The notes under the pieces were generated by a model. The model had not been told where the DNA came from. It did no database searches and saw only the letters and a program-made list of their open reading frames with translations. This document shows, one piece after another, positions 1 through 36,806 of a DNA stretch of 36,806 bases. The position numbers and the translations under genes are program-made. Source of the stretch: a virus. The stretch's first letter is position 1. Each line of letters starts with the position of its first letter. The stretch spans positions 1-36,806 of the IMG/VR virus record IMGVR_UViG_3300045988_135475, one strand, 5' to 3'.

Positions 1-55
1 AATTCTTTTATGAGGAGATTTAAAAGTGTATAACATAGTAATTACTAGAAAAAAA
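1..55. repeat. Terminal direct repeat: nt 1-55 are identical to nt 36752-36806 (circular or terminally redundant contig; unit length about 36751 bp)
   Basis: Exact 55-nt match between window start and end, read directly. Confidence 0.9.
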
Positions 56-538
56 GCAAAAGTATTATTAAAGTTTGTGGATAAGCTTAAAGATGGACCT
101 GTACATTTAAGAGTGTTTGAAGAAGAAAATAATCTTAACATACAACAAAGATACAATTATATAAAAACACTTAAAAAATTAGATTTAAATTTAATTGTAA
201 AGGGCGAAAAAGAAGAAAAGATAGTTACTCTAGCAACAAAAGAAAATTTATTTAAAGCTATTGCATTTTTAAAGTATAGAATTGATAAAAGCAAAACATT
301 TGAAGAGTATTACAACTTAGAAATTGCATCAATGAATTTTAATAAAAAATCTATAATTGCCCTTATAGAGGAATATAAGGCATACAAGAAAACTAGAGAA
401 GAAGTTATTAATTCATTAAATGTATTGTTAGCTCCAAGCACTCATACAGAAAAGAATATAATAAAAAGCACTTATGAGGAATGGAGAAGAAATTTTATGA
501 TTATGGAGAGTGATCCTAATGAGTATTATAGATGTTAA
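26..538 (+). CDS. hypothetical early protein (GTG start; continues the gene order from the window end)
   Basis: 170-aa ORF, GGAGA RBS upstream, no recognisable motif. Confidence 0.4.
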   Translation: MYNIVITRKKAKVLLKFVDKLKDGPVHLRVFEEENNLNIQQRYNYIKTLKKLDLNLIVKGEKEEKIVTLATKENLFKAIAFLKYRIDKSKTFEEYYNLEIASMNFNKKSIIALIEEYKAYKKTREEVINSLNVLLAPSTHTEKNIIKSTYEEWRRNFMIMESDPNEYYRC

Positions 539-740
539 AAGAGAATACAATTATTGGTTAGGTAGATATATGAAAGCTGAAGCTTTTATTAATTCCAGTA
601 CAGAAGAAGTTATTGAAAAGCATCTTGAATTATTTTATCAAGTTGTAAGGGAATTAAGTAAGTTAATAGATGTTTATTTTAAATTAACAGGAAAAGAAAT
701 GACAAGTTACGAAAAAAATAATGGATTTAAGGAGGTATAG
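510..740 (+). CDS. hypothetical protein
   Basis: 76-aa ORF co-oriented and overlapping the upstream gene. Confidence 0.35.
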   Translation: MILMSIIDVKREYNYWLGRYMKAEAFINSSTEEVIEKHLELFYQVVRELSKLIDVYFKLTGKEMTSYEKNNGFKEV

Positions 741-743
741 TCA

Positions 744-1052
744 ATGAAAAAGGAAAGCTTAATAACAGATATAGCTTTAGAAGTTGCTAATTTAGTAGAA
801 AAGAAAAATCATGATTATGGAAATAGTTTTGATAAAACTGTAGAGGAATATGGTGAGGTTGCTTATTTTTTAAGAATAGAGGACAAGTTAAGCAGGTTAA
901 AAAGTCTTAATAAGAAAGATGCAGCAGTAGTTAGTGAAAGTGTAGAGGACACACTTAAAGATATTATAGGTTACACATTATTAATGATTAATTACAAGAG
1001 AGAAAAAGAGTATGCTAAGGAAGAAAATTATTTTATAAAGGATAAGGTATAA
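744..1052 (+). CDS. possible all-alpha NTP pyrophosphohydrolase (MazG-like); tentative
   Basis: AAGGAGG RBS; KNHDYGNSF and acidic EEYGEV segments resemble phage MazG/HisE-like NTP-PPases; weak. Confidence 0.3.
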   Translation: MKKESLITDIALEVANLVEKKNHDYGNSFDKTVEEYGEVAYFLRIEDKLSRLKSLNKKDAAVVSESVEDTLKDIIGYTLLMINYKREKEYAKEENYFIKDKV

Positions 1053-1057
1053 AACTT

Positions 1058-1306
1058 ATGTGTAGCAATATCACAGATGATGATGAAGTATATAGATTGT
1101 ATAAAATGTTGAATGCAACATGGGAGAAAACTTCATATGTTGGAAACAAGGAAACATTGTTTAAAATTTGGAGAAGTTTATGCCAATCAAATATTTATCT
1201 TTTTGATGTGAGAAAAGAAGATATAGATAAAGAAAAGAACAATTTTGAAATAAGTGCGAATGAAGGGAATGGTGTAAATGAAAGTTTATCAAATAATGGA
1301 GTATAG
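1058..1306 (+). CDS. hypothetical protein
   Basis: 82-aa ORF. Confidence 0.3.
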   Translation: MCSNITDDDEVYRLYKMLNATWEKTSYVGNKETLFKIWRSLCQSNIYLFDVRKEDIDKEKNNFEISANEGNGVNESLSNNGV

Positions 1307-1501
1307 AAATTGTGATGAACATTATAGTTGGGGAATATACTCATCTGAAGAAAATGCAAGACTTTACTTAAAGCAAAAAGGATGGGATAAATGTGATGAT
1401 TTTGAAATTATATCATATGAGTTAGATGAAAAATTAAATAAGTAACAAACAATTCAAAATTAGGACTTTGAAATTACTATGAGATAAAAGGAGGGTTTAA
1501 A

Positions 1502-1618
1502 ATGTTAGAACGAATATATGAAAAAATAACTGGTCGCTGTTGGCATGTATATTCTAAAATGCCAGAACATGTAGTTTTATATAAATGCTTAAAGTGTGAG
1601 AAAGTTATAAGTAAGTAA
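1502..1618 (+). CDS. small Cys-containing (zinc-ribbon-like) protein, 38 aa
   Basis: Strong RBS AAAAGGAGGG 6 nt upstream; C-x-H ... C-x-x-C pattern; below ORF-track length cutoff. Confidence 0.3.
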   Translation: MLERIYEKITGRCWHVYSKMPEHVVLYKCLKCEKVISK

Positions 1619-1651
1619 CTCGCAATTCAAAAATAGTATGGGGTAAATGTT

Positions 1652-1912
1652 ATGGAGCAGTTAAGTTTTATCGAAGAAAGTTTGCAGGAGAATGTTATTA
1701 AACAAATGCAAAAAGCAGTTAAAAAGGGAATAGTACCAGGAGCTATAGTTATTTTTGATAATGACAAGAAAGATAGAAATATAGTAAAGAGTTTATTTAT
1801 AGGAAGTGAAAATAAAATAGAAGTAAGTCTTATATCAGAAAGTGGTTACTCTGTTATGAGCTATCCAGCATTAAGCGATAGATTAAGTGTAGTAGATTAT
1901 TATAAACTTTAA
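1652..1912 (+). CDS. hypothetical protein
   Basis: 86-aa ORF preceded by the AATTCAAAAATA motif and GGGG RBS. Confidence 0.35.
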   Translation: MEQLSFIEESLQENVIKQMQKAVKKGIVPGAIVIFDNDKKDRNIVKSLFIGSENKIEVSLISESGYSVMSYPALSDRLSVVDYYKL

Positions 1913-1946
1913 TAATTCAAAAATATTATGGAAAAAGGAGATAATT

Positions 1947-2411
1947 ATGATTAAAGTAAAGAAGTTAATACCAGATGCTATTATACCACAAAGGGGCAGA
2001 AGCGGTGATGCTTGTTATGACCTATACACAAGTGAGGAAGTTTTTCTAAGAGAATCGAAGGGTAAGGTACTTGCTCCAACAGGTATTGCATTAGAATTAC
2101 CAGTAAATTATGAAGCGGAGATAAGACCAAGAAGTGGGATAAGCTTAAAGGGATTAGAAGTTAAAAGGTTAAGTGATGATGTTCCAGAGATTGTTGATGT
2201 AGATGTTATTCAAGGCACTATAGATAGTAATTATAGAGGTGAAATAAATATAATAATTAGATATTCATCTTTTTATCAAACTTATATACCAAAAGGTACT
2301 AAATTAGCTCAAATGAAAATAAATTATGTTCCCGATACAGAATTAATTGAAGTTGAAGAACTATCAGATAGCAATCGTGGGACAAAGGGTTTTGGGTCAA
2401 GTGGAGTTTAA
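1947..2411 (+). CDS. dut: dUTP diphosphatase (dUTPase)
   Basis: Motifs RSGDACYDL (motif 1), RPRSG, IDSNYRGEI (motif 3); AAGGAG RBS. Confidence 0.8.
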   Translation: MIKVKKLIPDAIIPQRGRSGDACYDLYTSEEVFLRESKGKVLAPTGIALELPVNYEAEIRPRSGISLKGLEVKRLSDDVPEIVDVDVIQGTIDSNYRGEINIIIRYSSFYQTYIPKGTKLAQMKINYVPDTELIEVEELSDSNRGTKGFGSSGV

Positions 2412-2513
2412 AATATTTTTAGTAGTTAACATAATAACAGTTATAGTTAACATGGTTATTTTACTTAAGATAGCAAAGAAATTAGATATAAAACTGTAAA
2501 GGGAGAATATAAA

Positions 2514-2684
2514 ATGGCAATTGATTTTAAAAAGCTTTATGAAAGCAGAATTAAAGAAATAGATATACAAATTAAAAAAGCCATTCAATTAAAGAAATGG
2601 GCGGTTAAGAAAAGTTTAGAGGAAGAAAAAGAAAGACTTTTAGCTCATATTAGTTTAATAGATAAGAACAATTGTTGTGTTTAA
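2514..2684 (+). CDS. small hypothetical protein (56 aa)
   Basis: RBS AAGGGAG; charged coiled-coil-like sequence; below ORF-track cutoff. Confidence 0.3.
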   Translation: MAIDFKKLYESRIKEIDIQIKKAIQLKKWAVKKSLEEEKERLLAHISLIDKNNCCV

Positions 2685-2693
2685 AGTCGATAT
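2684..2693 (+). promoter_or_regulatory. AAGTCGATAT motif copy 1 (candidate promoter/activator element, 170 nt upstream of primase gene)
   Basis: One of four intergenic AGTCGATA sites, each followed by a TATWWW-like box. Confidence 0.35.
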
Positions 2694-2864
2694 TTTAAAA
2701 GTAAAATAAATAAGCTTACAGGTGCGAACTGTAAGCCTAAATAACAGATAAAGTATTACCAGTACCTTACCTAATGCATATTGCAACTATAATATTACCA
2801 GTATTTTAAGTTGGAGTAAATGGTATGGACTGGTTTTACTTGACCTAAAATAGGAGGTATAAAG

Positions 2865-4943
2865 ATGAAAATAGAAGAATTAGACTTGAAGTCTATAATT
2901 GAGAGTGAAACTAATAGTAGATTTAATAGAAATAATAAAATATGTTGTCCTATACACAAAGAAAAAACTCCTAGTTTATCTTTAGATACTAAAAGAAATA
3001 AATGGCGTTGCTTTGGTTGTGGGTGTGGAGGAGATGCTATTGACTTCATAAGAGAAGTTAGGGGGCTAAATTATGTAGAAGCTTGCCAGTATCTTGGAGT
3101 TGACCTTAACGAAGATTATAAAGCAATTGTAGAGGAAGAAGAAAAGGTAAGAAATTATATTAACTGGTGTTTAGATCACATGGATAACTTAAAAGATTGG
3201 AAGTTAATTAAGTTATATAGATTTGAAGATGAAGATAATAAAACACTTTATTTTACTGCTAAATTTTCAACTCCAACTAAGAAAGAAATAAGATATTTCA
3301 GTATAGTTGATGGAAAGGTTGAATGGAATAGAAATTCCGATGCAGTTCCTTATAAACTTTCAAGATTAACAAGAGCATTGCAAGAGAATAAGCCAATATT
3401 CATTGTAGAGGGTGAAAAAGATGCCGATACAATAAGTCATTTAGGATATGTAGCGACTTCTCTAAAGGGAATTAAGAACTTACCTATAAATATATTCCAA
3501 GATGCAAATATCTACTCTATAGCTGATACAGGGAAAGCAGGAGAGCAGTATCAAGAGAAAATTTGGTATGAATTAAAGGATAAAATTAAGCATTTTAGAG
3601 TTGTAGATTTACCAGGATTAGAATTATTAGGAGATAATGCAGATGTAACTGATTGGTTTCAAGATGGTCATACTAAAGAAGAATTTAAAGCGGCTATGAA
3701 AGACAATTGGGATTGGAAAGTAAGTAAACTTTATAAATATGTTACTTTTGATAAAAATATGAAAGCAAAACCACTACTTGTATGGGAAAACTTGGAGATA
3801 TTACTTAAAAGAAAAGGTATCACTTTAAAATATAATGAATTGTCTAAATCAATAGAGTATTTCGGGACAATTAATTCTAGCTTAAATAATAATGCTACTT
3901 TAGAAGATATTTATTCATTATGCCATAAAGAGCATTTTAAAATATCAAAGGAAAACTTAGCTGCAGCACTTAATAGAATAGCTCAAAAATATAAATATAA
4001 TCCTGTACAGGGATATTTAGAGGAATGCTTAAAAAAATATGATAAAACCAACCTCTACATAAAAGCATTATGTGAAACAATAGTTACTCCAGAAGGCTAT
4101 GATGAAAATATCAAAGAAATGTTTGTAACTAAATGGCTTTTAAATGTTTGCAATATAGCTTTTAATGATGGAACAGTAGGAAGTGAAGGAATATTAGTAA
4201 TTCAAGGAGCACAAGGTTTAGGGAAAACTCGATGGATTAAGTCAATAGTTCCAAATAAGCTTTGGGTAAAGACAGGATTAGAAGTAGATCCATCTGATAA
4301 AGATAAAGTTTATCAAGCTACTAAGTATTGGATAACAGAACTTGGAGAACTTGATGCAACTCTTAAGAAAGACCAAGCTAAATTAAAGGCATTTTTCACA
4401 GAGAGCATGGACGAGTACAGAAGACCATATGAAAGATTTACTGAAAGCTATCCTAGACTTACTGCATTTTATGCAACAGTAAATAAGGAAGAGTTCCTTA
4501 AAGATGAAACAGGTAATAGAAGATATTGGACAATACCAGCTAAGGAAATGATAGTAGAGCATTATATAGAACTAGACCAACTTTGGGGTGAAGTAATGTA
4601 CAAGCTAAGAGTAGAGAAATTCCCTTATTGGTTAACTGATATTGAAAAAGAATTATTGAAAAAGAATAATGAAAGCTTTGAAGTAAAAGATGAAACCTAT
4701 ACAAGAATAGCCGATAGTTTTGTATGGGAAACTGATAAAGACTTTTGGTGTGAAAGATTTACCGGTACTGAAATAGCTGAATTATTGAATATTAAAAATA
4801 TGACAACTATAAAATCAACCTTAGAGAAATTTGGAGTTAAACAGAAAAAAAGTGGTAGTAAAAGATTCTATGAATTACCGCCATTAGCTGGAAATGTAAT
4901 TAATAAATTAGATTCAAAAAGGAATTATAGTTATGGATATTAA
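2865..4943 (+). CDS. DNA primase / helicase (CHC2 zinc-finger + TOPRIM primase fused to P-loop VirE/D5-like NTPase)
   Basis: CCPIHKEKTPS..WRCFGCGCGGDAIDF zinc finger; IFIVEGEKDADT TOPRIM; GAQGLGKT Walker A. Confidence 0.8.
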   Translation: MKIEELDLKSIIESETNSRFNRNNKICCPIHKEKTPSLSLDTKRNKWRCFGCGCGGDAIDFIREVRGLNYVEACQYLGVDLNEDYKAIVEEEEKVRNYINWCLDHMDNLKDWKLIKLYRFEDEDNKTLYFTAKFSTPTKKEIRYFSIVDGKVEWNRNSDAVPYKLSRLTRALQENKPIFIVEGEKDADTISHLGYVATSLKGIKNLPINIFQDANIYSIADTGKAGEQYQEKIWYELKDKIKHFRVVDLPGLELLGDNADVTDWFQDGHTKEEFKAAMKDNWDWKVSKLYKYVTFDKNMKAKPLLVWENLEILLKRKGITLKYNELSKSIEYFGTINSSLNNNATLEDIYSLCHKEHFKISKENLAAALNRIAQKYKYNPVQGYLEECLKKYDKTNLYIKALCETIVTPEGYDENIKEMFVTKWLLNVCNIAFNDGTVGSEGILVIQGAQGLGKTRWIKSIVPNKLWVKTGLEVDPSDKDKVYQATKYWITELGELDATLKKDQAKLKAFFTESMDEYRRPYERFTESYPRLTAFYATVNKEEFLKDETGNRRYWTIPAKEMIVEHYIELDQLWGEVMYKLRVEKFPYWLTDIEKELLKKNNESFEVKDETYTRIADSFVWETDKDFWCERFTGTEIAELLNIKNMTTIKSTLEKFGVKQKKSGSKRFYELPPLAGNVINKLDSKRNYSYGY

Positions 4944-4979
4944 TAAATTGAAATTATTGTGAGGAAAGGAGCTTGGAAA

Positions 4980-5351
4980 ATGAAGTTGCATAAATTAAAA
5001 ATATTACCTAAGTATTATGAAAAAGTTCTATCTAAAGAAAAGATGTTTGAAATAAGAAAAGATGATAGAAATTTTAAAGTTGGAGATATTATAAGACTTT
5101 GTGAACATGATGGTAAAGAGTTTACTGGTAGAGATAGCTTATATACTGTTACTTATAAATTAAATGGTGGAGAGTACGGATTAGAGGAAGGATATTGCAT
5201 TTTGTCAATAAGCCCTTATGAAGAAATAAATAAAAATCAAATAGAAAATATAATTTGGCACATAGAAAACAATAGAGAGTTTTCTGGAGATACTAGGGTG
5301 CTGAATGATGTATTGAAAGCATTAAAAAATATAGAAAAATGCTTAAAGTAG
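4980..5351 (+). CDS. ASCH-like / DUF3850-family protein
   Basis: N-terminus KLHKLKILPKYYEKVLSKEKMFEIRKDDRNFKVGD resembles DUF3850 (ASCH fold); ATG 4980 has AAAGGAG RBS (track start GTG 4959). Confidence 0.45.
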   Translation: MKLHKLKILPKYYEKVLSKEKMFEIRKDDRNFKVGDIIRLCEHDGKEFTGRDSLYTVTYKLNGGEYGLEEGYCILSISPYEEINKNQIENIIWHIENNREFSGDTRVLNDVLKALKNIEKCLK

Positions 5352-5421
5352 ATTGAAAAAAATGCGAAGTAGTGGAGGAATATGAATTATAACTCGAAAT
5401 TCAAATAATAGGAGGAAAAGA

Positions 5422-5625
5422 ATGTATTACAGAGCAGATATATATAAGGATGCAGTAGTTAAGAATAGTTTTATTGCAAATAGTGTAGAAGTTCTAAAGA
5501 GTAAAGCAGAGCCTTATATAAAAGACGATAAAGTTACACAAATAGTAGTGTCAGAGGTTAAAGATATTGGATTCTTTAAAGTTCCGTCTGAACTGGAAGA
5601 GTATTTAAAATGTAAAATATTATAG
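5422..5625 (+). CDS. hypothetical protein
   Basis: 67-aa ORF, AGGAGG RBS, preceded by AACTCGAAATTCAAATAATA motif. Confidence 0.4.
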   Translation: MYYRADIYKDAVVKNSFIANSVEVLKSKAEPYIKDDKVTQIVVSEVKDIGFFKVPSELEEYLKCKIL

Positions 5626-5651
5626 TGAATGATTAAATTAAAGGAGGATTT

Positions 5652-5846
5652 ATGAAAGATTTATTTATTGAAATCAATGCTAAATTAAAAAAGATATTAG
5701 GGTTATGCAATTCTAAACATTGCTATAAGAGAGCAATAGCGGATATTTATATACCTGCAATAGACACCAAAAGGTGCTTATGTGATAAACATTTATTAGA
5801 ATTTCAAAAGATGGATTTAATAAGTTCTATTCGCAAAAAAAAGTAA
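5652..5846 (+). CDS. hypothetical Cys-rich small protein
   Basis: 64-aa ORF, AAGGAGG RBS; C..C..HC and C.C spacing. Confidence 0.4.
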   Translation: MKDLFIEINAKLKKILGLCNSKHCYKRAIADIYIPAIDTKRCLCDKHLLEFQKMDLISSIRKKK

Positions 5847-5875
5847 TGAATAATTCAAAAATATTACGAGGGAAC

Positions 5876-6040
5876 ATGATAAAAAGAAAATATTTAATTA
5901 AAAATAAAAATGTTGAAGGTTGGTTCAATTGGTATCAAATGATATATCAATACATGAGAATTAAACCAATTAAGGGGTTCTACTTTGCTATAAAAAGAAT
6001 TATTCAAAGTAGACAAAAGAATTCAAAAAAAATATTGTGA
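5876..6040 (+). CDS. hypothetical basic small protein (likely true start 5876, not 5846)
   Basis: Track ATG 5846 lies inside the repeated motif ATGAATAATTCAAAAATA; in-frame ATG 5876 follows GAGGG RBS. Confidence 0.35.
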   Translation: MIKRKYLIKNKNVEGWFNWYQMIYQYMRIKPIKGFYFAIKRIIQSRQKNSKKIL

Positions 6041-6062
6041 AATAATAAAAGGAGAGTATTAA

Positions 6063-6632
6063 ATGAAAATAACAGTTAAGCCAATTACAGAAAGCAAGAG
6101 AATATTAGATAAATGCAGATTAACAGTAAATAAAGAACCTAGTAAAAATTCTAGGCCCAGTACAGTATTCCTAGATAATATTTATATGTCGGAACATTCA
6201 CCTATAAGAGAAAAGTTATTTGATGTATACATAGAGGATATTCCGTATTGTATAAGCACTCACTTTGTTAGACATCATCAAGGCATAGAGAAGTATGTTA
6301 CAACTTCAAGAAGCGATAGAACGGATATTGCAGATAGGTCGCAAAGAAGTCAAATGGATTTAGTTTCTATGAGCATGACAGTAAATTCACAGGCATTAAT
6401 TAATATGAGCAAGGTAAGATTATGTTGGTGTGCAGATAAAGATGCTAGAAAAGTAATGTTTGAAATAGTTAGGCAAGTAAAAGAATTAGAACCAGAGTTA
6501 GGAAGTAAATTAGTTCCTAGTTGTGTATATAGGGGATTTTGTTCTGAAGGAAATGCAAGTTGCGGTTACACTAGAGAGTTCCTACAGAATTGGAGAAAAG
6601 AATACTTGAATAGAAGAAAACAAATATTATAG
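6063..6632 (+). CDS. hypothetical protein; faint resemblance to flavin-dependent thymidylate synthase ThyX (unverified)
   Basis: SEHSPIREKLF..ISTHFVRHH and DARKVMFEIVRQ loosely recall ThyX EH..F.I...THQLVRHR and AQ.EIR segments; Cys-rich C-terminus is atypical. Confidence 0.3.
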   Translation: MKITVKPITESKRILDKCRLTVNKEPSKNSRPSTVFLDNIYMSEHSPIREKLFDVYIEDIPYCISTHFVRHHQGIEKYVTTSRSDRTDIADRSQRSQMDLVSMSMTVNSQALINMSKVRLCWCADKDARKVMFEIVRQVKELEPELGSKLVPSCVYRGFCSEGNASCGYTREFLQNWRKEYLNRRKQIL

Positions 6633-6637
6633 TTTAA

Positions 6638-6667
6638 GGGAAGGTGTAAAAACCTTCTTTTTTTATT
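6638..6667 (+). terminator. rho-independent terminator after the 6063-6632 gene
   Basis: GGGAAGGT gtaaaa ACCTTC hairpin followed by an 8-T run. Confidence 0.6.
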
Positions 6668-6705
6668 GCCTATACAAAAGAATATGCTCATTATATTAAA
6701 AAATA

Positions 6706-7040
6706 TTTTTGGGACAGTTGGGACAAGACTAGGGACAGGGGCAGCAAAAAGTGGGACAGGCTTGGGACAGAGCAATAAAAATAAATTGAAATAATTGTAA
6801 AATTATTAGAAATAAATTACAGTAGAATTTTGCAATTTGGGACAGGTAGAGCAATTTGGGACAGGCTTGGGACAGGCATTTTTTAATAGGTGTCCCACAT
6901 GAAAGCTAGTAAAATCAATGGGTCAGAGGTAATTGGGACAGTTGGGACAATAAAATATTATAAATAATAGAAATATATATATATTATATATAATAGTACT
7001 TTATAGAAAAAAGGTGTCCCCGTGTCCCTTGTGTCCCAAG
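6706..7040. repeat. Iteron array: 10 direct copies of (T)TGGGACAG, 4 inverted copies (TGTCCC) and an AT-rich block at 6950-7010
   Basis: GGGACA at 6710, 6719, 6731, 6752, 6763, 6838, 6857, 6868, 6934, 6943; TGTCCC at 6890, 7014, 7022, 7031. Confidence 0.85.
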
Positions 7041-7097
7041 AGGTATTATTAAGATAATGATAAGAACTTGCGGAGCATATCACTAAAACATTAACAA

Positions 7098-7107
7098 AAG
7101 TCGATAT
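7098..7107 (+). promoter_or_regulatory. AAGTCGATAT motif copy 2, 47 nt upstream of terS
   Basis: AAGTCGATATATTAAG; shared GC-containing 10-mer at operon heads. Confidence 0.35.
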
Positions 7108-7154
7108 ATTAAGTATAAAGTTGTTACATTGTTACAGGAGGTGATTAGTAAGAA

Positions 7155-7574
7155 ATGTATGAGTTTAAGGAACTAGATACTAGACAATTAAAAGCTATTG
7201 AATTACTTGCAAGTGGAGAAACTGTAAGGGTTGTAGCTGATTCAGTAGGGGTGAATAGAAAGACGGTATATGACTGGTTAAAAAAAGAGAATTTTAAAGC
7301 AGAGCTGGACAGGCAAGTCAAGGAATTAAAATCTAACGTTGAGAAGAAATTATTATCGAATGTTAATCCTTTCCTTGATGAACTTACTAAAATAGCCTTG
7401 TACAGTGATAGTGATAAGACTAGACTAGATGCTATAACTTATTGTATTAACAGGCTTGTAGGAACTCCAACTAAGGTCCAACAGGATATAACAGAGAAAG
7501 AAGAAATGCAAACAAATAGCAAAGCTGATATTCAAGAAATGTTGAAAAAGGTAAGACAAAAGAGTGCTATATAA
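7155..7574 (+). CDS. terS: terminase small subunit (HTH DNA-binding)
   Basis: N-terminal HTH (TVRVVADSVGVNRKTVYDWLKK); sits directly upstream of the large terminase; GGAGGTG RBS. Confidence 0.55.
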   Translation: MYEFKELDTRQLKAIELLASGETVRVVADSVGVNRKTVYDWLKKENFKAELDRQVKELKSNVEKKLLSNVNPFLDELTKIALYSDSDKTRLDAITYCINRLVGTPTKVQQDITEKEEMQTNSKADIQEMLKKVRQKSAI

Positions 7575-7815
7575 AAACTGCATGTTTTACCTAATATGCG
7601 CAGTTTTATTGAAGAATGACAGTATTACTTGTTTGTATAGGTATAGGATAATGCATTAAATAATTAAAATAACCAAAAGCGCAGTTTTATTTGTGTTTTT
7701 AGGCTAAAGTTTAGTAATTCTATACTTTATATGCCAAATAGGGGGTATGCTTCTATTTTGGTGTTTTGGGGGTATATGGCGGTAAGCTACACAAAATTTT
7801 ATCCCAAATTTTAAG

Positions 7816-8019
7816 TTGAGGGGAGTTTTAGAAATGAATTATTGCCATGAGTATGGTAGAAATGTTTTAATTAACCATATAATTGACTTATATCAAGAAT
7901 TAGAAGGTGAGTTTGACAAAGAAAGCATAGAGTTATGCAGAGATAGATTGAGTTTTAAAAATGATAGTGAATTGCTATTTGAATATGGGAAGAGTTATGA
8001 GCTGGTGTATGACAAGTAG
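7816..8019 (+). CDS. hypothetical protein
   Basis: 67-aa ORF between terS and terL, GAGGGGAG RBS. Confidence 0.35.
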   Translation: MRGVLEMNYCHEYGRNVLINHIIDLYQELEGEFDKESIELCRDRLSFKNDSELLFEYGKSYELVYDK

Positions 8020-8124
8020 GGAGGTGGGACTATTCTTTACTATGATAATAGAGAATTTGAAGAAATAGATGAATATGAATTATATGTATTAGATAAATTT
8101 CTAACCAAACATTACGGAGATGAA

Positions 8125-9762
8125 GTGGCAACAGAATTAATTGAAGATAATTATGTTAATTTGGATTTATTGGCAAAGGGGTTAGGAGAAATAGATATTA
8201 CTTTCTTTAATCTTTATTTCTTAAGTGAAATATTTATTCCTCAAGATGGAAATGTTGCTAGGACCTTAAGTAAAAGTCATTTTGAAATGTTTGGGTTACT
8301 TAATGAAACTTTTGTAGAGGATAAATACGACAAAATTAATATAGTTGTTAGTAGAGGTTGGGCAAAGACTACTACAGGAGATTTATCGCTTACTGTATGG
8401 GCAAAATGTTATGAGAAAAGTAAGTTTACTGTAATTGGGGCAAAAACTGATAATGATGCTCAACAATTTATAGCATCTATAAGTAATGTTTTTAAAACTA
8501 ACAAAAAGATTATAAAGACTTTTGGTTTATTGGTTGATGATAGAAGAAAGGACCTTAAATGCAATGCTAATGAAATTGAATTAACAAATAAAACTTGCAT
8601 AAGAGCTATAGGGTCCGGAACATCTTTAAGAGGTATTAACTGGAAGAGTGTAAGACCTACCATGTTAGTAATGGACGACTTTCAAGCAGAGATTAATATT
8701 CTTACTGATGATTCAAGAATAAAGCAATATAATAAGTGGACTAAAGAAGTAGAACAATGTGGAGATAAAGCAGTTTATAGAAATGGGAAGAAAATAAAAT
8801 CAGCAACTAAAATTGTTAGTATAGGTACTGTATTGCATATAGATTGCTTAATTTCTAGGTTAATAAGAAATAAGGATTATAAAACTTTTTTAAGAAGAGC
8901 AATAATTTTAGAAGATGGGCAAACTGTTGATGAAATATTTGATTCAGAATTATGGAGTGAATGTAAAAGGCTTTACTTTAATGATAAATTTGAAGATAGT
9001 AAATCAGTTGCTAAAGCTTTTTATGAAGAACATAAGGAAGAAATGCACTTCCCTGTACTATGGGAAGAAAAATGGGATTGTTTTAATGACCTTGCTATTC
9101 CTTATTGGGAAAATAGACAAGCTTTCATGTCGGAAATGATGAATGATGCTACAAGTATAGGAGAAAAGTGGTTTAAGTCAGTAAGAACTCAAACGAAAAA
9201 AGAAATTGAAAATCATACTTTTATTAAAACAATGATTGCAATAGATCCAGCGAGTACAACTAATAAAAAATCTGACTTTACTGCTATGGTAGTAGGCTCA
9301 CAAGCTACTAATAGTTTTAAATACATGAGGGAATTGGTACTAGATAAGTTTGAATTTAATAAATATTGTGAGAAAGTAGTTGAATTATTACTTATGTATG
9401 AGGATATAACTCATATTTATATTGAAAAGAACACATATCAAGGTGCTGATGTAGTAAAAATTAAAGAATTGATTGCTAAAGAACCTAAGCTAAGAAATAA
9501 AAGGTATGAATGGCTTAATGAAATGCAAAGAACTAATAAAGATGAAAAAATTAGTACTATTATTGACAATGTAAACAACGGACAAGTTATTTTTGTAGAT
9601 AATAATAAAGAGTTTGTGGACTTATTACTTGATTTCCAAGGACAAAAATATACTTTACATGATGATAGTGCTGATATAACTGCTGAATGTGTAAACAGGT
9701 TAGATAAGATTGTTAAGAACAATGTTATTAGTTTATTTGATAGAACAAAGATAGGATTGTAG
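8125..9762 (+). CDS. terL: terminase large subunit
   Basis: ATPase-like VVSRGWAKTT (deviant Walker A) and MLVMDDF (Walker B); C-terminal nuclease-like IAIDPAS...HDDSAD; size and position. Confidence 0.75.
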   Translation: MATELIEDNYVNLDLLAKGLGEIDITFFNLYFLSEIFIPQDGNVARTLSKSHFEMFGLLNETFVEDKYDKINIVVSRGWAKTTTGDLSLTVWAKCYEKSKFTVIGAKTDNDAQQFIASISNVFKTNKKIIKTFGLLVDDRRKDLKCNANEIELTNKTCIRAIGSGTSLRGINWKSVRPTMLVMDDFQAEINILTDDSRIKQYNKWTKEVEQCGDKAVYRNGKKIKSATKIVSIGTVLHIDCLISRLIRNKDYKTFLRRAIILEDGQTVDEIFDSELWSECKRLYFNDKFEDSKSVAKAFYEEHKEEMHFPVLWEEKWDCFNDLAIPYWENRQAFMSEMMNDATSIGEKWFKSVRTQTKKEIENHTFIKTMIAIDPASTTNKKSDFTAMVVGSQATNSFKYMRELVLDKFEFNKYCEKVVELLLMYEDITHIYIEKNTYQGADVVKIKELIAKEPKLRNKRYEWLNEMQRTNKDEKISTIIDNVNNGQVIFVDNNKEFVDLLLDFQGQKYTLHDDSADITAECVNRLDKIVKNNVISLFDRTKIGL

Positions 9763-9772
9763 AGGTGAGATA

Positions 9773-11053
9773 ATGAAATACAATAGAGAAATAGTTTTAA
9801 GATTACAACAAGAATTTGATAAAAGAAAAATTGTTTATGCGAAAATGGGAAAATACTATCAAGGTAAAACAGATGCTTTTGAGCAATATCCTGTAACTGA
9901 TAGAAGTAATAGAAAAGTAAAAACTAATCATATAAAGATGTTTATAGATGAAGAAGTGGCTTACTTAACAGGTAATAAGTTGACTTATTTATGTGAAAGT
10001 GATGCTAATATTACAAGTGTTATAGAATACAACTTAAATAACATAAATAGCTGCTTAGATACAGAGTTGGCAACAACTTTATTAACTTATGGGACTGCAT
10101 ATGAATTATATTATTTATATGAGGGTGAGTTTAAGGCAAAGGTTATAAATCCATTACAAGGTATAGCATATAGAAATGTAGAGGGAAAAGCTGAATTATT
10201 TTTATATTTTTATACAAAGGAACTTGAAGATAATAAATATTACATAGATTGCTTTGATGATAATTATATATATCACTTTGATGAAGGGCTTAACGAAATA
10301 GCTCCACCAACAAAACATTATTTTGGTATTTGCCCTGTAGGGGTAGCAGAATTAAGTAACGGTGTAGCAGATACTATTTATAATTCTATAAAAGACTTAC
10401 AGGATAGTTATGAAAGTACCTTAAGCGATTGGAGCAATGAAATAGCAGATACTAGATTAGCTTATATGCTTATTACAGGAATGACTTTAGATGATGAAGA
10501 TGCTAAAAAAATGAAGTCTATGGGAATACTACAATGTCCGGATCCGGCAGGTAAGATTGAATGGCTTGTAAAAAATATACCTAGTGATTTTATAAAGACA
10601 TATAGAGAAACTTTAGAAGATGAAATGTATAAGGTAACACATCATTTAAAAAATCAAGTTGCAATTCAGAGTAATACAAGTGGTACAATGTTAGCTACTA
10701 GACTAAACTGCTTAAGAATAAAATTAACTACTATACATCAATGTTTAAATAATTGTATTAAGACTAGATTAAGATGCTTATTTAAATACTTAAATATTGT
10801 AGAAGGTACTGATTATAATTACAAAGATGTAAGTATTAAATTTACGTTGAATTTACCTAATAATGATTTAGAAATGGCTCAAATATTAAGCCAACTTACA
10901 GGAAAGTTAAGTATTCGTACAGGATTAAGCCAATTAAGCTTTGTTACTAATGCAGAAGAAGAGTATAACAAGATGATGGAAGAACAGGAACAAGCTTTAG
11001 GTGAGTTGGATTTGGATGTGATAAAAGATGAAACCGAACAAATATCAGCTTGA
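9773..11053 (+). CDS. portal protein
   Basis: 426-aa ORF immediately after terL, acidic C-terminus; call rests on position and size. Confidence 0.6.
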   Translation: MKYNREIVLRLQQEFDKRKIVYAKMGKYYQGKTDAFEQYPVTDRSNRKVKTNHIKMFIDEEVAYLTGNKLTYLCESDANITSVIEYNLNNINSCLDTELATTLLTYGTAYELYYLYEGEFKAKVINPLQGIAYRNVEGKAELFLYFYTKELEDNKYYIDCFDDNYIYHFDEGLNEIAPPTKHYFGICPVGVAELSNGVADTIYNSIKDLQDSYESTLSDWSNEIADTRLAYMLITGMTLDDEDAKKMKSMGILQCPDPAGKIEWLVKNIPSDFIKTYRETLEDEMYKVTHHLKNQVAIQSNTSGTMLATRLNCLRIKLTTIHQCLNNCIKTRLRCLFKYLNIVEGTDYNYKDVSIKFTLNLPNNDLEMAQILSQLTGKLSIRTGLSQLSFVTNAEEEYNKMMEEQEQALGELDLDVIKDETEQISA

Positions 11054-11915
11054 TTTTGCTAAGAAGTTACTTAAATATGCAGAAAAATTAGCAGAAGAGG
11101 GAGAAAAGGAATTATTGGCTATGCTTAAGAGTATGGCTGATAATCAAAACTCTTTACTTGTAGAGGTAGGAAGAATACTGCTTGATTATGATATTTTAAA
11201 AGAACATATGAGTTTAACTCCAGGACAAATAAAAATGGAATTTGATAAATTAGGCGAGTTGATAAATTATACATTTACAGATGAAAGTATAAAAGAAATA
11301 GAAAATACAAAAAGCTTTTTAAAATATGTAGGTAATGGAACTTGGGATAATAGCAGTTATCTTTTATCTTTAGGAATTGATTTTGCTTTAAAAAAAATAG
11401 AATCTAAAGATTTAGAGAGAATAATTAATAAAACTATTAAAGGGAAAAATTATTCTGATAGAATAAAAGGAAATAAAGAAAAAATTGCTAAGATCTTAAG
11501 GAAAGATATTAAAGATTTTTTAGAAGGTAAAATAAGTGTAAATGATATAAGAAAAAAAATAAAGGACCTATACAATAATAATGCTAAGGCAACTAAGATT
11601 TTAGTTAGAAATGAAATTGGAAGAGTACAAGCTGGAGTAAATGAATTGTGGGCTGAAGAACATAATATTGAGTGGCAGCTATTTGATGCTACTTTAGATA
11701 GTAAAACTACCGAAATATGTCAAAGGTATGATGGGCAAGTATTTAGAAAAGATGATGCTAATAAGCCTATACCTAACGTAAATACACATATATGTTGTAG
11801 GTCATGTTTAATAGCCCTACCTAGTAAAGATTATAGACCTAAAACTAAGATGGACAATGAAACTAAGGAACATATACCATACACAACTTATAAGGAATGG
11901 AAGGCTAATAAATAG
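11028..11915 (+). CDS. head morphogenesis protein (SPP1 gp7 / Mu F-like)
   Basis: C-terminal NEIGRVQAG ... NTHICCRSC (H-x-x-C-R-x-C-like) motif; position after portal. Confidence 0.65.
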   Translation: MKPNKYQLDFAKKLLKYAEKLAEEGEKELLAMLKSMADNQNSLLVEVGRILLDYDILKEHMSLTPGQIKMEFDKLGELINYTFTDESIKEIENTKSFLKYVGNGTWDNSSYLLSLGIDFALKKIESKDLERIINKTIKGKNYSDRIKGNKEKIAKILRKDIKDFLEGKISVNDIRKKIKDLYNNNAKATKILVRNEIGRVQAGVNELWAEEHNIEWQLFDATLDSKTTEICQRYDGQVFRKDDANKPIPNVNTHICCRSCLIALPSKDYRPKTKMDNETKEHIPYTTYKEWKANK

Positions 11916-11931
11916 GCCTTCTTTTTTATTT
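11899..11931 (+). terminator. rho-independent terminator
   Basis: GGAAGGC taataaatag GCCTTC followed by TTTTTTATTTT. Confidence 0.6.
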
Positions 11932-11960
11932 TGCATATAATTTCACACAAAATATGAATT

Positions 11961-11970
11961 TAGTCGATAA
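11961..11970 (+). promoter_or_regulatory. TAGTCGATAA motif copy 3, 59 nt upstream of the scaffold/capsid operon
   Basis: AGTCGATA core shared with the three other sites. Confidence 0.3.
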
Positions 11971-12028
11971 GAATAGTAGAAGGATTACTTTGTAGGGGCA
12001 ATAGCAACTATAAAAGGGGGAATTAAAA

Positions 12029-12634
12029 ATGAATAAAACTGAATTATTAGCATTAATCAATGAAGTTGATGATAATGCCGATATAGATGAAATTATATTA
12101 AGTAATGGTTTTGCAAAGCCTATTACAGATGTTGAAGGCTTAAATAAGCTACTCGAGAGCGACAAATCTTTACAGGGGTTATTTGATAAGAAGGTAACTA
12201 CTGGAATAGAAAATTTTAAAAAGAATGGTATGCAAAAGTTAATTGAAGCAGAAGTTCTTAAACGTACTGGTAAGAATGAAACACCAGAACAAAAAGAAAT
12301 TAGAGAACTAAAGGAAAGACTTGATAAGGCTGATAAGGAAAAAGCTAAAGCAGAAATGATTAGTAAGTATAAGGATGTATTAACTGAAAAGAAAATACCT
12401 TCTAATATGATTGATTTCTTATTGGCTCAAGATGATGAAACAACAGGAGCTAACATTGAGTTATTTGAAAATTCTATGAAACAATACATAGAAACAGGAA
12501 TAAAAGCAAAGTTAGGAGATTCAGAGTATACTCCACCAACAGGAGGAGGGAATGTAGGGAAAGTTACTTGGGAGCAGGTAATTGATAATCCTTCATTATA
12601 TAACACATATTTAGAACAAAACAAGGGGGAATAA
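12029..12634 (+). CDS. scaffolding protein
   Basis: Alpha-helical, K/E-rich 201-aa protein directly upstream of the capsid gene; GGGGGA RBS. Confidence 0.55.
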   Translation: MNKTELLALINEVDDNADIDEIILSNGFAKPITDVEGLNKLLESDKSLQGLFDKKVTTGIENFKKNGMQKLIEAEVLKRTGKNETPEQKEIRELKERLDKADKEKAKAEMISKYKDVLTEKKIPSNMIDFLLAQDDETTGANIELFENSMKQYIETGIKAKLGDSEYTPPTGGGNVGKVTWEQVIDNPSLYNTYLEQNKGE

Positions 12635-12637
12635 AAT

Positions 12638-13480
12638 ATGGCAATCACAGGTTTTAAGAAAACAGTTTGGGAAACTGCATTAATGACTGCGTGGAGAGGT
12701 GTATCAGTTGCAGATGTAATTACAACTCCACCAACAAGAGTAGAAGGGGAAAAGGCAATATTTAATACTGTATCTGGTGGGACTGTTAAAGACTATGATG
12801 GTACTATAAGTTATGAAGATGCTACTACTACTCCAATTGAATTAGCATTTGACCAAAAGAAATATTGGGCAATTAAATTAGATGATGTTGATAAGGTTCA
12901 AGCAGCTGGACCAGTATTAACAGTATTAGCACAAGAAAAAGCATTAGATCTAAAAGAAGCCATTGATACTGATTTATTAAAAGAAATGGCTAAAATACCA
13001 ACTGAGAGCAACAAACAGTTAATAGGAGAAACAGAGACAAAAAAATCTATAACTGAACCTAGTCAAGCTTATGACTTTGTTGTTGATTTAGGAACTATTT
13101 TATCAACTAATAAGTGTCCTATGGCTAACAGATTTGTTATAGCAAAAGCAGAGTTTATTAATTTAATGGCAAAGGATAAGAGATTTGCAGACAACTTCAA
13201 TGTTTTACCTAATGGAATTGTACAAGGGGCAACAATTAACGGGATGACAGTAATTCAATGTGAAGATTTGCCAGCTAATACAGTTTTATGTGTACATAAA
13301 TCAGCGTTTGGATATGCAGCACAATTAAATGAAACTGAAGCTTTAAGACTTGAAAATTCATTCTCTGATGCAGTAAGAGGATTAGCAGTTTTCGGAAGAA
13401 AAGCTTTAAGAACAAAAGGTATAGCTGGATTATTATATGAAATTTCTCCAGCAGAAATTGTTCAGCTTAGAAGAAAATAA
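12638..13480 (+). CDS. major capsid protein
   Basis: 280-aa ORF after scaffold, GGGGGA RBS; position-based call. Confidence 0.6.
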   Translation: MAITGFKKTVWETALMTAWRGVSVADVITTPPTRVEGEKAIFNTVSGGTVKDYDGTISYEDATTTPIELAFDQKKYWAIKLDDVDKVQAAGPVLTVLAQEKALDLKEAIDTDLLKEMAKIPTESNKQLIGETETKKSITEPSQAYDFVVDLGTILSTNKCPMANRFVIAKAEFINLMAKDKRFADNFNVLPNGIVQGATINGMTVIQCEDLPANTVLCVHKSAFGYAAQLNETEALRLENSFSDAVRGLAVFGRKALRTKGIAGLLYEISPAEIVQLRRK

Positions 13481-13497
13481 AGAAAGTTGGTGAATAG

Positions 13498-13776
13498 ATG
13501 AAATTTTCAGATTTAGATATAGAAAATATTTGTGTACAGGCTATTAAAGAATATTTAAATAAGCCTTTAACAGATGAAGAGGTTAAAAGTGAATATAGAG
13601 TAGCTTTGATGTACATGATTGAAGAAGCTAAAGAAATATTGAAAAATACTAAAAGTGGGATTTCATCTATTTCTCAAGGTTCACAAAGTATTTCTTATGA
13701 TTCTACTGTACAGGCTTTTAGGATAAACGAAAGTGTAAAGGCTTTATTACCAAAACCGAGTATAAGGTTATTCTAA
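13498..13776 (+). CDS. head-tail connector protein
   Basis: 92-aa ORF in the canonical post-capsid position. Confidence 0.4.
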   Translation: MKFSDLDIENICVQAIKEYLNKPLTDEEVKSEYRVALMYMIEEAKEILKNTKSGISSISQGSQSISYDSTVQAFRINESVKALLPKPSIRLF

Positions 13777-13789
13777 GGAGGATATTAAC

Positions 13790-14110
13790 ATGGTATTTTT
13801 TGCAGATGATGAATTATATAAAGTGATTCAAAATAAGATTAAAAATGAATTTGGGCAAGTAGTGACAACTTATACTAAAGAGCAATTACCATATATGGTT
13901 AATATCCAGCCTATAGAAGAAAAGTCAGTTAAATATACTTTTGGAGAAGATATTTCAAGTACATTACAAGCTTATACTGAAAAAGAAATGAATTTTTGTA
14001 TAGGTGATGTAGTAGTATTTGAAAATCTTGCTTATGAAGTTGAAAAGAAAGTTTCTTGGAAAAGTTATGACATTATTGCATTGAAAAGAGTTGATATTAA
14101 ATGGCAATAA
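13790..14110 (+). CDS. head closure / head-tail adaptor protein
   Basis: 106-aa ORF, AAGGAGG RBS, position. Confidence 0.4.
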   Translation: MVFFADDELYKVIQNKIKNEFGQVVTTYTKEQLPYMVNIQPIEEKSVKYTFGEDISSTLQAYTEKEMNFCIGDVVVFENLAYEVEKKVSWKSYDIIALKRVDIKWQ

Positions 14111-14427
14111 AGAAAACAAATAATATGAAAAAGATTATCAATAATTTGCAAAAAGGAGTTGAAAACTCTTTAGAGCAAGTTGGAGTTGCTGGAGTTGCCA
14201 ATATTCAAACTAATACACCTATAAAGAATGGGTATTTAAAGAGAAGTATGACTTTTAAAAAAGCTATAAAGGGTAAGAAATATAAAGTTACTTTCGGAAG
14301 TGCTTTAGATTATTCAATAATAGTTGAGTTTAAACCAAGTAGAGTACAAGGTTTCTTTAGAAATACATTAGCAAACTTTAAAGGTGAAGCTAAAGAAATT
14401 ATTGAAAGAAACATATCACGATTGTAG
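14101..14427 (+). CDS. tail completion protein (HK97 gp10-like by position)
   Basis: 108-aa ORF, translationally coupled to the upstream gene. Confidence 0.4.
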   Translation: MAIKKTNNMKKIINNLQKGVENSLEQVGVAGVANIQTNTPIKNGYLKRSMTFKKAIKGKKYKVTFGSALDYSIIVEFKPSRVQGFFRNTLANFKGEAKEIIERNISRL

Positions 14428-14809
14428 AGGTGATAATGTGAGTTTGAAAGTTAATAATAAAGAGATATATAAATTATTAAATGAATTTAATGTTTATATT
14501 GATGAATTACCTGTTAAAGATGAAGAGAATAGGGAGTTGGATTATTTAAACAATGTCTATGTTACCTATACTATAAAAAATGCAAGGGATTCAGTTTATA
14601 AAAATATATTTGACTTGGAATTACAAGTTATAACACATAAAAAGAATAAATTTGATGCGCAAGAAGTTGCAATTACAATTGATTCAATTCTTAATAAGAA
14701 AGTATTAAATGCTGCAAGAATAACAAGAAAAAATGCTTGGTTAGTTCTATTTATTGATGAAGATGATAAGCAGAATATTGTATTGCAGTATGACTTAAAT
14801 AAGTTTTAA
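14384..14809 (+). CDS. tail terminator-like protein (true start may be the internal GTG near 14436)
   Basis: 141-aa ORF immediately before the major tail gene. Confidence 0.4.
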   Translation: MKLKKLLKETYHDCRGDNVSLKVNNKEIYKLLNEFNVYIDELPVKDEENRELDYLNNVYVTYTIKNARDSVYKNIFDLELQVITHKKNKFDAQEVAITIDSILNKKVLNAARITRKNAWLVLFIDEDDKQNIVLQYDLNKF

Positions 14810-14823
14810 AAGGGGGTAAGAAA

Positions 14824-15393
14824 ATGGCAGTACCAGATATAAATATGAATGAAATTGTATGGGATTCAGCTACATTATATTATGGAAAGTTTGATTTAAC
14901 TAACATAGATACTCTAATGACACAATTAGAGGGGAAAGAGTTAGGGTTAAGTGATGGTGGTGTAACATTTACTTCTACACCAGAGATAAGACAAATACCC
15001 GTACAGGGGCATTTAGATAGAAAGTTGAAAGGCTTTGAAAGAATAATTAAGGTTGATGGAAAAGTAGAAGGTGAAATGTTAGTAGTTAATAAAAATACAT
15101 TAGAAATGTCTTTATACAAAAAGCAAACTACAACATCATCTAAGTATGAAAAGTATGTACCGCATACAGGGATAATAGAAGATGAAATGTATGGGGATTT
15201 ATTAGTAGTTGGAACAACTACAGGGGAAGTACCTGTAATAGTGCATATTCAAAATACTTATAATATGGAGTTTTCTTTAGAAACTGCTGACAAGGAAGAA
15301 GGAAAAGTTAAGATTAATTTTGAAAGTGCGTATGATCCTAAAAAAGATAAAGAGGTGCCAGTTGCTATTTATCTACCTAAGGGAGAAGAATAA
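14824..15393 (+). CDS. major tail protein
   Basis: 189-aa ORF, GGGGG RBS, followed by a strong terminator; position-based. Confidence 0.6.
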   Translation: MAVPDINMNEIVWDSATLYYGKFDLTNIDTLMTQLEGKELGLSDGGVTFTSTPEIRQIPVQGHLDRKLKGFERIIKVDGKVEGEMLVVNKNTLEMSLYKKQTTTSSKYEKYVPHTGIIEDEMYGDLLVVGTTTGEVPVIVHIQNTYNMEFSLETADKEEGKVKINFESAYDPKKDKEVPVAIYLPKGEE

Positions 15394-15420
15394 GGTAGTA
15401 GAAATACTACCATTTTTTTA
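15394..15420 (+). terminator. rho-independent terminator after the major tail gene
   Basis: GGTAGTA gaaa TACTACC followed by ATTTTTTT. Confidence 0.65.
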
Positions 15421-15440
15421 TATAGACGGAGGTTTCAAGA

Positions 15441-15890
15441 ATGGAATTAAATTTAAAAGGTAAACATATTTTCAGCTTAATAAAATTGATAAACAAGATG
15501 GATATAAAAAAAGAAATCAAGGAGTTTTTTAAAAGAGCAACTAAAAGTGATAGAAAGAAAAAAAATCTAACTATTAAACTTAAGTTGGCTTTAGGGGATA
15601 TGGAAAATAACCCTGTAAATGTAAATAAGGTTTTTCAAGAAAATGAAGAGTTAGCACAATGCTTTGAAGAGGTGCAAGAAGAAAAGAAAGACTTAATGCT
15701 TGATATAGCTTTCTTTGTAATGGAAAAGGCTGGACAAGGAGAGCAGGAGATATTTAAGTTATTAGCTGATATGTACTCTATGCCTGTACAGGAGTTTGAA
15801 GAGTTAGGCTTTAATGAAATGTTAGATGCAGTTATGAAAGTTATAAAAAATGAGGAAATACAACAGGGTTTTTTATCTATATTCAAATAG
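15441..15890 (+). CDS. tail assembly chaperone
   Basis: Acidic 149-aa ORF between major tail and tape measure genes. Confidence 0.5.
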   Translation: MELNLKGKHIFSLIKLINKMDIKKEIKEFFKRATKSDRKKKNLTIKLKLALGDMENNPVNVNKVFQENEELAQCFEEVQEEKKDLMLDIAFFVMEKAGQGEQEIFKLLADMYSMPVQEFEELGFNEMLDAVMKVIKNEEIQQGFLSIFK

Positions 15891-15940
15891 AGAATGGCAA
15901 AGATAATTTTATAGGTATTTTAAATAAATATAACCTCTAT

Positions 15941-16204
15941 TTGAGTTTAAAAGAAACTGATTTAGATGAATTTAATTTTATTGTATTCAATACTTTAGAA
16001 CAGTTTTATGATGATAGACTTTTTGAAATTTATAATTTGAATAATTTCATGGCTTCTGAAAAAATGAGTTTCTTTGAATATAAAGAGAAATTAGAAAAAA
16101 TGTCTTCTAAAGAAATTGATGTAGATAAGGTTAAGAAAGATACAAATAAGGCATTAAATAGCTTTATAAATTCACTAAAGAAAGAAGGTGAGAATAATGA
16201 GTAG
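15941..16204 (+). CDS. second tail-chaperone-like small acidic protein (TTG start)
   Basis: 87-aa ORF; its frame is closed upstream by TAA at 15926-15928. Confidence 0.35.
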   Translation: MSLKETDLDEFNFIVFNTLEQFYDDRLFEIYNLNNFMASEKMSFFEYKEKLEKMSSKEIDVDKVKKDTNKALNSFINSLKKEGENNE

Positions 16205-18128
16205 TGATGCTTTTATATTGCAAGGGACTATTGATGTAGATATTAATGATGCGGTTAATTCACTTAATAGAGTTGATAGACAAGTTGATAGTAGTGGTAA
16301 CTCTATGAGTGGAGTTTTTGGGAAATTAGGTAAAGTAATAGCCGGAGCATTTGCAGTTAGTAAAATAGTTGACTTTGGTACAAAATGTTTAAGTGCTGCT
16401 AGTGAAGTTGAAGAGATGGAAAATAAATTCAACGTTGTATTTAAGAATACATCTAAGGCTATGGATGAATGGGCAGATAGTTATGCTGATGCAATTGGTA
16501 GAAGTAAGACAGAAATTAAAACCGCTATATCTAATCAATCAGACTTAATGATTGGTATGGGTATGAGTGAAGAAGTTGCTGGGGATTTATCTCAAAAGTA
16601 TACTGAGTTAGCTTATGACCTTGCGAGCTTTAACAATGTTAATGATGCAACTGCACTTGAAGCTATGACCAAGGCTATGTTTGGAGAAACTGAAATGGCT
16701 AAGCAATTAGGATTAAACTTAAGTGCTACAACTATGGAAAACTCGGAATATGTTAAGTCTTTAGGTAAAAAGTGGTCAGCTATGACACAAGCTGAAAAGG
16801 CAGAAGCTTATTATCAAGAAGCATTAAAACAATCAGTTAATGCGATTGGAGATGCTGAAAGAAGTTCGGACAGTTATGCAAACCAAATTAGAAGAACTCA
16901 ATCGAAAATAACTGAATTTACTGAAACAGTAGGGGCATATATGCTACCAATGGCAACTAATGTTGTTACTTGTTTTGGTAATATGGTTGATGGAGCAATA
17001 GATTTTGTAAATAATGTTGCAGAAGGTTTCGGAAAAGCTAGAGAGGAATTTGATGCTACAGGAGAATATGTAGATGCACTTGATGTATTCATTCAAGAGG
17101 TATTTGGGGTTAATATGCCTAGTACATTTTTCTATATGGTAGAAAGTATAATTGCCTATTTCCAAACTTTATGGACGACAGTAACTGATATTTGGAATAA
17201 TGTTGCAGTTCCTGTTTTTAACATAATAAAAGAAATGTTTGATAGTACAGGTATTACGGCAGACACTGTTTTTAATTACATTAGCTGGATTTTTGAGTTA
17301 GCTATGGATGTAATAAAAACAGTTTGGGAGAGCGTTGGCCAGCCTGTAATGAATATAATAGTTGAAATATTAGGTTGGGTTAAGGATAAGTTTGTTGAAT
17401 ATATGCCGATAATCCAACAAGTATTTAAGGATTGTATTGATATTATTAATAGAGTTTGGCAAGATGTTTTAAAACCTTGCTTTGAAGCAATAGGAGGGTT
17501 TATACAAAATGTATTAGCACCAACTTTTAAGTGGGCATTTGAAAATGTAATAGGGCCAGTTGTTGATGCTTGTTTCAGAGGTATAGGAGAACTATGGAAT
17601 AATAGTTTAAAACCGATTTTTGACGGCATAATAACATTTGTAAAGGGAGTATTTACAGGAAATTGGAGAAGTGCTTGGAATGGAGTAGTGCAAACATTAG
17701 GTGGTGTATGGAGTGGAATTACTACAGTTATAAAAGCACCTTTAAATGCAGTAATTGGACTTATAAATAAAGCTATAAGTGCTATGAATAAAATTAGCGT
17801 TACTATTCCGGATTGGGTTCCGGCAGTTGGTGGAAAAACCTTTGGTGTGAATTTACCAAGCATTAATTATCTTGAAAATGGTGGTATATTAACACAGCCT
17901 ACTATGTTAAATGCTAATACTATGGCTGGAGAGAAAAATAAAGGTAGACAAGCGCAAGCAGAAGCAGTAATACCTTTAGATAGATTATTTAAAGAAATGG
18001 ATAGATTGTATGGGCAAGGTAAAGAAATAATATTAAATATAGATGGTAGACAATTTATGAGAGCAGTAGCTCCATATCAAAAGGAACTAGATAGTTATAA
18101 TAGAAGGTCAGCAAAATTTGCTTATTAG
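16188..18128 (+). CDS. tail tape measure protein
   Basis: 646-aa protein with alternating helical and hydrophobic W/G-rich segments; position. Confidence 0.7.
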   Translation: MRIMSSDAFILQGTIDVDINDAVNSLNRVDRQVDSSGNSMSGVFGKLGKVIAGAFAVSKIVDFGTKCLSAASEVEEMENKFNVVFKNTSKAMDEWADSYADAIGRSKTEIKTAISNQSDLMIGMGMSEEVAGDLSQKYTELAYDLASFNNVNDATALEAMTKAMFGETEMAKQLGLNLSATTMENSEYVKSLGKKWSAMTQAEKAEAYYQEALKQSVNAIGDAERSSDSYANQIRRTQSKITEFTETVGAYMLPMATNVVTCFGNMVDGAIDFVNNVAEGFGKAREEFDATGEYVDALDVFIQEVFGVNMPSTFFYMVESIIAYFQTLWTTVTDIWNNVAVPVFNIIKEMFDSTGITADTVFNYISWIFELAMDVIKTVWESVGQPVMNIIVEILGWVKDKFVEYMPIIQQVFKDCIDIINRVWQDVLKPCFEAIGGFIQNVLAPTFKWAFENVIGPVVDACFRGIGELWNNSLKPIFDGIITFVKGVFTGNWRSAWNGVVQTLGGVWSGITTVIKAPLNAVIGLINKAISAMNKISVTIPDWVPAVGGKTFGVNLPSINYLENGGILTQPTMLNANTMAGEKNKGRQAQAEAVIPLDRLFKEMDRLYGQGKEIILNIDGRQFMRAVAPYQKELDSYNRRSAKFAY

Positions 18129-18141
18129 GAGGGAATAACAA

Positions 18142-18840
18142 ATGTATTTTTATTTTAATAATAATTCTAGTGAAAGTTTTAAGGTTATTCTTTCCGACTT
18201 TCCGCAATTACCTTTTGTACAGGAGGAAATTAAATTAGTCGAGGTCGGTGGAAAAGATGGGACTTTAACTAAGAGAACAGGGAAATATAAGGATTTAGTA
18301 ATAAGTTTAGAATGTGAATTATTAGATATCGAAAATTATAATGAAGCAATTAGAAATATTAATAATTGGATTAATGATATTGAAGATAATAGATTATTCT
18401 TTATTGATAATCCAAGCAGGTGTTATAAAGTTAAAAAAGTTACTGCGGGGAATATAAAGAATGAATTAAATATTTACGGAACCTTTACAATAGAATTTAC
18501 TTGTTATCCTTTTATATATTCTACAGAGGAATATGAGATAGAGGTAAATAATAATAGTGAATTTTACTATAGTGGAGATATAGAAACTCATCCAAGGATA
18601 GTATTAAGTGGATGTAGCGGAAATATTCAAATTACTATTAATGATATTGCAACTCAACTTAATGATACTGATGGACAAATAATTATAGATTATCCACAGG
18701 CATTAAATGAAGAAGGTAAAAGCATTACTAATAATATGATTGGAAAATTTCCTACATTAATAAAAGGGATAAATAGTATATCTTGGACAGGAACAATTAA
18801 AGGTATGAAAATTAAAGAAAATGCTTTATACAGGGGGTGA
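18142..18840 (+). CDS. distal tail protein (Dit)
   Basis: 232-aa ORF directly after the tape measure gene. Confidence 0.55.
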   Translation: MYFYFNNNSSESFKVILSDFPQLPFVQEEIKLVEVGGKDGTLTKRTGKYKDLVISLECELLDIENYNEAIRNINNWINDIEDNRLFFIDNPSRCYKVKKVTAGNIKNELNIYGTFTIEFTCYPFIYSTEEYEIEVNNNSEFYYSGDIETHPRIVLSGCSGNIQITINDIATQLNDTDGQIIIDYPQALNEEGKSITNNMIGKFPTLIKGINSISWTGTIKGMKIKENALYRG

Positions 18841-18844
18841 TTAA

Positions 18845-21637
18845 GTGATTTGTATATTTAAGAATACTGCAAATAAAAAGCAACTTATAGAAACAAATGG
18901 TGAATATATATTAGATAATATTTGCACTTATGGAATGATAACAGAAGGATTAAATGATGAATTTACTTTAGAAATTGACTTTGAAATATTAGCACCTGTA
19001 AAGAAAGAACTTTATGATCTAATCACAGAAGAAGGAATTTTAAAAGTAGAAGATGAGTACGGGGACGAGTTTTTTGTTATTAGTGAGATTTATAAAACTA
19101 GCGATAGTATTAGAGCAATTGCAAGACAAATAACTATAGCAGAAACATTAGATTTATTCTTAGAAGATGTTAGACCGGAAAATCAAAATGGTGCTGGAGC
19201 ATTAACACATATATTTTCTAACACTACCTGTACGCATGAAATAGTAGTTAATAGTGATATACAAACAATAAGTACGGCTTACTACAATAGAAAAACTGTA
19301 TATGAAGCATTACATGATAGTGACATGGCATTCCAAGAAAGATGGGGTGGCGAAGTGTACAGGAGACAATTTAATTTGCATATTAATAATAAAGTAGGTT
19401 CTTATAGAGGAGTTAAGATTAAAAGTAATAAAAACTTAACAGGCTTTGAAGAAAATACAACTAAAGATACTGTTTGCACTAGAATATATCCTAAAGGGTT
19501 TAATGGTATAACAATAGAGGAAAAGTATATAGATAGTGAAAATATAGGAATGTACAAAAGACCTATATCAAGAGTTTATACTTTTGAAGATGTAAAGGTA
19601 AGGGATGAAAATACTGGTGAAGATGAAGAAGTATTTGAAACTTTAGAAGAAGCACAAGAAGAATTAAAGGAAAGGGCAAAAGCTTTATTTGAAGAGGATA
19701 AAGTTGATTTAATAAAAGCTTACTATACTATAAATCATGTTGATTTAAGGACAACAGAAGAATATAAGAATTATTCGGCTACAGAAATGACTTGTATAGG
19801 TGATGAAGTAGATGTTGAGGAAGAAACTTTAGGTATTGATATTAGAACTAGAGTAGTAAAGAGGAAATATAACATACTTACTAAGGAAAGGGAAGAAACT
19901 GAATTAAGTAATGTTGGACTTAAGAGAGTTATTACTTTACCAGACTTAGAAAAAGAAATTGAAAAAATACCAAGTACAGAAAGTTTTCTTGAAGCAGCTA
20001 AAGAAATAGCAACAGGATTAATAAATGCAGGTATTAAAAATTCTCATGTTGTAGTTAGAAAAAATGAAATTTTAATAATGGATACTGATGATATTAATAC
20101 GGCTCAAAAGGTTTGGAGATTTAATGTTAATGGATTAGGTTATTCCAGTACAGGTTACTATGGAGAATTTGGACTTGCTATGACAATGGACGGTTCAATT
20201 GTAGCTGATTTTATTAATGTAGGTATTTTAAATGCTAATTTAATTAAAACAGGAACTATTATGAGTGCTAATGGGAATTTATCAATTAACATTGATGAGG
20301 ATTTTTTTGAGGTAACTCATACAGGTGGGAATACTCGTACTCGAATAGATGCAGAGGGGTTTTATATCCTAGATGAAAATAACGAAACTATAGCTTCATT
20401 ATCAAGCAAAGAATCATGGACTGAATTAAAAGCGGATAAAGTATTTGCTAAAAATATTGAAAATGTGTATATAGGGGATTCTAATTTATATGTAGACCAT
20501 AATTCAAATAATATTATACGAAATGGTTCAATAGACTATCCATTCACAGATTTTAATCAATTACGAGAGTATGTGCAGTCTATGCCTATAATAAATAAAG
20601 ATTTATTTATTTATGTAGTTACAGAAGGAGTAGTTAATGATCTTTTTTATTTAACAGGATTAAGTGGTAATGGGAAAGTTGATATAAGATTTAATAATAA
20701 ATTTATTCTTAAAACTGAAAATGATTATGGTGTAGTATTAAGAAATATATCAAATTGGGTATCAGTTTACGGTGGTAGAACGAGTTATCAAAGCAAAGAT
20801 GGGTTTATGATGCAAGCTACAAATGGAATTGAAGTAATAAATTGTTCAAAGTTTGAATTATCATCGTTATTAACAGACACGTCTGCATATGGAATTCATG
20901 TCCAAGATTCACATGGGAAAATGGATAATATAGATTTTTGTAAAGCTTATTCTGCTTTGGGTGTTAGAGGTGGTCAAGTATGGTTATCCGGTAGTTGTAG
21001 AGGTAGTAATACTAAAGCAGTAAGGGCATTTGAAGGTACTTTAGTAACTATAGGGGAAAATGATAGTAACAGTATAAGGCAACAAGGTATATTGGAGGAA
21101 GTTAGTGGAACTATAAAAGAAATTAGTACAATAGTTGAAACTGCGAGTACAGTTTATGCTCCAGTTATACCACCAACTATAAATACTTATAAAGACTTTT
21201 CGATAACATCTATGGCTACTTATCAATATTTATGGAGTAATTGGAAAGTAGGAGAATGTAAAAGTGGTGTTTATGGTAGTTATGGTGATAAAGCAGGACA
21301 CCTATTCTTTGATTTATCAGCTATAAGAAGCTTTTTAAATGGAGGAACTGTTCTAGATGGAGCTACAATTACATTAACCAGAGCAAATTCAGGTGGTTCT
21401 AGTAGCGGAGTGAAGATTTACGTAGGTGGTTCTAGTTGTAATGGTGCAAGTGGTACACCGTCATATTACAATAAGACTTATGTCGGAACTTTATCCTGGG
21501 GACAAACTAATACTTTTACTCTATCAAAATCTATTGTAGATGGTATTAAAAATGGCACAATAAATAGTATTACAACTCACGGAAGTGATTATAGTAATAT
21601 AACTGCTTGTAGCATTAATTTAAAAATAAATAAATAA
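18845..21637 (+). CDS. tail-associated protein Tal (baseplate/fibre, prophage tail endopeptidase-like N-terminus)
   Basis: 930-aa ORF after Dit; position and size. Confidence 0.55.
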   Translation: MICIFKNTANKKQLIETNGEYILDNICTYGMITEGLNDEFTLEIDFEILAPVKKELYDLITEEGILKVEDEYGDEFFVISEIYKTSDSIRAIARQITIAETLDLFLEDVRPENQNGAGALTHIFSNTTCTHEIVVNSDIQTISTAYYNRKTVYEALHDSDMAFQERWGGEVYRRQFNLHINNKVGSYRGVKIKSNKNLTGFEENTTKDTVCTRIYPKGFNGITIEEKYIDSENIGMYKRPISRVYTFEDVKVRDENTGEDEEVFETLEEAQEELKERAKALFEEDKVDLIKAYYTINHVDLRTTEEYKNYSATEMTCIGDEVDVEEETLGIDIRTRVVKRKYNILTKEREETELSNVGLKRVITLPDLEKEIEKIPSTESFLEAAKEIATGLINAGIKNSHVVVRKNEILIMDTDDINTAQKVWRFNVNGLGYSSTGYYGEFGLAMTMDGSIVADFINVGILNANLIKTGTIMSANGNLSINIDEDFFEVTHTGGNTRTRIDAEGFYILDENNETIASLSSKESWTELKADKVFAKNIENVYIGDSNLYVDHNSNNIIRNGSIDYPFTDFNQLREYVQSMPIINKDLFIYVVTEGVVNDLFYLTGLSGNGKVDIRFNNKFILKTENDYGVVLRNISNWVSVYGGRTSYQSKDGFMMQATNGIEVINCSKFELSSLLTDTSAYGIHVQDSHGKMDNIDFCKAYSALGVRGGQVWLSGSCRGSNTKAVRAFEGTLVTIGENDSNSIRQQGILEEVSGTIKEISTIVETASTVYAPVIPPTINTYKDFSITSMATYQYLWSNWKVGECKSGVYGSYGDKAGHLFFDLSAIRSFLNGGTVLDGATITLTRANSGGSSSGVKIYVGGSSCNGASGTPSYYNKTYVGTLSWGQTNTFTLSKSIVDGIKNGTINSITTHGSDYSNITACSINLKINK

Positions 21638-21651
21638 GAAGGTGATGTAAA

Positions 21652-21876
21652 ATGAATATAAAAAATGATACTAGAACAGAAAAGAAATTAACAATAACAG
21701 AAACCGATATTATTAATGGTGGTGAGGTTTTAATATTAATTGCATACGCAATTAAAGAGAATAATGAGTTATATAGTTATCCTTCACCTCAAGTTTTCAA
21801 TGAAGAAATATATTTGAAAAATAAAGAAGCTTATGATAAAGCAGTTAAAGATTTTAGAGTTAATTGTGAGGTGTAA
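21652..21876 (+). CDS. hypothetical protein
   Basis: 74-aa ORF. Confidence 0.35.
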   Translation: MNIKNDTRTEKKLTITETDIINGGEVLILIAYAIKENNELYSYPSPQVFNEEIYLKNKEAYDKAVKDFRVNCEV

Positions 21877-21878
21877 TA

Positions 21879-24002
21879 ATGATAACTAAAGTAATTAAAT
21901 TAGATATTAATAAAAAAATGTTTGAAACTATAACTGCAAAGCAAGGAGATACAAAAAGTAGATTTATTCTATTTAATTTATATGATGGACCTATACAATT
22001 TGATTTAACAGGCAGAACAGTTAGAGTGTATGGGAAAAAGAAAGATAATACAACAATATTTAATGATCTTGTAATAACTGATGCAAAAAAGGGTTATTGT
22101 ACATTAGAATTAACTAATCAAATGTTAGCAGTAGAGGGAATGAATGAATTAGAGTTAGTTATATTTGAAGGTGAAAAAAGATTAAGCACAATGCCATTTA
22201 TACTTAATGTAATAGGCTCAAAATATTCAGAAGATGCTATTGTAAGCACTAATGAATTTACTGCATTAATGAACGCATTGAAAACTGTAAGCAATATAGA
22301 TAATAAAGCAGAGAAAAAAGATGTAGAAGAACTTAGTTCGCAATTGGAAACTAAGGCGAATGATACTGATTTAAAAGTATTAGAAACTAGAATGGATACT
22401 TTTACTTCTTTAAAAGAAGATAGTACAACTGGCGATGCTGAATTAATTGACAGTAGATTAGATAGTAGTGGAAATGTATTTGATAACGTTGGTAAGAATA
22501 TTAGAAATATAGATTATATGTTGAAATCTATATTCAAACATACAGAAATAATAAATGAAACAATAACAACACAATCTAAAAGTTTATATTATAATTTCAA
22601 AATCGGTAAATATTATAAAATATCAATAACATGCCCTGCGACATATTCTTTTAGTTTTAAAAAAAGTGGTAAATTAAATACTATTATTTCAAATAAAACT
22701 AAAAATACCGAAGGTTTATATTTTTATTGTGACAAAGCATATACAGAAGTTATAACATATTCAAATCCTACAAGTGAATTAAAGTTAATCATTTCAGAAC
22801 TTTCAATAGATAATTCTAATATTAATCTATTGAATAATATAGATGAAAATAGTTTAGCTAATTTAGATAATGTAAGCAGAATTTTTATAAGCAGAGAATT
22901 ATTAAATTTTAAATTTACATCTTCACCTAATACACAAAAATGTGAGTTTAAAAAAGGTGTAAAGTATAAGTTTAATGTAAATAGCAATGATATTACTTAT
23001 TCAATATCGCTTTTACCAAGCTATCCTTCTGTAACAGGATATATACCTATAATACCTAATACAAATCAATCTAAAAATGATTTTGAATATATCCCCGAAC
23101 AAGATTTTACTGGTATTATGGTGTGGAATTCGACACCAGCGAGTGGAACAATAGATGTTCAAATAACAACTGATTCCGTTGATGGTAAATTGGTATATGA
23201 AGAAATTGAAAGTGAACTTAAAAATATATACTCTGCCTATTTCGGTGATTCAATCACAAGTGATGATGTAACAGGAATAGGAACTAGAGTAGCTGAGATA
23301 CTTGGGTGTAAGTTGACAGGAAACTTTGCGATAGGAGCTAGCACATGTTCTGATTTTCATAATAATGATACTAATTTAAGTGAAGTTAATTTATCAAGAC
23401 CTTCTAATACTTATGCAAGTATAAATGTACTTTCTAATCAAGTTAGAAGATGTTTACAATATACTACAGCAGCGGAAAGTCAAATAATTTGGAAACATAA
23501 ACTAGATGGAAGTTTTAATATAGATACGGCAAAGGGTGTTGGTCTTGGAAATACAGATAAGATACCTAATTTTATTTATATTGCAATAGGTACAAACGAT
23601 GGTATAGATTCAAAAACAGAAGTTGTTGATGATACTTCAACTGTATTTAGTCAAACATATTCACAATTAACTAGACTAAGCCTAGCTAGTGCATTAAGGT
23701 GGGCAATAGAAACTTTACAATGTGCTTATCCAAAAGCAAAAATATTTGTCGCTTCACCATTACAAACATCGAGGACAGAAGGGAATTTTTCTTATAATTC
23801 CAACTTACAAAAAAGAAATATAATAGAAAAGGTTTGTCAATTCTGTAGCGTTGAGTTTATTGATTCATTCAGTAGAAGTGGATATTCAACATTTAGAGCA
23901 AATGATAATGGTGATGGAATACATCCAGGAGCAGACTGGAAAGAAAGAATAGCTCAATTTATAGCAAATGAAATAAGAAATAAATATGTAGTTAATTCGT
24001 AA
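21879..24002 (+). CDS. receptor-binding / baseplate upper protein (BppU-like N-terminus) with C-terminal SGNH (GDSL) hydrolase domain
   Basis: C-terminus: FGDSITSDD (block I), IAIGTNDG (block III), DGDGIHPG (block V D..H); N-terminus resembles BppU_N. Confidence 0.6.
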   Translation: MITKVIKLDINKKMFETITAKQGDTKSRFILFNLYDGPIQFDLTGRTVRVYGKKKDNTTIFNDLVITDAKKGYCTLELTNQMLAVEGMNELELVIFEGEKRLSTMPFILNVIGSKYSEDAIVSTNEFTALMNALKTVSNIDNKAEKKDVEELSSQLETKANDTDLKVLETRMDTFTSLKEDSTTGDAELIDSRLDSSGNVFDNVGKNIRNIDYMLKSIFKHTEIINETITTQSKSLYYNFKIGKYYKISITCPATYSFSFKKSGKLNTIISNKTKNTEGLYFYCDKAYTEVITYSNPTSELKLIISELSIDNSNINLLNNIDENSLANLDNVSRIFISRELLNFKFTSSPNTQKCEFKKGVKYKFNVNSNDITYSISLLPSYPSVTGYIPIIPNTNQSKNDFEYIPEQDFTGIMVWNSTPASGTIDVQITTDSVDGKLVYEEIESELKNIYSAYFGDSITSDDVTGIGTRVAEILGCKLTGNFAIGASTCSDFHNNDTNLSEVNLSRPSNTYASINVLSNQVRRCLQYTTAAESQIIWKHKLDGSFNIDTAKGVGLGNTDKIPNFIYIAIGTNDGIDSKTEVVDDTSTVFSQTYSQLTRLSLASALRWAIETLQCAYPKAKIFVASPLQTSRTEGNFSYNSNLQKRNIIEKVCQFCSVEFIDSFSRSGYSTFRANDNGDGIHPGADWKERIAQFIANEIRNKYVVNS

Positions 24003-24034
24003 TTGATTAAAAGTGCGAAGTAAATAAGATTAAA

Positions 24035-24066
24035 GCTTACATGTAATATGTAGGCTTTTTTTATTG
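24035..24066 (+). terminator. rho-independent terminator
   Basis: GCTTACAT gtaat ATGTAGGC followed by a 9-T run. Confidence 0.55.
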
Positions 24067-24084
24067 GAACTTTTTTGGTTATAT

Positions 24085-24094
24085 AAGTCGATAT
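24085..24094 (+). promoter_or_regulatory. AAGTCGATAT motif copy 4, 27 nt upstream of holin ATG, followed by TATAAA
   Basis: AAGTCGATATAAATAATAGGAAAGGAG...ATG. Confidence 0.4.
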
Positions 24095-24120
24095 AAATAA
24101 TAGGAAAGGAGTTGTAAAAA

Positions 24121-24543
24121 ATGGATAATTTATTGAACTATTTAAAAGGAGTTGTGGCAATAGTGGGAACTGCATTAACTTGGCTATTTGGTGCTTGGGA
24201 TACTGCATTGATGGTACTGGTGTGTTTCATGGCATTAGATTATTGTACAGGAGTAATAAGAGCCTTTATAAATAAGGAAGTATCAAGTGATATAGGACTT
24301 AAAGGAATAGCAAGAAAAGCAGTTATATTGATAGTTCTTATAGTTGCAGTATTATTGGACAGGCTATTAAATACAGGGACATGGGTATTTAGAACTATTG
24401 TATGTTATTTTTACATAGCAAATGAGGGAATAAGTTTATTGGAGAATTGCTCTGGATTAGGGTTACCTGTACCGGAATCTATACAAAATGCTTTAATTCA
24501 GCTTAAAGATGGGGAAAAGAAAGAATTAAATAAAGCAGAGTAA
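24121..24543 (+). CDS. holin (TcdE/UviB-like toxin-secretion/phage-lysis holin family)
   Basis: Three hydrophobic helices; LNYLKG..AIVGTALTWLFGAWD..LMVLVCFMALDYCTG is typical of the clostridial holin_4_1 family. Confidence 0.8.
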   Translation: MDNLLNYLKGVVAIVGTALTWLFGAWDTALMVLVCFMALDYCTGVIRAFINKEVSSDIGLKGIARKAVILIVLIVAVLLDRLLNTGTWVFRTIVCYFYIANEGISLLENCSGLGLPVPESIQNALIQLKDGEKKELNKAE

Positions 24544-24586
24544 TTTATCTTAAGAAATAAGTTGTGAAGAAAGAAGGAATGCAAAA

Positions 24587-25399
24587 ATGAATATTATAGA
24601 AACAAATTTAAACTTTGGGAATTTATCAAACTTAGGGGTAGTAAAAAGAATCATTTGTCATAATGCAGATGCATCAACATGTTCTATTGAAGATATAGAT
24701 AGATGGCATAAAAATAATGGATGGGCTGGTTGTGGATATCATTTCTATATTAGAAAAGATGGAACTATTTATAGAGGTAGACCAGAAAATAAGTTAGGAG
24801 CTCATACTTCTAACAATAATACAGGAAGCCTAGGAGTCTGCTTTGAAGGTAAATATAATACAGAAACAATGCCAGAAGCACAATTAAAGGCAGGACAAGA
24901 ATTAATTAAACATTTATTAGATAAGTATAAACTTAATAAATCTAATATATATAAGCATAAAGATTTTAATAATACAGATTGTCCCGGACATAATTTCCCT
25001 TGGACTAATATTATAAATGGAATAGATGGAGTAACTATTGATAATGTGACAGTTATTGAAACTCCAGCTAATAATATTAATGATACTGTAAAAGGTGATG
25101 ATTGGATCAGAAGATTACAACAAGAATGTAATAATCAAGGTTTTTCGAAACAAGTTGTAGATGGAATACCAGGACCAGCAACTTTAGCTGGATGTCCTAC
25201 TTTAAAGAAAGGAGCTCAAGGGAATATAACTAAGTTGCTTCAAGAGAAGTTAGTTAAACTGGGCTACAATACAAATGGAGTAGATGGAATATTTGGTAGT
25301 GGTACTCATTCAGCGGTAAGAGAATTTCAAAAAACTAGAGGACTTGCAGTAGATGGAATAGTAGGTCAAAATACTTGGAGAAAATTATTAAATATGTAA
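24587..25399 (+). CDS. endolysin: N-acetylmuramoyl-L-alanine amidase (Amidase_2/PGRP) with C-terminal peptidoglycan-binding repeats
   Basis: ICHNADAS..GCGYHFYI..AHTSNNN..DCPGHNFPW; two PG_binding_1-like repeats (DGIPGPAT, DGIFGSGTHSAVREFQ...DGIVGQNTWRKL). Confidence 0.85.
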   Translation: MNIIETNLNFGNLSNLGVVKRIICHNADASTCSIEDIDRWHKNNGWAGCGYHFYIRKDGTIYRGRPENKLGAHTSNNNTGSLGVCFEGKYNTETMPEAQLKAGQELIKHLLDKYKLNKSNIYKHKDFNNTDCPGHNFPWTNIINGIDGVTIDNVTVIETPANNINDTVKGDDWIRRLQQECNNQGFSKQVVDGIPGPATLAGCPTLKKGAQGNITKLLQEKLVKLGYNTNGVDGIFGSGTHSAVREFQKTRGLAVDGIVGQNTWRKLLNM

Positions 25400-25403
25400 T
25401 GGT

Positions 25404-25443
25404 AAATACTAGGTACTTAATTAGGTATCTAGTATTTTTTTTA
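25404..25443 (+). terminator. rho-independent terminator after the endolysin gene
   Basis: AATACTAGGTAC ttaatta GGTATCTAGTATT followed by TTTTTTTT. Confidence 0.5.
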
Positions 25444-25507
25444 AAAGGAATTTTTATACTTATGTAGAATTATATTATAGAATTGTTTTAAAGGGGGATA
25501 ACTACAT

Positions 25508-25666
25508 ATGATATGTCATAAATGTGATAGACAAGTAAATGGAAAGAAGAAGTTTAACTGGTTAATATTCTTACTATTAGTGTTTACAGGCTTTGGGTGG
25601 GCATTGTATTTACTATATTATTTCATTAAAAGACCTAAATGTGAATTATGTGGGTGTAAACTGTAG
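25508..25666 (+). CDS. small membrane protein with split zinc ribbon (CxxC - TM helix - CxxC), 52 aa
   Basis: CHKCDRQ...WLIFLLLVFTGFGWALYLLYYFI...CELCGC; GGGGG RBS; below track cutoff. Confidence 0.35.
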   Translation: MICHKCDRQVNGKKKFNWLIFLLLVFTGFGWALYLLYYFIKRPKCELCGCKL

Positions 25667-25739
25667 GGGAGCTTTAAGCTTCTCTTTTTTTATTGCTTTT
25701 ATTTCCGAAAAGGAAAATTAAGAAGAATTTAAAAAAATA

Positions 25740-25754
25740 ATTCCAAAATGGAAT
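25740..25754. promoter_or_regulatory. Operator-like inverted repeat ATTCCA-AAA-TGGAAT about 75 nt upstream of parM
   Basis: 19-mer ATTCCAAAATGGAATAATA identical to 30040-30058; same half-sites as the cI/cro operators. Confidence 0.55.
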
Positions 25755-25830
25755 AATAAAAGTTTTTTAATAATAGTATATAACAAAGAGATGAAAATCA
25801 TTAAAAATTAATTATTAGGAGGTAAAAGTA

Positions 25831-26721
25831 ATGATTATTGGAGTAGATTTAGGTAATTATGCAGTAAAAACAAGCACAGGAGTACATTTTTTAAGTAAAT
25901 TCATTGAAAGTAACGGATTTTACGGGAATGAGATTATTTATGATGATAAAGCGATAGTAGTAGGGGAGGGGGAATTTCAAACTGATTATAAGAAGAGTAT
26001 GAAAGAGAATACATTGCCATTACTATATAGTGCATTAGCTTTAAGTAATAAAGATGAACAATGTTTTCAAGTTGTATTAGGATTGCCTATACAACAATAT
26101 AAGAATAATAAAGCTGAACTAATAAACTTAATTGAAGATAATAGAGCAAAGACAGTAGAGGTTGATGGAAAGAAAAGAGATATATTCATAACAGATATAA
26201 CTATAGCACCAGAGGGTGCAAGTGCTTATTACAATTTAAGTAAAGAAAATAAGGCGGCTATAGGCAAGAAACAGTTAGTAATAGTTGATATAGGCGGAAG
26301 AACGACGGATGTTTGCTTATTTAAAGATAAAAAAATAAAGCAATATAAGACAGTACCAGGAGGTATGCTTAATATTTATAACGATATTGTTACAACTATA
26401 AATGAAGTATATAGTCAAAACTTCACTCTTGAAGATGGAGAAGAGGTGTTAAAAGAAGGTTTATTCTTAGATGGTGAATATAAAGATGTAAGTTTTATAA
26501 AAACTATTTTAAAAAGACAGTTCGATAGCATATTTAAGGAATTGCAATTAAATTTTAATGTTGATAAGGGGTATTTACTTCTTACAGGTGGTGGAGCTTC
26601 TACATTTAAAAAAGCATTTAAAAAAAGACTTAATAATGTAATAGTTAGTAAGGATAATGTTTTTGATAATGTAAAAGGATTTGTAAAGGTTGGTGAGCAA
26701 TTATGGCTAAACAACAAATAA
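25831..26721 (+). CDS. parM: actin-like segregation ATPase ParM/StbA family
   Basis: MIIGVDLGNYAVK (phosphate-1) and VIVDIGGRTTDV (phosphate-2) actin-fold motifs; LLLTGGGAS adenosine motif; AGGAGG RBS. Confidence 0.75.
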   Translation: MIIGVDLGNYAVKTSTGVHFLSKFIESNGFYGNEIIYDDKAIVVGEGEFQTDYKKSMKENTLPLLYSALALSNKDEQCFQVVLGLPIQQYKNNKAELINLIEDNRAKTVEVDGKKRDIFITDITIAPEGASAYYNLSKENKAAIGKKQLVIVDIGGRTTDVCLFKDKKIKQYKTVPGGMLNIYNDIVTTINEVYSQNFTLEDGEEVLKEGLFLDGEYKDVSFIKTILKRQFDSIFKELQLNFNVDKGYLLLTGGGASTFKKAFKKRLNNVIVSKDNVFDNVKGFVKVGEQLWLNNK

Positions 26722-26939
26722 GCATTAGCTTTAAAAATAATACTAAAGAAACTGAATTGTTTAGGATCATTAACTCTATAGAGGATAAGGCTGGAGAAAT
26801 TAAACCTATACTATATAAATATTTTGTGCTTGGATATAGATTTGCTGAAGAAAATGCAAGCAAGGGACAAGTGAATATTCAAATTAATAATGAAGTTGAT
26901 GAATATGAAGATGATGGGGTAGATGTAACTGATTTTTAA
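26703..26939 (+). CDS. parR: ParR-like small DNA-binding adaptor (putative ribbon-helix-helix)
   Basis: 78-aa ORF overlapping the parM end; N-terminal ISISFK beta strand + helix, acidic C-terminus. Confidence 0.4.
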   Translation: MAKQQISISFKNNTKETELFRIINSIEDKAGEIKPILYKYFVLGYRFAEENASKGQVNIQINNEVDEYEDDGVDVTDF

Positions 26940-27050
26940 TATGGTGGTACTACCACACTATTAGAATTTAGATAGTACAAGCTAATATGGTGGTAATGTG
27001 GTGGTAATTAACAAAAAATAGCCGATAAATGGTCGGTAACATATCGGTAG
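26940..27050. repeat. Candidate centromere/operator repeats: TGGTGGTA x3 incl. palindrome TGGTGGTACTACCACA, plus CCGATA..TATCGG inverted repeat
   Basis: ATGGTGGTA at 26941, 26986, 26997; CCGATAAATGGTCGGTAACATATCGG at 27022-27047. Confidence 0.5.
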
Positions 27051-27070
27051 AGTAGGGGAGAGGTTAGGTT

Positions 27071-27274
27071 ATGTTTGGAATAAAAGAGAAGAGTATAACA
27101 GGAAGAAAGAGTGAAGAGGAATTAAAAGTACACAGAATAACTGTACAGGTAAGTGCTAAGGAGAAAGAAAAGTTAAGAGTTCTTGCAAATAATAGAGGAA
27201 TGAGTATAAGTGATTACATTAGATATTTTTGTATTCATAAACCTTTTGCCAATAGATTTGAGGAGGACGAATAA
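27071..27274 (+). CDS. ribbon-helix-helix (CopG/MetJ-like) DNA-binding protein
   Basis: HRITVQVSAKEKEKLRVLANNRGMSISDYIRY fits the RHH beta-alpha-alpha pattern. Confidence 0.5.
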   Translation: MFGIKEKSITGRKSEEELKVHRITVQVSAKEKEKLRVLANNRGMSISDYIRYFCIHKPFANRFEEDE

Positions 27275-27278
27275 TAAA

Positions 27279-27614
27279 ATGTATGTTGATTTAAATTGTA
27301 TAGTTGAGCCAATAGCAACTTTAATATCATTAACATTCATATCTGGGCTTATAGCAATTACTATTTATAAACTTATTCAGAGTTGGGATTATGGAAAGGA
27401 AAAATATGAACTTAGAGAGCAAGAAGCTTTAAAGCAAAAGAGATTAGAAAATCTTAAATTAGAAAATTTAGAAGTAAACTTAACAGATGAAGATTTAGAA
27501 TTGTTAAAACTAATGAGTGGAAATAATTCAACTGTAAAAGGAACTTTAAGAAAGGCTTTAAGGGAGCATTTAGGTGATTTAAATAATTTTGAAAGATTAG
27601 AAGTGTACAAGTAA
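27279..27614 (+). CDS. small membrane protein with N-terminal TM helix and C-terminal coiled coil (alternative GTG start at 27210)
   Basis: GAGGAGG RBS; IATLISLTFISGLIAITIY TM segment, then heptad-like EQEALKQKRLENLKLENLEV. Confidence 0.45.
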   Translation: MYVDLNCIVEPIATLISLTFISGLIAITIYKLIQSWDYGKEKYELREQEALKQKRLENLKLENLEVNLTDEDLELLKLMSGNNSTVKGTLRKALREHLGDLNNFERLEVYK

Positions 27615-27643
27615 TAGTATTTAGTATTATATATTTTACTGAC

Positions 27644-27685
27644 ATTTTACTGACATTTTGAGGTTTTACTGACAGTATAGAAAAT
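27644..27685 (+). repeat. attP arm-type repeats TTTTACTGACAT x3
   Basis: Copies at 27644, 27656, 27674. Confidence 0.7.
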
Positions 27686-27726
27686 AAAAATAAACCGCTG
27701 ACACTAGTAATATCAACGGTTTGAAG

Positions 27727-27775
27727 TGGCACACCTAGTCGGATTCGAACCGACGACTTTTGGATTCGAAGTCCG
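27727..27775 (-). other. attP core: 3' portion (anticodon stem-loop to CCA) of a tRNA gene, tentatively tRNA-Arg (anticodon TCG)
   Basis: Minus strand reads GGA-CUUCGAA-UCC, AAGUC, GUCGG-UUCGAAU-CCGAC, UAGGUGU-G-CCA: T-arm, 7-nt acceptor 3' strand, discriminator, CCA; pairing breaks 5' of the anticodon stem. Confidence 0.65.
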
Positions 27776-27880
27776 TTATCAGTTTGTCCTTTTAGTATTT
27801 TTACAGGACAAGTGGTGTTATAAAGTCGCTTATTTTATAGCTTATAAGCATTGTTTGTCCCATATTATACTTTGTAAAAT

Positions 27881-27929
27881 TAACTGACATAAAAATTTTT
27901 ACTGACATTTTACTGACATGACAGTAAAG
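27881..27929 (+). repeat. attP arm-type repeats: TAACTGACAT, TTTTTACTGACAT, TTTACTGACAT plus inverted GACAGTAAA
   Basis: Same 10-mer family as 27644-27685, on the other side of the core and adjacent to int. Confidence 0.7.
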
Positions 27930-27942
27930 GATAAAATTAAAA

Positions 27943-27970
27943 GTGGACCAGATGGTCCACCTTATTTTTT
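27943..27970. terminator. bidirectional terminator at the int 3' end
   Basis: GTGGACC agat GGTCCAC, then CTTATTTTTT on + and UUUUAAUUUU on -. Confidence 0.55.
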
Positions 27971-29059
27971 ATATATTAAATTTTCGATTCTATTACTTGC
28001 ATCTCTTTCCAGTTGCTCCATTACATGAGTATATAAATTCATTGTAATTCCTATTTCGCTATGACCAAGCCTTTTTGAAGTTGTTTTTGCATCAACTCCA
28101 GCTAGGAGCATAAGACTTGCATTAGTATGCCTTAAATCGTGAAATCTAACATCGGGAAGTTTTCTTCTTTTAATATAATTCCTGTAAGGGGTATGGAAAC
28201 TTGCAGAAGATGCTTGCGTTCCATTTTCATTTGTAAATACTAAATTAGTATCATATCCCATTTGCTTTTGTTTTTCTTTATGTTCTTTTAATAGCTGCAT
28301 TAATTCCGTCGGAGCAGTTAAAACTCTTTGTGAACTTTCGCTTTTTGGCTCTTTAAATACTGCAATTTTATTTTTTTCATCCCATACACTAACCTTATCT
28401 ATTGTTATTATGTTATTATCAAAATCTACTTTAGACCACTCAAGACCACATATTTCAGAAAGTCTTAGTCCTAATCCAATAGCAAGATTAACAGGAACTT
28501 CATATCTACTTCCTTTTACTCCATCAAATAACTGCTTTACCTGTACAGGATCAAGAAAGTTAGCAGTAAATTTTTTAGGTTTTGGAGCTTCTACAAGTTC
28601 CATTATATTTTTATTTATGTACTGTAATCTATAAGCATCTTTGAAAGCTTTACTAAGCAATCTGTGATACTGCAGTTTAGTTTTTTCAGATAATCTGCTT
28701 AAACTGTTATAAAATTTATTAATTAGTAATGGAGTTACCTTTTGTAATTCAGTATTGCCCATAAATTGAATTATTTCATTAATGATAAGTTCATAACGGT
28801 TATATGTAGTTATAGATAATTTATTATACCTATCAGAATGCCACTCCCTTAAAAAGCTTTCTACAGTTAATTTATTAGGTATTATTAAATCATTGTTTAG
28901 CAGTTTATTTTTTTCTTTTATTAATAATTTATTAGCTTCTCGTGATGAATTAAAACTTCCAAGATTTTTTTGCTTTCTTCTATTATCATTATCACGATAT
29001 TCAACCATTACATAATACTTTGAATTTCTTTGTCTAATAAATACACTTAATATATCCAA
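27962..29059 (-). CDS. int: tyrosine site-specific integrase
   Basis: C-terminal catalytic signature GLRLSE..HDLRHT..LGHSEIGITMNLYTHV (R, HxxR, Y); TTG start, AAGGAG RBS. Confidence 0.9.
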   Translation of the reverse strand: MDILSVFIRQRNSKYYVMVEYRDNDNRRKQKNLGSFNSSREANKLLIKEKNKLLNNDLIIPNKLTVESFLREWHSDRYNKLSITTYNRYELIINEIIQFMGNTELQKVTPLLINKFYNSLSRLSEKTKLQYHRLLSKAFKDAYRLQYINKNIMELVEAPKPKKFTANFLDPVQVKQLFDGVKGSRYEVPVNLAIGLGLRLSEICGLEWSKVDFDNNIITIDKVSVWDEKNKIAVFKEPKSESSQRVLTAPTELMQLLKEHKEKQKQMGYDTNLVFTNENGTQASSASFHTPYRNYIKRRKLPDVRFHDLRHTNASLMLLAGVDAKTTSKRLGHSEIGITMNLYTHVMEQLERDASNRIENLIYKK

Positions 29060-29072
29060 TTATATCAACTCC

Positions 29073-29189
29073 TTATTTTTGATTATTACCAGGAGTGTTG
29101 GATTTATACTGACATCCAAAAACTATTTTCCCATTCTCCTTTATTTTGATAATTCTTTCTAGTAATTCTTTTTCTTTTTTATTTAACAT
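29073..29189 (-). CDS. small ORF (38 aa) between cI and int, containing one TACTGACAT arm-site copy
   Basis: AAGGTGGGG RBS 8 nt upstream of the ATG; stop lies just upstream of the int RBS; could be non-coding. Confidence 0.25.
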   Translation of the reverse strand: MLNKKEKELLERIIKIKENGKIVFGCQYKSNTPGNNQK

Positions 29190-29292
29190 TTTGTCCCCAC
29201 CTTATAATCCCATTTAATAATATATTATACTGTTTTTTCCTAAAAATAAATATGAGCTTATATGCTCATAAGAACGTATGTTCTAAAGTGTT

Positions 29293-29324
29293 CTAAAAAA
29301 AATACTGATAGCTTGTATCAGCAG
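29293..29324 (-). terminator. rho-independent terminator downstream of cI (minus strand)
   Basis: CUGAUA caagc UAUCAG followed by UAUUUUUUUU on the minus strand. Confidence 0.5.
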
Positions 29325-29326
29325 TT

Positions 29327-29674
29327 TTATTTATCAAGTAATTTATCTATATCAAATCCAACATCTTCAAGCTTTTTTATTAAGCTTTGTAATGTTTCTT
29401 TGTTTACATTTCTTTTATCGCCTTTAATTTCAATTTCGTAGTCTTGTGGTAAATATATAATAGAATTGTTTGGTTCATCAACTCTCCCATATAAATAATC
29501 AGTTGTAACATTAAAAAAGTCAGCTATTTGTTTTACAATTTCTCCGTTTGGAACTCTGCCAGAACAATATTTAGAAACTGTAGGAGCAGTAGCATTAATT
29601 TTTTGTGCAAATTCAGTTTGACTCAAGTGATTTTCATTTAAAAGCTGAGTTAACCTATCACCAAATATCTTCAT
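29327..29674 (-). CDS. CI-like phage repressor (XRE-family HTH; no S24 peptidase domain)
   Basis: LSQTEFAQKINATAPTVSKYCSGRVPNGEIVKQIADFFNVTTDYL; divergent from the cro-like gene. Confidence 0.8.
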   Translation of the reverse strand: MKIFGDRLTQLLNENHLSQTEFAQKINATAPTVSKYCSGRVPNGEIVKQIADFFNVTTDYLYGRVDEPNNSIIYLPQDYEIEIKGDKRNVNKETLQSLIKKLEDVGFDIDKLLDK

Positions 29675-29760
29675 TTTATCACCCCTTTATTATATTTTAT
29701 ATAAAAAAGACATAAAAAGCACTTTAAATGCCAAAAAAGAATTTTTTTTTACAAAAAGCA

Positions 29761-29789
29761 TTGACAATGCCAAATTGGAATAGTATATT
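29761..29789 (+). promoter_or_regulatory. Rightward promoter (PR-like): TTGACA - 17 nt - TATATT driving the cro-like gene
   Basis: Consensus -35 at 29761-29766 and -10 at 29784-29789 with a 17-nt spacer. Confidence 0.55.
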
Positions 29790-29817
29790 ATATACATAAG
29801 CTATTCCAAATTGGAAT
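29767..29817. promoter_or_regulatory. Operators O1 (29767-29781, in the promoter spacer) and O2 (29803-29817, ATTCCA-AAT-TGGAAT)
   Basis: Inverted-repeat half-sites ATTCCA/TGGAAT with 3-nt spacer; O1 left half degenerate (TGCCA). Confidence 0.6.
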
Positions 29818-29831
29818 AAGGAGGTGAGAAC

Positions 29832-30056
29832 ATGTCAAATAACGTTGAGTTTTTTAGTAAAAGACTAGGCATTAGTAGAAAGGAAATAGCTGAAGCAATT
29901 GGAAAATCTACTAGAACAGTAGGGGAGAAGATTAATAATAATATCCCTTGGACACAAATGGAAATTATGCTTGTAACTAATTTACTTAAAACTAAAGACC
30001 AAAGTTTAAATGTAGAAACTATTTTTTTTAAAGAGCTTTATTCCAAAATGGAATAA
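29832..30056 (+). CDS. Cro-like HTH regulator
   Basis: LGISRKEIAEAIGKSTRTVGEKINN HTH; AAGGAGGTG RBS; divergent from cI. Confidence 0.6.
   Translation: MSNNVEFFSKRLGISRKEIAEAIGKSTRTVGEKINNNIPWTQMEIMLVTNLLKTKDQSLNVETIFFKELYSKME
30040..30054. promoter_or_regulatory. Third operator copy ATTCCA-AAA-TGGAAT at the 3' end of the cro-like gene
   Basis: Identical 19-mer to 25740-25758. Confidence 0.55.
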
Positions 30057-30090
30057 TACAATTATAGTTTAACCAATACAAAAGAATAAT

Positions 30091-30369
30091 ATGCCAACTT
30101 TTAAATGGGGGAGCAGGAGAAAGAAGGCAATACAAATGATAAAACTAGAATACTACAGAATAAAAAAAGGGTTTACTGTGTATGGGCTAAGTAAGGCAAC
30201 AGGAATATCTAGGAGGCAGTTAGCAAGGATAGAAGATGGCACAAGTATGCCAACTGCATTAAAAATAATAGAAATCTGTTTAGCTTTAGATATTACACCA
30301 AATGAACTCTTAGGATGGGAGGAAATTTACAATGAGAAGAAGCGAATTACCAGAAGTAATGACAATTAA
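30091..30369 (+). CDS. second XRE-family HTH regulator (likely start ATG 30136)
   Basis: GLSKATGISRRQLARIEDGTSMPTALKIIEICLAL; GGGGGAGCAGGAG RBS before 30136. Confidence 0.65.
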   Translation: MPTFKWGSRRKKAIQMIKLEYYRIKKGFTVYGLSKATGISRRQLARIEDGTSMPTALKIIEICLALDITPNELLGWEEIYNEKKRITRSNDN

Positions 30370-30511
30370 AGATGTACAGGAATTTCTTAAGATAAGCAAA
30401 AATACAGCTTATGACTTAATAAAAAGAGAAGAGTTTCCGGTTGTAAGGCTTGGGAGATTATTAAGAATTAATAGAGAAAAGTTTCTTGAATGGTTTGATA
30501 AGGCAAGTTAG
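30332..30511 (+). CDS. xis: excisionase-like DNA-binding protein (AlpA/MerR-type Xis fold), 59 aa
   Basis: MTIKDVQEFLKISKNTAYDLIKREEFPVVRLGRLLRINREKFLEWF matches the excisionase-family HTH; below track cutoff. Confidence 0.5.
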   Translation: MRRSELPEVMTIKDVQEFLKISKNTAYDLIKREEFPVVRLGRLLRINREKFLEWFDKAS

Positions 30512-30553
30512 GAGTAAATAAATTATATATAAACTTTGGGAATAAGATAAATA

Positions 30554-30690
30554 GGGCTATAAAGCCTTTTTAAATGGTCGAAAGTGCGAAAAATGATGTA
30601 GAAAAAAATAATAAAAAGTTAGTTAAGGCGATAAGCCTTTAAAAAATAGCAGAGTTGCGAAAAATGCTGTAATTAATGGTCAACTCTTAT
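30554..30690 (+). repeat. Imperfect tandem repeat (about 70-nt unit x2), each with a short GGCnATAAGCC hairpin + T run and a TGCGAAAAATG(A/C)TGTA box
   Basis: GGGCTATAAAGCCTTTTT...GTGCGAAAAATGATGTA vs GGCGATAAGCCTTTAAAAAA...TTGCGAAAAATGCTGTA. Confidence 0.6.
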
Positions 30691-30761
30691 CAAAAACCAC
30701 ACACCGATAAGAGTAAGGTGAGGAATTGGAAAGATTAAATAATTATAAAGGGGGATTTTAA

Positions 30762-30893
30762 ATGGAAACAATGAACTTTTGGGGAATGTGTACTTTTGTA
30801 CTTCCTATATTAATGGTTATAAGTATCGGATTTATAGTTATGATTAGTTCTTTACTTAAAGGAATATTTAAGTTTTTAGGAGGGTTAAGATGA
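30762..30893 (+). CDS. small hydrophobic membrane peptide (43 aa)
   Basis: AAGGGGG RBS 7 nt upstream; FVLPILMVISIGFIVMISSLL TM segment; ATGA stop/start overlap with the next ORF. Confidence 0.45.
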   Translation: METMNFWGMCTFVLPILMVISIGFIVMISSLLKGIFKFLGGLR

Positions 30894-31045
30894 CAATACA
30901 AAAAATGCTTGAAGAAGCGATTAAATTATTTGGGACAAGCGATGAAGTTACTATTTTATTAAGCCAAAAGAGAGATAAAGAAATAGTTGAACTTCAAAAG
31001 GTTAATTATGAAAACTATAAAAGGAGTGAGTATTGTGGAATGTAA
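30890..31045 (+). CDS. small hypothetical protein (51 aa), translationally coupled
   Basis: AGGAGGG RBS inside the upstream peptide gene; ATGA overlap. Confidence 0.35.
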   Translation: MTIQKMLEEAIKLFGTSDEVTILLSQKRDKEIVELQKVNYENYKRSEYCGM

Positions 31046-31391
31046 AAATTGCAGTTGGTTTAAGATTAATCCTTTTATATTTGATGATGGAACTCAAACA
31101 ATGGAGTGTATTAAATATAATAGTTTCTTAGGTTTTACTACCAGTACAGGTGAAATTACTAAACAAAGGAAAAATGATAATTGCATTTATAAAGAAGTGA
31201 TAGATAAGCCTATAAAGAAAAGGCAAATAGCACCTAAGAGCAATGTAAGGGGAATTACTTGGGATAAAAGGGACAAGATATGGAAAGTCACATTTTGGGA
31301 TAGAAAAGCAAGAAGGAAAATTTATTTAGGACAACATAAGGATTTGGACCAAGCAATAAAACTTTTAGAAGAGTGGTTAAAAATGAGGTAA
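30987..31391 (+). CDS. Zn-ribbon + AP2-domain DNA-binding protein (start uncertain: 30987, 31008 or GTG 31036)
   Basis: CKNCSW...C..YNSF Cys cluster; C-terminal RGITWDKRDKIWKVTFWDRKARRKIYLGQHKDLDQAIKLLEE fits the AP2 pattern G(V/I)xW-x-KW-x-A-Y-LG-F-EEA. Confidence 0.45.
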   Translation: MNFKRLIMKTIKGVSIVECKNCSWFKINPFIFDDGTQTMECIKYNSFLGFTTSTGEITKQRKNDNCIYKEVIDKPIKKRQIAPKSNVRGITWDKRDKIWKVTFWDRKARRKIYLGQHKDLDQAIKLLEEWLKMR

Positions 31392-31393
31392 CT

Positions 31394-31957
31394 ATGGATA
31401 AGGATAAGGAACAATTAGTTTTGGAGCATTTACAACTAGCTAATAAAATTGCTATTCAAATGTTTGCTAAATTAAAGAATAAATACACATTAGATGAATT
31501 GAAAAGTAGTGCATACTTAGGACTTATTACTGCGGCTGAAAAGTATGAAATTAATAATAATAAACCTTTTGAAAATTTCGCTAGAAAAAGAATTAAAGGG
31601 GCAATATTAGATGAAGTTAAAGATGATAAGAGATACAACATAAAAAGAGGTATTCCACATAAAGAGCCTATACAATCATTAAATTGTAATTGTAATGAAA
31701 CAGGTAAATCAATTGCATTTATAGATTTGTTACAGGATAAAGGAGATTTTTTCGAGGATTTACTTATTAATTATGAAATAGAAAAACTTTTATCATGTTT
31801 GGATCATAAAGAAAGAGAATTAATAGATATGTATTATTTTCAATGTTTAACTCATGAAGAGATTGCCCAAATATTAAAAGTGCATAGGACAACAGTAACT
31901 AAAGTATTAAAAAAGATAATAGAAAAGATAAAAGGTTGCCTAACCACCGGCAAGTAG
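31394..31957 (+). CDS. sigma-70 family RNA polymerase sigma factor (regions 2 and 4 only; phage-encoded alternative sigma)
   Basis: Region 2: AYLGLITAAEKYEINNNKPFENFARKRIKGAILDEV; region 4 HTH: ERELIDMYYFQCLTHEEIAQILKVHRTTVTKVLKK. Confidence 0.7.
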   Translation: MDKDKEQLVLEHLQLANKIAIQMFAKLKNKYTLDELKSSAYLGLITAAEKYEINNNKPFENFARKRIKGAILDEVKDDKRYNIKRGIPHKEPIQSLNCNCNETGKSIAFIDLLQDKGDFFEDLLINYEIEKLLSCLDHKERELIDMYYFQCLTHEEIAQILKVHRTTVTKVLKKIIEKIKGCLTTGK

Positions 31958-32020
31958 TACAAGCAACCTAGTGTAAATAAATTTACTTTTATATTGTACA
32001 GGATAAAGGAGGTTTTGTAA

Positions 32021-32242
32021 ATGACTAGAGAACAAGCTAAAAGAAAAATTGAAGCTAAAAAGCAGTTTATCAGCATTTTATCAGAAGAAATGCAAGAAGC
32101 TATTGAGAAATATAACTTTGATGAAGAGTATTGGATACAACAAAAGAGTAGGGCAAGACTTAAAGCTACTATGAAGATGATTAGAAGAGAAACTATAGCT
32201 TTAGAAAAGCTTATGTATAACTGGTATGAAATGGAGGTTTAA
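32021..32242 (+). CDS. hypothetical protein
   Basis: 73-aa ORF, AAGGAGG RBS. Confidence 0.4.
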   Translation: MTREQAKRKIEAKKQFISILSEEMQEAIEKYNFDEEYWIQQKSRARLKATMKMIRRETIALEKLMYNWYEMEV

Positions 32243-32244
32243 AG

Positions 32245-32655
32245 GTGAGTAGATTCAAATTTAGAGCCTGGAATAAAGAAGATAAAATAATGGTTTATGA
32301 CAATGAAGATAAATCAGCTATGTTTTGGGATGGAGTTTGTTGCTCTGATATTAAAATTGTAAATAAAAGATTAGAACAAAAAGATACTTATATATGGCAA
32401 CAATGTACAGGAATTAAAGATATAGACAAGCAGTTTATTTATGAAGGTGATATATGTGCAGTAACTTACTGCAACTTTGATGGAGAGCCATATGACAATG
32501 TTTTAATAAGGGAAGTTAAGTGGAAAAATTCCGGTTATAGATTATGTGAAAATTATTCCGGTACAGAGTTATCAAGTAGCTTAACTACCAAAGATATATT
32601 TTCAGTAAAGGTAATAGGAAACATATACGAGGGGGTTAAAGATGGACTTTCTTAA
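32245..32655 (+). CDS. YopX-family protein
   Basis: N-terminal MSRFKFRAWNKEDKIMVYDNED matches the YopX hallmark K-F-R-A-W-(D/N)-K. Confidence 0.55.
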   Translation: MSRFKFRAWNKEDKIMVYDNEDKSAMFWDGVCCSDIKIVNKRLEQKDTYIWQQCTGIKDIDKQFIYEGDICAVTYCNFDGEPYDNVLIREVKWKNSGYRLCENYSGTELSSSLTTKDIFSVKVIGNIYEGVKDGLS

Positions 32656-32784
32656 GATGTTAGCAAGTGCTAAATGTGGTAAATGGTTTAAACATAAAAT
32701 TCATTATGTTAATGGGTTTGGTTATAGATGCAAATATTGTGATGTAACTAAGCAACAAGCAAGATTAAATGGAGGGATAAAGAA

Positions 32785-33018
32785 ATGATTGATTTTAATA
32801 ATAGAATTTCTCATATTTCAGACCAACTTAACGGTTATAGCAGTGAAATAGCAGATGCAGTATGGGAGATAAGAGCACAAGGATATACAAGTGAAGAAGC
32901 GATAAAAATAGTTGGGTTAAGCATACAAAATATAAAGGCAGATGTAGAACATGAAAGAAACGGACTTTTAAAAGAATTTATAGAAGTAATAAATAAGAGT
33001 ATTGAAAGGAATGATTAA
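32785..33018 (+). CDS. hypothetical protein
   Basis: 77-aa ORF. Confidence 0.35.
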   Translation: MIDFNNRISHISDQLNGYSSEIADAVWEIRAQGYTSEEAIKIVGLSIQNIKADVEHERNGLLKEFIEVINKSIERND

Positions 33019-33537
33019 ATGAGTTTAAGTTTTAGAAAGCTAAAAGAAACTGAAATTGATGTAAGGGTAGCAACAGTTACTGCTAAAGGAGTTTCATTGC
33101 TCCTATACAAAGATGCTAGATGTGATATGAATATCTTAGATGAAACAGTAGGCCCTTTCAATTGGAAAAGAAGTCATACAAGAGATAATGCAAACTGCAT
33201 AGTATCAATATATGATTCAGAAAAGAAAGAATGGGTATCGAAAGAAGATACAGGGACAGAAAGTTTTACAGAAAAAGAAAAGGGACTTGCATCAGATAGC
33301 TTTAAGAGAGCTTGTTTCAATTGGGGAATTGGTAGAGAGTTATATACTGCTCCTTTCATATGGATATCAGCAGATAAGACAGAATGTGTACAAGGTGCTA
33401 ATGGAAAGTGGAAATGCAATGATAATTTTAAAGTGCTTAAGATTACCTATACAAAAGATGGTCAAATAGATGGATTAATAATTTCATCTAAGAAAAATAA
33501 ACAAGCCTTTGTTCAAATGCCGAAAGGAGATGCTTAA
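33019..33537 (+). CDS. Rad52/Sak-like single-strand annealing protein
   Basis: LLYKDARCDMNILDETVGPFNWKRSH fits the Rad52-family N-terminal signature (Y-x-DAR-x-V-x-x-RLDEV-GP-x-NWQ). Confidence 0.5.
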   Translation: MSLSFRKLKETEIDVRVATVTAKGVSLLLYKDARCDMNILDETVGPFNWKRSHTRDNANCIVSIYDSEKKEWVSKEDTGTESFTEKEKGLASDSFKRACFNWGIGRELYTAPFIWISADKTECVQGANGKWKCNDNFKVLKITYTKDGQIDGLIISSKKNKQAFVQMPKGDA

Positions 33538-33541
33538 ATTG

Positions 33542-33826
33542 ATGGATTTAGAATTTGATTTAAGAAATAGTAATGTTAATCAAGTTAAAGCAGTTTTAGC
33601 TGGTGACCATTATGAGGTAGTAATTAGAGGGATTAATGTACAGGCTATTTTGAAATTTGATTATGAAACTTTTGATAATCTAGCAGATGATTTTAGAAGT
33701 TTATGTAATGAAAAGACTTATCAAGAATTAGAAGAAGCTTATATATTAATGCAAGCTGAAAAAGAAGAGTTAGAAAATGAATTAGAGTGCTTAAGAGAAG
33801 CAAATGAAATATTAAGGAGAGGATAA
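33542..33826 (+). CDS. hypothetical coiled-coil protein (likely start 33542)
   Basis: AAAGGAG RBS before ATG 33542; heptad-rich acidic C-terminus. Confidence 0.35.
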   Translation: MDLEFDLRNSNVNQVKAVLAGDHYEVVIRGINVQAILKFDYETFDNLADDFRSLCNEKTYQELEEAYILMQAEKEELENELECLREANEILRRG

Positions 33827-33827
33827 C

Positions 33828-34406
33828 ATGAAAGTTAGATGTTATGATAACAGTTATTTGGAAGATTGTTTAACTGTTGGGAGAATATATGATGTTAAAG
33901 AAATAAAAGAAAATTACTATGTAATAAAAGATGATAAAGGTATTACAAATTTGTTTTGGCATGGAGATTTTGAAATAGTAAAGGAGAATGAAATGGAAAA
34001 GACATTTAGAGAAGTAATTGCAGATATTAAAGTGGGAGAAGTTTGGGAAAACATAGATAAATCTCATTGGAATTTAAAAGAGATTAACTGTTTTGACAAT
34101 GATGGAAGGAAAGGAATACGAATTGTTTTTAAAGAAGAAACTGACTACTATACGTTCATAGACAATGAGAATTTAAAATTTAAACTTAAAAGAAAACAAT
34201 ACACTTTTGAAGAAGCATTTAAGGCTTATGAAGAAGGCAAGGAAATAGAGAGTTGTGAAGTTTTAACAGGTTGTTACCCAAGTAAATACAAGAGAATAGC
34301 AAACGAAGATGCACAATGGAGAGAAGGATCTTATAGTTGGGATAAAAGAAAATATATAGGAATACCATTTTATGAAGTTAGAGGTAAATGGTATATCAAT
34401 AATTAG
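33828..34406 (+). CDS. hypothetical protein
   Basis: 192-aa ORF, no recognised motif. Confidence 0.4.
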   Translation: MKVRCYDNSYLEDCLTVGRIYDVKEIKENYYVIKDDKGITNLFWHGDFEIVKENEMEKTFREVIADIKVGEVWENIDKSHWNLKEINCFDNDGRKGIRIVFKEETDYYTFIDNENLKFKLKRKQYTFEEAFKAYEEGKEIESCEVLTGCYPSKYKRIANEDAQWREGSYSWDKRKYIGIPFYEVRGKWYINN

Positions 34407-34416
34407 GAGGTAGATT

Positions 34417-34830
34417 ATGAATAAAGTAATTATGATTGGAAGGTTAACAAAAGAAGTTGCCTTAAATACAACAGGAGTAAAGCCAGTAGGAAAGTTTACT
34501 ATAGCAGTAAACAGAGATTTTAAAAATAAAGATGGAAAGTATGATGCAGATTTTATTAACTGCGTAGCATTTGATAAGAGAGCAGAAGTTATTGCTAAAC
34601 ATTTTAGTAAAGGAAGTCAAATAGCACTTACAGGAAGTTGGAGAACAGGCTCTTTTGATGGGAAAGATGGAAATAAAGTTTATACAAATGAGTTATTTGT
34701 AGATAGTTTTGAATTTATAGGACAAGCTACAGGAAATACCAATACAGGAAGTAATGAGGTTGATAACTCAAATATAAGTAATGACACAAGCTTTGAAGAG
34801 CCAGTAGATGATGGTAGCTTACCATTTTAA
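34417..34830 (+). CDS. ssb: single-stranded DNA-binding protein
   Basis: OB-fold pattern MNKVIMIGRLTKE...FTIAVNR..DFINCVAF...; acidic C-terminal tail ending DDGSLPF. Confidence 0.85.
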   Translation: MNKVIMIGRLTKEVALNTTGVKPVGKFTIAVNRDFKNKDGKYDADFINCVAFDKRAEVIAKHFSKGSQIALTGSWRTGSFDGKDGNKVYTNELFVDSFEFIGQATGNTNTGSNEVDNSNISNDTSFEEPVDDGSLPF

Positions 34831-34868
34831 TTAGTGGGGACTTAAGTCCCCTTTAATAGGAGGATATT

Positions 34869-35294
34869 ATGAGTGATTTATTATTAGAGGTTTTACAAGA
34901 TGATAGCTTAAGCCTTGGAGCAAAGGGGTTATTTAGTTACCTTTATACAGTTAATAAGGATTGTGAAAAAGATTTAATAGATATCTTAGAGGATATAAAT
35001 ATACATCAAAATACTTTTGCAACACATGTGCATGATTTAGTTTGTTGCGGATATTTAAAAGCAAGATATATTTATACATTAAATAGGAAGCCAATGTTTG
35101 CATTTAGAGATACAGGATTTGAATTTAAGATTACGAGTGAGGGAATTTATTATAGATCTAATAGAAAGATGTATGAAGTCTATATAAAGACTAAGGATAA
35201 TCCAAGAAAATATTTAGGAAGTGCAAGTAGCTTTAAAAAAGCACAACATTTAAAAAGAAGATATAGATTGGAACATAAGGAGGAATTTATTTGA
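34869..35294 (+). CDS. hypothetical protein, possible winged-helix DNA-binding N-terminus
   Basis: SLGAKGLFSYLYT resembles wHTH replication-organiser N-termini; weak. Confidence 0.3.
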   Translation: MSDLLLEVLQDDSLSLGAKGLFSYLYTVNKDCEKDLIDILEDINIHQNTFATHVHDLVCCGYLKARYIYTLNRKPMFAFRDTGFEFKITSEGIYYRSNRKMYEVYIKTKDNPRKYLGSASSFKKAQHLKRRYRLEHKEEFI

Positions 35295-35842
35295 GAAATA
35301 AATATACAGAAGCAGAAATAAAAGTTTTACTTAAGAATTTATGTGTAATAGTTGATACTAGAGAGCAAGTTTGGAGCAATATAGAGGAATACTTAAAAAA
35401 GTCAAATATCCTGTACAGGAGAGAAAAGCTAAGTCAAGGTGATTACAGTATTTGCATTATAAGTAATGAAGAAACTAAGCCTTTAGGCATTAATAGGGAC
35501 TTGTATTTTGACAATGAGATAGTAATTGAAAGAAAAGCCAGTATTGATGAAGTTGCTGGTAACATGAAAGAGCCCGACAGAACAAGGCTAAAAAAAGAGT
35601 TCAGTTATCTTAAGAGCAGAGGGGTAAAGGTACACTTTTATTTGCAAGATGAAAACTATGATTTAAATTTACGTAAAGGTGCTTATAGAAGTGAATATAA
35701 TCCAAAAGCTTTATTCGGTAGTATAAAGACATTTGAAAGTGAGTTTGGTTTTACAGTAAGACCAGTACACAAAGATGTTATAGGAAGCGAGATTTATTAT
35801 ACATTGTATTATCATGTTAAAAACTCATTGTTAGGTAAATAG
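35291..35842 (+). CDS. ERCC4-type structure-specific endonuclease (candidate Holliday-junction resolvase)
   Basis: VIVDTREQ ... QGDYSI ... VIERKASIDE = ERCC4 V-D-x-R-E, G-D-x(n)-E-R-K-x3-D signature. Confidence 0.55.
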   Translation: MRNKYTEAEIKVLLKNLCVIVDTREQVWSNIEEYLKKSNILYRREKLSQGDYSICIISNEETKPLGINRDLYFDNEIVIERKASIDEVAGNMKEPDRTRLKKEFSYLKSRGVKVHFYLQDENYDLNLRKGAYRSEYNPKALFGSIKTFESEFGFTVRPVHKDVIGSEIYYTLYYHVKNSLLGK

Positions 35843-35877
35843 TTTTGAAATTATTATGAATGAAAGGAGGAATTAAA

Positions 35878-36030
35878 ATGAAAGTCATAAATTTTATAAT
35901 ACAAAGTTTAGATGAAAAAATATGTGGAGAATGTGGTTTTTCAGACGAATGTAAGAAATCAGATATGTGTTTATGTGATACGGCAATAAATAAATTAACT
36001 GAATTAACAACAGATTTAGGAGAACTTTAG
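35878..36030 (+). CDS. small Cys-rich protein (50 aa)
   Basis: AAAGGAGG RBS; CGECGFSDEC...CLCD; below track cutoff. Confidence 0.35.
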   Translation: MKVINFIIQSLDEKICGECGFSDECKKSDMCLCDTAINKLTELTTDLGEL

Positions 36031-36071
36031 TTCACAATTCAATAAATACGAATGGAATAGAGGTAATTGTT

Positions 36072-36281
36072 ATGACAAGATTAGAAAGAGCTTATCAAGA
36101 ATACCCAACAGGATTGGTTTACGAAGGTTGTTATCTTCAAAATTTAGATTGTTGTCCTTATCTTGTAGATATGGGAGAAGATGATTTAGATAAATATAGT
36201 CTAGTTGTAAAAAACAATAAAATACTAGGATGTAGAGGAATAACTTGCGAACAATGTTGGAATAAGGAATTTAATGAATAA
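36072..36281 (+). CDS. hypothetical Cys-containing small protein
   Basis: 69-aa ORF, GAGG RBS, preceded by the CACAATTCAATAAATA motif. Confidence 0.4.
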   Translation: MTRLERAYQEYPTGLVYEGCYLQNLDCCPYLVDMGEDDLDKYSLVVKNNKILGCRGITCEQCWNKEFNE

Positions 36282-36303
36282 TTCAAAAATAGGAGGTATA
36301 AAT

Positions 36304-36774
36304 ATGAAAGATTATATGGGTGAATTAGAAAGAGAACGTTATTGCATGTTTTTAGTAGCTTTAAAAATAGCTGGTGAGTTACTAGAAAGTAGTTTATTTA
36401 GTAAAGAGGAAAAGTCAAACCTTAAGAGATGCATTACTTGGGGAAGAAAAGTAAATCTTTTAGAAGAAGGAAGATTAAATAAGTCAGCATCTAAAACATT
36501 ACTAAATATGATGAATAACGGTCATATAACTTATATGGATAAGTATGGGTCACAGTTATGGGATAAGAAGAAAAGTGCAAATATAAAAGATAAATACGAA
36601 GAAAATAAAGAGTATTTTGAATTAGTCGAAATGATATTCCATTACAACTGTAGAGGATGCCAAAAATGTGATTATAAAACTTGTGATTTCTATAAAGTAT
36701 TTGAGCAACATATGATTCCAGAAATGCAAGTTAATGAACCAGGAAAATGTAAATTCTTTTATGAGGAGATTTAA
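36304..36774 (+). CDS. hypothetical protein with C-terminal Cys cluster (likely start 36304, not 36274)
   Basis: Track ATG 36274 lies inside the repeated ATGAATAATTCAAAAATA; AGGAGG RBS precedes ATG 36304; CRGCQKCDYKTCD cluster. Confidence 0.4.
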   Translation: MKDYMGELERERYCMFLVALKIAGELLESSLFSKEEKSNLKRCITWGRKVNLLEEGRLNKSASKTLLNMMNNGHITYMDKYGSQLWDKKKSANIKDKYEENKEYFELVEMIFHYNCRGCQKCDYKTCDFYKVFEQHMIPEMQVNEPGKCKFFYEEI

Positions 36775-36806
36775 AAGTGTATAACATAGTAATTACTAGA
36801 AAAAAA

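Follow-up and report, generated by a model that had tools for sequence, protein, structure and literature searches.

A candidate fourth switch operator upstream of the parM partition cassette of a temperate Clostridium phage

The CI repressor of phage lambda exerts positive control from OR2 on PRM and cooperates between OL and OR, and the C1 operators of phage P1 are dispersed over the genome. The CB repressor of N15 binds OR sites in immB and, at the promoter of repA, a pair of OL sites (PMC4488713), and CB at repA is, by analogy, the nearest precedent for a switch operator reused at a maintenance gene. Some Cluster A mycobacteriophages possess a parABS system that lysogens express (PMC6550527).

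The stretch analysed here (36,806 nt; IMG/VR record IMGVR_UViG_3300045988_135475; referred to as the window) is itself the circular genome, of 36,751 bp, of a temperate Clostridium phage. A 99% identical copy (L258) was found integrated at a tRNA gene, with host DNA passing into phage DNA at window position 27761. This phage is no plasmid prophage. Its integration at a tRNA gene means that the "plasmid-type" that the first-pass annotation applied to the segregation genes needs qualifying. Integration at attP (27761-27775) separates the parM-upstream site from the immunity switch by about 33 kb, with one at each end of the prophage.

Operator sites and genes in the window

The inverted repeat ATTCCA-N3-TGGAAT had been described as occurring twice between the divergent cI- and cro-like genes. 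Exact copies were found at 25740-25754 (within operator U), 29803-29817 (O2) and 30040-30054 (within E), against an expectation of 0.00 in 100 shuffles; O2 is thus exact, but O1 (ATGCCAAATTGGAAT) deviates by one mismatch. With at most one mismatch allowed, U, O1, O2 and E were indeed the only sites in the 36.8-kb window (0 expected), as had been claimed. Allowing two mismatches added three sites, all in coding regions (7 found versus 2.6 expected), and these additional sites are at chance level. The extended identity reported between U and E is real, as the same 19-mer ATTCCAAAATGGAATAATA lies at 25740 and 30040. The distance from U to the parM ATG, given before as about 75 nt, is 72 nt when counted from the 19-mer and 76 nt when counted from the 15-mer. 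E was correctly placed at the 3′ end of cro, where it overlaps the final five codons and the stop (YSKME*). The central triplet is AAA in U and E versus AAT in O1 and O2.

O1 lies, as proposed, inside the 17-nt spacer of PR, which is the best promoter match of the region (11/12), and this operator-as-spacer layout was also found in L033, L041, L046, L052 and L348. O2 had been thought to cover the transcript start, but instead lies just downstream of it, at about +7 to +21 from the predicted PR start, with the cro Shine-Dalgarno sequence immediately after; it also shares bases with the –35 of a candidate promoter reading leftward into cI (TTGGAA-16-TATACT). O1 and O2 are parts of one 22-nt inverted repeat. 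The possible third switch site falls in a 38-nt stretch that imperfectly duplicates the PR region, and its counterpart in L348 is a good site (TTTCCAAAATGGAAA).

The CI-like repressor consists of an N-terminal HTH_3 domain and a small beta-hairpin/helix C-terminal domain (model pLDDT 88), with no S24 peptidase domain present in its 115 aa, and the full-length model gave weak fold matches to phi106 and arbitrium-phage repressors. The Cro-like protein matched TP901-1 MOR in the PDB (E 0.012, or 0.003 with a profile), and the HTH domains of HipB and C-proteins scored better. Upstream of parM, the intrinsic terminator precedes U and isolates the parM promoter region, and relatives carry equivalent hairpins ahead of theirs. 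The parM product matched C. botulinum Cbc-ParM (PDB 7x54, 8e-19) and also Alp12. The candidate ParR ORF and the 111-aa ORF had no family match in Pfam or PHROG; the former is kept downstream of parM in all relatives, and a repeat set similar to the candidate parC (GTGGTAAT) lies at the same position in L026.

Table 1. Features around the parM cassette, the attachment site and the immunity switch (window coordinates)
Feature	Position	Strand	Remarks
Intrinsic terminator	25665..25685	+	9-pair stem, then T-run; closes lysis module and 52-aa ORF
Operator U	25740..25758	.	perfect palindrome ATTCCAAAATGGAAT (25740-25754); 19 nt ATTCCAAAATGGAATAATA same as E
Predicted parM –10, TATAAC	25779..25784	+	inside conserved block AATAGTATATAACAAAG; predicted start
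parM, actin-like segregation ATPase	25831..26721	+	Pfam ALP_N 4e-16; PHROG 691 partition protein 1e-57
Candidate ParR adaptor, 78-aa ORF	26703..26939	+	by position and size only; overlaps parM end
Candidate centromere, parC-like	26937..27006	.	three TAATATGGTGGTA repeats and inverted TACCAC; putative function
Ribbon-helix-helix protein, NikA/CopG-like	27071..27274	+	Pfam NikA-like 1.7e-8, RHH_1; cassette member, syntenic in relatives
111-aa ORF, last gene before attP	27279..27614	+	syntenic in relatives
attP arm repeats ACTGACA	27638/27649/27668 and 27883/27901/27912		three per side; repeat search
attP	27722..27775	-	phage copy of tRNA 3′ half; from L258 junction
Crossover core within attP	about 27761-27775		TGGATTCGAAGTCCG; L258 host/phage switch at 27761
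Tyrosine integrase with arm-binding domain	27962..29059	-	Pfam Phage_integrase 5e-27, Arm-DNA-bind_4; PHROG 1
CI-like repressor, 115 aa	29327..29674	-	Pfam HTH_3 4e-13; profile matches ImmR, P22 C2, 434 repressor
Possible degenerate third switch site	29727..29741	.	ATGCCAAAAAAGAAT, 3 mismatches
PR promoter of cro and early genes	29761..29789	+	TTGACA (29761) - 17 nt - TATATT (29784)
Operator O1	29767..29781	.	ATGCCAAATTGGAAT, ATGCCA half, 1 mismatch; fills PR spacer
Operator O2	29803..29817	.	ATTCCAAATTGGAAT; between PR start and cro SD
cro-like gene, 74 aa, HTH	29832..30056	+	Pfam DUF739 below cutoff; weakly MOR-like
Operator E	30040..30058	.	identical to U; 237 nt downstream of O2
Second small HTH protein, first gene past E	30136..30369	+	Pfam HTH_3 2e-10; syntenic in relatives
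Excisionase-like HTH_17 protein	30332..30511	+	Pfam HTH_17 1.8e-14; PHROG excisionase families

Covariation of the parM-upstream site with immunity type

For each relative, the operator pattern was taken from its own PR region and then sought upstream of parM and at the 3′ end of cro. In four further immunity groups the PR-derived palindrome recurred at both positions, the operator types of the relatives being GTATCC-N5-GGATAC, a CTAACT-N5-AGTTAG-like palindrome, and GTATCC with a variant half-site. L046/L047/L048 contained exactly four perfect GTATCC-N5-GGATAC sites (upstream of parM, in the PR spacer, at O2 and at the cro end; 0.01 expected), and L052 contained four zero-mismatch matches to a pattern built only from its own O1 and O2 (0.16 expected). 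In L033-36, U and E have the 21-mer AAAAAGTATCCTTTRCAGACA in common, of which the left half is the O1/O2 half-site. An E-equivalent site at the cro 3′ end was present in L033, L041, L046, L052, L333 and L348.

Window-type sites were found on one contig (L056/L348), whose CI and ParM are 66% and 77% identical to those of the window. Its U was seen first, and a scan for the PR/O1 architecture then recovered the same contig, with an O1 identical to that of the window, plus O2 and E. Since both U and the upstream lysis-module flank are common to the window and L056, this match is partly co-inheritance. The prophage L026, on the other hand, encodes a ParM 94% identical to that of the window, yet carries a different palindrome, GTCCAATTTGGTC, at the position of U and no ATTCCA-type site, which argues at the sequence level that the U-type site follows immunity type rather than parM.

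Not all relatives have the switch operator at parM. It is missing there from lineages in which a small HTH gene of their own precedes parM (L040-45); these carry a different palindrome (ATTCAT-AAAC-AGGAAT) at the same 24-nt distance, for which reason this position upstream of the parM –10 looks like the regulator's site for the parM promoter. L041/L043 have O1, O2 and E, with U absent; L333 gave no operator match in the 131 nt that its sequence offers ahead of parM; and L028 has a half-site only, which is ambiguous.

The flanking bases common to U and E suggest a copying event, and at 29% G+C the genome is AT-rich, so that U might have arisen by chance, or as a passive copy of the 3′ end of cro brought along by recombination. 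Such a functionless site is hardly credible, given a chance expectation of 0 to 0.16 sites per locus, the occupation of this position by independent operator sequences in four immunity groups or more, and retention of the site at CI and ParM identities of 66% and 77%. The covariation across immunity groups thus supports the earlier proposal that one switch regulator may serve both the lytic switch and parM, and we consider it likely that U is a functional fourth operator of the CI/Cro-like switch regulators at the parM promoter, whatever its sign. Transcription of parM-parR-parC would then depend on the immunity state via U, with a CI dimer as the presumed binder, and the segregation genes would be tied to the immunity switch, because related phages with other operators have the same four-site layout.

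In three groups, U and E are closer to each other than to O1 or O2, as seen in the window (19/19 match, central AAA versus AAT), in L033 (a variant right half-site common to both) and in L052 (a T8A5 flank plus 16 nt common to both). U and E might therefore form a separate subclass for the Cro/MOR-like protein or for the small HTH protein encoded after E, so that an early lytic regulator, not CI, would switch parM; in L033, L046 and L052 the second HTH gene indeed has E directly ahead of its ribosome-binding site, and the Cro profile resembles restriction-modification controller proteins, which activate from sites beside the –35. We nevertheless regard such a subclass as unlikely, since in L046/47/48 no U/E subclass stands out, all four sites being palindromes of equal quality, every group has half-sites in common with O1/O2, L041 carries E and lacks U, and copying of E into U accounts equally well for the likeness. 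That U and E are nearly identical in three groups suggests that such copying may keep U matched to the switch.

Candidate modes of action at the parM promoter

The block AATAGTATATAACAAAG around the parM –10 is conserved in all relatives, with no recognisable –35 and no TG motif. TATAAC was read as the –10 because its counterparts are TATAGT in L056 and, within AATAGTATATAAT of phiSM101, TATAAT with a consensus TTGACA 18 nt upstream. U ends 24 nt upstream of this –10 in the window, and the distance is 24-26 nt in every group; the sequence between is unrelated, and the A/T runs upstream of the operator vary within a group (A-run 5 to 9).

This fixed distance, in combination with the lack of a usable –35, suggests an activator-type site, and positive control is the reading that we tentatively prefer. 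U, predicted at about –51 to –37, would abut a degenerate –35, and the bound protein would bring RNA polymerase to a promoter very weak by itself, as lambda CI does at OR2 on PRM. The cassette would then be on when CI is present, i.e. during establishment and in the lysogen, and would provide back-up plasmid-like inheritance for a genome normally integrated at a tRNA gene. Against activation, we know of no repressors of this class that act as activators, and the operator centre lies at –44 to –47 (with TATAAC as –10), a 3-bp spread between groups. A ParMRC system is moreover of no obvious need to an integrated prophage.

Simple repression is a strong rival, almost as probable as positive control. 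CI at U would then silence the cassette in the integrated lysogen; as a member of the early regulon, the cassette would be freed from repression by infection or induction and would help to position or replicate the excised circular genome. CI-type proteins are primarily repressors, U is identical to E, which sits within the early transcription unit, and segregation is not needed in the lysogen of an integrating phage. N15 CB is also negative at repA (PMC4488713), and in the integrated CGP3 prophage the actin-like alpAC are early genes that are switched on after induction and needed for efficient phage DNA replication (PMC4446434), so that CGP3 fits repression better than activation. A passable extended –10 promoter (TTTAAA-18-TGGAATAAT) does overlap with U in the window, but this candidate is not conserved, as the other groups have no –10 after the operator and the A-run varies. 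Moreover, the conserved –10 without –35 or TG motif would make for a very weak promoter once derepressed, and at parM the operator lies outside the –35/–10 spacer in every group, whereas at PR it always fills it.

Finally, CI might loop U with E, O1 and O2 over the 4.3-kb lysogeny module of the circular genome, thereby strengthening PR repression with no direct effect on parM. Looping between OL and OR is well known in lambda, multiple operators are present here at spacings of 36 nt, 237 nt and 4.0-4.3 kb, and the C-terminal domain of CI, as modelled, could oligomerise. TP901-1 CI, a hexamer, works through several operators (PMC4941734, PMC7250872). A purely architectural role is nonetheless very improbable, because with about 33 kb between U and the switch the loop would be absent in the stable lysogen, the fixed distance from U to the parM –10 in all groups would be left unexplained, and relatives without U retain a working-looking switch.

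Comparison with known systems

As in N15 and phiKO2, where CB acts on related operators at the cB/cro switch and at a maintenance-gene promoter, one prophage repressor would link immunity to inheritance (PMC4488713). In N15, however, the target is a replication gene instead of a partition operon, and the prophage is obligately a linear plasmid, not integrated at a tRNA gene like this phage. The N15 sites overlap the predicted promoter, where here the site abuts a –35-less one, and N15 lacks a covarying cro 3′-end site. From lambda CI at OR2/PRM the locus would borrow the principle of repressing one promoter from its core and stimulating another from just upstream of a weak –35. Lambda activates cI's own promoter beside the switch, whereas the target here is an accessory operon 4 kb away (33 kb when integrated), and the site centre is at about –44 to –47 versus –42, activation here being a proposal.

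The switch itself resembles CI/MOR of the Lactococcus phage TP901-1 in its divergent cI and small early HTH genes, its short CI without an autocleavage domain, its palindromic promoter operators and a further site some 230 nt downstream, within the early gene or behind it. To our knowledge, TP901-1 has no operator outside the switch region. The Cro-like protein of the window matches MOR weakly (E 0.003-0.012), generic HTH proteins matching better, and the window CI has 115 aa. With the P1 C1 operators and the Cluster A stoperators the phage shares immunity-repressor sites scattered over the genome; those systems, however, have a dozen or more, often asymmetric, genome-wide sites, compared to exactly four here, with a single remote one at a defined promoter position.

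AlpC/AlpA of the Corynebacterium glutamicum prophage CGP3 likewise pair an actin-like protein with an adaptor that binds DNA, and they work on the phage circle once the integrated prophage has been excised (PMC4446434). There the adaptor gene comes first, the reverse of the order here, and the sites of the adaptor lie within the promoter region; induction comes in the wake of the SOS response, no shared immunity operator is described, and the proteins are not close relatives of the window ParM. The parM locus of phiSM101, a C. perfringens plasmid prophage, which we group with R1-type ParMRC autoregulation for comparison, encodes a homologous ParM (32% identity), shares the –10 block AATAGTATATAAT and has a small ORF downstream. 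Unlike in the window, its promoter has a consensus TTGACA –35 and is flanked by AAAAAGTAACTTTTT palindromes, a plasmid replication gene adjoins the locus and no integrase is nearby. By this comparison, the –35 is lost in the window family, which carries an immunity operator instead.

Operator sites and proteins of the switch

The palindrome ATTCCA-N3-TGGAAT occurred exactly at 25740 (upstream of parM; referred to as U), 29803 (O2) and 30040 (the 3′ end of cro; E), where no occurrence was expected by chance, and the fourth site, at 29767 (O1), read ATGCCAAATTGGAAT with one mismatch. The first-pass annotation, which had counted two exact copies between cI and cro, was thus slightly wrong for O1 and right for O2. 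It was borne out on two further points, since U and E shared an identical 19-mer (ATTCCAAAATGGAATAATA) and the window held no further site at up to one mismatch; the three additional sites that appeared at two mismatches were at chance level. The four-site pattern is real and highly non-random.

As had been noticed, O1 filled the 17-nt spacer of the TTGACA/TATATT promoter of cro and the early genes (PR), the best sigma-A-like promoter of the region. O2, which had been thought to cover the transcript start, was located instead between the inferred PR start and the cro ribosome-binding site. A 22-nt inverted repeat took in both O1 and O2 and also contained a candidate leftward cI promoter, and the same layout of repeated palindromic operators over the early promoter was seen in six related switches. 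E, 237 nt from O2, encodes the last residues of Cro (YSKME*) and forms an extra downstream operator of the TP901-1 type, whose position was kept in all relatives examined. The PR/O1 segment is tandemly duplicated in the window, and the related locus L348 carried a good extra operator (TTTCCAAAATGGAAA, about 13140–13160) at the equivalent of the degenerate upstream copy. U itself comes after an intrinsic terminator.

The divergently encoded CI-like repressor (CI) has 115 aa and an HTH of the XRE type (HTH_3, 4e-13), and was modelled (pLDDT 88) as five helices followed by a small beta-hairpin/helix tail. Only HTH families were matched, and the S24 peptidase domain of lambda/LexA-type autocleavable repressors was not found in it. 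Profile matches related its N-terminal domain to ImmR, P22 C2 and the 434 repressor, and weak full-length fold matches were obtained with small repressors of Bacillus phages (9sf2, 9iaq), which are under antirepressor control. CI proteins were homologous across all immunity groups, differing in the recognition-helix region, with T-[VI]-[SN]-K-Y-C kept in close homologues of the window CI. The Cro-like proteins, likewise homologous across groups, matched HTH families; for that of the window the similarity to TP901-1 MOR (6to6) was weak (E 0.012 with the single sequence and 0.003 with a profile, HipB and C-proteins scoring better), and the 25.6-bit match to Pfam DUF739 fell below the cutoff of 27. 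Following a conserved VFFK motif (GTTTTTTTTAAAGA), the C-termini of these proteins were set by the operator and changed with immunity type (YSKME, VSFLDT, VSFTDT, LADLVS, LTFKVS, FAFEVN), so that part of the Cro tail is dictated by operator sequence.

Positions of the features discussed, in the coordinates of the locus named
Feature	Locus	Position	Strand	Remark
cI	window	29327-29674	-	
cro	window	29832-30056	+	
U and E	window	25740-25758 and 30040-30058		
U and E	L033	9922-9942 and 14296-14316		
U and E	L052	9909-9943 and 14433-14467		
Operator-encoded Cro C-terminus	window	30040-30056		
Operator-encoded Cro C-terminus	L046	14282-14298		
Operator-encoded Cro C-terminus	L052	14451-14467		
Operator-encoded Cro C-terminus	L041	8848-8864		
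Operator-encoded Cro C-terminus	L333	about 4500-4520		
38-nt imperfect tandem duplication of PR/O1 segment	window	29714-29790		upstream copy without -35 and half the operator
TAATATGGTGGTA, three copies, with inverted TACCAC	window	26937-27006		just after candidate ParR
TAATATGGTGGTA-like repeat set	L026	11110-11170		
AAAAAGTAACTTTTT palindromes	phiSM101 (L332)	5869-5885 and 5953-5968		flanking parM promoter TTGACA-18-TATAAT
Phage-borne tRNA 3′ half	window	27722-27775	-	between parM cassette and int
ACTGACA direct repeats	window	27638-27674 and 27883-27918		three per side of tRNA 3′ half
Sigma-70-family factor	window	31373-31957		regions 2 and 4
Cargo between endolysin gene and parM promoter	L046	7667-9259		
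Cargo between endolysin gene and parM promoter	L052	7198-7953		
Cargo between endolysin gene and parM promoter	L027	7116-7934		
Cargo between endolysin gene and parM promoter	L048	8934-9659		

The site upstream of parM in related phages

ParM homologues in Clostridium amounted to 410 matches, many of them on contigs the size of a chromosome, among them those of C. botulinum, C. sporogenes and C. neonatale. For comparison we used loci in which parM, int, cI and cro were contiguous, took the operator from the PR region of each locus itself and scanned the whole locus. A best-15-mer test of parM-upstream sequences against own and foreign switch regions was swamped by the A/T-rich background and gave no discrimination; it was replaced by scanning switch-derived palindromes over whole loci together with a strict palindrome-recurrence scan, a loose version of which was too noisy. 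A CI protein search returned short contigs only and a CI-based locus search two distant loci, while nearly all matches in short-motif scans of AT-rich viral and metagenomic collections were due to chance, L258 alone being useful.

In L046, L047 and L048 (ParM 77% identical to that of the window), exactly four perfect GTATCC-N5-GGATAC sites were located upstream of parM, in the PR spacer, at O2 and at the cro 3′ end, with no further site at up to one mismatch (0.01 expected). The same four places in L052 (76%) matched MTARCY-N5-RGYTAK, a pattern derivable from its O1 and O2 alone (0.16 expected). In L033–36 (74%), O1 and O2 read GT[AG]TCC-N5-GGATAC, and E and U, which were nearly the same sequence (AAAAAGTATCCTTT[G/A]CAGACA), combined the left half-site of O1/O2 with a variant right half. 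L056 (77%) carried TTTCCAAATTGGAAT upstream of parM, and a window-type switch was predicted on its contig; a scan of a viral collection for TTGACA-WTKCCA-N3-TGGAAT returned this same contig (as L348), with an O1 identical to that of the window, an O2, a perfect E and, 40 nt ahead of O1, one more good site, its CI being only 66% identical to the window CI. Conversely, L026 has a ParM 94% identical to that of the window, yet no ATTCCA-type site was present in 20.9 kb; the place of U was occupied by GTCCAATTTGGTC, and the sequence became homologous to the window only from AATAGTATATAAC on. These own-type operators in other groups, together with the different palindrome beside a 94% identical ParM, indicate that U follows immunity type and not parM. 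As with the operator at the maintenance promoter of N15, U lies upstream of a maintenance gene, and it covaried with the switch in four other immunity groups. The comparison for the L026 prophage covered a 10-kb flank, which ends short of its switch region, and the P0013 locus had a different context. In L059 (IMGVR_UViG_7000000006_000006; ParM 67% identical), a record that also measures 36,806 nt, which was taken as coincidence, parM sat in another gene context.

Other loci departed from this pattern. CTGAC-N7-GTCAG occupied O1, O2 and the cro end in L041 and L043, which encode a serine recombinase, and was not found upstream of parM; the operator of L333 (TTCGC-N7-G[CT]GAA at O1, O2 and the cro end) was not matched in the 131 nt available before its parM. 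Upstream of parM in L028, GTGGTTATAAATAAC offered one perfect half-site at the wrong spacing and nothing more. In L040–45 the place of U was taken by a different palindrome, ATTCAT-AAAC-AGGAAT, again at a distance of 24 nt, and a dedicated gene for a 65- to 69-aa HTH protein directly preceded parM in L041, L043, L054, L037–39, L334–336 and several IMG/VR loci. A switch operator at the parM promoter is therefore recurrent, not universal. The earlier proposal that one regulator serves both the switch and the parM genes gains support from this natural covariation, including the one successful prediction.

In three immunity groups U and E were more alike, flanks included, than either was to O1 or O2, which suggests repeated copying between the two sites. 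They form direct repeats that bracket the whole lysogeny module.

An integrating phage with a parM cassette

The ends of the window were identical over 55 nt (1–55 and 36752–36806), and we therefore regard it as a circularly assembled contig with a true genome of 36,751 bp (29% G+C). It represents a complete temperate phage of the siphovirus type, encoding primase/helicase, large terminase, portal, major head protein, tape measure, tail proteins, holin and endolysin, followed in order by the parM-like gene, a small ORF, an RHH protein, a 111-aa ORF, a tyrosine integrase (– strand) and CI; rightward of cI lie the Cro-like gene, a second small HTH gene, an excisionase-like gene and a sigma factor, the last also present in L033 and absent from L046. 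A DNA search of the GenBank phage set with the window found no close relative.

The ACTGACA repeats on either side of the phage-borne tRNA 3′ half probably serve as arm-type sites for the integrase around the attP core. The metagenome contig L258 was 99% identical to the window from 27761 onward, with identical Int, CI and Cro and with O1, O2 and E unchanged, and its first 81 nt were foreign DNA ending in a different tRNA 3′ half. This switch from foreign to phage DNA marks an attL junction, and the phage therefore integrates at a tRNA gene, with an attachment core of about TGGATTCGAAGTCCG. With an integrase, a tRNA-type attP and an integrated copy, the phage differs from the extrachromosomal N15-like plasmid prophages. 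A tRNA search and an Rfam scan of 25000–31000 gave nothing real. In integrated relatives parM adjoined attR (L027, L029–32, L040, L042, L044, L045, L049–51), and in many the parM cassette was the last set of phage genes before host DNA. U and the switch are 4 kb apart in the circle and about 33 kb apart, at opposite ends, in the integrated prophage; this separation upon integration makes it unlikely that U has a pure looping role.

Between the endolysin gene and the parM promoter, otherwise similar phages carried different cargo (SIR2-like, TIR, Abi_alpha and DUF3800 proteins), apparently in a variable slot for defence genes.

The parM product is an actin-like ATPase (ALP_N, 4e-16; PHROG partition protein, 1e-57; Cbc-ParM 7x54, 8e-19), 32% identical to that of phiSM101, a C. 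perfringens plasmid prophage, and 94% identical to one from the uncultured human-gut Clostridium genome UMGS990. A 78-aa ORF overlapping the parM end, syntenic in all relatives, is a candidate ParR, for which no family match was found in Pfam or PHROG. In ParMRC systems, the centromere repeats classically lie around the parM promoter, the site of adaptor autoregulation. Here, iterons were absent from the parM promoter, where the immunity operator is found instead, and the TAATATGGTGGTA repeats would make a possible centromere downstream of the partition genes.

The parM promoter and its proposed control

All relatives shared one layout upstream of parM, consisting of a terminator, A/T runs, a variable palindrome, 24–26 nt of unrelated sequence, a conserved block (AATAG(T/G)ATATAAC) and a leader; the block had no second copy elsewhere in the window. 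Its variants were TATAGT in L056 and TATAAT in phiSM101, the latter with a consensus TTGACA 18 nt upstream, from which TATAAC (25779–25784) was identified as the likely parM –10 and the candidate TAGTAT was dropped. The window family has only a degenerate –35 (AATAAA) and lacks a TG motif. Counted from the inferred start, U spans about –51 to –37 and ends right beside the –35 position, in contrast to PR, where the operator always fills the –35/–10 spacer. The A-runs upstream of the operator varied from 5 to 9 within one group, which argues against a conserved promoter with the operator as spacer and led us to reject the upstream TTTAAA as a conserved –35; in the window alone, TTTAAA-18-TGGAATAAT would make a passable extended –10 promoter.

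The palindromes flanking the phiSM101 parM promoter are probably adaptor or autoregulator sites; in this prophage a plasmid replication gene adjoins the parM promoter, and the 12.8 kb examined contained no integrase. A second palindrome, TTTCC-GAAAA-GGAAA, was seen about 25 nt upstream of U (25701–25718) and also in L056 (about 9900), and GGAAAC-TTTCC was present near the parM –10 in distant relatives with their own small HTH gene (L037–39, L061–71).

Taken as a whole, the comparative evidence makes it probable that U works as an operator for the switch proteins at the promoter of parM. The fixed distance, the poor core promoter, the abutment on the –35 and the replacement elsewhere by the site of another HTH protein point to an activator-dependent geometry, and expression together with CI would suit an inheritance function. 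We therefore prefer, tentatively, to read U as an activator site through which the parM cassette may be expressed along with CI. It is also quite possible, if somewhat less readily assumed, that a switch protein at U keeps the cassette down: repression is the usual behaviour of CI-type proteins, U is identical to the early-region site E, an integrated prophage has no need of segregation, and in CGP3, an integrated prophage, the actin-like alpAC genes belong to the early class and are needed for the excised circle to replicate efficiently (PMC4446434). That the Cro-like or second HTH protein, and not CI, binds U and E seems improbable.

Extending the preferred activator reading, one might speculate, as a rather doubtful proposition, that the CI of an integrating phage acts as positive regulator of a remote segregation cassette. 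A CI-bearing genome outside the chromosome (yet to integrate, spontaneously excised, or in a host without attB) would then be inherited like a plasmid; the parM promoter would have given up its own –35 for whichever HTH regulator was available, be it the phage CI or a dedicated small HTH protein; and copying from the site in the final codons of cro would keep U in step with the switch.

Integrated Clostridium prophages often carry ParM-type cassettes, whose purpose in such phages calls for an explanation. A conserved immunity operator that covaries with the switch at the parM promoter provides a concrete and testable way to learn when the cassette is put to use: activation by a switch protein would give the phage a CI-dependent back-up plasmid mode, and repression would place the parM genes among early lytic functions, like AlpAC of CGP3. 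U also illustrates cleanly, in nature, how a remote operator can track a repressor whose specificity changes.

A full-text literature search, which was not exhaustive, found no description of a switch operator at a parM or partition promoter or of its covariation. Cluster A mycobacteriophages, in whose lysogens parABS is expressed, have dispersed repressor sites (PMC6550527), and the multi-operator switch of TP901-1 offers a parallel for the additional site at the cro end. The nearest precedent is CB of N15, which binds OL sites at the repA promoter in addition to OR, tying immunity to the maintenance of the plasmid (PMC4488713); its target, however, is a replication gene in an obligate plasmid prophage, whereas here it would be parM in an integrating phage.

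Follow-up and report, generated by a model that had tools for sequence, protein, structure and literature searches.

Integrating phages of Clostridium keep a ParM-type ATPase and a ParR-like adaptor (ParMR) at the end of the prophage under strong purifying selection. The stretch of DNA analysed here (36,806 nucleotides, hereafter the window) is the complete genome of such a temperate Clostridium phage, siphovirus-like, 36,751 bp long and assembled as a circle: its ends share a 55-bp terminal overlap, through which it closes with an intact attP. The best reading of ParMR on this phage, which we hold with about even confidence, is that of a DNA-positioning module for the phage genome while it is an extrachromosomal circle, either not yet integrated or already excised. 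The presence of ParM/ParR next to an integrase and attP is no evidence of a stable plasmid lifestyle. The original prediction had proposed a dual plasmid and integrative lifestyle, and all the elements that it named were found in place.

ParM and its adaptor

The module consists of two overlapping genes:

25831..26721, + strand: parM, actin-fold ParM/Alp-family ATPase, 296 aa (Pfam, PHROG, PDB, Foldseek, dN/dS)
26703..26939, + strand: ParR-like adaptor, 78 aa (synteny, alignment A2, AF2, dN/dS)

The assignment of 25831-26721 to a ParM-type actin-fold ATPase was confirmed by Pfam, PHROG, PDB sequence and Foldseek matches. The protein matches Pfam ALP_N (4.2e-16, 59.9 bits for a cut-off of 26.3) and PHROG 691, annotated as 'partition protein' (1.3e-57). 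In PDB searches, its best solved relative by sequence is Cb-cParM 7X54 (7.8e-19 with the single sequence and 1.3e-31 with a profile), followed by Alp12 and R1 ParM. The top Foldseek matches of its AF2 model (pLDDT 82) are exclusively ParM/Alp proteins, with 7X54 in first rank (TM 0.77-0.80) and MreB and FtsA lower, so that structure and HMM comparisons both place it in the ParM/Alp family. The motifs DLGNYAVK and DIGGRTTD are found at residues 6-13 and 153-160 respectively, and the phosphate 1, phosphate 2 and adenosine motifs (D6/G8, D153-D160 and T252-G255) are invariant among the 11 homologues of alignment A1. ParM thus has the actin fold and the intact nucleotide motifs of the ATPases of type II (ParMRC) systems. 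In comparisons between phages with different integrases, dN/dS was 0.04-0.06 for ParM, the most strongly conserved part of ParMR, and 0.08-0.19 for the adaptor.

The adaptor ORF overlaps the 3' end of parM by 19 nt. In alignment A2 the strand-helix-helix N-terminus is conserved, the charged linker varies and the tail is acidic, with a terminal VTDF, and the AF2 model consists of two helices and a disordered tail (mean pLDDT 66). Nearly all of the ~37 inspected Clostridial loci have an ORF of 52-137 aa that adjoins ParM or overlaps it, and all but a few of these adaptors start with M..K-ISVSFK, are predicted to contain two helices, and have a charged linker and a hydrophobic-D/N-F end. Pfam, a PDB profile search, hhalign and Foldseek returned no match to an RHH fold or a ParR family. 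The proposed small ParR-like ORF is present, syntenic and ParR-like in architecture, with no family or fold match in these searches. We infer that it is a translationally coupled ParR-type protein with a DNA-binding role.

The ParMR unit in Clostridium prophages

The pairing of ParMR with an integrase had been described as uncommon. Integrated prophages of many Clostridium species, among them C. botulinum, C. gasigenes, C. senegalense and C. butyricum CBM588, carry a ParM and adaptor unit at their lysis/att-proximal end, and a phage with a serine recombinase has one too. Of 35 Clostridia-type loci, 13 are located on contigs with a length of 100 kb or more. Since the unit recurs in this way, and since the nearest characterised relative is the chromosome-encoded Cb-cParM, the pairing is not rare in this genus.

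ParMR could in principle be a relic without function, left over from an ancestral phage-plasmid that went on to gain an integrase. P1-like phage-plasmids turned integrative do still encode replication and partition genes (PMC10879196), and distant relatives of ParM are carried by clostridial phage-plasmids. Against this, ParM and ParR are both under strong purifying selection, the reading frames and nucleotide-binding motifs are all intact, and the unit holds the same position across dozens of species, alongside different integrases. The dN/dS values bring the relic explanation close to refutation, and we consider it highly improbable.

Integration into a tRNA-Arg gene

The integration region directly follows the ParMR and RHH genes (the latter are described below):

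27636..27674, + strand: attP left arm, three TTACTGACA arm-type repeats (repeat count)
27692..27722, - strand: phage-supplied hairpin terminator for the reconstituted tRNA (retained beside the complete tRNA in attR)
27727..27774, - strand: tRNA-Arg(UCG) 3' fragment in attP, 48 nt (Rfam tRNA model, partial match, 22.4 bits)
27881..27927, no strand: attP right arm, TAACTGACA, two TTACTGACA copies and inverted TTACTGTCA (sequence and repeat count)
27962..29059, - strand: tyrosine integrase, 365 aa, with an arm-binding N-terminal domain (Pfam)
30332..30511, + strand: HTH_17 protein, 59 aa, candidate excisionase (Pfam PF12728 on an identical gene)

The full attP, with its tRNA 3' fragment and arm repeats, and the intact integrase beside parMR were both confirmed. 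TTACTGACA occurs five times for 0.41 copies expected, and all copies (27636-27674 and 27899-27918) flank the core only. ARAGORN found no complete tRNA in the window. The block common to attP and attB is the 14-bp TGGATTCGAAGTCC (27761-27774), in the anticodon stem-loop. The integrase matches Phage_integrase PF00589 (5e-27), the SAM-like domain PF14659 and Arm-DNA-bind_4 PF14657 (6.7e-7).

Both natural junctions were found. An attR is present in L100, which is 98.9% identical to positions 24984-27774 of the window and then runs into a complete tRNA-Arg(TCG). In four further loci (L113, L120, L121 and L127), the exact Int or CI protein is found next to host genes and the 3' half of a native tRNA, as expected for attL, and the exact integrase protein adjoins host DNA. 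Since attR and attL junctions of this phage occur naturally, it demonstrably integrates. Together, the integrase domains, the tRNA-identical core with its arms and these junctions define a tyrosine-integrase/tRNA-attP module, and lysogens, at least commonly, carry the phage integrated in the tRNA-Arg(UCG) gene via the tyrosine integrase and the 14-bp core.

Free circular form and replication genes

Many contigs of ~34-38 kb in public assemblies carry an intact attP. Among 10 dereplicated contigs with the exact CI protein, the attP form accounts for 7 and the integrated form for 3; the exact ParM protein was found in the attP form in 10/10 contigs listed, none of them >50 kb. These counts show that a frequent free circular state is real. 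Circular contigs are equally expected from virion, replicating or induced DNA.

The same observations bear on whether the phage is a facultative phage-plasmid, that is, either a stable low-copy circle partitioned by ParMR or an integrated prophage, its state depending on the host, for example on how well the tRNA-Arg allele matches attP. We regard this as possible, if rather doubtful. The circular closure of the window with its intact attP, the many attP-form contigs of 34-38 kb and the absence of any contig >50 kb among those listed for the exact ParM would agree with it, as would the differences between host tRNA-Arg alleles, some of which have only 14 bp in common with attP. Relatives of ParM at 31-34% identity are carried by phage-like replicons that are truly extrachromosomal, namely phiSM101, C. 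difficile plasmids of 42-47 kb and C. perfringens plasmids of 46-51 kb. The phage also encodes a 692-aa primase-helicase, of a kind able to drive plasmid replication; N15 RepA and P4 alpha are primase-helicase-type proteins with this ability. However, packaged or induced DNA gives circular contigs too, integrated junctions are common, and the examined ParM homologues with >55% identity all belong to prophages of chromosomes or megaplasmids, none to a small plasmid. Moreover, no replication initiator coupled to parMR was found near these genes, where a phage-plasmid would usually have one beside its partition genes. PHROG scans of 20 early-region ORFs identified only the primase-helicase (2865-4943), an SSB, an Erf-like protein and nucleases. 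The only replication genes found are those of this early region, which follows the PR-like promoter. Of the proposed dual lifestyle, the integrated and circular attP forms are thus both represented in public assemblies, and nothing shows a stable plasmid prophage.

Palindromes in the parM promoter region

The region upstream of parM was compared with the immunity region:

25665..25685, + strand: terminator-like hairpin, closing the lysis/orf52 unit
25703-25715 and 25741-25753, no strand: two TTCC-N5-GGAA palindromes in the parM promoter region, candidate switch-repressor operators
29327..29674, - strand: CI-type repressor (HTH_3), 115 aa (Pfam)
29761..29816, + strand: PR-like promoter TTGACA-17-TATATT, with TGCCAAATTGGAA in the spacer (29768-29780) and TTCCAAATTGGAA at 29804-29816

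Because the hairpin ends the lysis/orf52 unit, parM has its own promoter region. TTCC-N5-GGAA is present in 4 perfect copies in the window for 0.19 expected and is common to the parM promoter and the PR/immunity region, where a third site lies at 30041-30053. The parM palindromes are retained in L019, which has a different ParR strand and a similar backbone, and are absent from L013, which has the same ParR and a different immunity region. They follow the phage backbone/immunity type and not the ParR type. As the motif is common to both regions, parM expression is probably linked to the lysis-lysogeny switch. As for its timing, we can only guess: with CI bound at TTCC-N5-GGAA parM would be off in lysogens, and with Cro it would be on in lysogens.

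Repeat arrays and the RHH protein pair

Two repeat arrays and two RHH genes lie between the adaptor and attP:

26942..27006, no strand: Array A, palindrome TGGTGGTAcTACCACA (26942-26958) and two direct (A/G)TGGTGGTAAT repeats, 11 bp apart (26988-27006)
27021..27051, no strand: Array B, three repeats of the (T/C)CGGTA type, shortly before the ribosome-binding site of RHH67
27071..27274, + strand: RHH67, soluble ribbon-helix-helix protein, NikA-like/CopG-like (Pfam)
27279..27614, + strand: orf111, N-terminal transmembrane helix, charged helix and C-terminal RHH domain (hhalign, synteny)

TGGTGGTA is found in direct copies at 26942, 26988 and 26999 and inverted, as TACCAC, at 26951; the whole window contains 5 copies for 0.58 expected. 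The repeats at 26940-27050 had been put forward as parC. The TGGTGGTA array was found only where a downstream NikA-like RHH gene is present, and it does not track the ParR type. Its sequence shifts with the DNA-reading strand of the RHH protein, RITVQVS going with GTGGTA and RVV(V/A)HVT with GTGTAC. Because the array co-varies with RHH67 and not with ParR, it is probably not parC, and Array A is probably the binding array of RHH67. Array B varies with the type of membrane-anchored RHH protein, a weak relation based on two protein types only.

RHH67 matches the NikA-like (1.7e-8) and RHH_1 (1e-4) families of Pfam, and a Clostridium saudiense protein is 100% identical to it. The RHH domain of orf111 is paralogous to RHH67 (hhalign of A5 against A4, 95% probability, E 3.8e-8), and in 8 lineages an orf111-type membrane-anchored paralogue always comes directly after the RHH gene. 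Judging from these sequence patterns, the TGGTGGTA and CGGTA arrays most likely belong to this downstream soluble and membrane-anchored pair, which may regulate itself and tether a stretch of phage DNA to the membrane, with orf111 as the candidate tether.

Possible role of ParMR

In the DNA-positioning reading that we favour, the adaptor would bind phage DNA at a putative centromere, and its conserved C-terminal tail would capture ParM filaments. The filaments would then move or separate extrachromosomal circular copies of the phage genome, after infection before integration and/or after excision during replication. By analogy, ParMR would act on the free circle as AlpAC of prophage CGP3 does, and not in the maintenance of a permanent plasmid.

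Two observations were counted against this reading: the frequent free circular state described above, and the genomic position of the module. Cargo genes expressed from the prophage are often located between the lysis genes and attP, and the placement of parMR there would fit a role in lysogeny. Such cargo could be aimed at other DNA: through partition incompatibility or exclusion it would destabilise plasmids and phage-plasmids that enter the cell, or prophage circles resident in it, if these have the same ParMRC type. It could also act on the host chromosome or cell cycle. The module has its own promoter and follows terminators, and ParM and adaptor-tail sequences are highly diverse among loci. 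L113 has two different ParM/adaptor pairs, one in each of two adjacent elements at a single tRNA; the ParM of the second pair is 44% identical to Cb-cParM. In C. perfringens, plasmid incompatibility is set by the ParMRC family (PMC9426499), and roles beyond plasmid segregation were proposed by the authors of the Cb-cParM study (PMC12270681). Incompatibility needs ParR and parC only, yet it is the ATPase that is most conserved, and PADLOC gave no match to a known defence system, bar one weak, chance-level match of orf111. A cargo function of this kind is in our opinion unlikely.

Comparison with known systems

Like the classical ParMRC systems (R1, pSK41, pCBH; Alp12, Alp7A), the phage module has the ParM fold, the order parM then adaptor and repeats near the operon. 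It differs from them in that the element integrates, the adaptor has no ParR family match and the main array tracks another protein. Clostridial phage-plasmids (phiSM101, vB_CpeS-1181 and 42-51-kb C. difficile/C. perfringens plasmids) also carry a ParM homologue, 27-34% identical to that of the phage, then a small ORF, beyond the lysis genes; in phiSM101 this ORF encodes 80 aa with a terminal GIDF. In these replicons, such as the episomal phiSM101, a plasmid replication protein is encoded beside parM and no integrase is annotated nearby, whereas the present phage has attP and int there. The membrane-anchored orf111 may be compared, by analogy only, with p16.7 of phi29. This small integral membrane protein binds the DNA of its phage, organises phage DNA replication at the membrane and has a reported interaction with the actin homologue MreB (PMC4974454; PMC4446434). 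The two are not homologous, and in orf111 it is an RHH domain that would bind DNA.

The best match to the phage ParM, in both sequence and structure, and its closest characterised relative is Cb-cParMRC of C. botulinum Bf (PDB 7X54/7X3H). In both systems a small ParR gene lies beside parM and the module is chromosome-encoded, not plasmid-borne, although identity between the two ParM proteins is only ~27-30%. Cb-cParM polymerises, and its ParR binds palindromic repeats near the operon in a gel-shift assay (PMC12270681; Ali et al., J Biol Chem 2025). Its conserved neighbours are an N-acetylmuramoyl-L-alanine amidase, a Cro/CI regulator and a replication initiation factor, and phages are never mentioned in that study (PMC12270681). 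We infer that the Cb-cParM locus is of prophage origin. In the present module, unlike in that study, the phage context, attP and integration junctions are explicit.

AlpAC/alpS of CGP3, an integrated prophage of Corynebacterium glutamicum, resembles the phage ParMR in organisation. Induction of AlpAC comes early, and the excised circle depends on it to replicate efficiently (PMC4446434; Donovan et al., NAR 2015). The CGP3 adaptor binds repeats in the promoter of its own operon, with phage DNA at the membrane (PMC4446434). CGP3 differs in being a cryptic prophage of an actinobacterium, with no membrane-anchored RHH partner described. An actin-like protein and its adaptor are carried by an integrating prophage in both cases.

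Organisation of the phage genome and its host

The ORF map, combined with PHROG and Pfam scans, showed that the window is a complete temperate tailed-phage genome. Its first 55 bases are identical to its last 55, the signature of a circular assembly; the genome is 36,751 bp long, has a G+C content of 29% and carries an intact attP. Early and replication genes are followed by the terminase, the structural genes, holin and amidase, and then by the region running from parM to the integrase. After the CI gene come Cro-like and HTH genes, an HTH_17 gene and genes for a sigma factor, an Erf-like protein, an SSB and an ERCC4 nuclease.

Landmarks of the phage genome
1947-2411: dUTPase, early/replication region
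2865-4943: primase-helicase, early/replication region
7155-7574 and 8125-9762: terminase
up to 24002: structural genes
24121-24543: holin
24587-25399: amidase
25831-26721, plus strand: ParM, 296 aa
26703-26939, plus strand: small ORF, 78 aa, hereafter the adaptor
27071-27274, plus strand: soluble RHH protein RHH67
27279-27614, plus strand: orf111, membrane-anchored RHH paralogue
29327-29674, minus strand: CI-type repressor, beyond the ParM-to-integrase region
30332-30511: HTH_17 protein, candidate excisionase

Megablast of 25500-29400 against GenBank phages gave no match and thus no close relative. The phage is abundant in public metagenomes, its exact proteins being present in about 100-280 index blocks of the collection. 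Because a protein 100% identical to RHH67 is named from C. saudiense, the host is likely a culturable gut Clostridium.

The distal tail/receptor-binding genes (21879-24002) vary among otherwise near-identical phages. In the window and at the same position in L003-L012 and L102-L114, the variants include a 707 aa BppU_N + GDSL lipase, a GDSL lipase of 597 aa, a beta-helix protein of 560 aa, an acyltransferase and a polysaccharide deacetylase, a pattern suggestive of host-range modules exchanged as cassettes. L012/L106 has an additional tyrosine recombinase directly upstream of holin.

ParM and its adaptor

Both the DLGNYAVK and the DIGGRTTD motifs are found in the ORF at 25831-26721, whose product is a Pfam ALP_N member by score and is also matched by PHROG 691 'partition protein' (1.3e-57). 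Its best solved relatives by sequence are Cb-cParM, the "chromosome-encoded" ParM of C. botulinum Bf (7X54), then Alp12 and R1 ParM. When the AF2 model (pLDDT 82) was submitted to Foldseek, the top matches were exclusively ParM/Alp proteins, with 7X54 first (TM 0.77-0.80) and MreB and FtsA ranked below them. These data confirm the ParM-type actin-fold ATPase of the original prediction. Since ALP_N, PHROG 691, the solved relatives and the Foldseek ranking all indicate ParM/Alp, the protein does not fall into a non-segregation actin family.

The small ORF described as ParR-like is indeed present and shares 19 nt with the 3' end of parM; attempts to place its product in the RHH/ParR class were negative. 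No RHH/ParR match was obtained with Pfam on 28 family members, with a profile search of PDB sequences or with Foldseek on its AF2 model, and hhalign against the RHH67 family was negative (probability 0.7%). Because all these classification searches were negative, the term "strand-helix-helix" for the adaptor describes a sequence pattern and two predicted helices only.

An ORF of 52-137 aa comes after ParM at nearly all Clostridial loci inspected and, at all but a few, it has a common design in which an M..K-ISVSFK start leads into two helices, followed by a charged linker that varies and by a C-terminus of the form hydrophobic-D/N-F. ParM has dN/dS values of 0.04-0.06 and the adaptor 0.08-0.19; such selection argues against the reading of the module as a relic, which is highly improbable. 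A defence-system origin was rejected, PADLOC having given no meaningful matches.

The phage is found integrated and as a circular form

The integration site of the phage is the following.

27727-27774, minus strand: attP, tRNA-Arg(UCG) 3' fragment, 48 nt

All copies of TTACTGACA in the window, five against 0.41 expected, flank the tRNA fragment. Catalytic, SAM-like and arm-binding domains were identified in the integrase. Hence both the full attP, with tRNA 3' fragment and arm repeats, and the intact integrase were correctly recognised from the start. An additional arm-type repeat, ATACTGACA, lies at 29106-29114, some 50 bp ahead of the start codon of the integrase gene, where it may permit int autoregulation.

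The phage does integrate. Two metagenome contigs were found with a pattern derived from the tRNA-like core. One (L101) is the attP form and the other (L100) is attR: it is 98.9% identical to window 24984-27774, continues into the tRNA 5' half and contains a complete tRNA-Arg(TCG) according to ARAGORN. Contigs with attL (L113, L120, L121, L127) were obtained by lookup of the exact integrase and CI proteins; in them the int-side arm runs into the 3' half of a native tRNA, with a terminator and genes of the host beyond it. The block common to attP and attB is TGGATTCGAAGTCC only (27761-27774), in the anticodon stem-loop. A relative with a ParM 77% identical (L019) is also integrated beside a full tRNA-Arg(TCG).

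A host tRNA guessed with a Watson-Crick anticodon stem (...GTCCAA) had no match in viral or metagenome contigs; the real one runs ...GTCCAGC and was found with a shorter pattern. The phage tRNA 3' half (27727-27774) differs from native copies (L113, L120, L019) in the T-arm (GTCGG/CCGAC) and also in the 3' strand of the acceptor stem (TAGGTGT). In the tRNA reconstituted at attR, positions 27 and 43 are mismatched (C27-A43) and the first acceptor pair is G1-U72; host alleles of tRNA-Arg(UCG) vary from sample to sample.

The free circular form is also common, in assemblies that do not separate plasmid from virion or induced DNA. In all 10 contigs shown with the exact ParM protein, parM, attP and int form one uninterrupted stretch, and contigs above 50 kb with this protein numbered 0 in 97 index blocks. 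The exact CI protein was found at 10 dereplicated places, 7 in attP form and 3 integrated. Of the dual plasmid/integrative lifestyle originally proposed, integration and a frequent circular attP form are therefore established, but a replication initiator linked to the partition genes is absent. A stable plasmid lysogeny would fit the many circular contigs and the existence of phage-plasmid cousins; lacking such an initiator, and having to coexist with frequent integration, it appears unlikely.

ParM and adaptor in Clostridium prophages

The protein collection contains at least 410 ParM homologues, many of them annotated 'ParM/StbA family protein' and from Clostridium species. Scanning one genome per species gave 35 Clostridia-type loci, 13 of which are on contigs 100 kb or more in length. 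In several genomes ParM and adaptor adjoin host genes and are preceded by phage genes for tail, holin and lysin. Integrated pairs were found in C. botulinum (3.86-Mb contig), in C. gasigenes and C. senegalense, and in C. butyricum CBM588 (complete 794-kb replicon). A different phage, with a serine recombinase, has the same cassette (ParM 88%, adaptor 91% identical) and is known both integrated (L013) and in attP form (L014). In L113, the element adjoining the attL of the window-type prophage encodes a second, different pair, namely a 281-aa ParM, 44% identical to Cb-cParM, and a 95-aa ORF. Small plasmids have only distant ParM relatives (≤34% identity). The many integrated loci, the conserved design and the low dN/dS together show that ParM and adaptor are functional and that their pairing with integration, initially regarded as uncommon, is not rare in Clostridium.

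The second element of L113 (GCA_015667565.1, JADPGK010000022.1; locus 6100-11000) has putative arm repeats TGTCGTAAA/TGACGTAAA and a 446-aa protein, and appears to be inserted in tandem at this tRNA-Arg. Downstream of ParM/adaptor in C. botulinum, C. gasigenes and C. senegalense (L097, L115, L117), a recurrent gene set precedes the host genes: a ~75-aa ORF, a ~140-164-aa ORF, one of which has a weak T4SS_pilin match, a ~80-aa ORF and a 773-796-aa protein without Pfam match. In Clostridium sp. UMGS990 (L017, locus 12500-15500), IS21-type IstA/IstB is inserted just past the ParM cassette and adjoins an apparent serine recombinase C-terminal fragment.

The repeats follow the RHH protein and not the adaptor

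The TGGTGGTA repeats (array A, 26942-27006) are located between the adaptor and RHH67 genes, with direct copies at 26942, 26988 and 26999 and a half-site in inverted orientation at 26951; the window contains 5 copies against 0.58 expected. Array A occurs only in lineages with a NikA-like RHH gene (window, L013, L017-L020, L024, L116) and is absent from L021-L023 and L026, where the ParM/adaptor pair is present and the RHH gene is not. The DNA-reading strand RITVQVS of the RHH protein goes with (A/G)TGGTGGTAAT and RVV(V/A)HVT with TAGTGTACTA, both repeat types having 11-bp spacing. In L019 the adaptor N-terminus differs and array A is unchanged, while the L024 adaptor resembles that of C. botulinum L097, the L024 array being different and the L097 array absent. 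Because the presence and the sequence of array A follow the RHH protein, it is read as a predicted RHH67 binding array. The proposal that these repeats are parC was consequently rejected as the primary reading. In the conserved leader upstream of parM, no iterated motif that could be a parC was detected among loci with the window-type adaptor (window, L013, L017, L018).

Array B, three (T/C)CGGTA repeats at 27021-27051, differs between the two orf111 types, an association that is weak because there are only two. The orf111 protein begins with a transmembrane helix, continues with a charged helix and ends in a domain paralogous to RHH67 (hhalign 95%, E 3.8e-8). A gene of this type, encoding 85-111 aa without family assignment, follows the RHH gene in 8/8 lineages (window, L013, L017-L020, L024, L116). 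Blastn of the RHH pair against plasmids gave no match. Directly upstream of the RHH67 start codon, GAGTAGGGGAG (27052-27062) is kept in 8/8 lineages, including those in which the spacer has otherwise diverged, and may be more than a ribosome-binding site; the similar GTAGGGGAG is found at 25663.

A palindrome common to parM and the immunity switch

The 13-bp palindrome TTCC-N5-GGAA has 4 perfect copies in 36.8 kb against 0.19 expected, all confined to the parM promoter region and the PR/Cro region.

Copies of TTCC-N5-GGAA
25703-25715 and 25741-25753: pair in the parM promoter region, 38 bp apart
29768-29780: near-copy, PR spacer
29804-29816: downstream of the -10 element of a strong PR-like promoter, ahead of the Cro-like gene
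30041-30053: end of the Cro-like gene

These sites track the phage backbone and not the adaptor type. They are retained in L019, a close backbone relative with another adaptor strand, and absent from L013/L014, which have the same adaptor and another immunity region with operators TCACAAAnAGTGA. A dedicated small HTH gene lies upstream of parM in L013/L014, as in most other relatives. Since the same palindrome is found in both regions, the simplest reading is that parM would be controlled by the switch regulator, either CI, with parM off in lysogens, or Cro. Comparison of the relatives' small HTH_3 genes with the CI, Cro-like and HTH proteins of the window, made to find the binder of the palindrome, gave generic HTH similarity only.

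Between endolysin and parM, a 52-aa ORF (25508-25666) has a CxxC...CxxC pattern and a central hydrophobic helix (zinc-ribbon membrane protein). It is 90% identical in L019 and replaced by a 66-aa HTH_3 regulator gene in most relatives.

Role of the module and comparison with known systems

Together, these results show that the ParM ORF, small ORF, repeats, attP and integrase of the original prediction are all present as described, and that its interpretation is partly supported: it holds for integration, probably fails for parC and does not hold for the rarity of the combination. We give an even chance to a reading in which ParM and adaptor would act on the phage genome while it is circular and not integrated, moving or separating it at establishment and/or following excision in the manner of AlpAC of prophage CGP3 of Corynebacterium glutamicum, and in which the RHH pair would act in local regulation and possibly as a membrane anchor. 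Should the module act on free circles, a dedicated cytoskeletal step in lysogeny establishment or replication would exist in temperate phages of Gram-positive anaerobes; to our knowledge such a step is experimentally documented for CGP3 only. An incompatibility function expressed in lysogeny, or another cargo role, seems improbable.

In a more speculative proposal, which we regard as rather doubtful, a four-protein DNA-positioning apparatus (ParM filament, adaptor, soluble RHH protein and membrane-anchored RHH protein on the array beside the operon), wired to the CI/Cro switch, would let the non-integrated genome persist as an actively segregated, membrane-tethered episome, for example in hosts whose tRNA-Arg allele poorly matches attP. 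The phage would then be a facultative phage-plasmid, with the corollary that Clostridium 'chromosome-encoded ParMs' are prophage cargo and not chromosome-segregation machinery. A ParM gene alone is insufficient ground for calling a phage-plasmid.

The closest characterised system is Cb-cParMRC, whose ParM polymerises and whose ParR, besides binding three palindromic repeats, depolymerises aged filaments (PMC12270681). Phages are nowhere mentioned in that study, which regards the system as chromosomal and reports an amidase, a Cro/CI regulator and a replication initiation factor as conserved neighbours (PMC12270681). Taken with the prophage contexts described above, these neighbours suggest that the puzzling "genome-encoded ParMs" of Clostridium may simply be prophage cargo. 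The nearest ParM to that of the Cb-cParM locus is 44% identical among the loci fetched, and the phage collection gave only the episomal phage phiSM101 (31%). In phiSM101 the partner of parM is a plasmid replication protein and not an integrase. P1-like phage-plasmids have turned integrative with their partition genes kept (PMC10879196), and AlpAC acts on the CGP3 circle after excision (PMC4446434). The predicted membrane-anchored RHH partner and the candidate operators that parM has in common with the immunity switch are features of possible novelty; by analogy only, orf111 beside an actin-like system recalls the membrane-anchored DNA-binding protein p16.7 of phi29.
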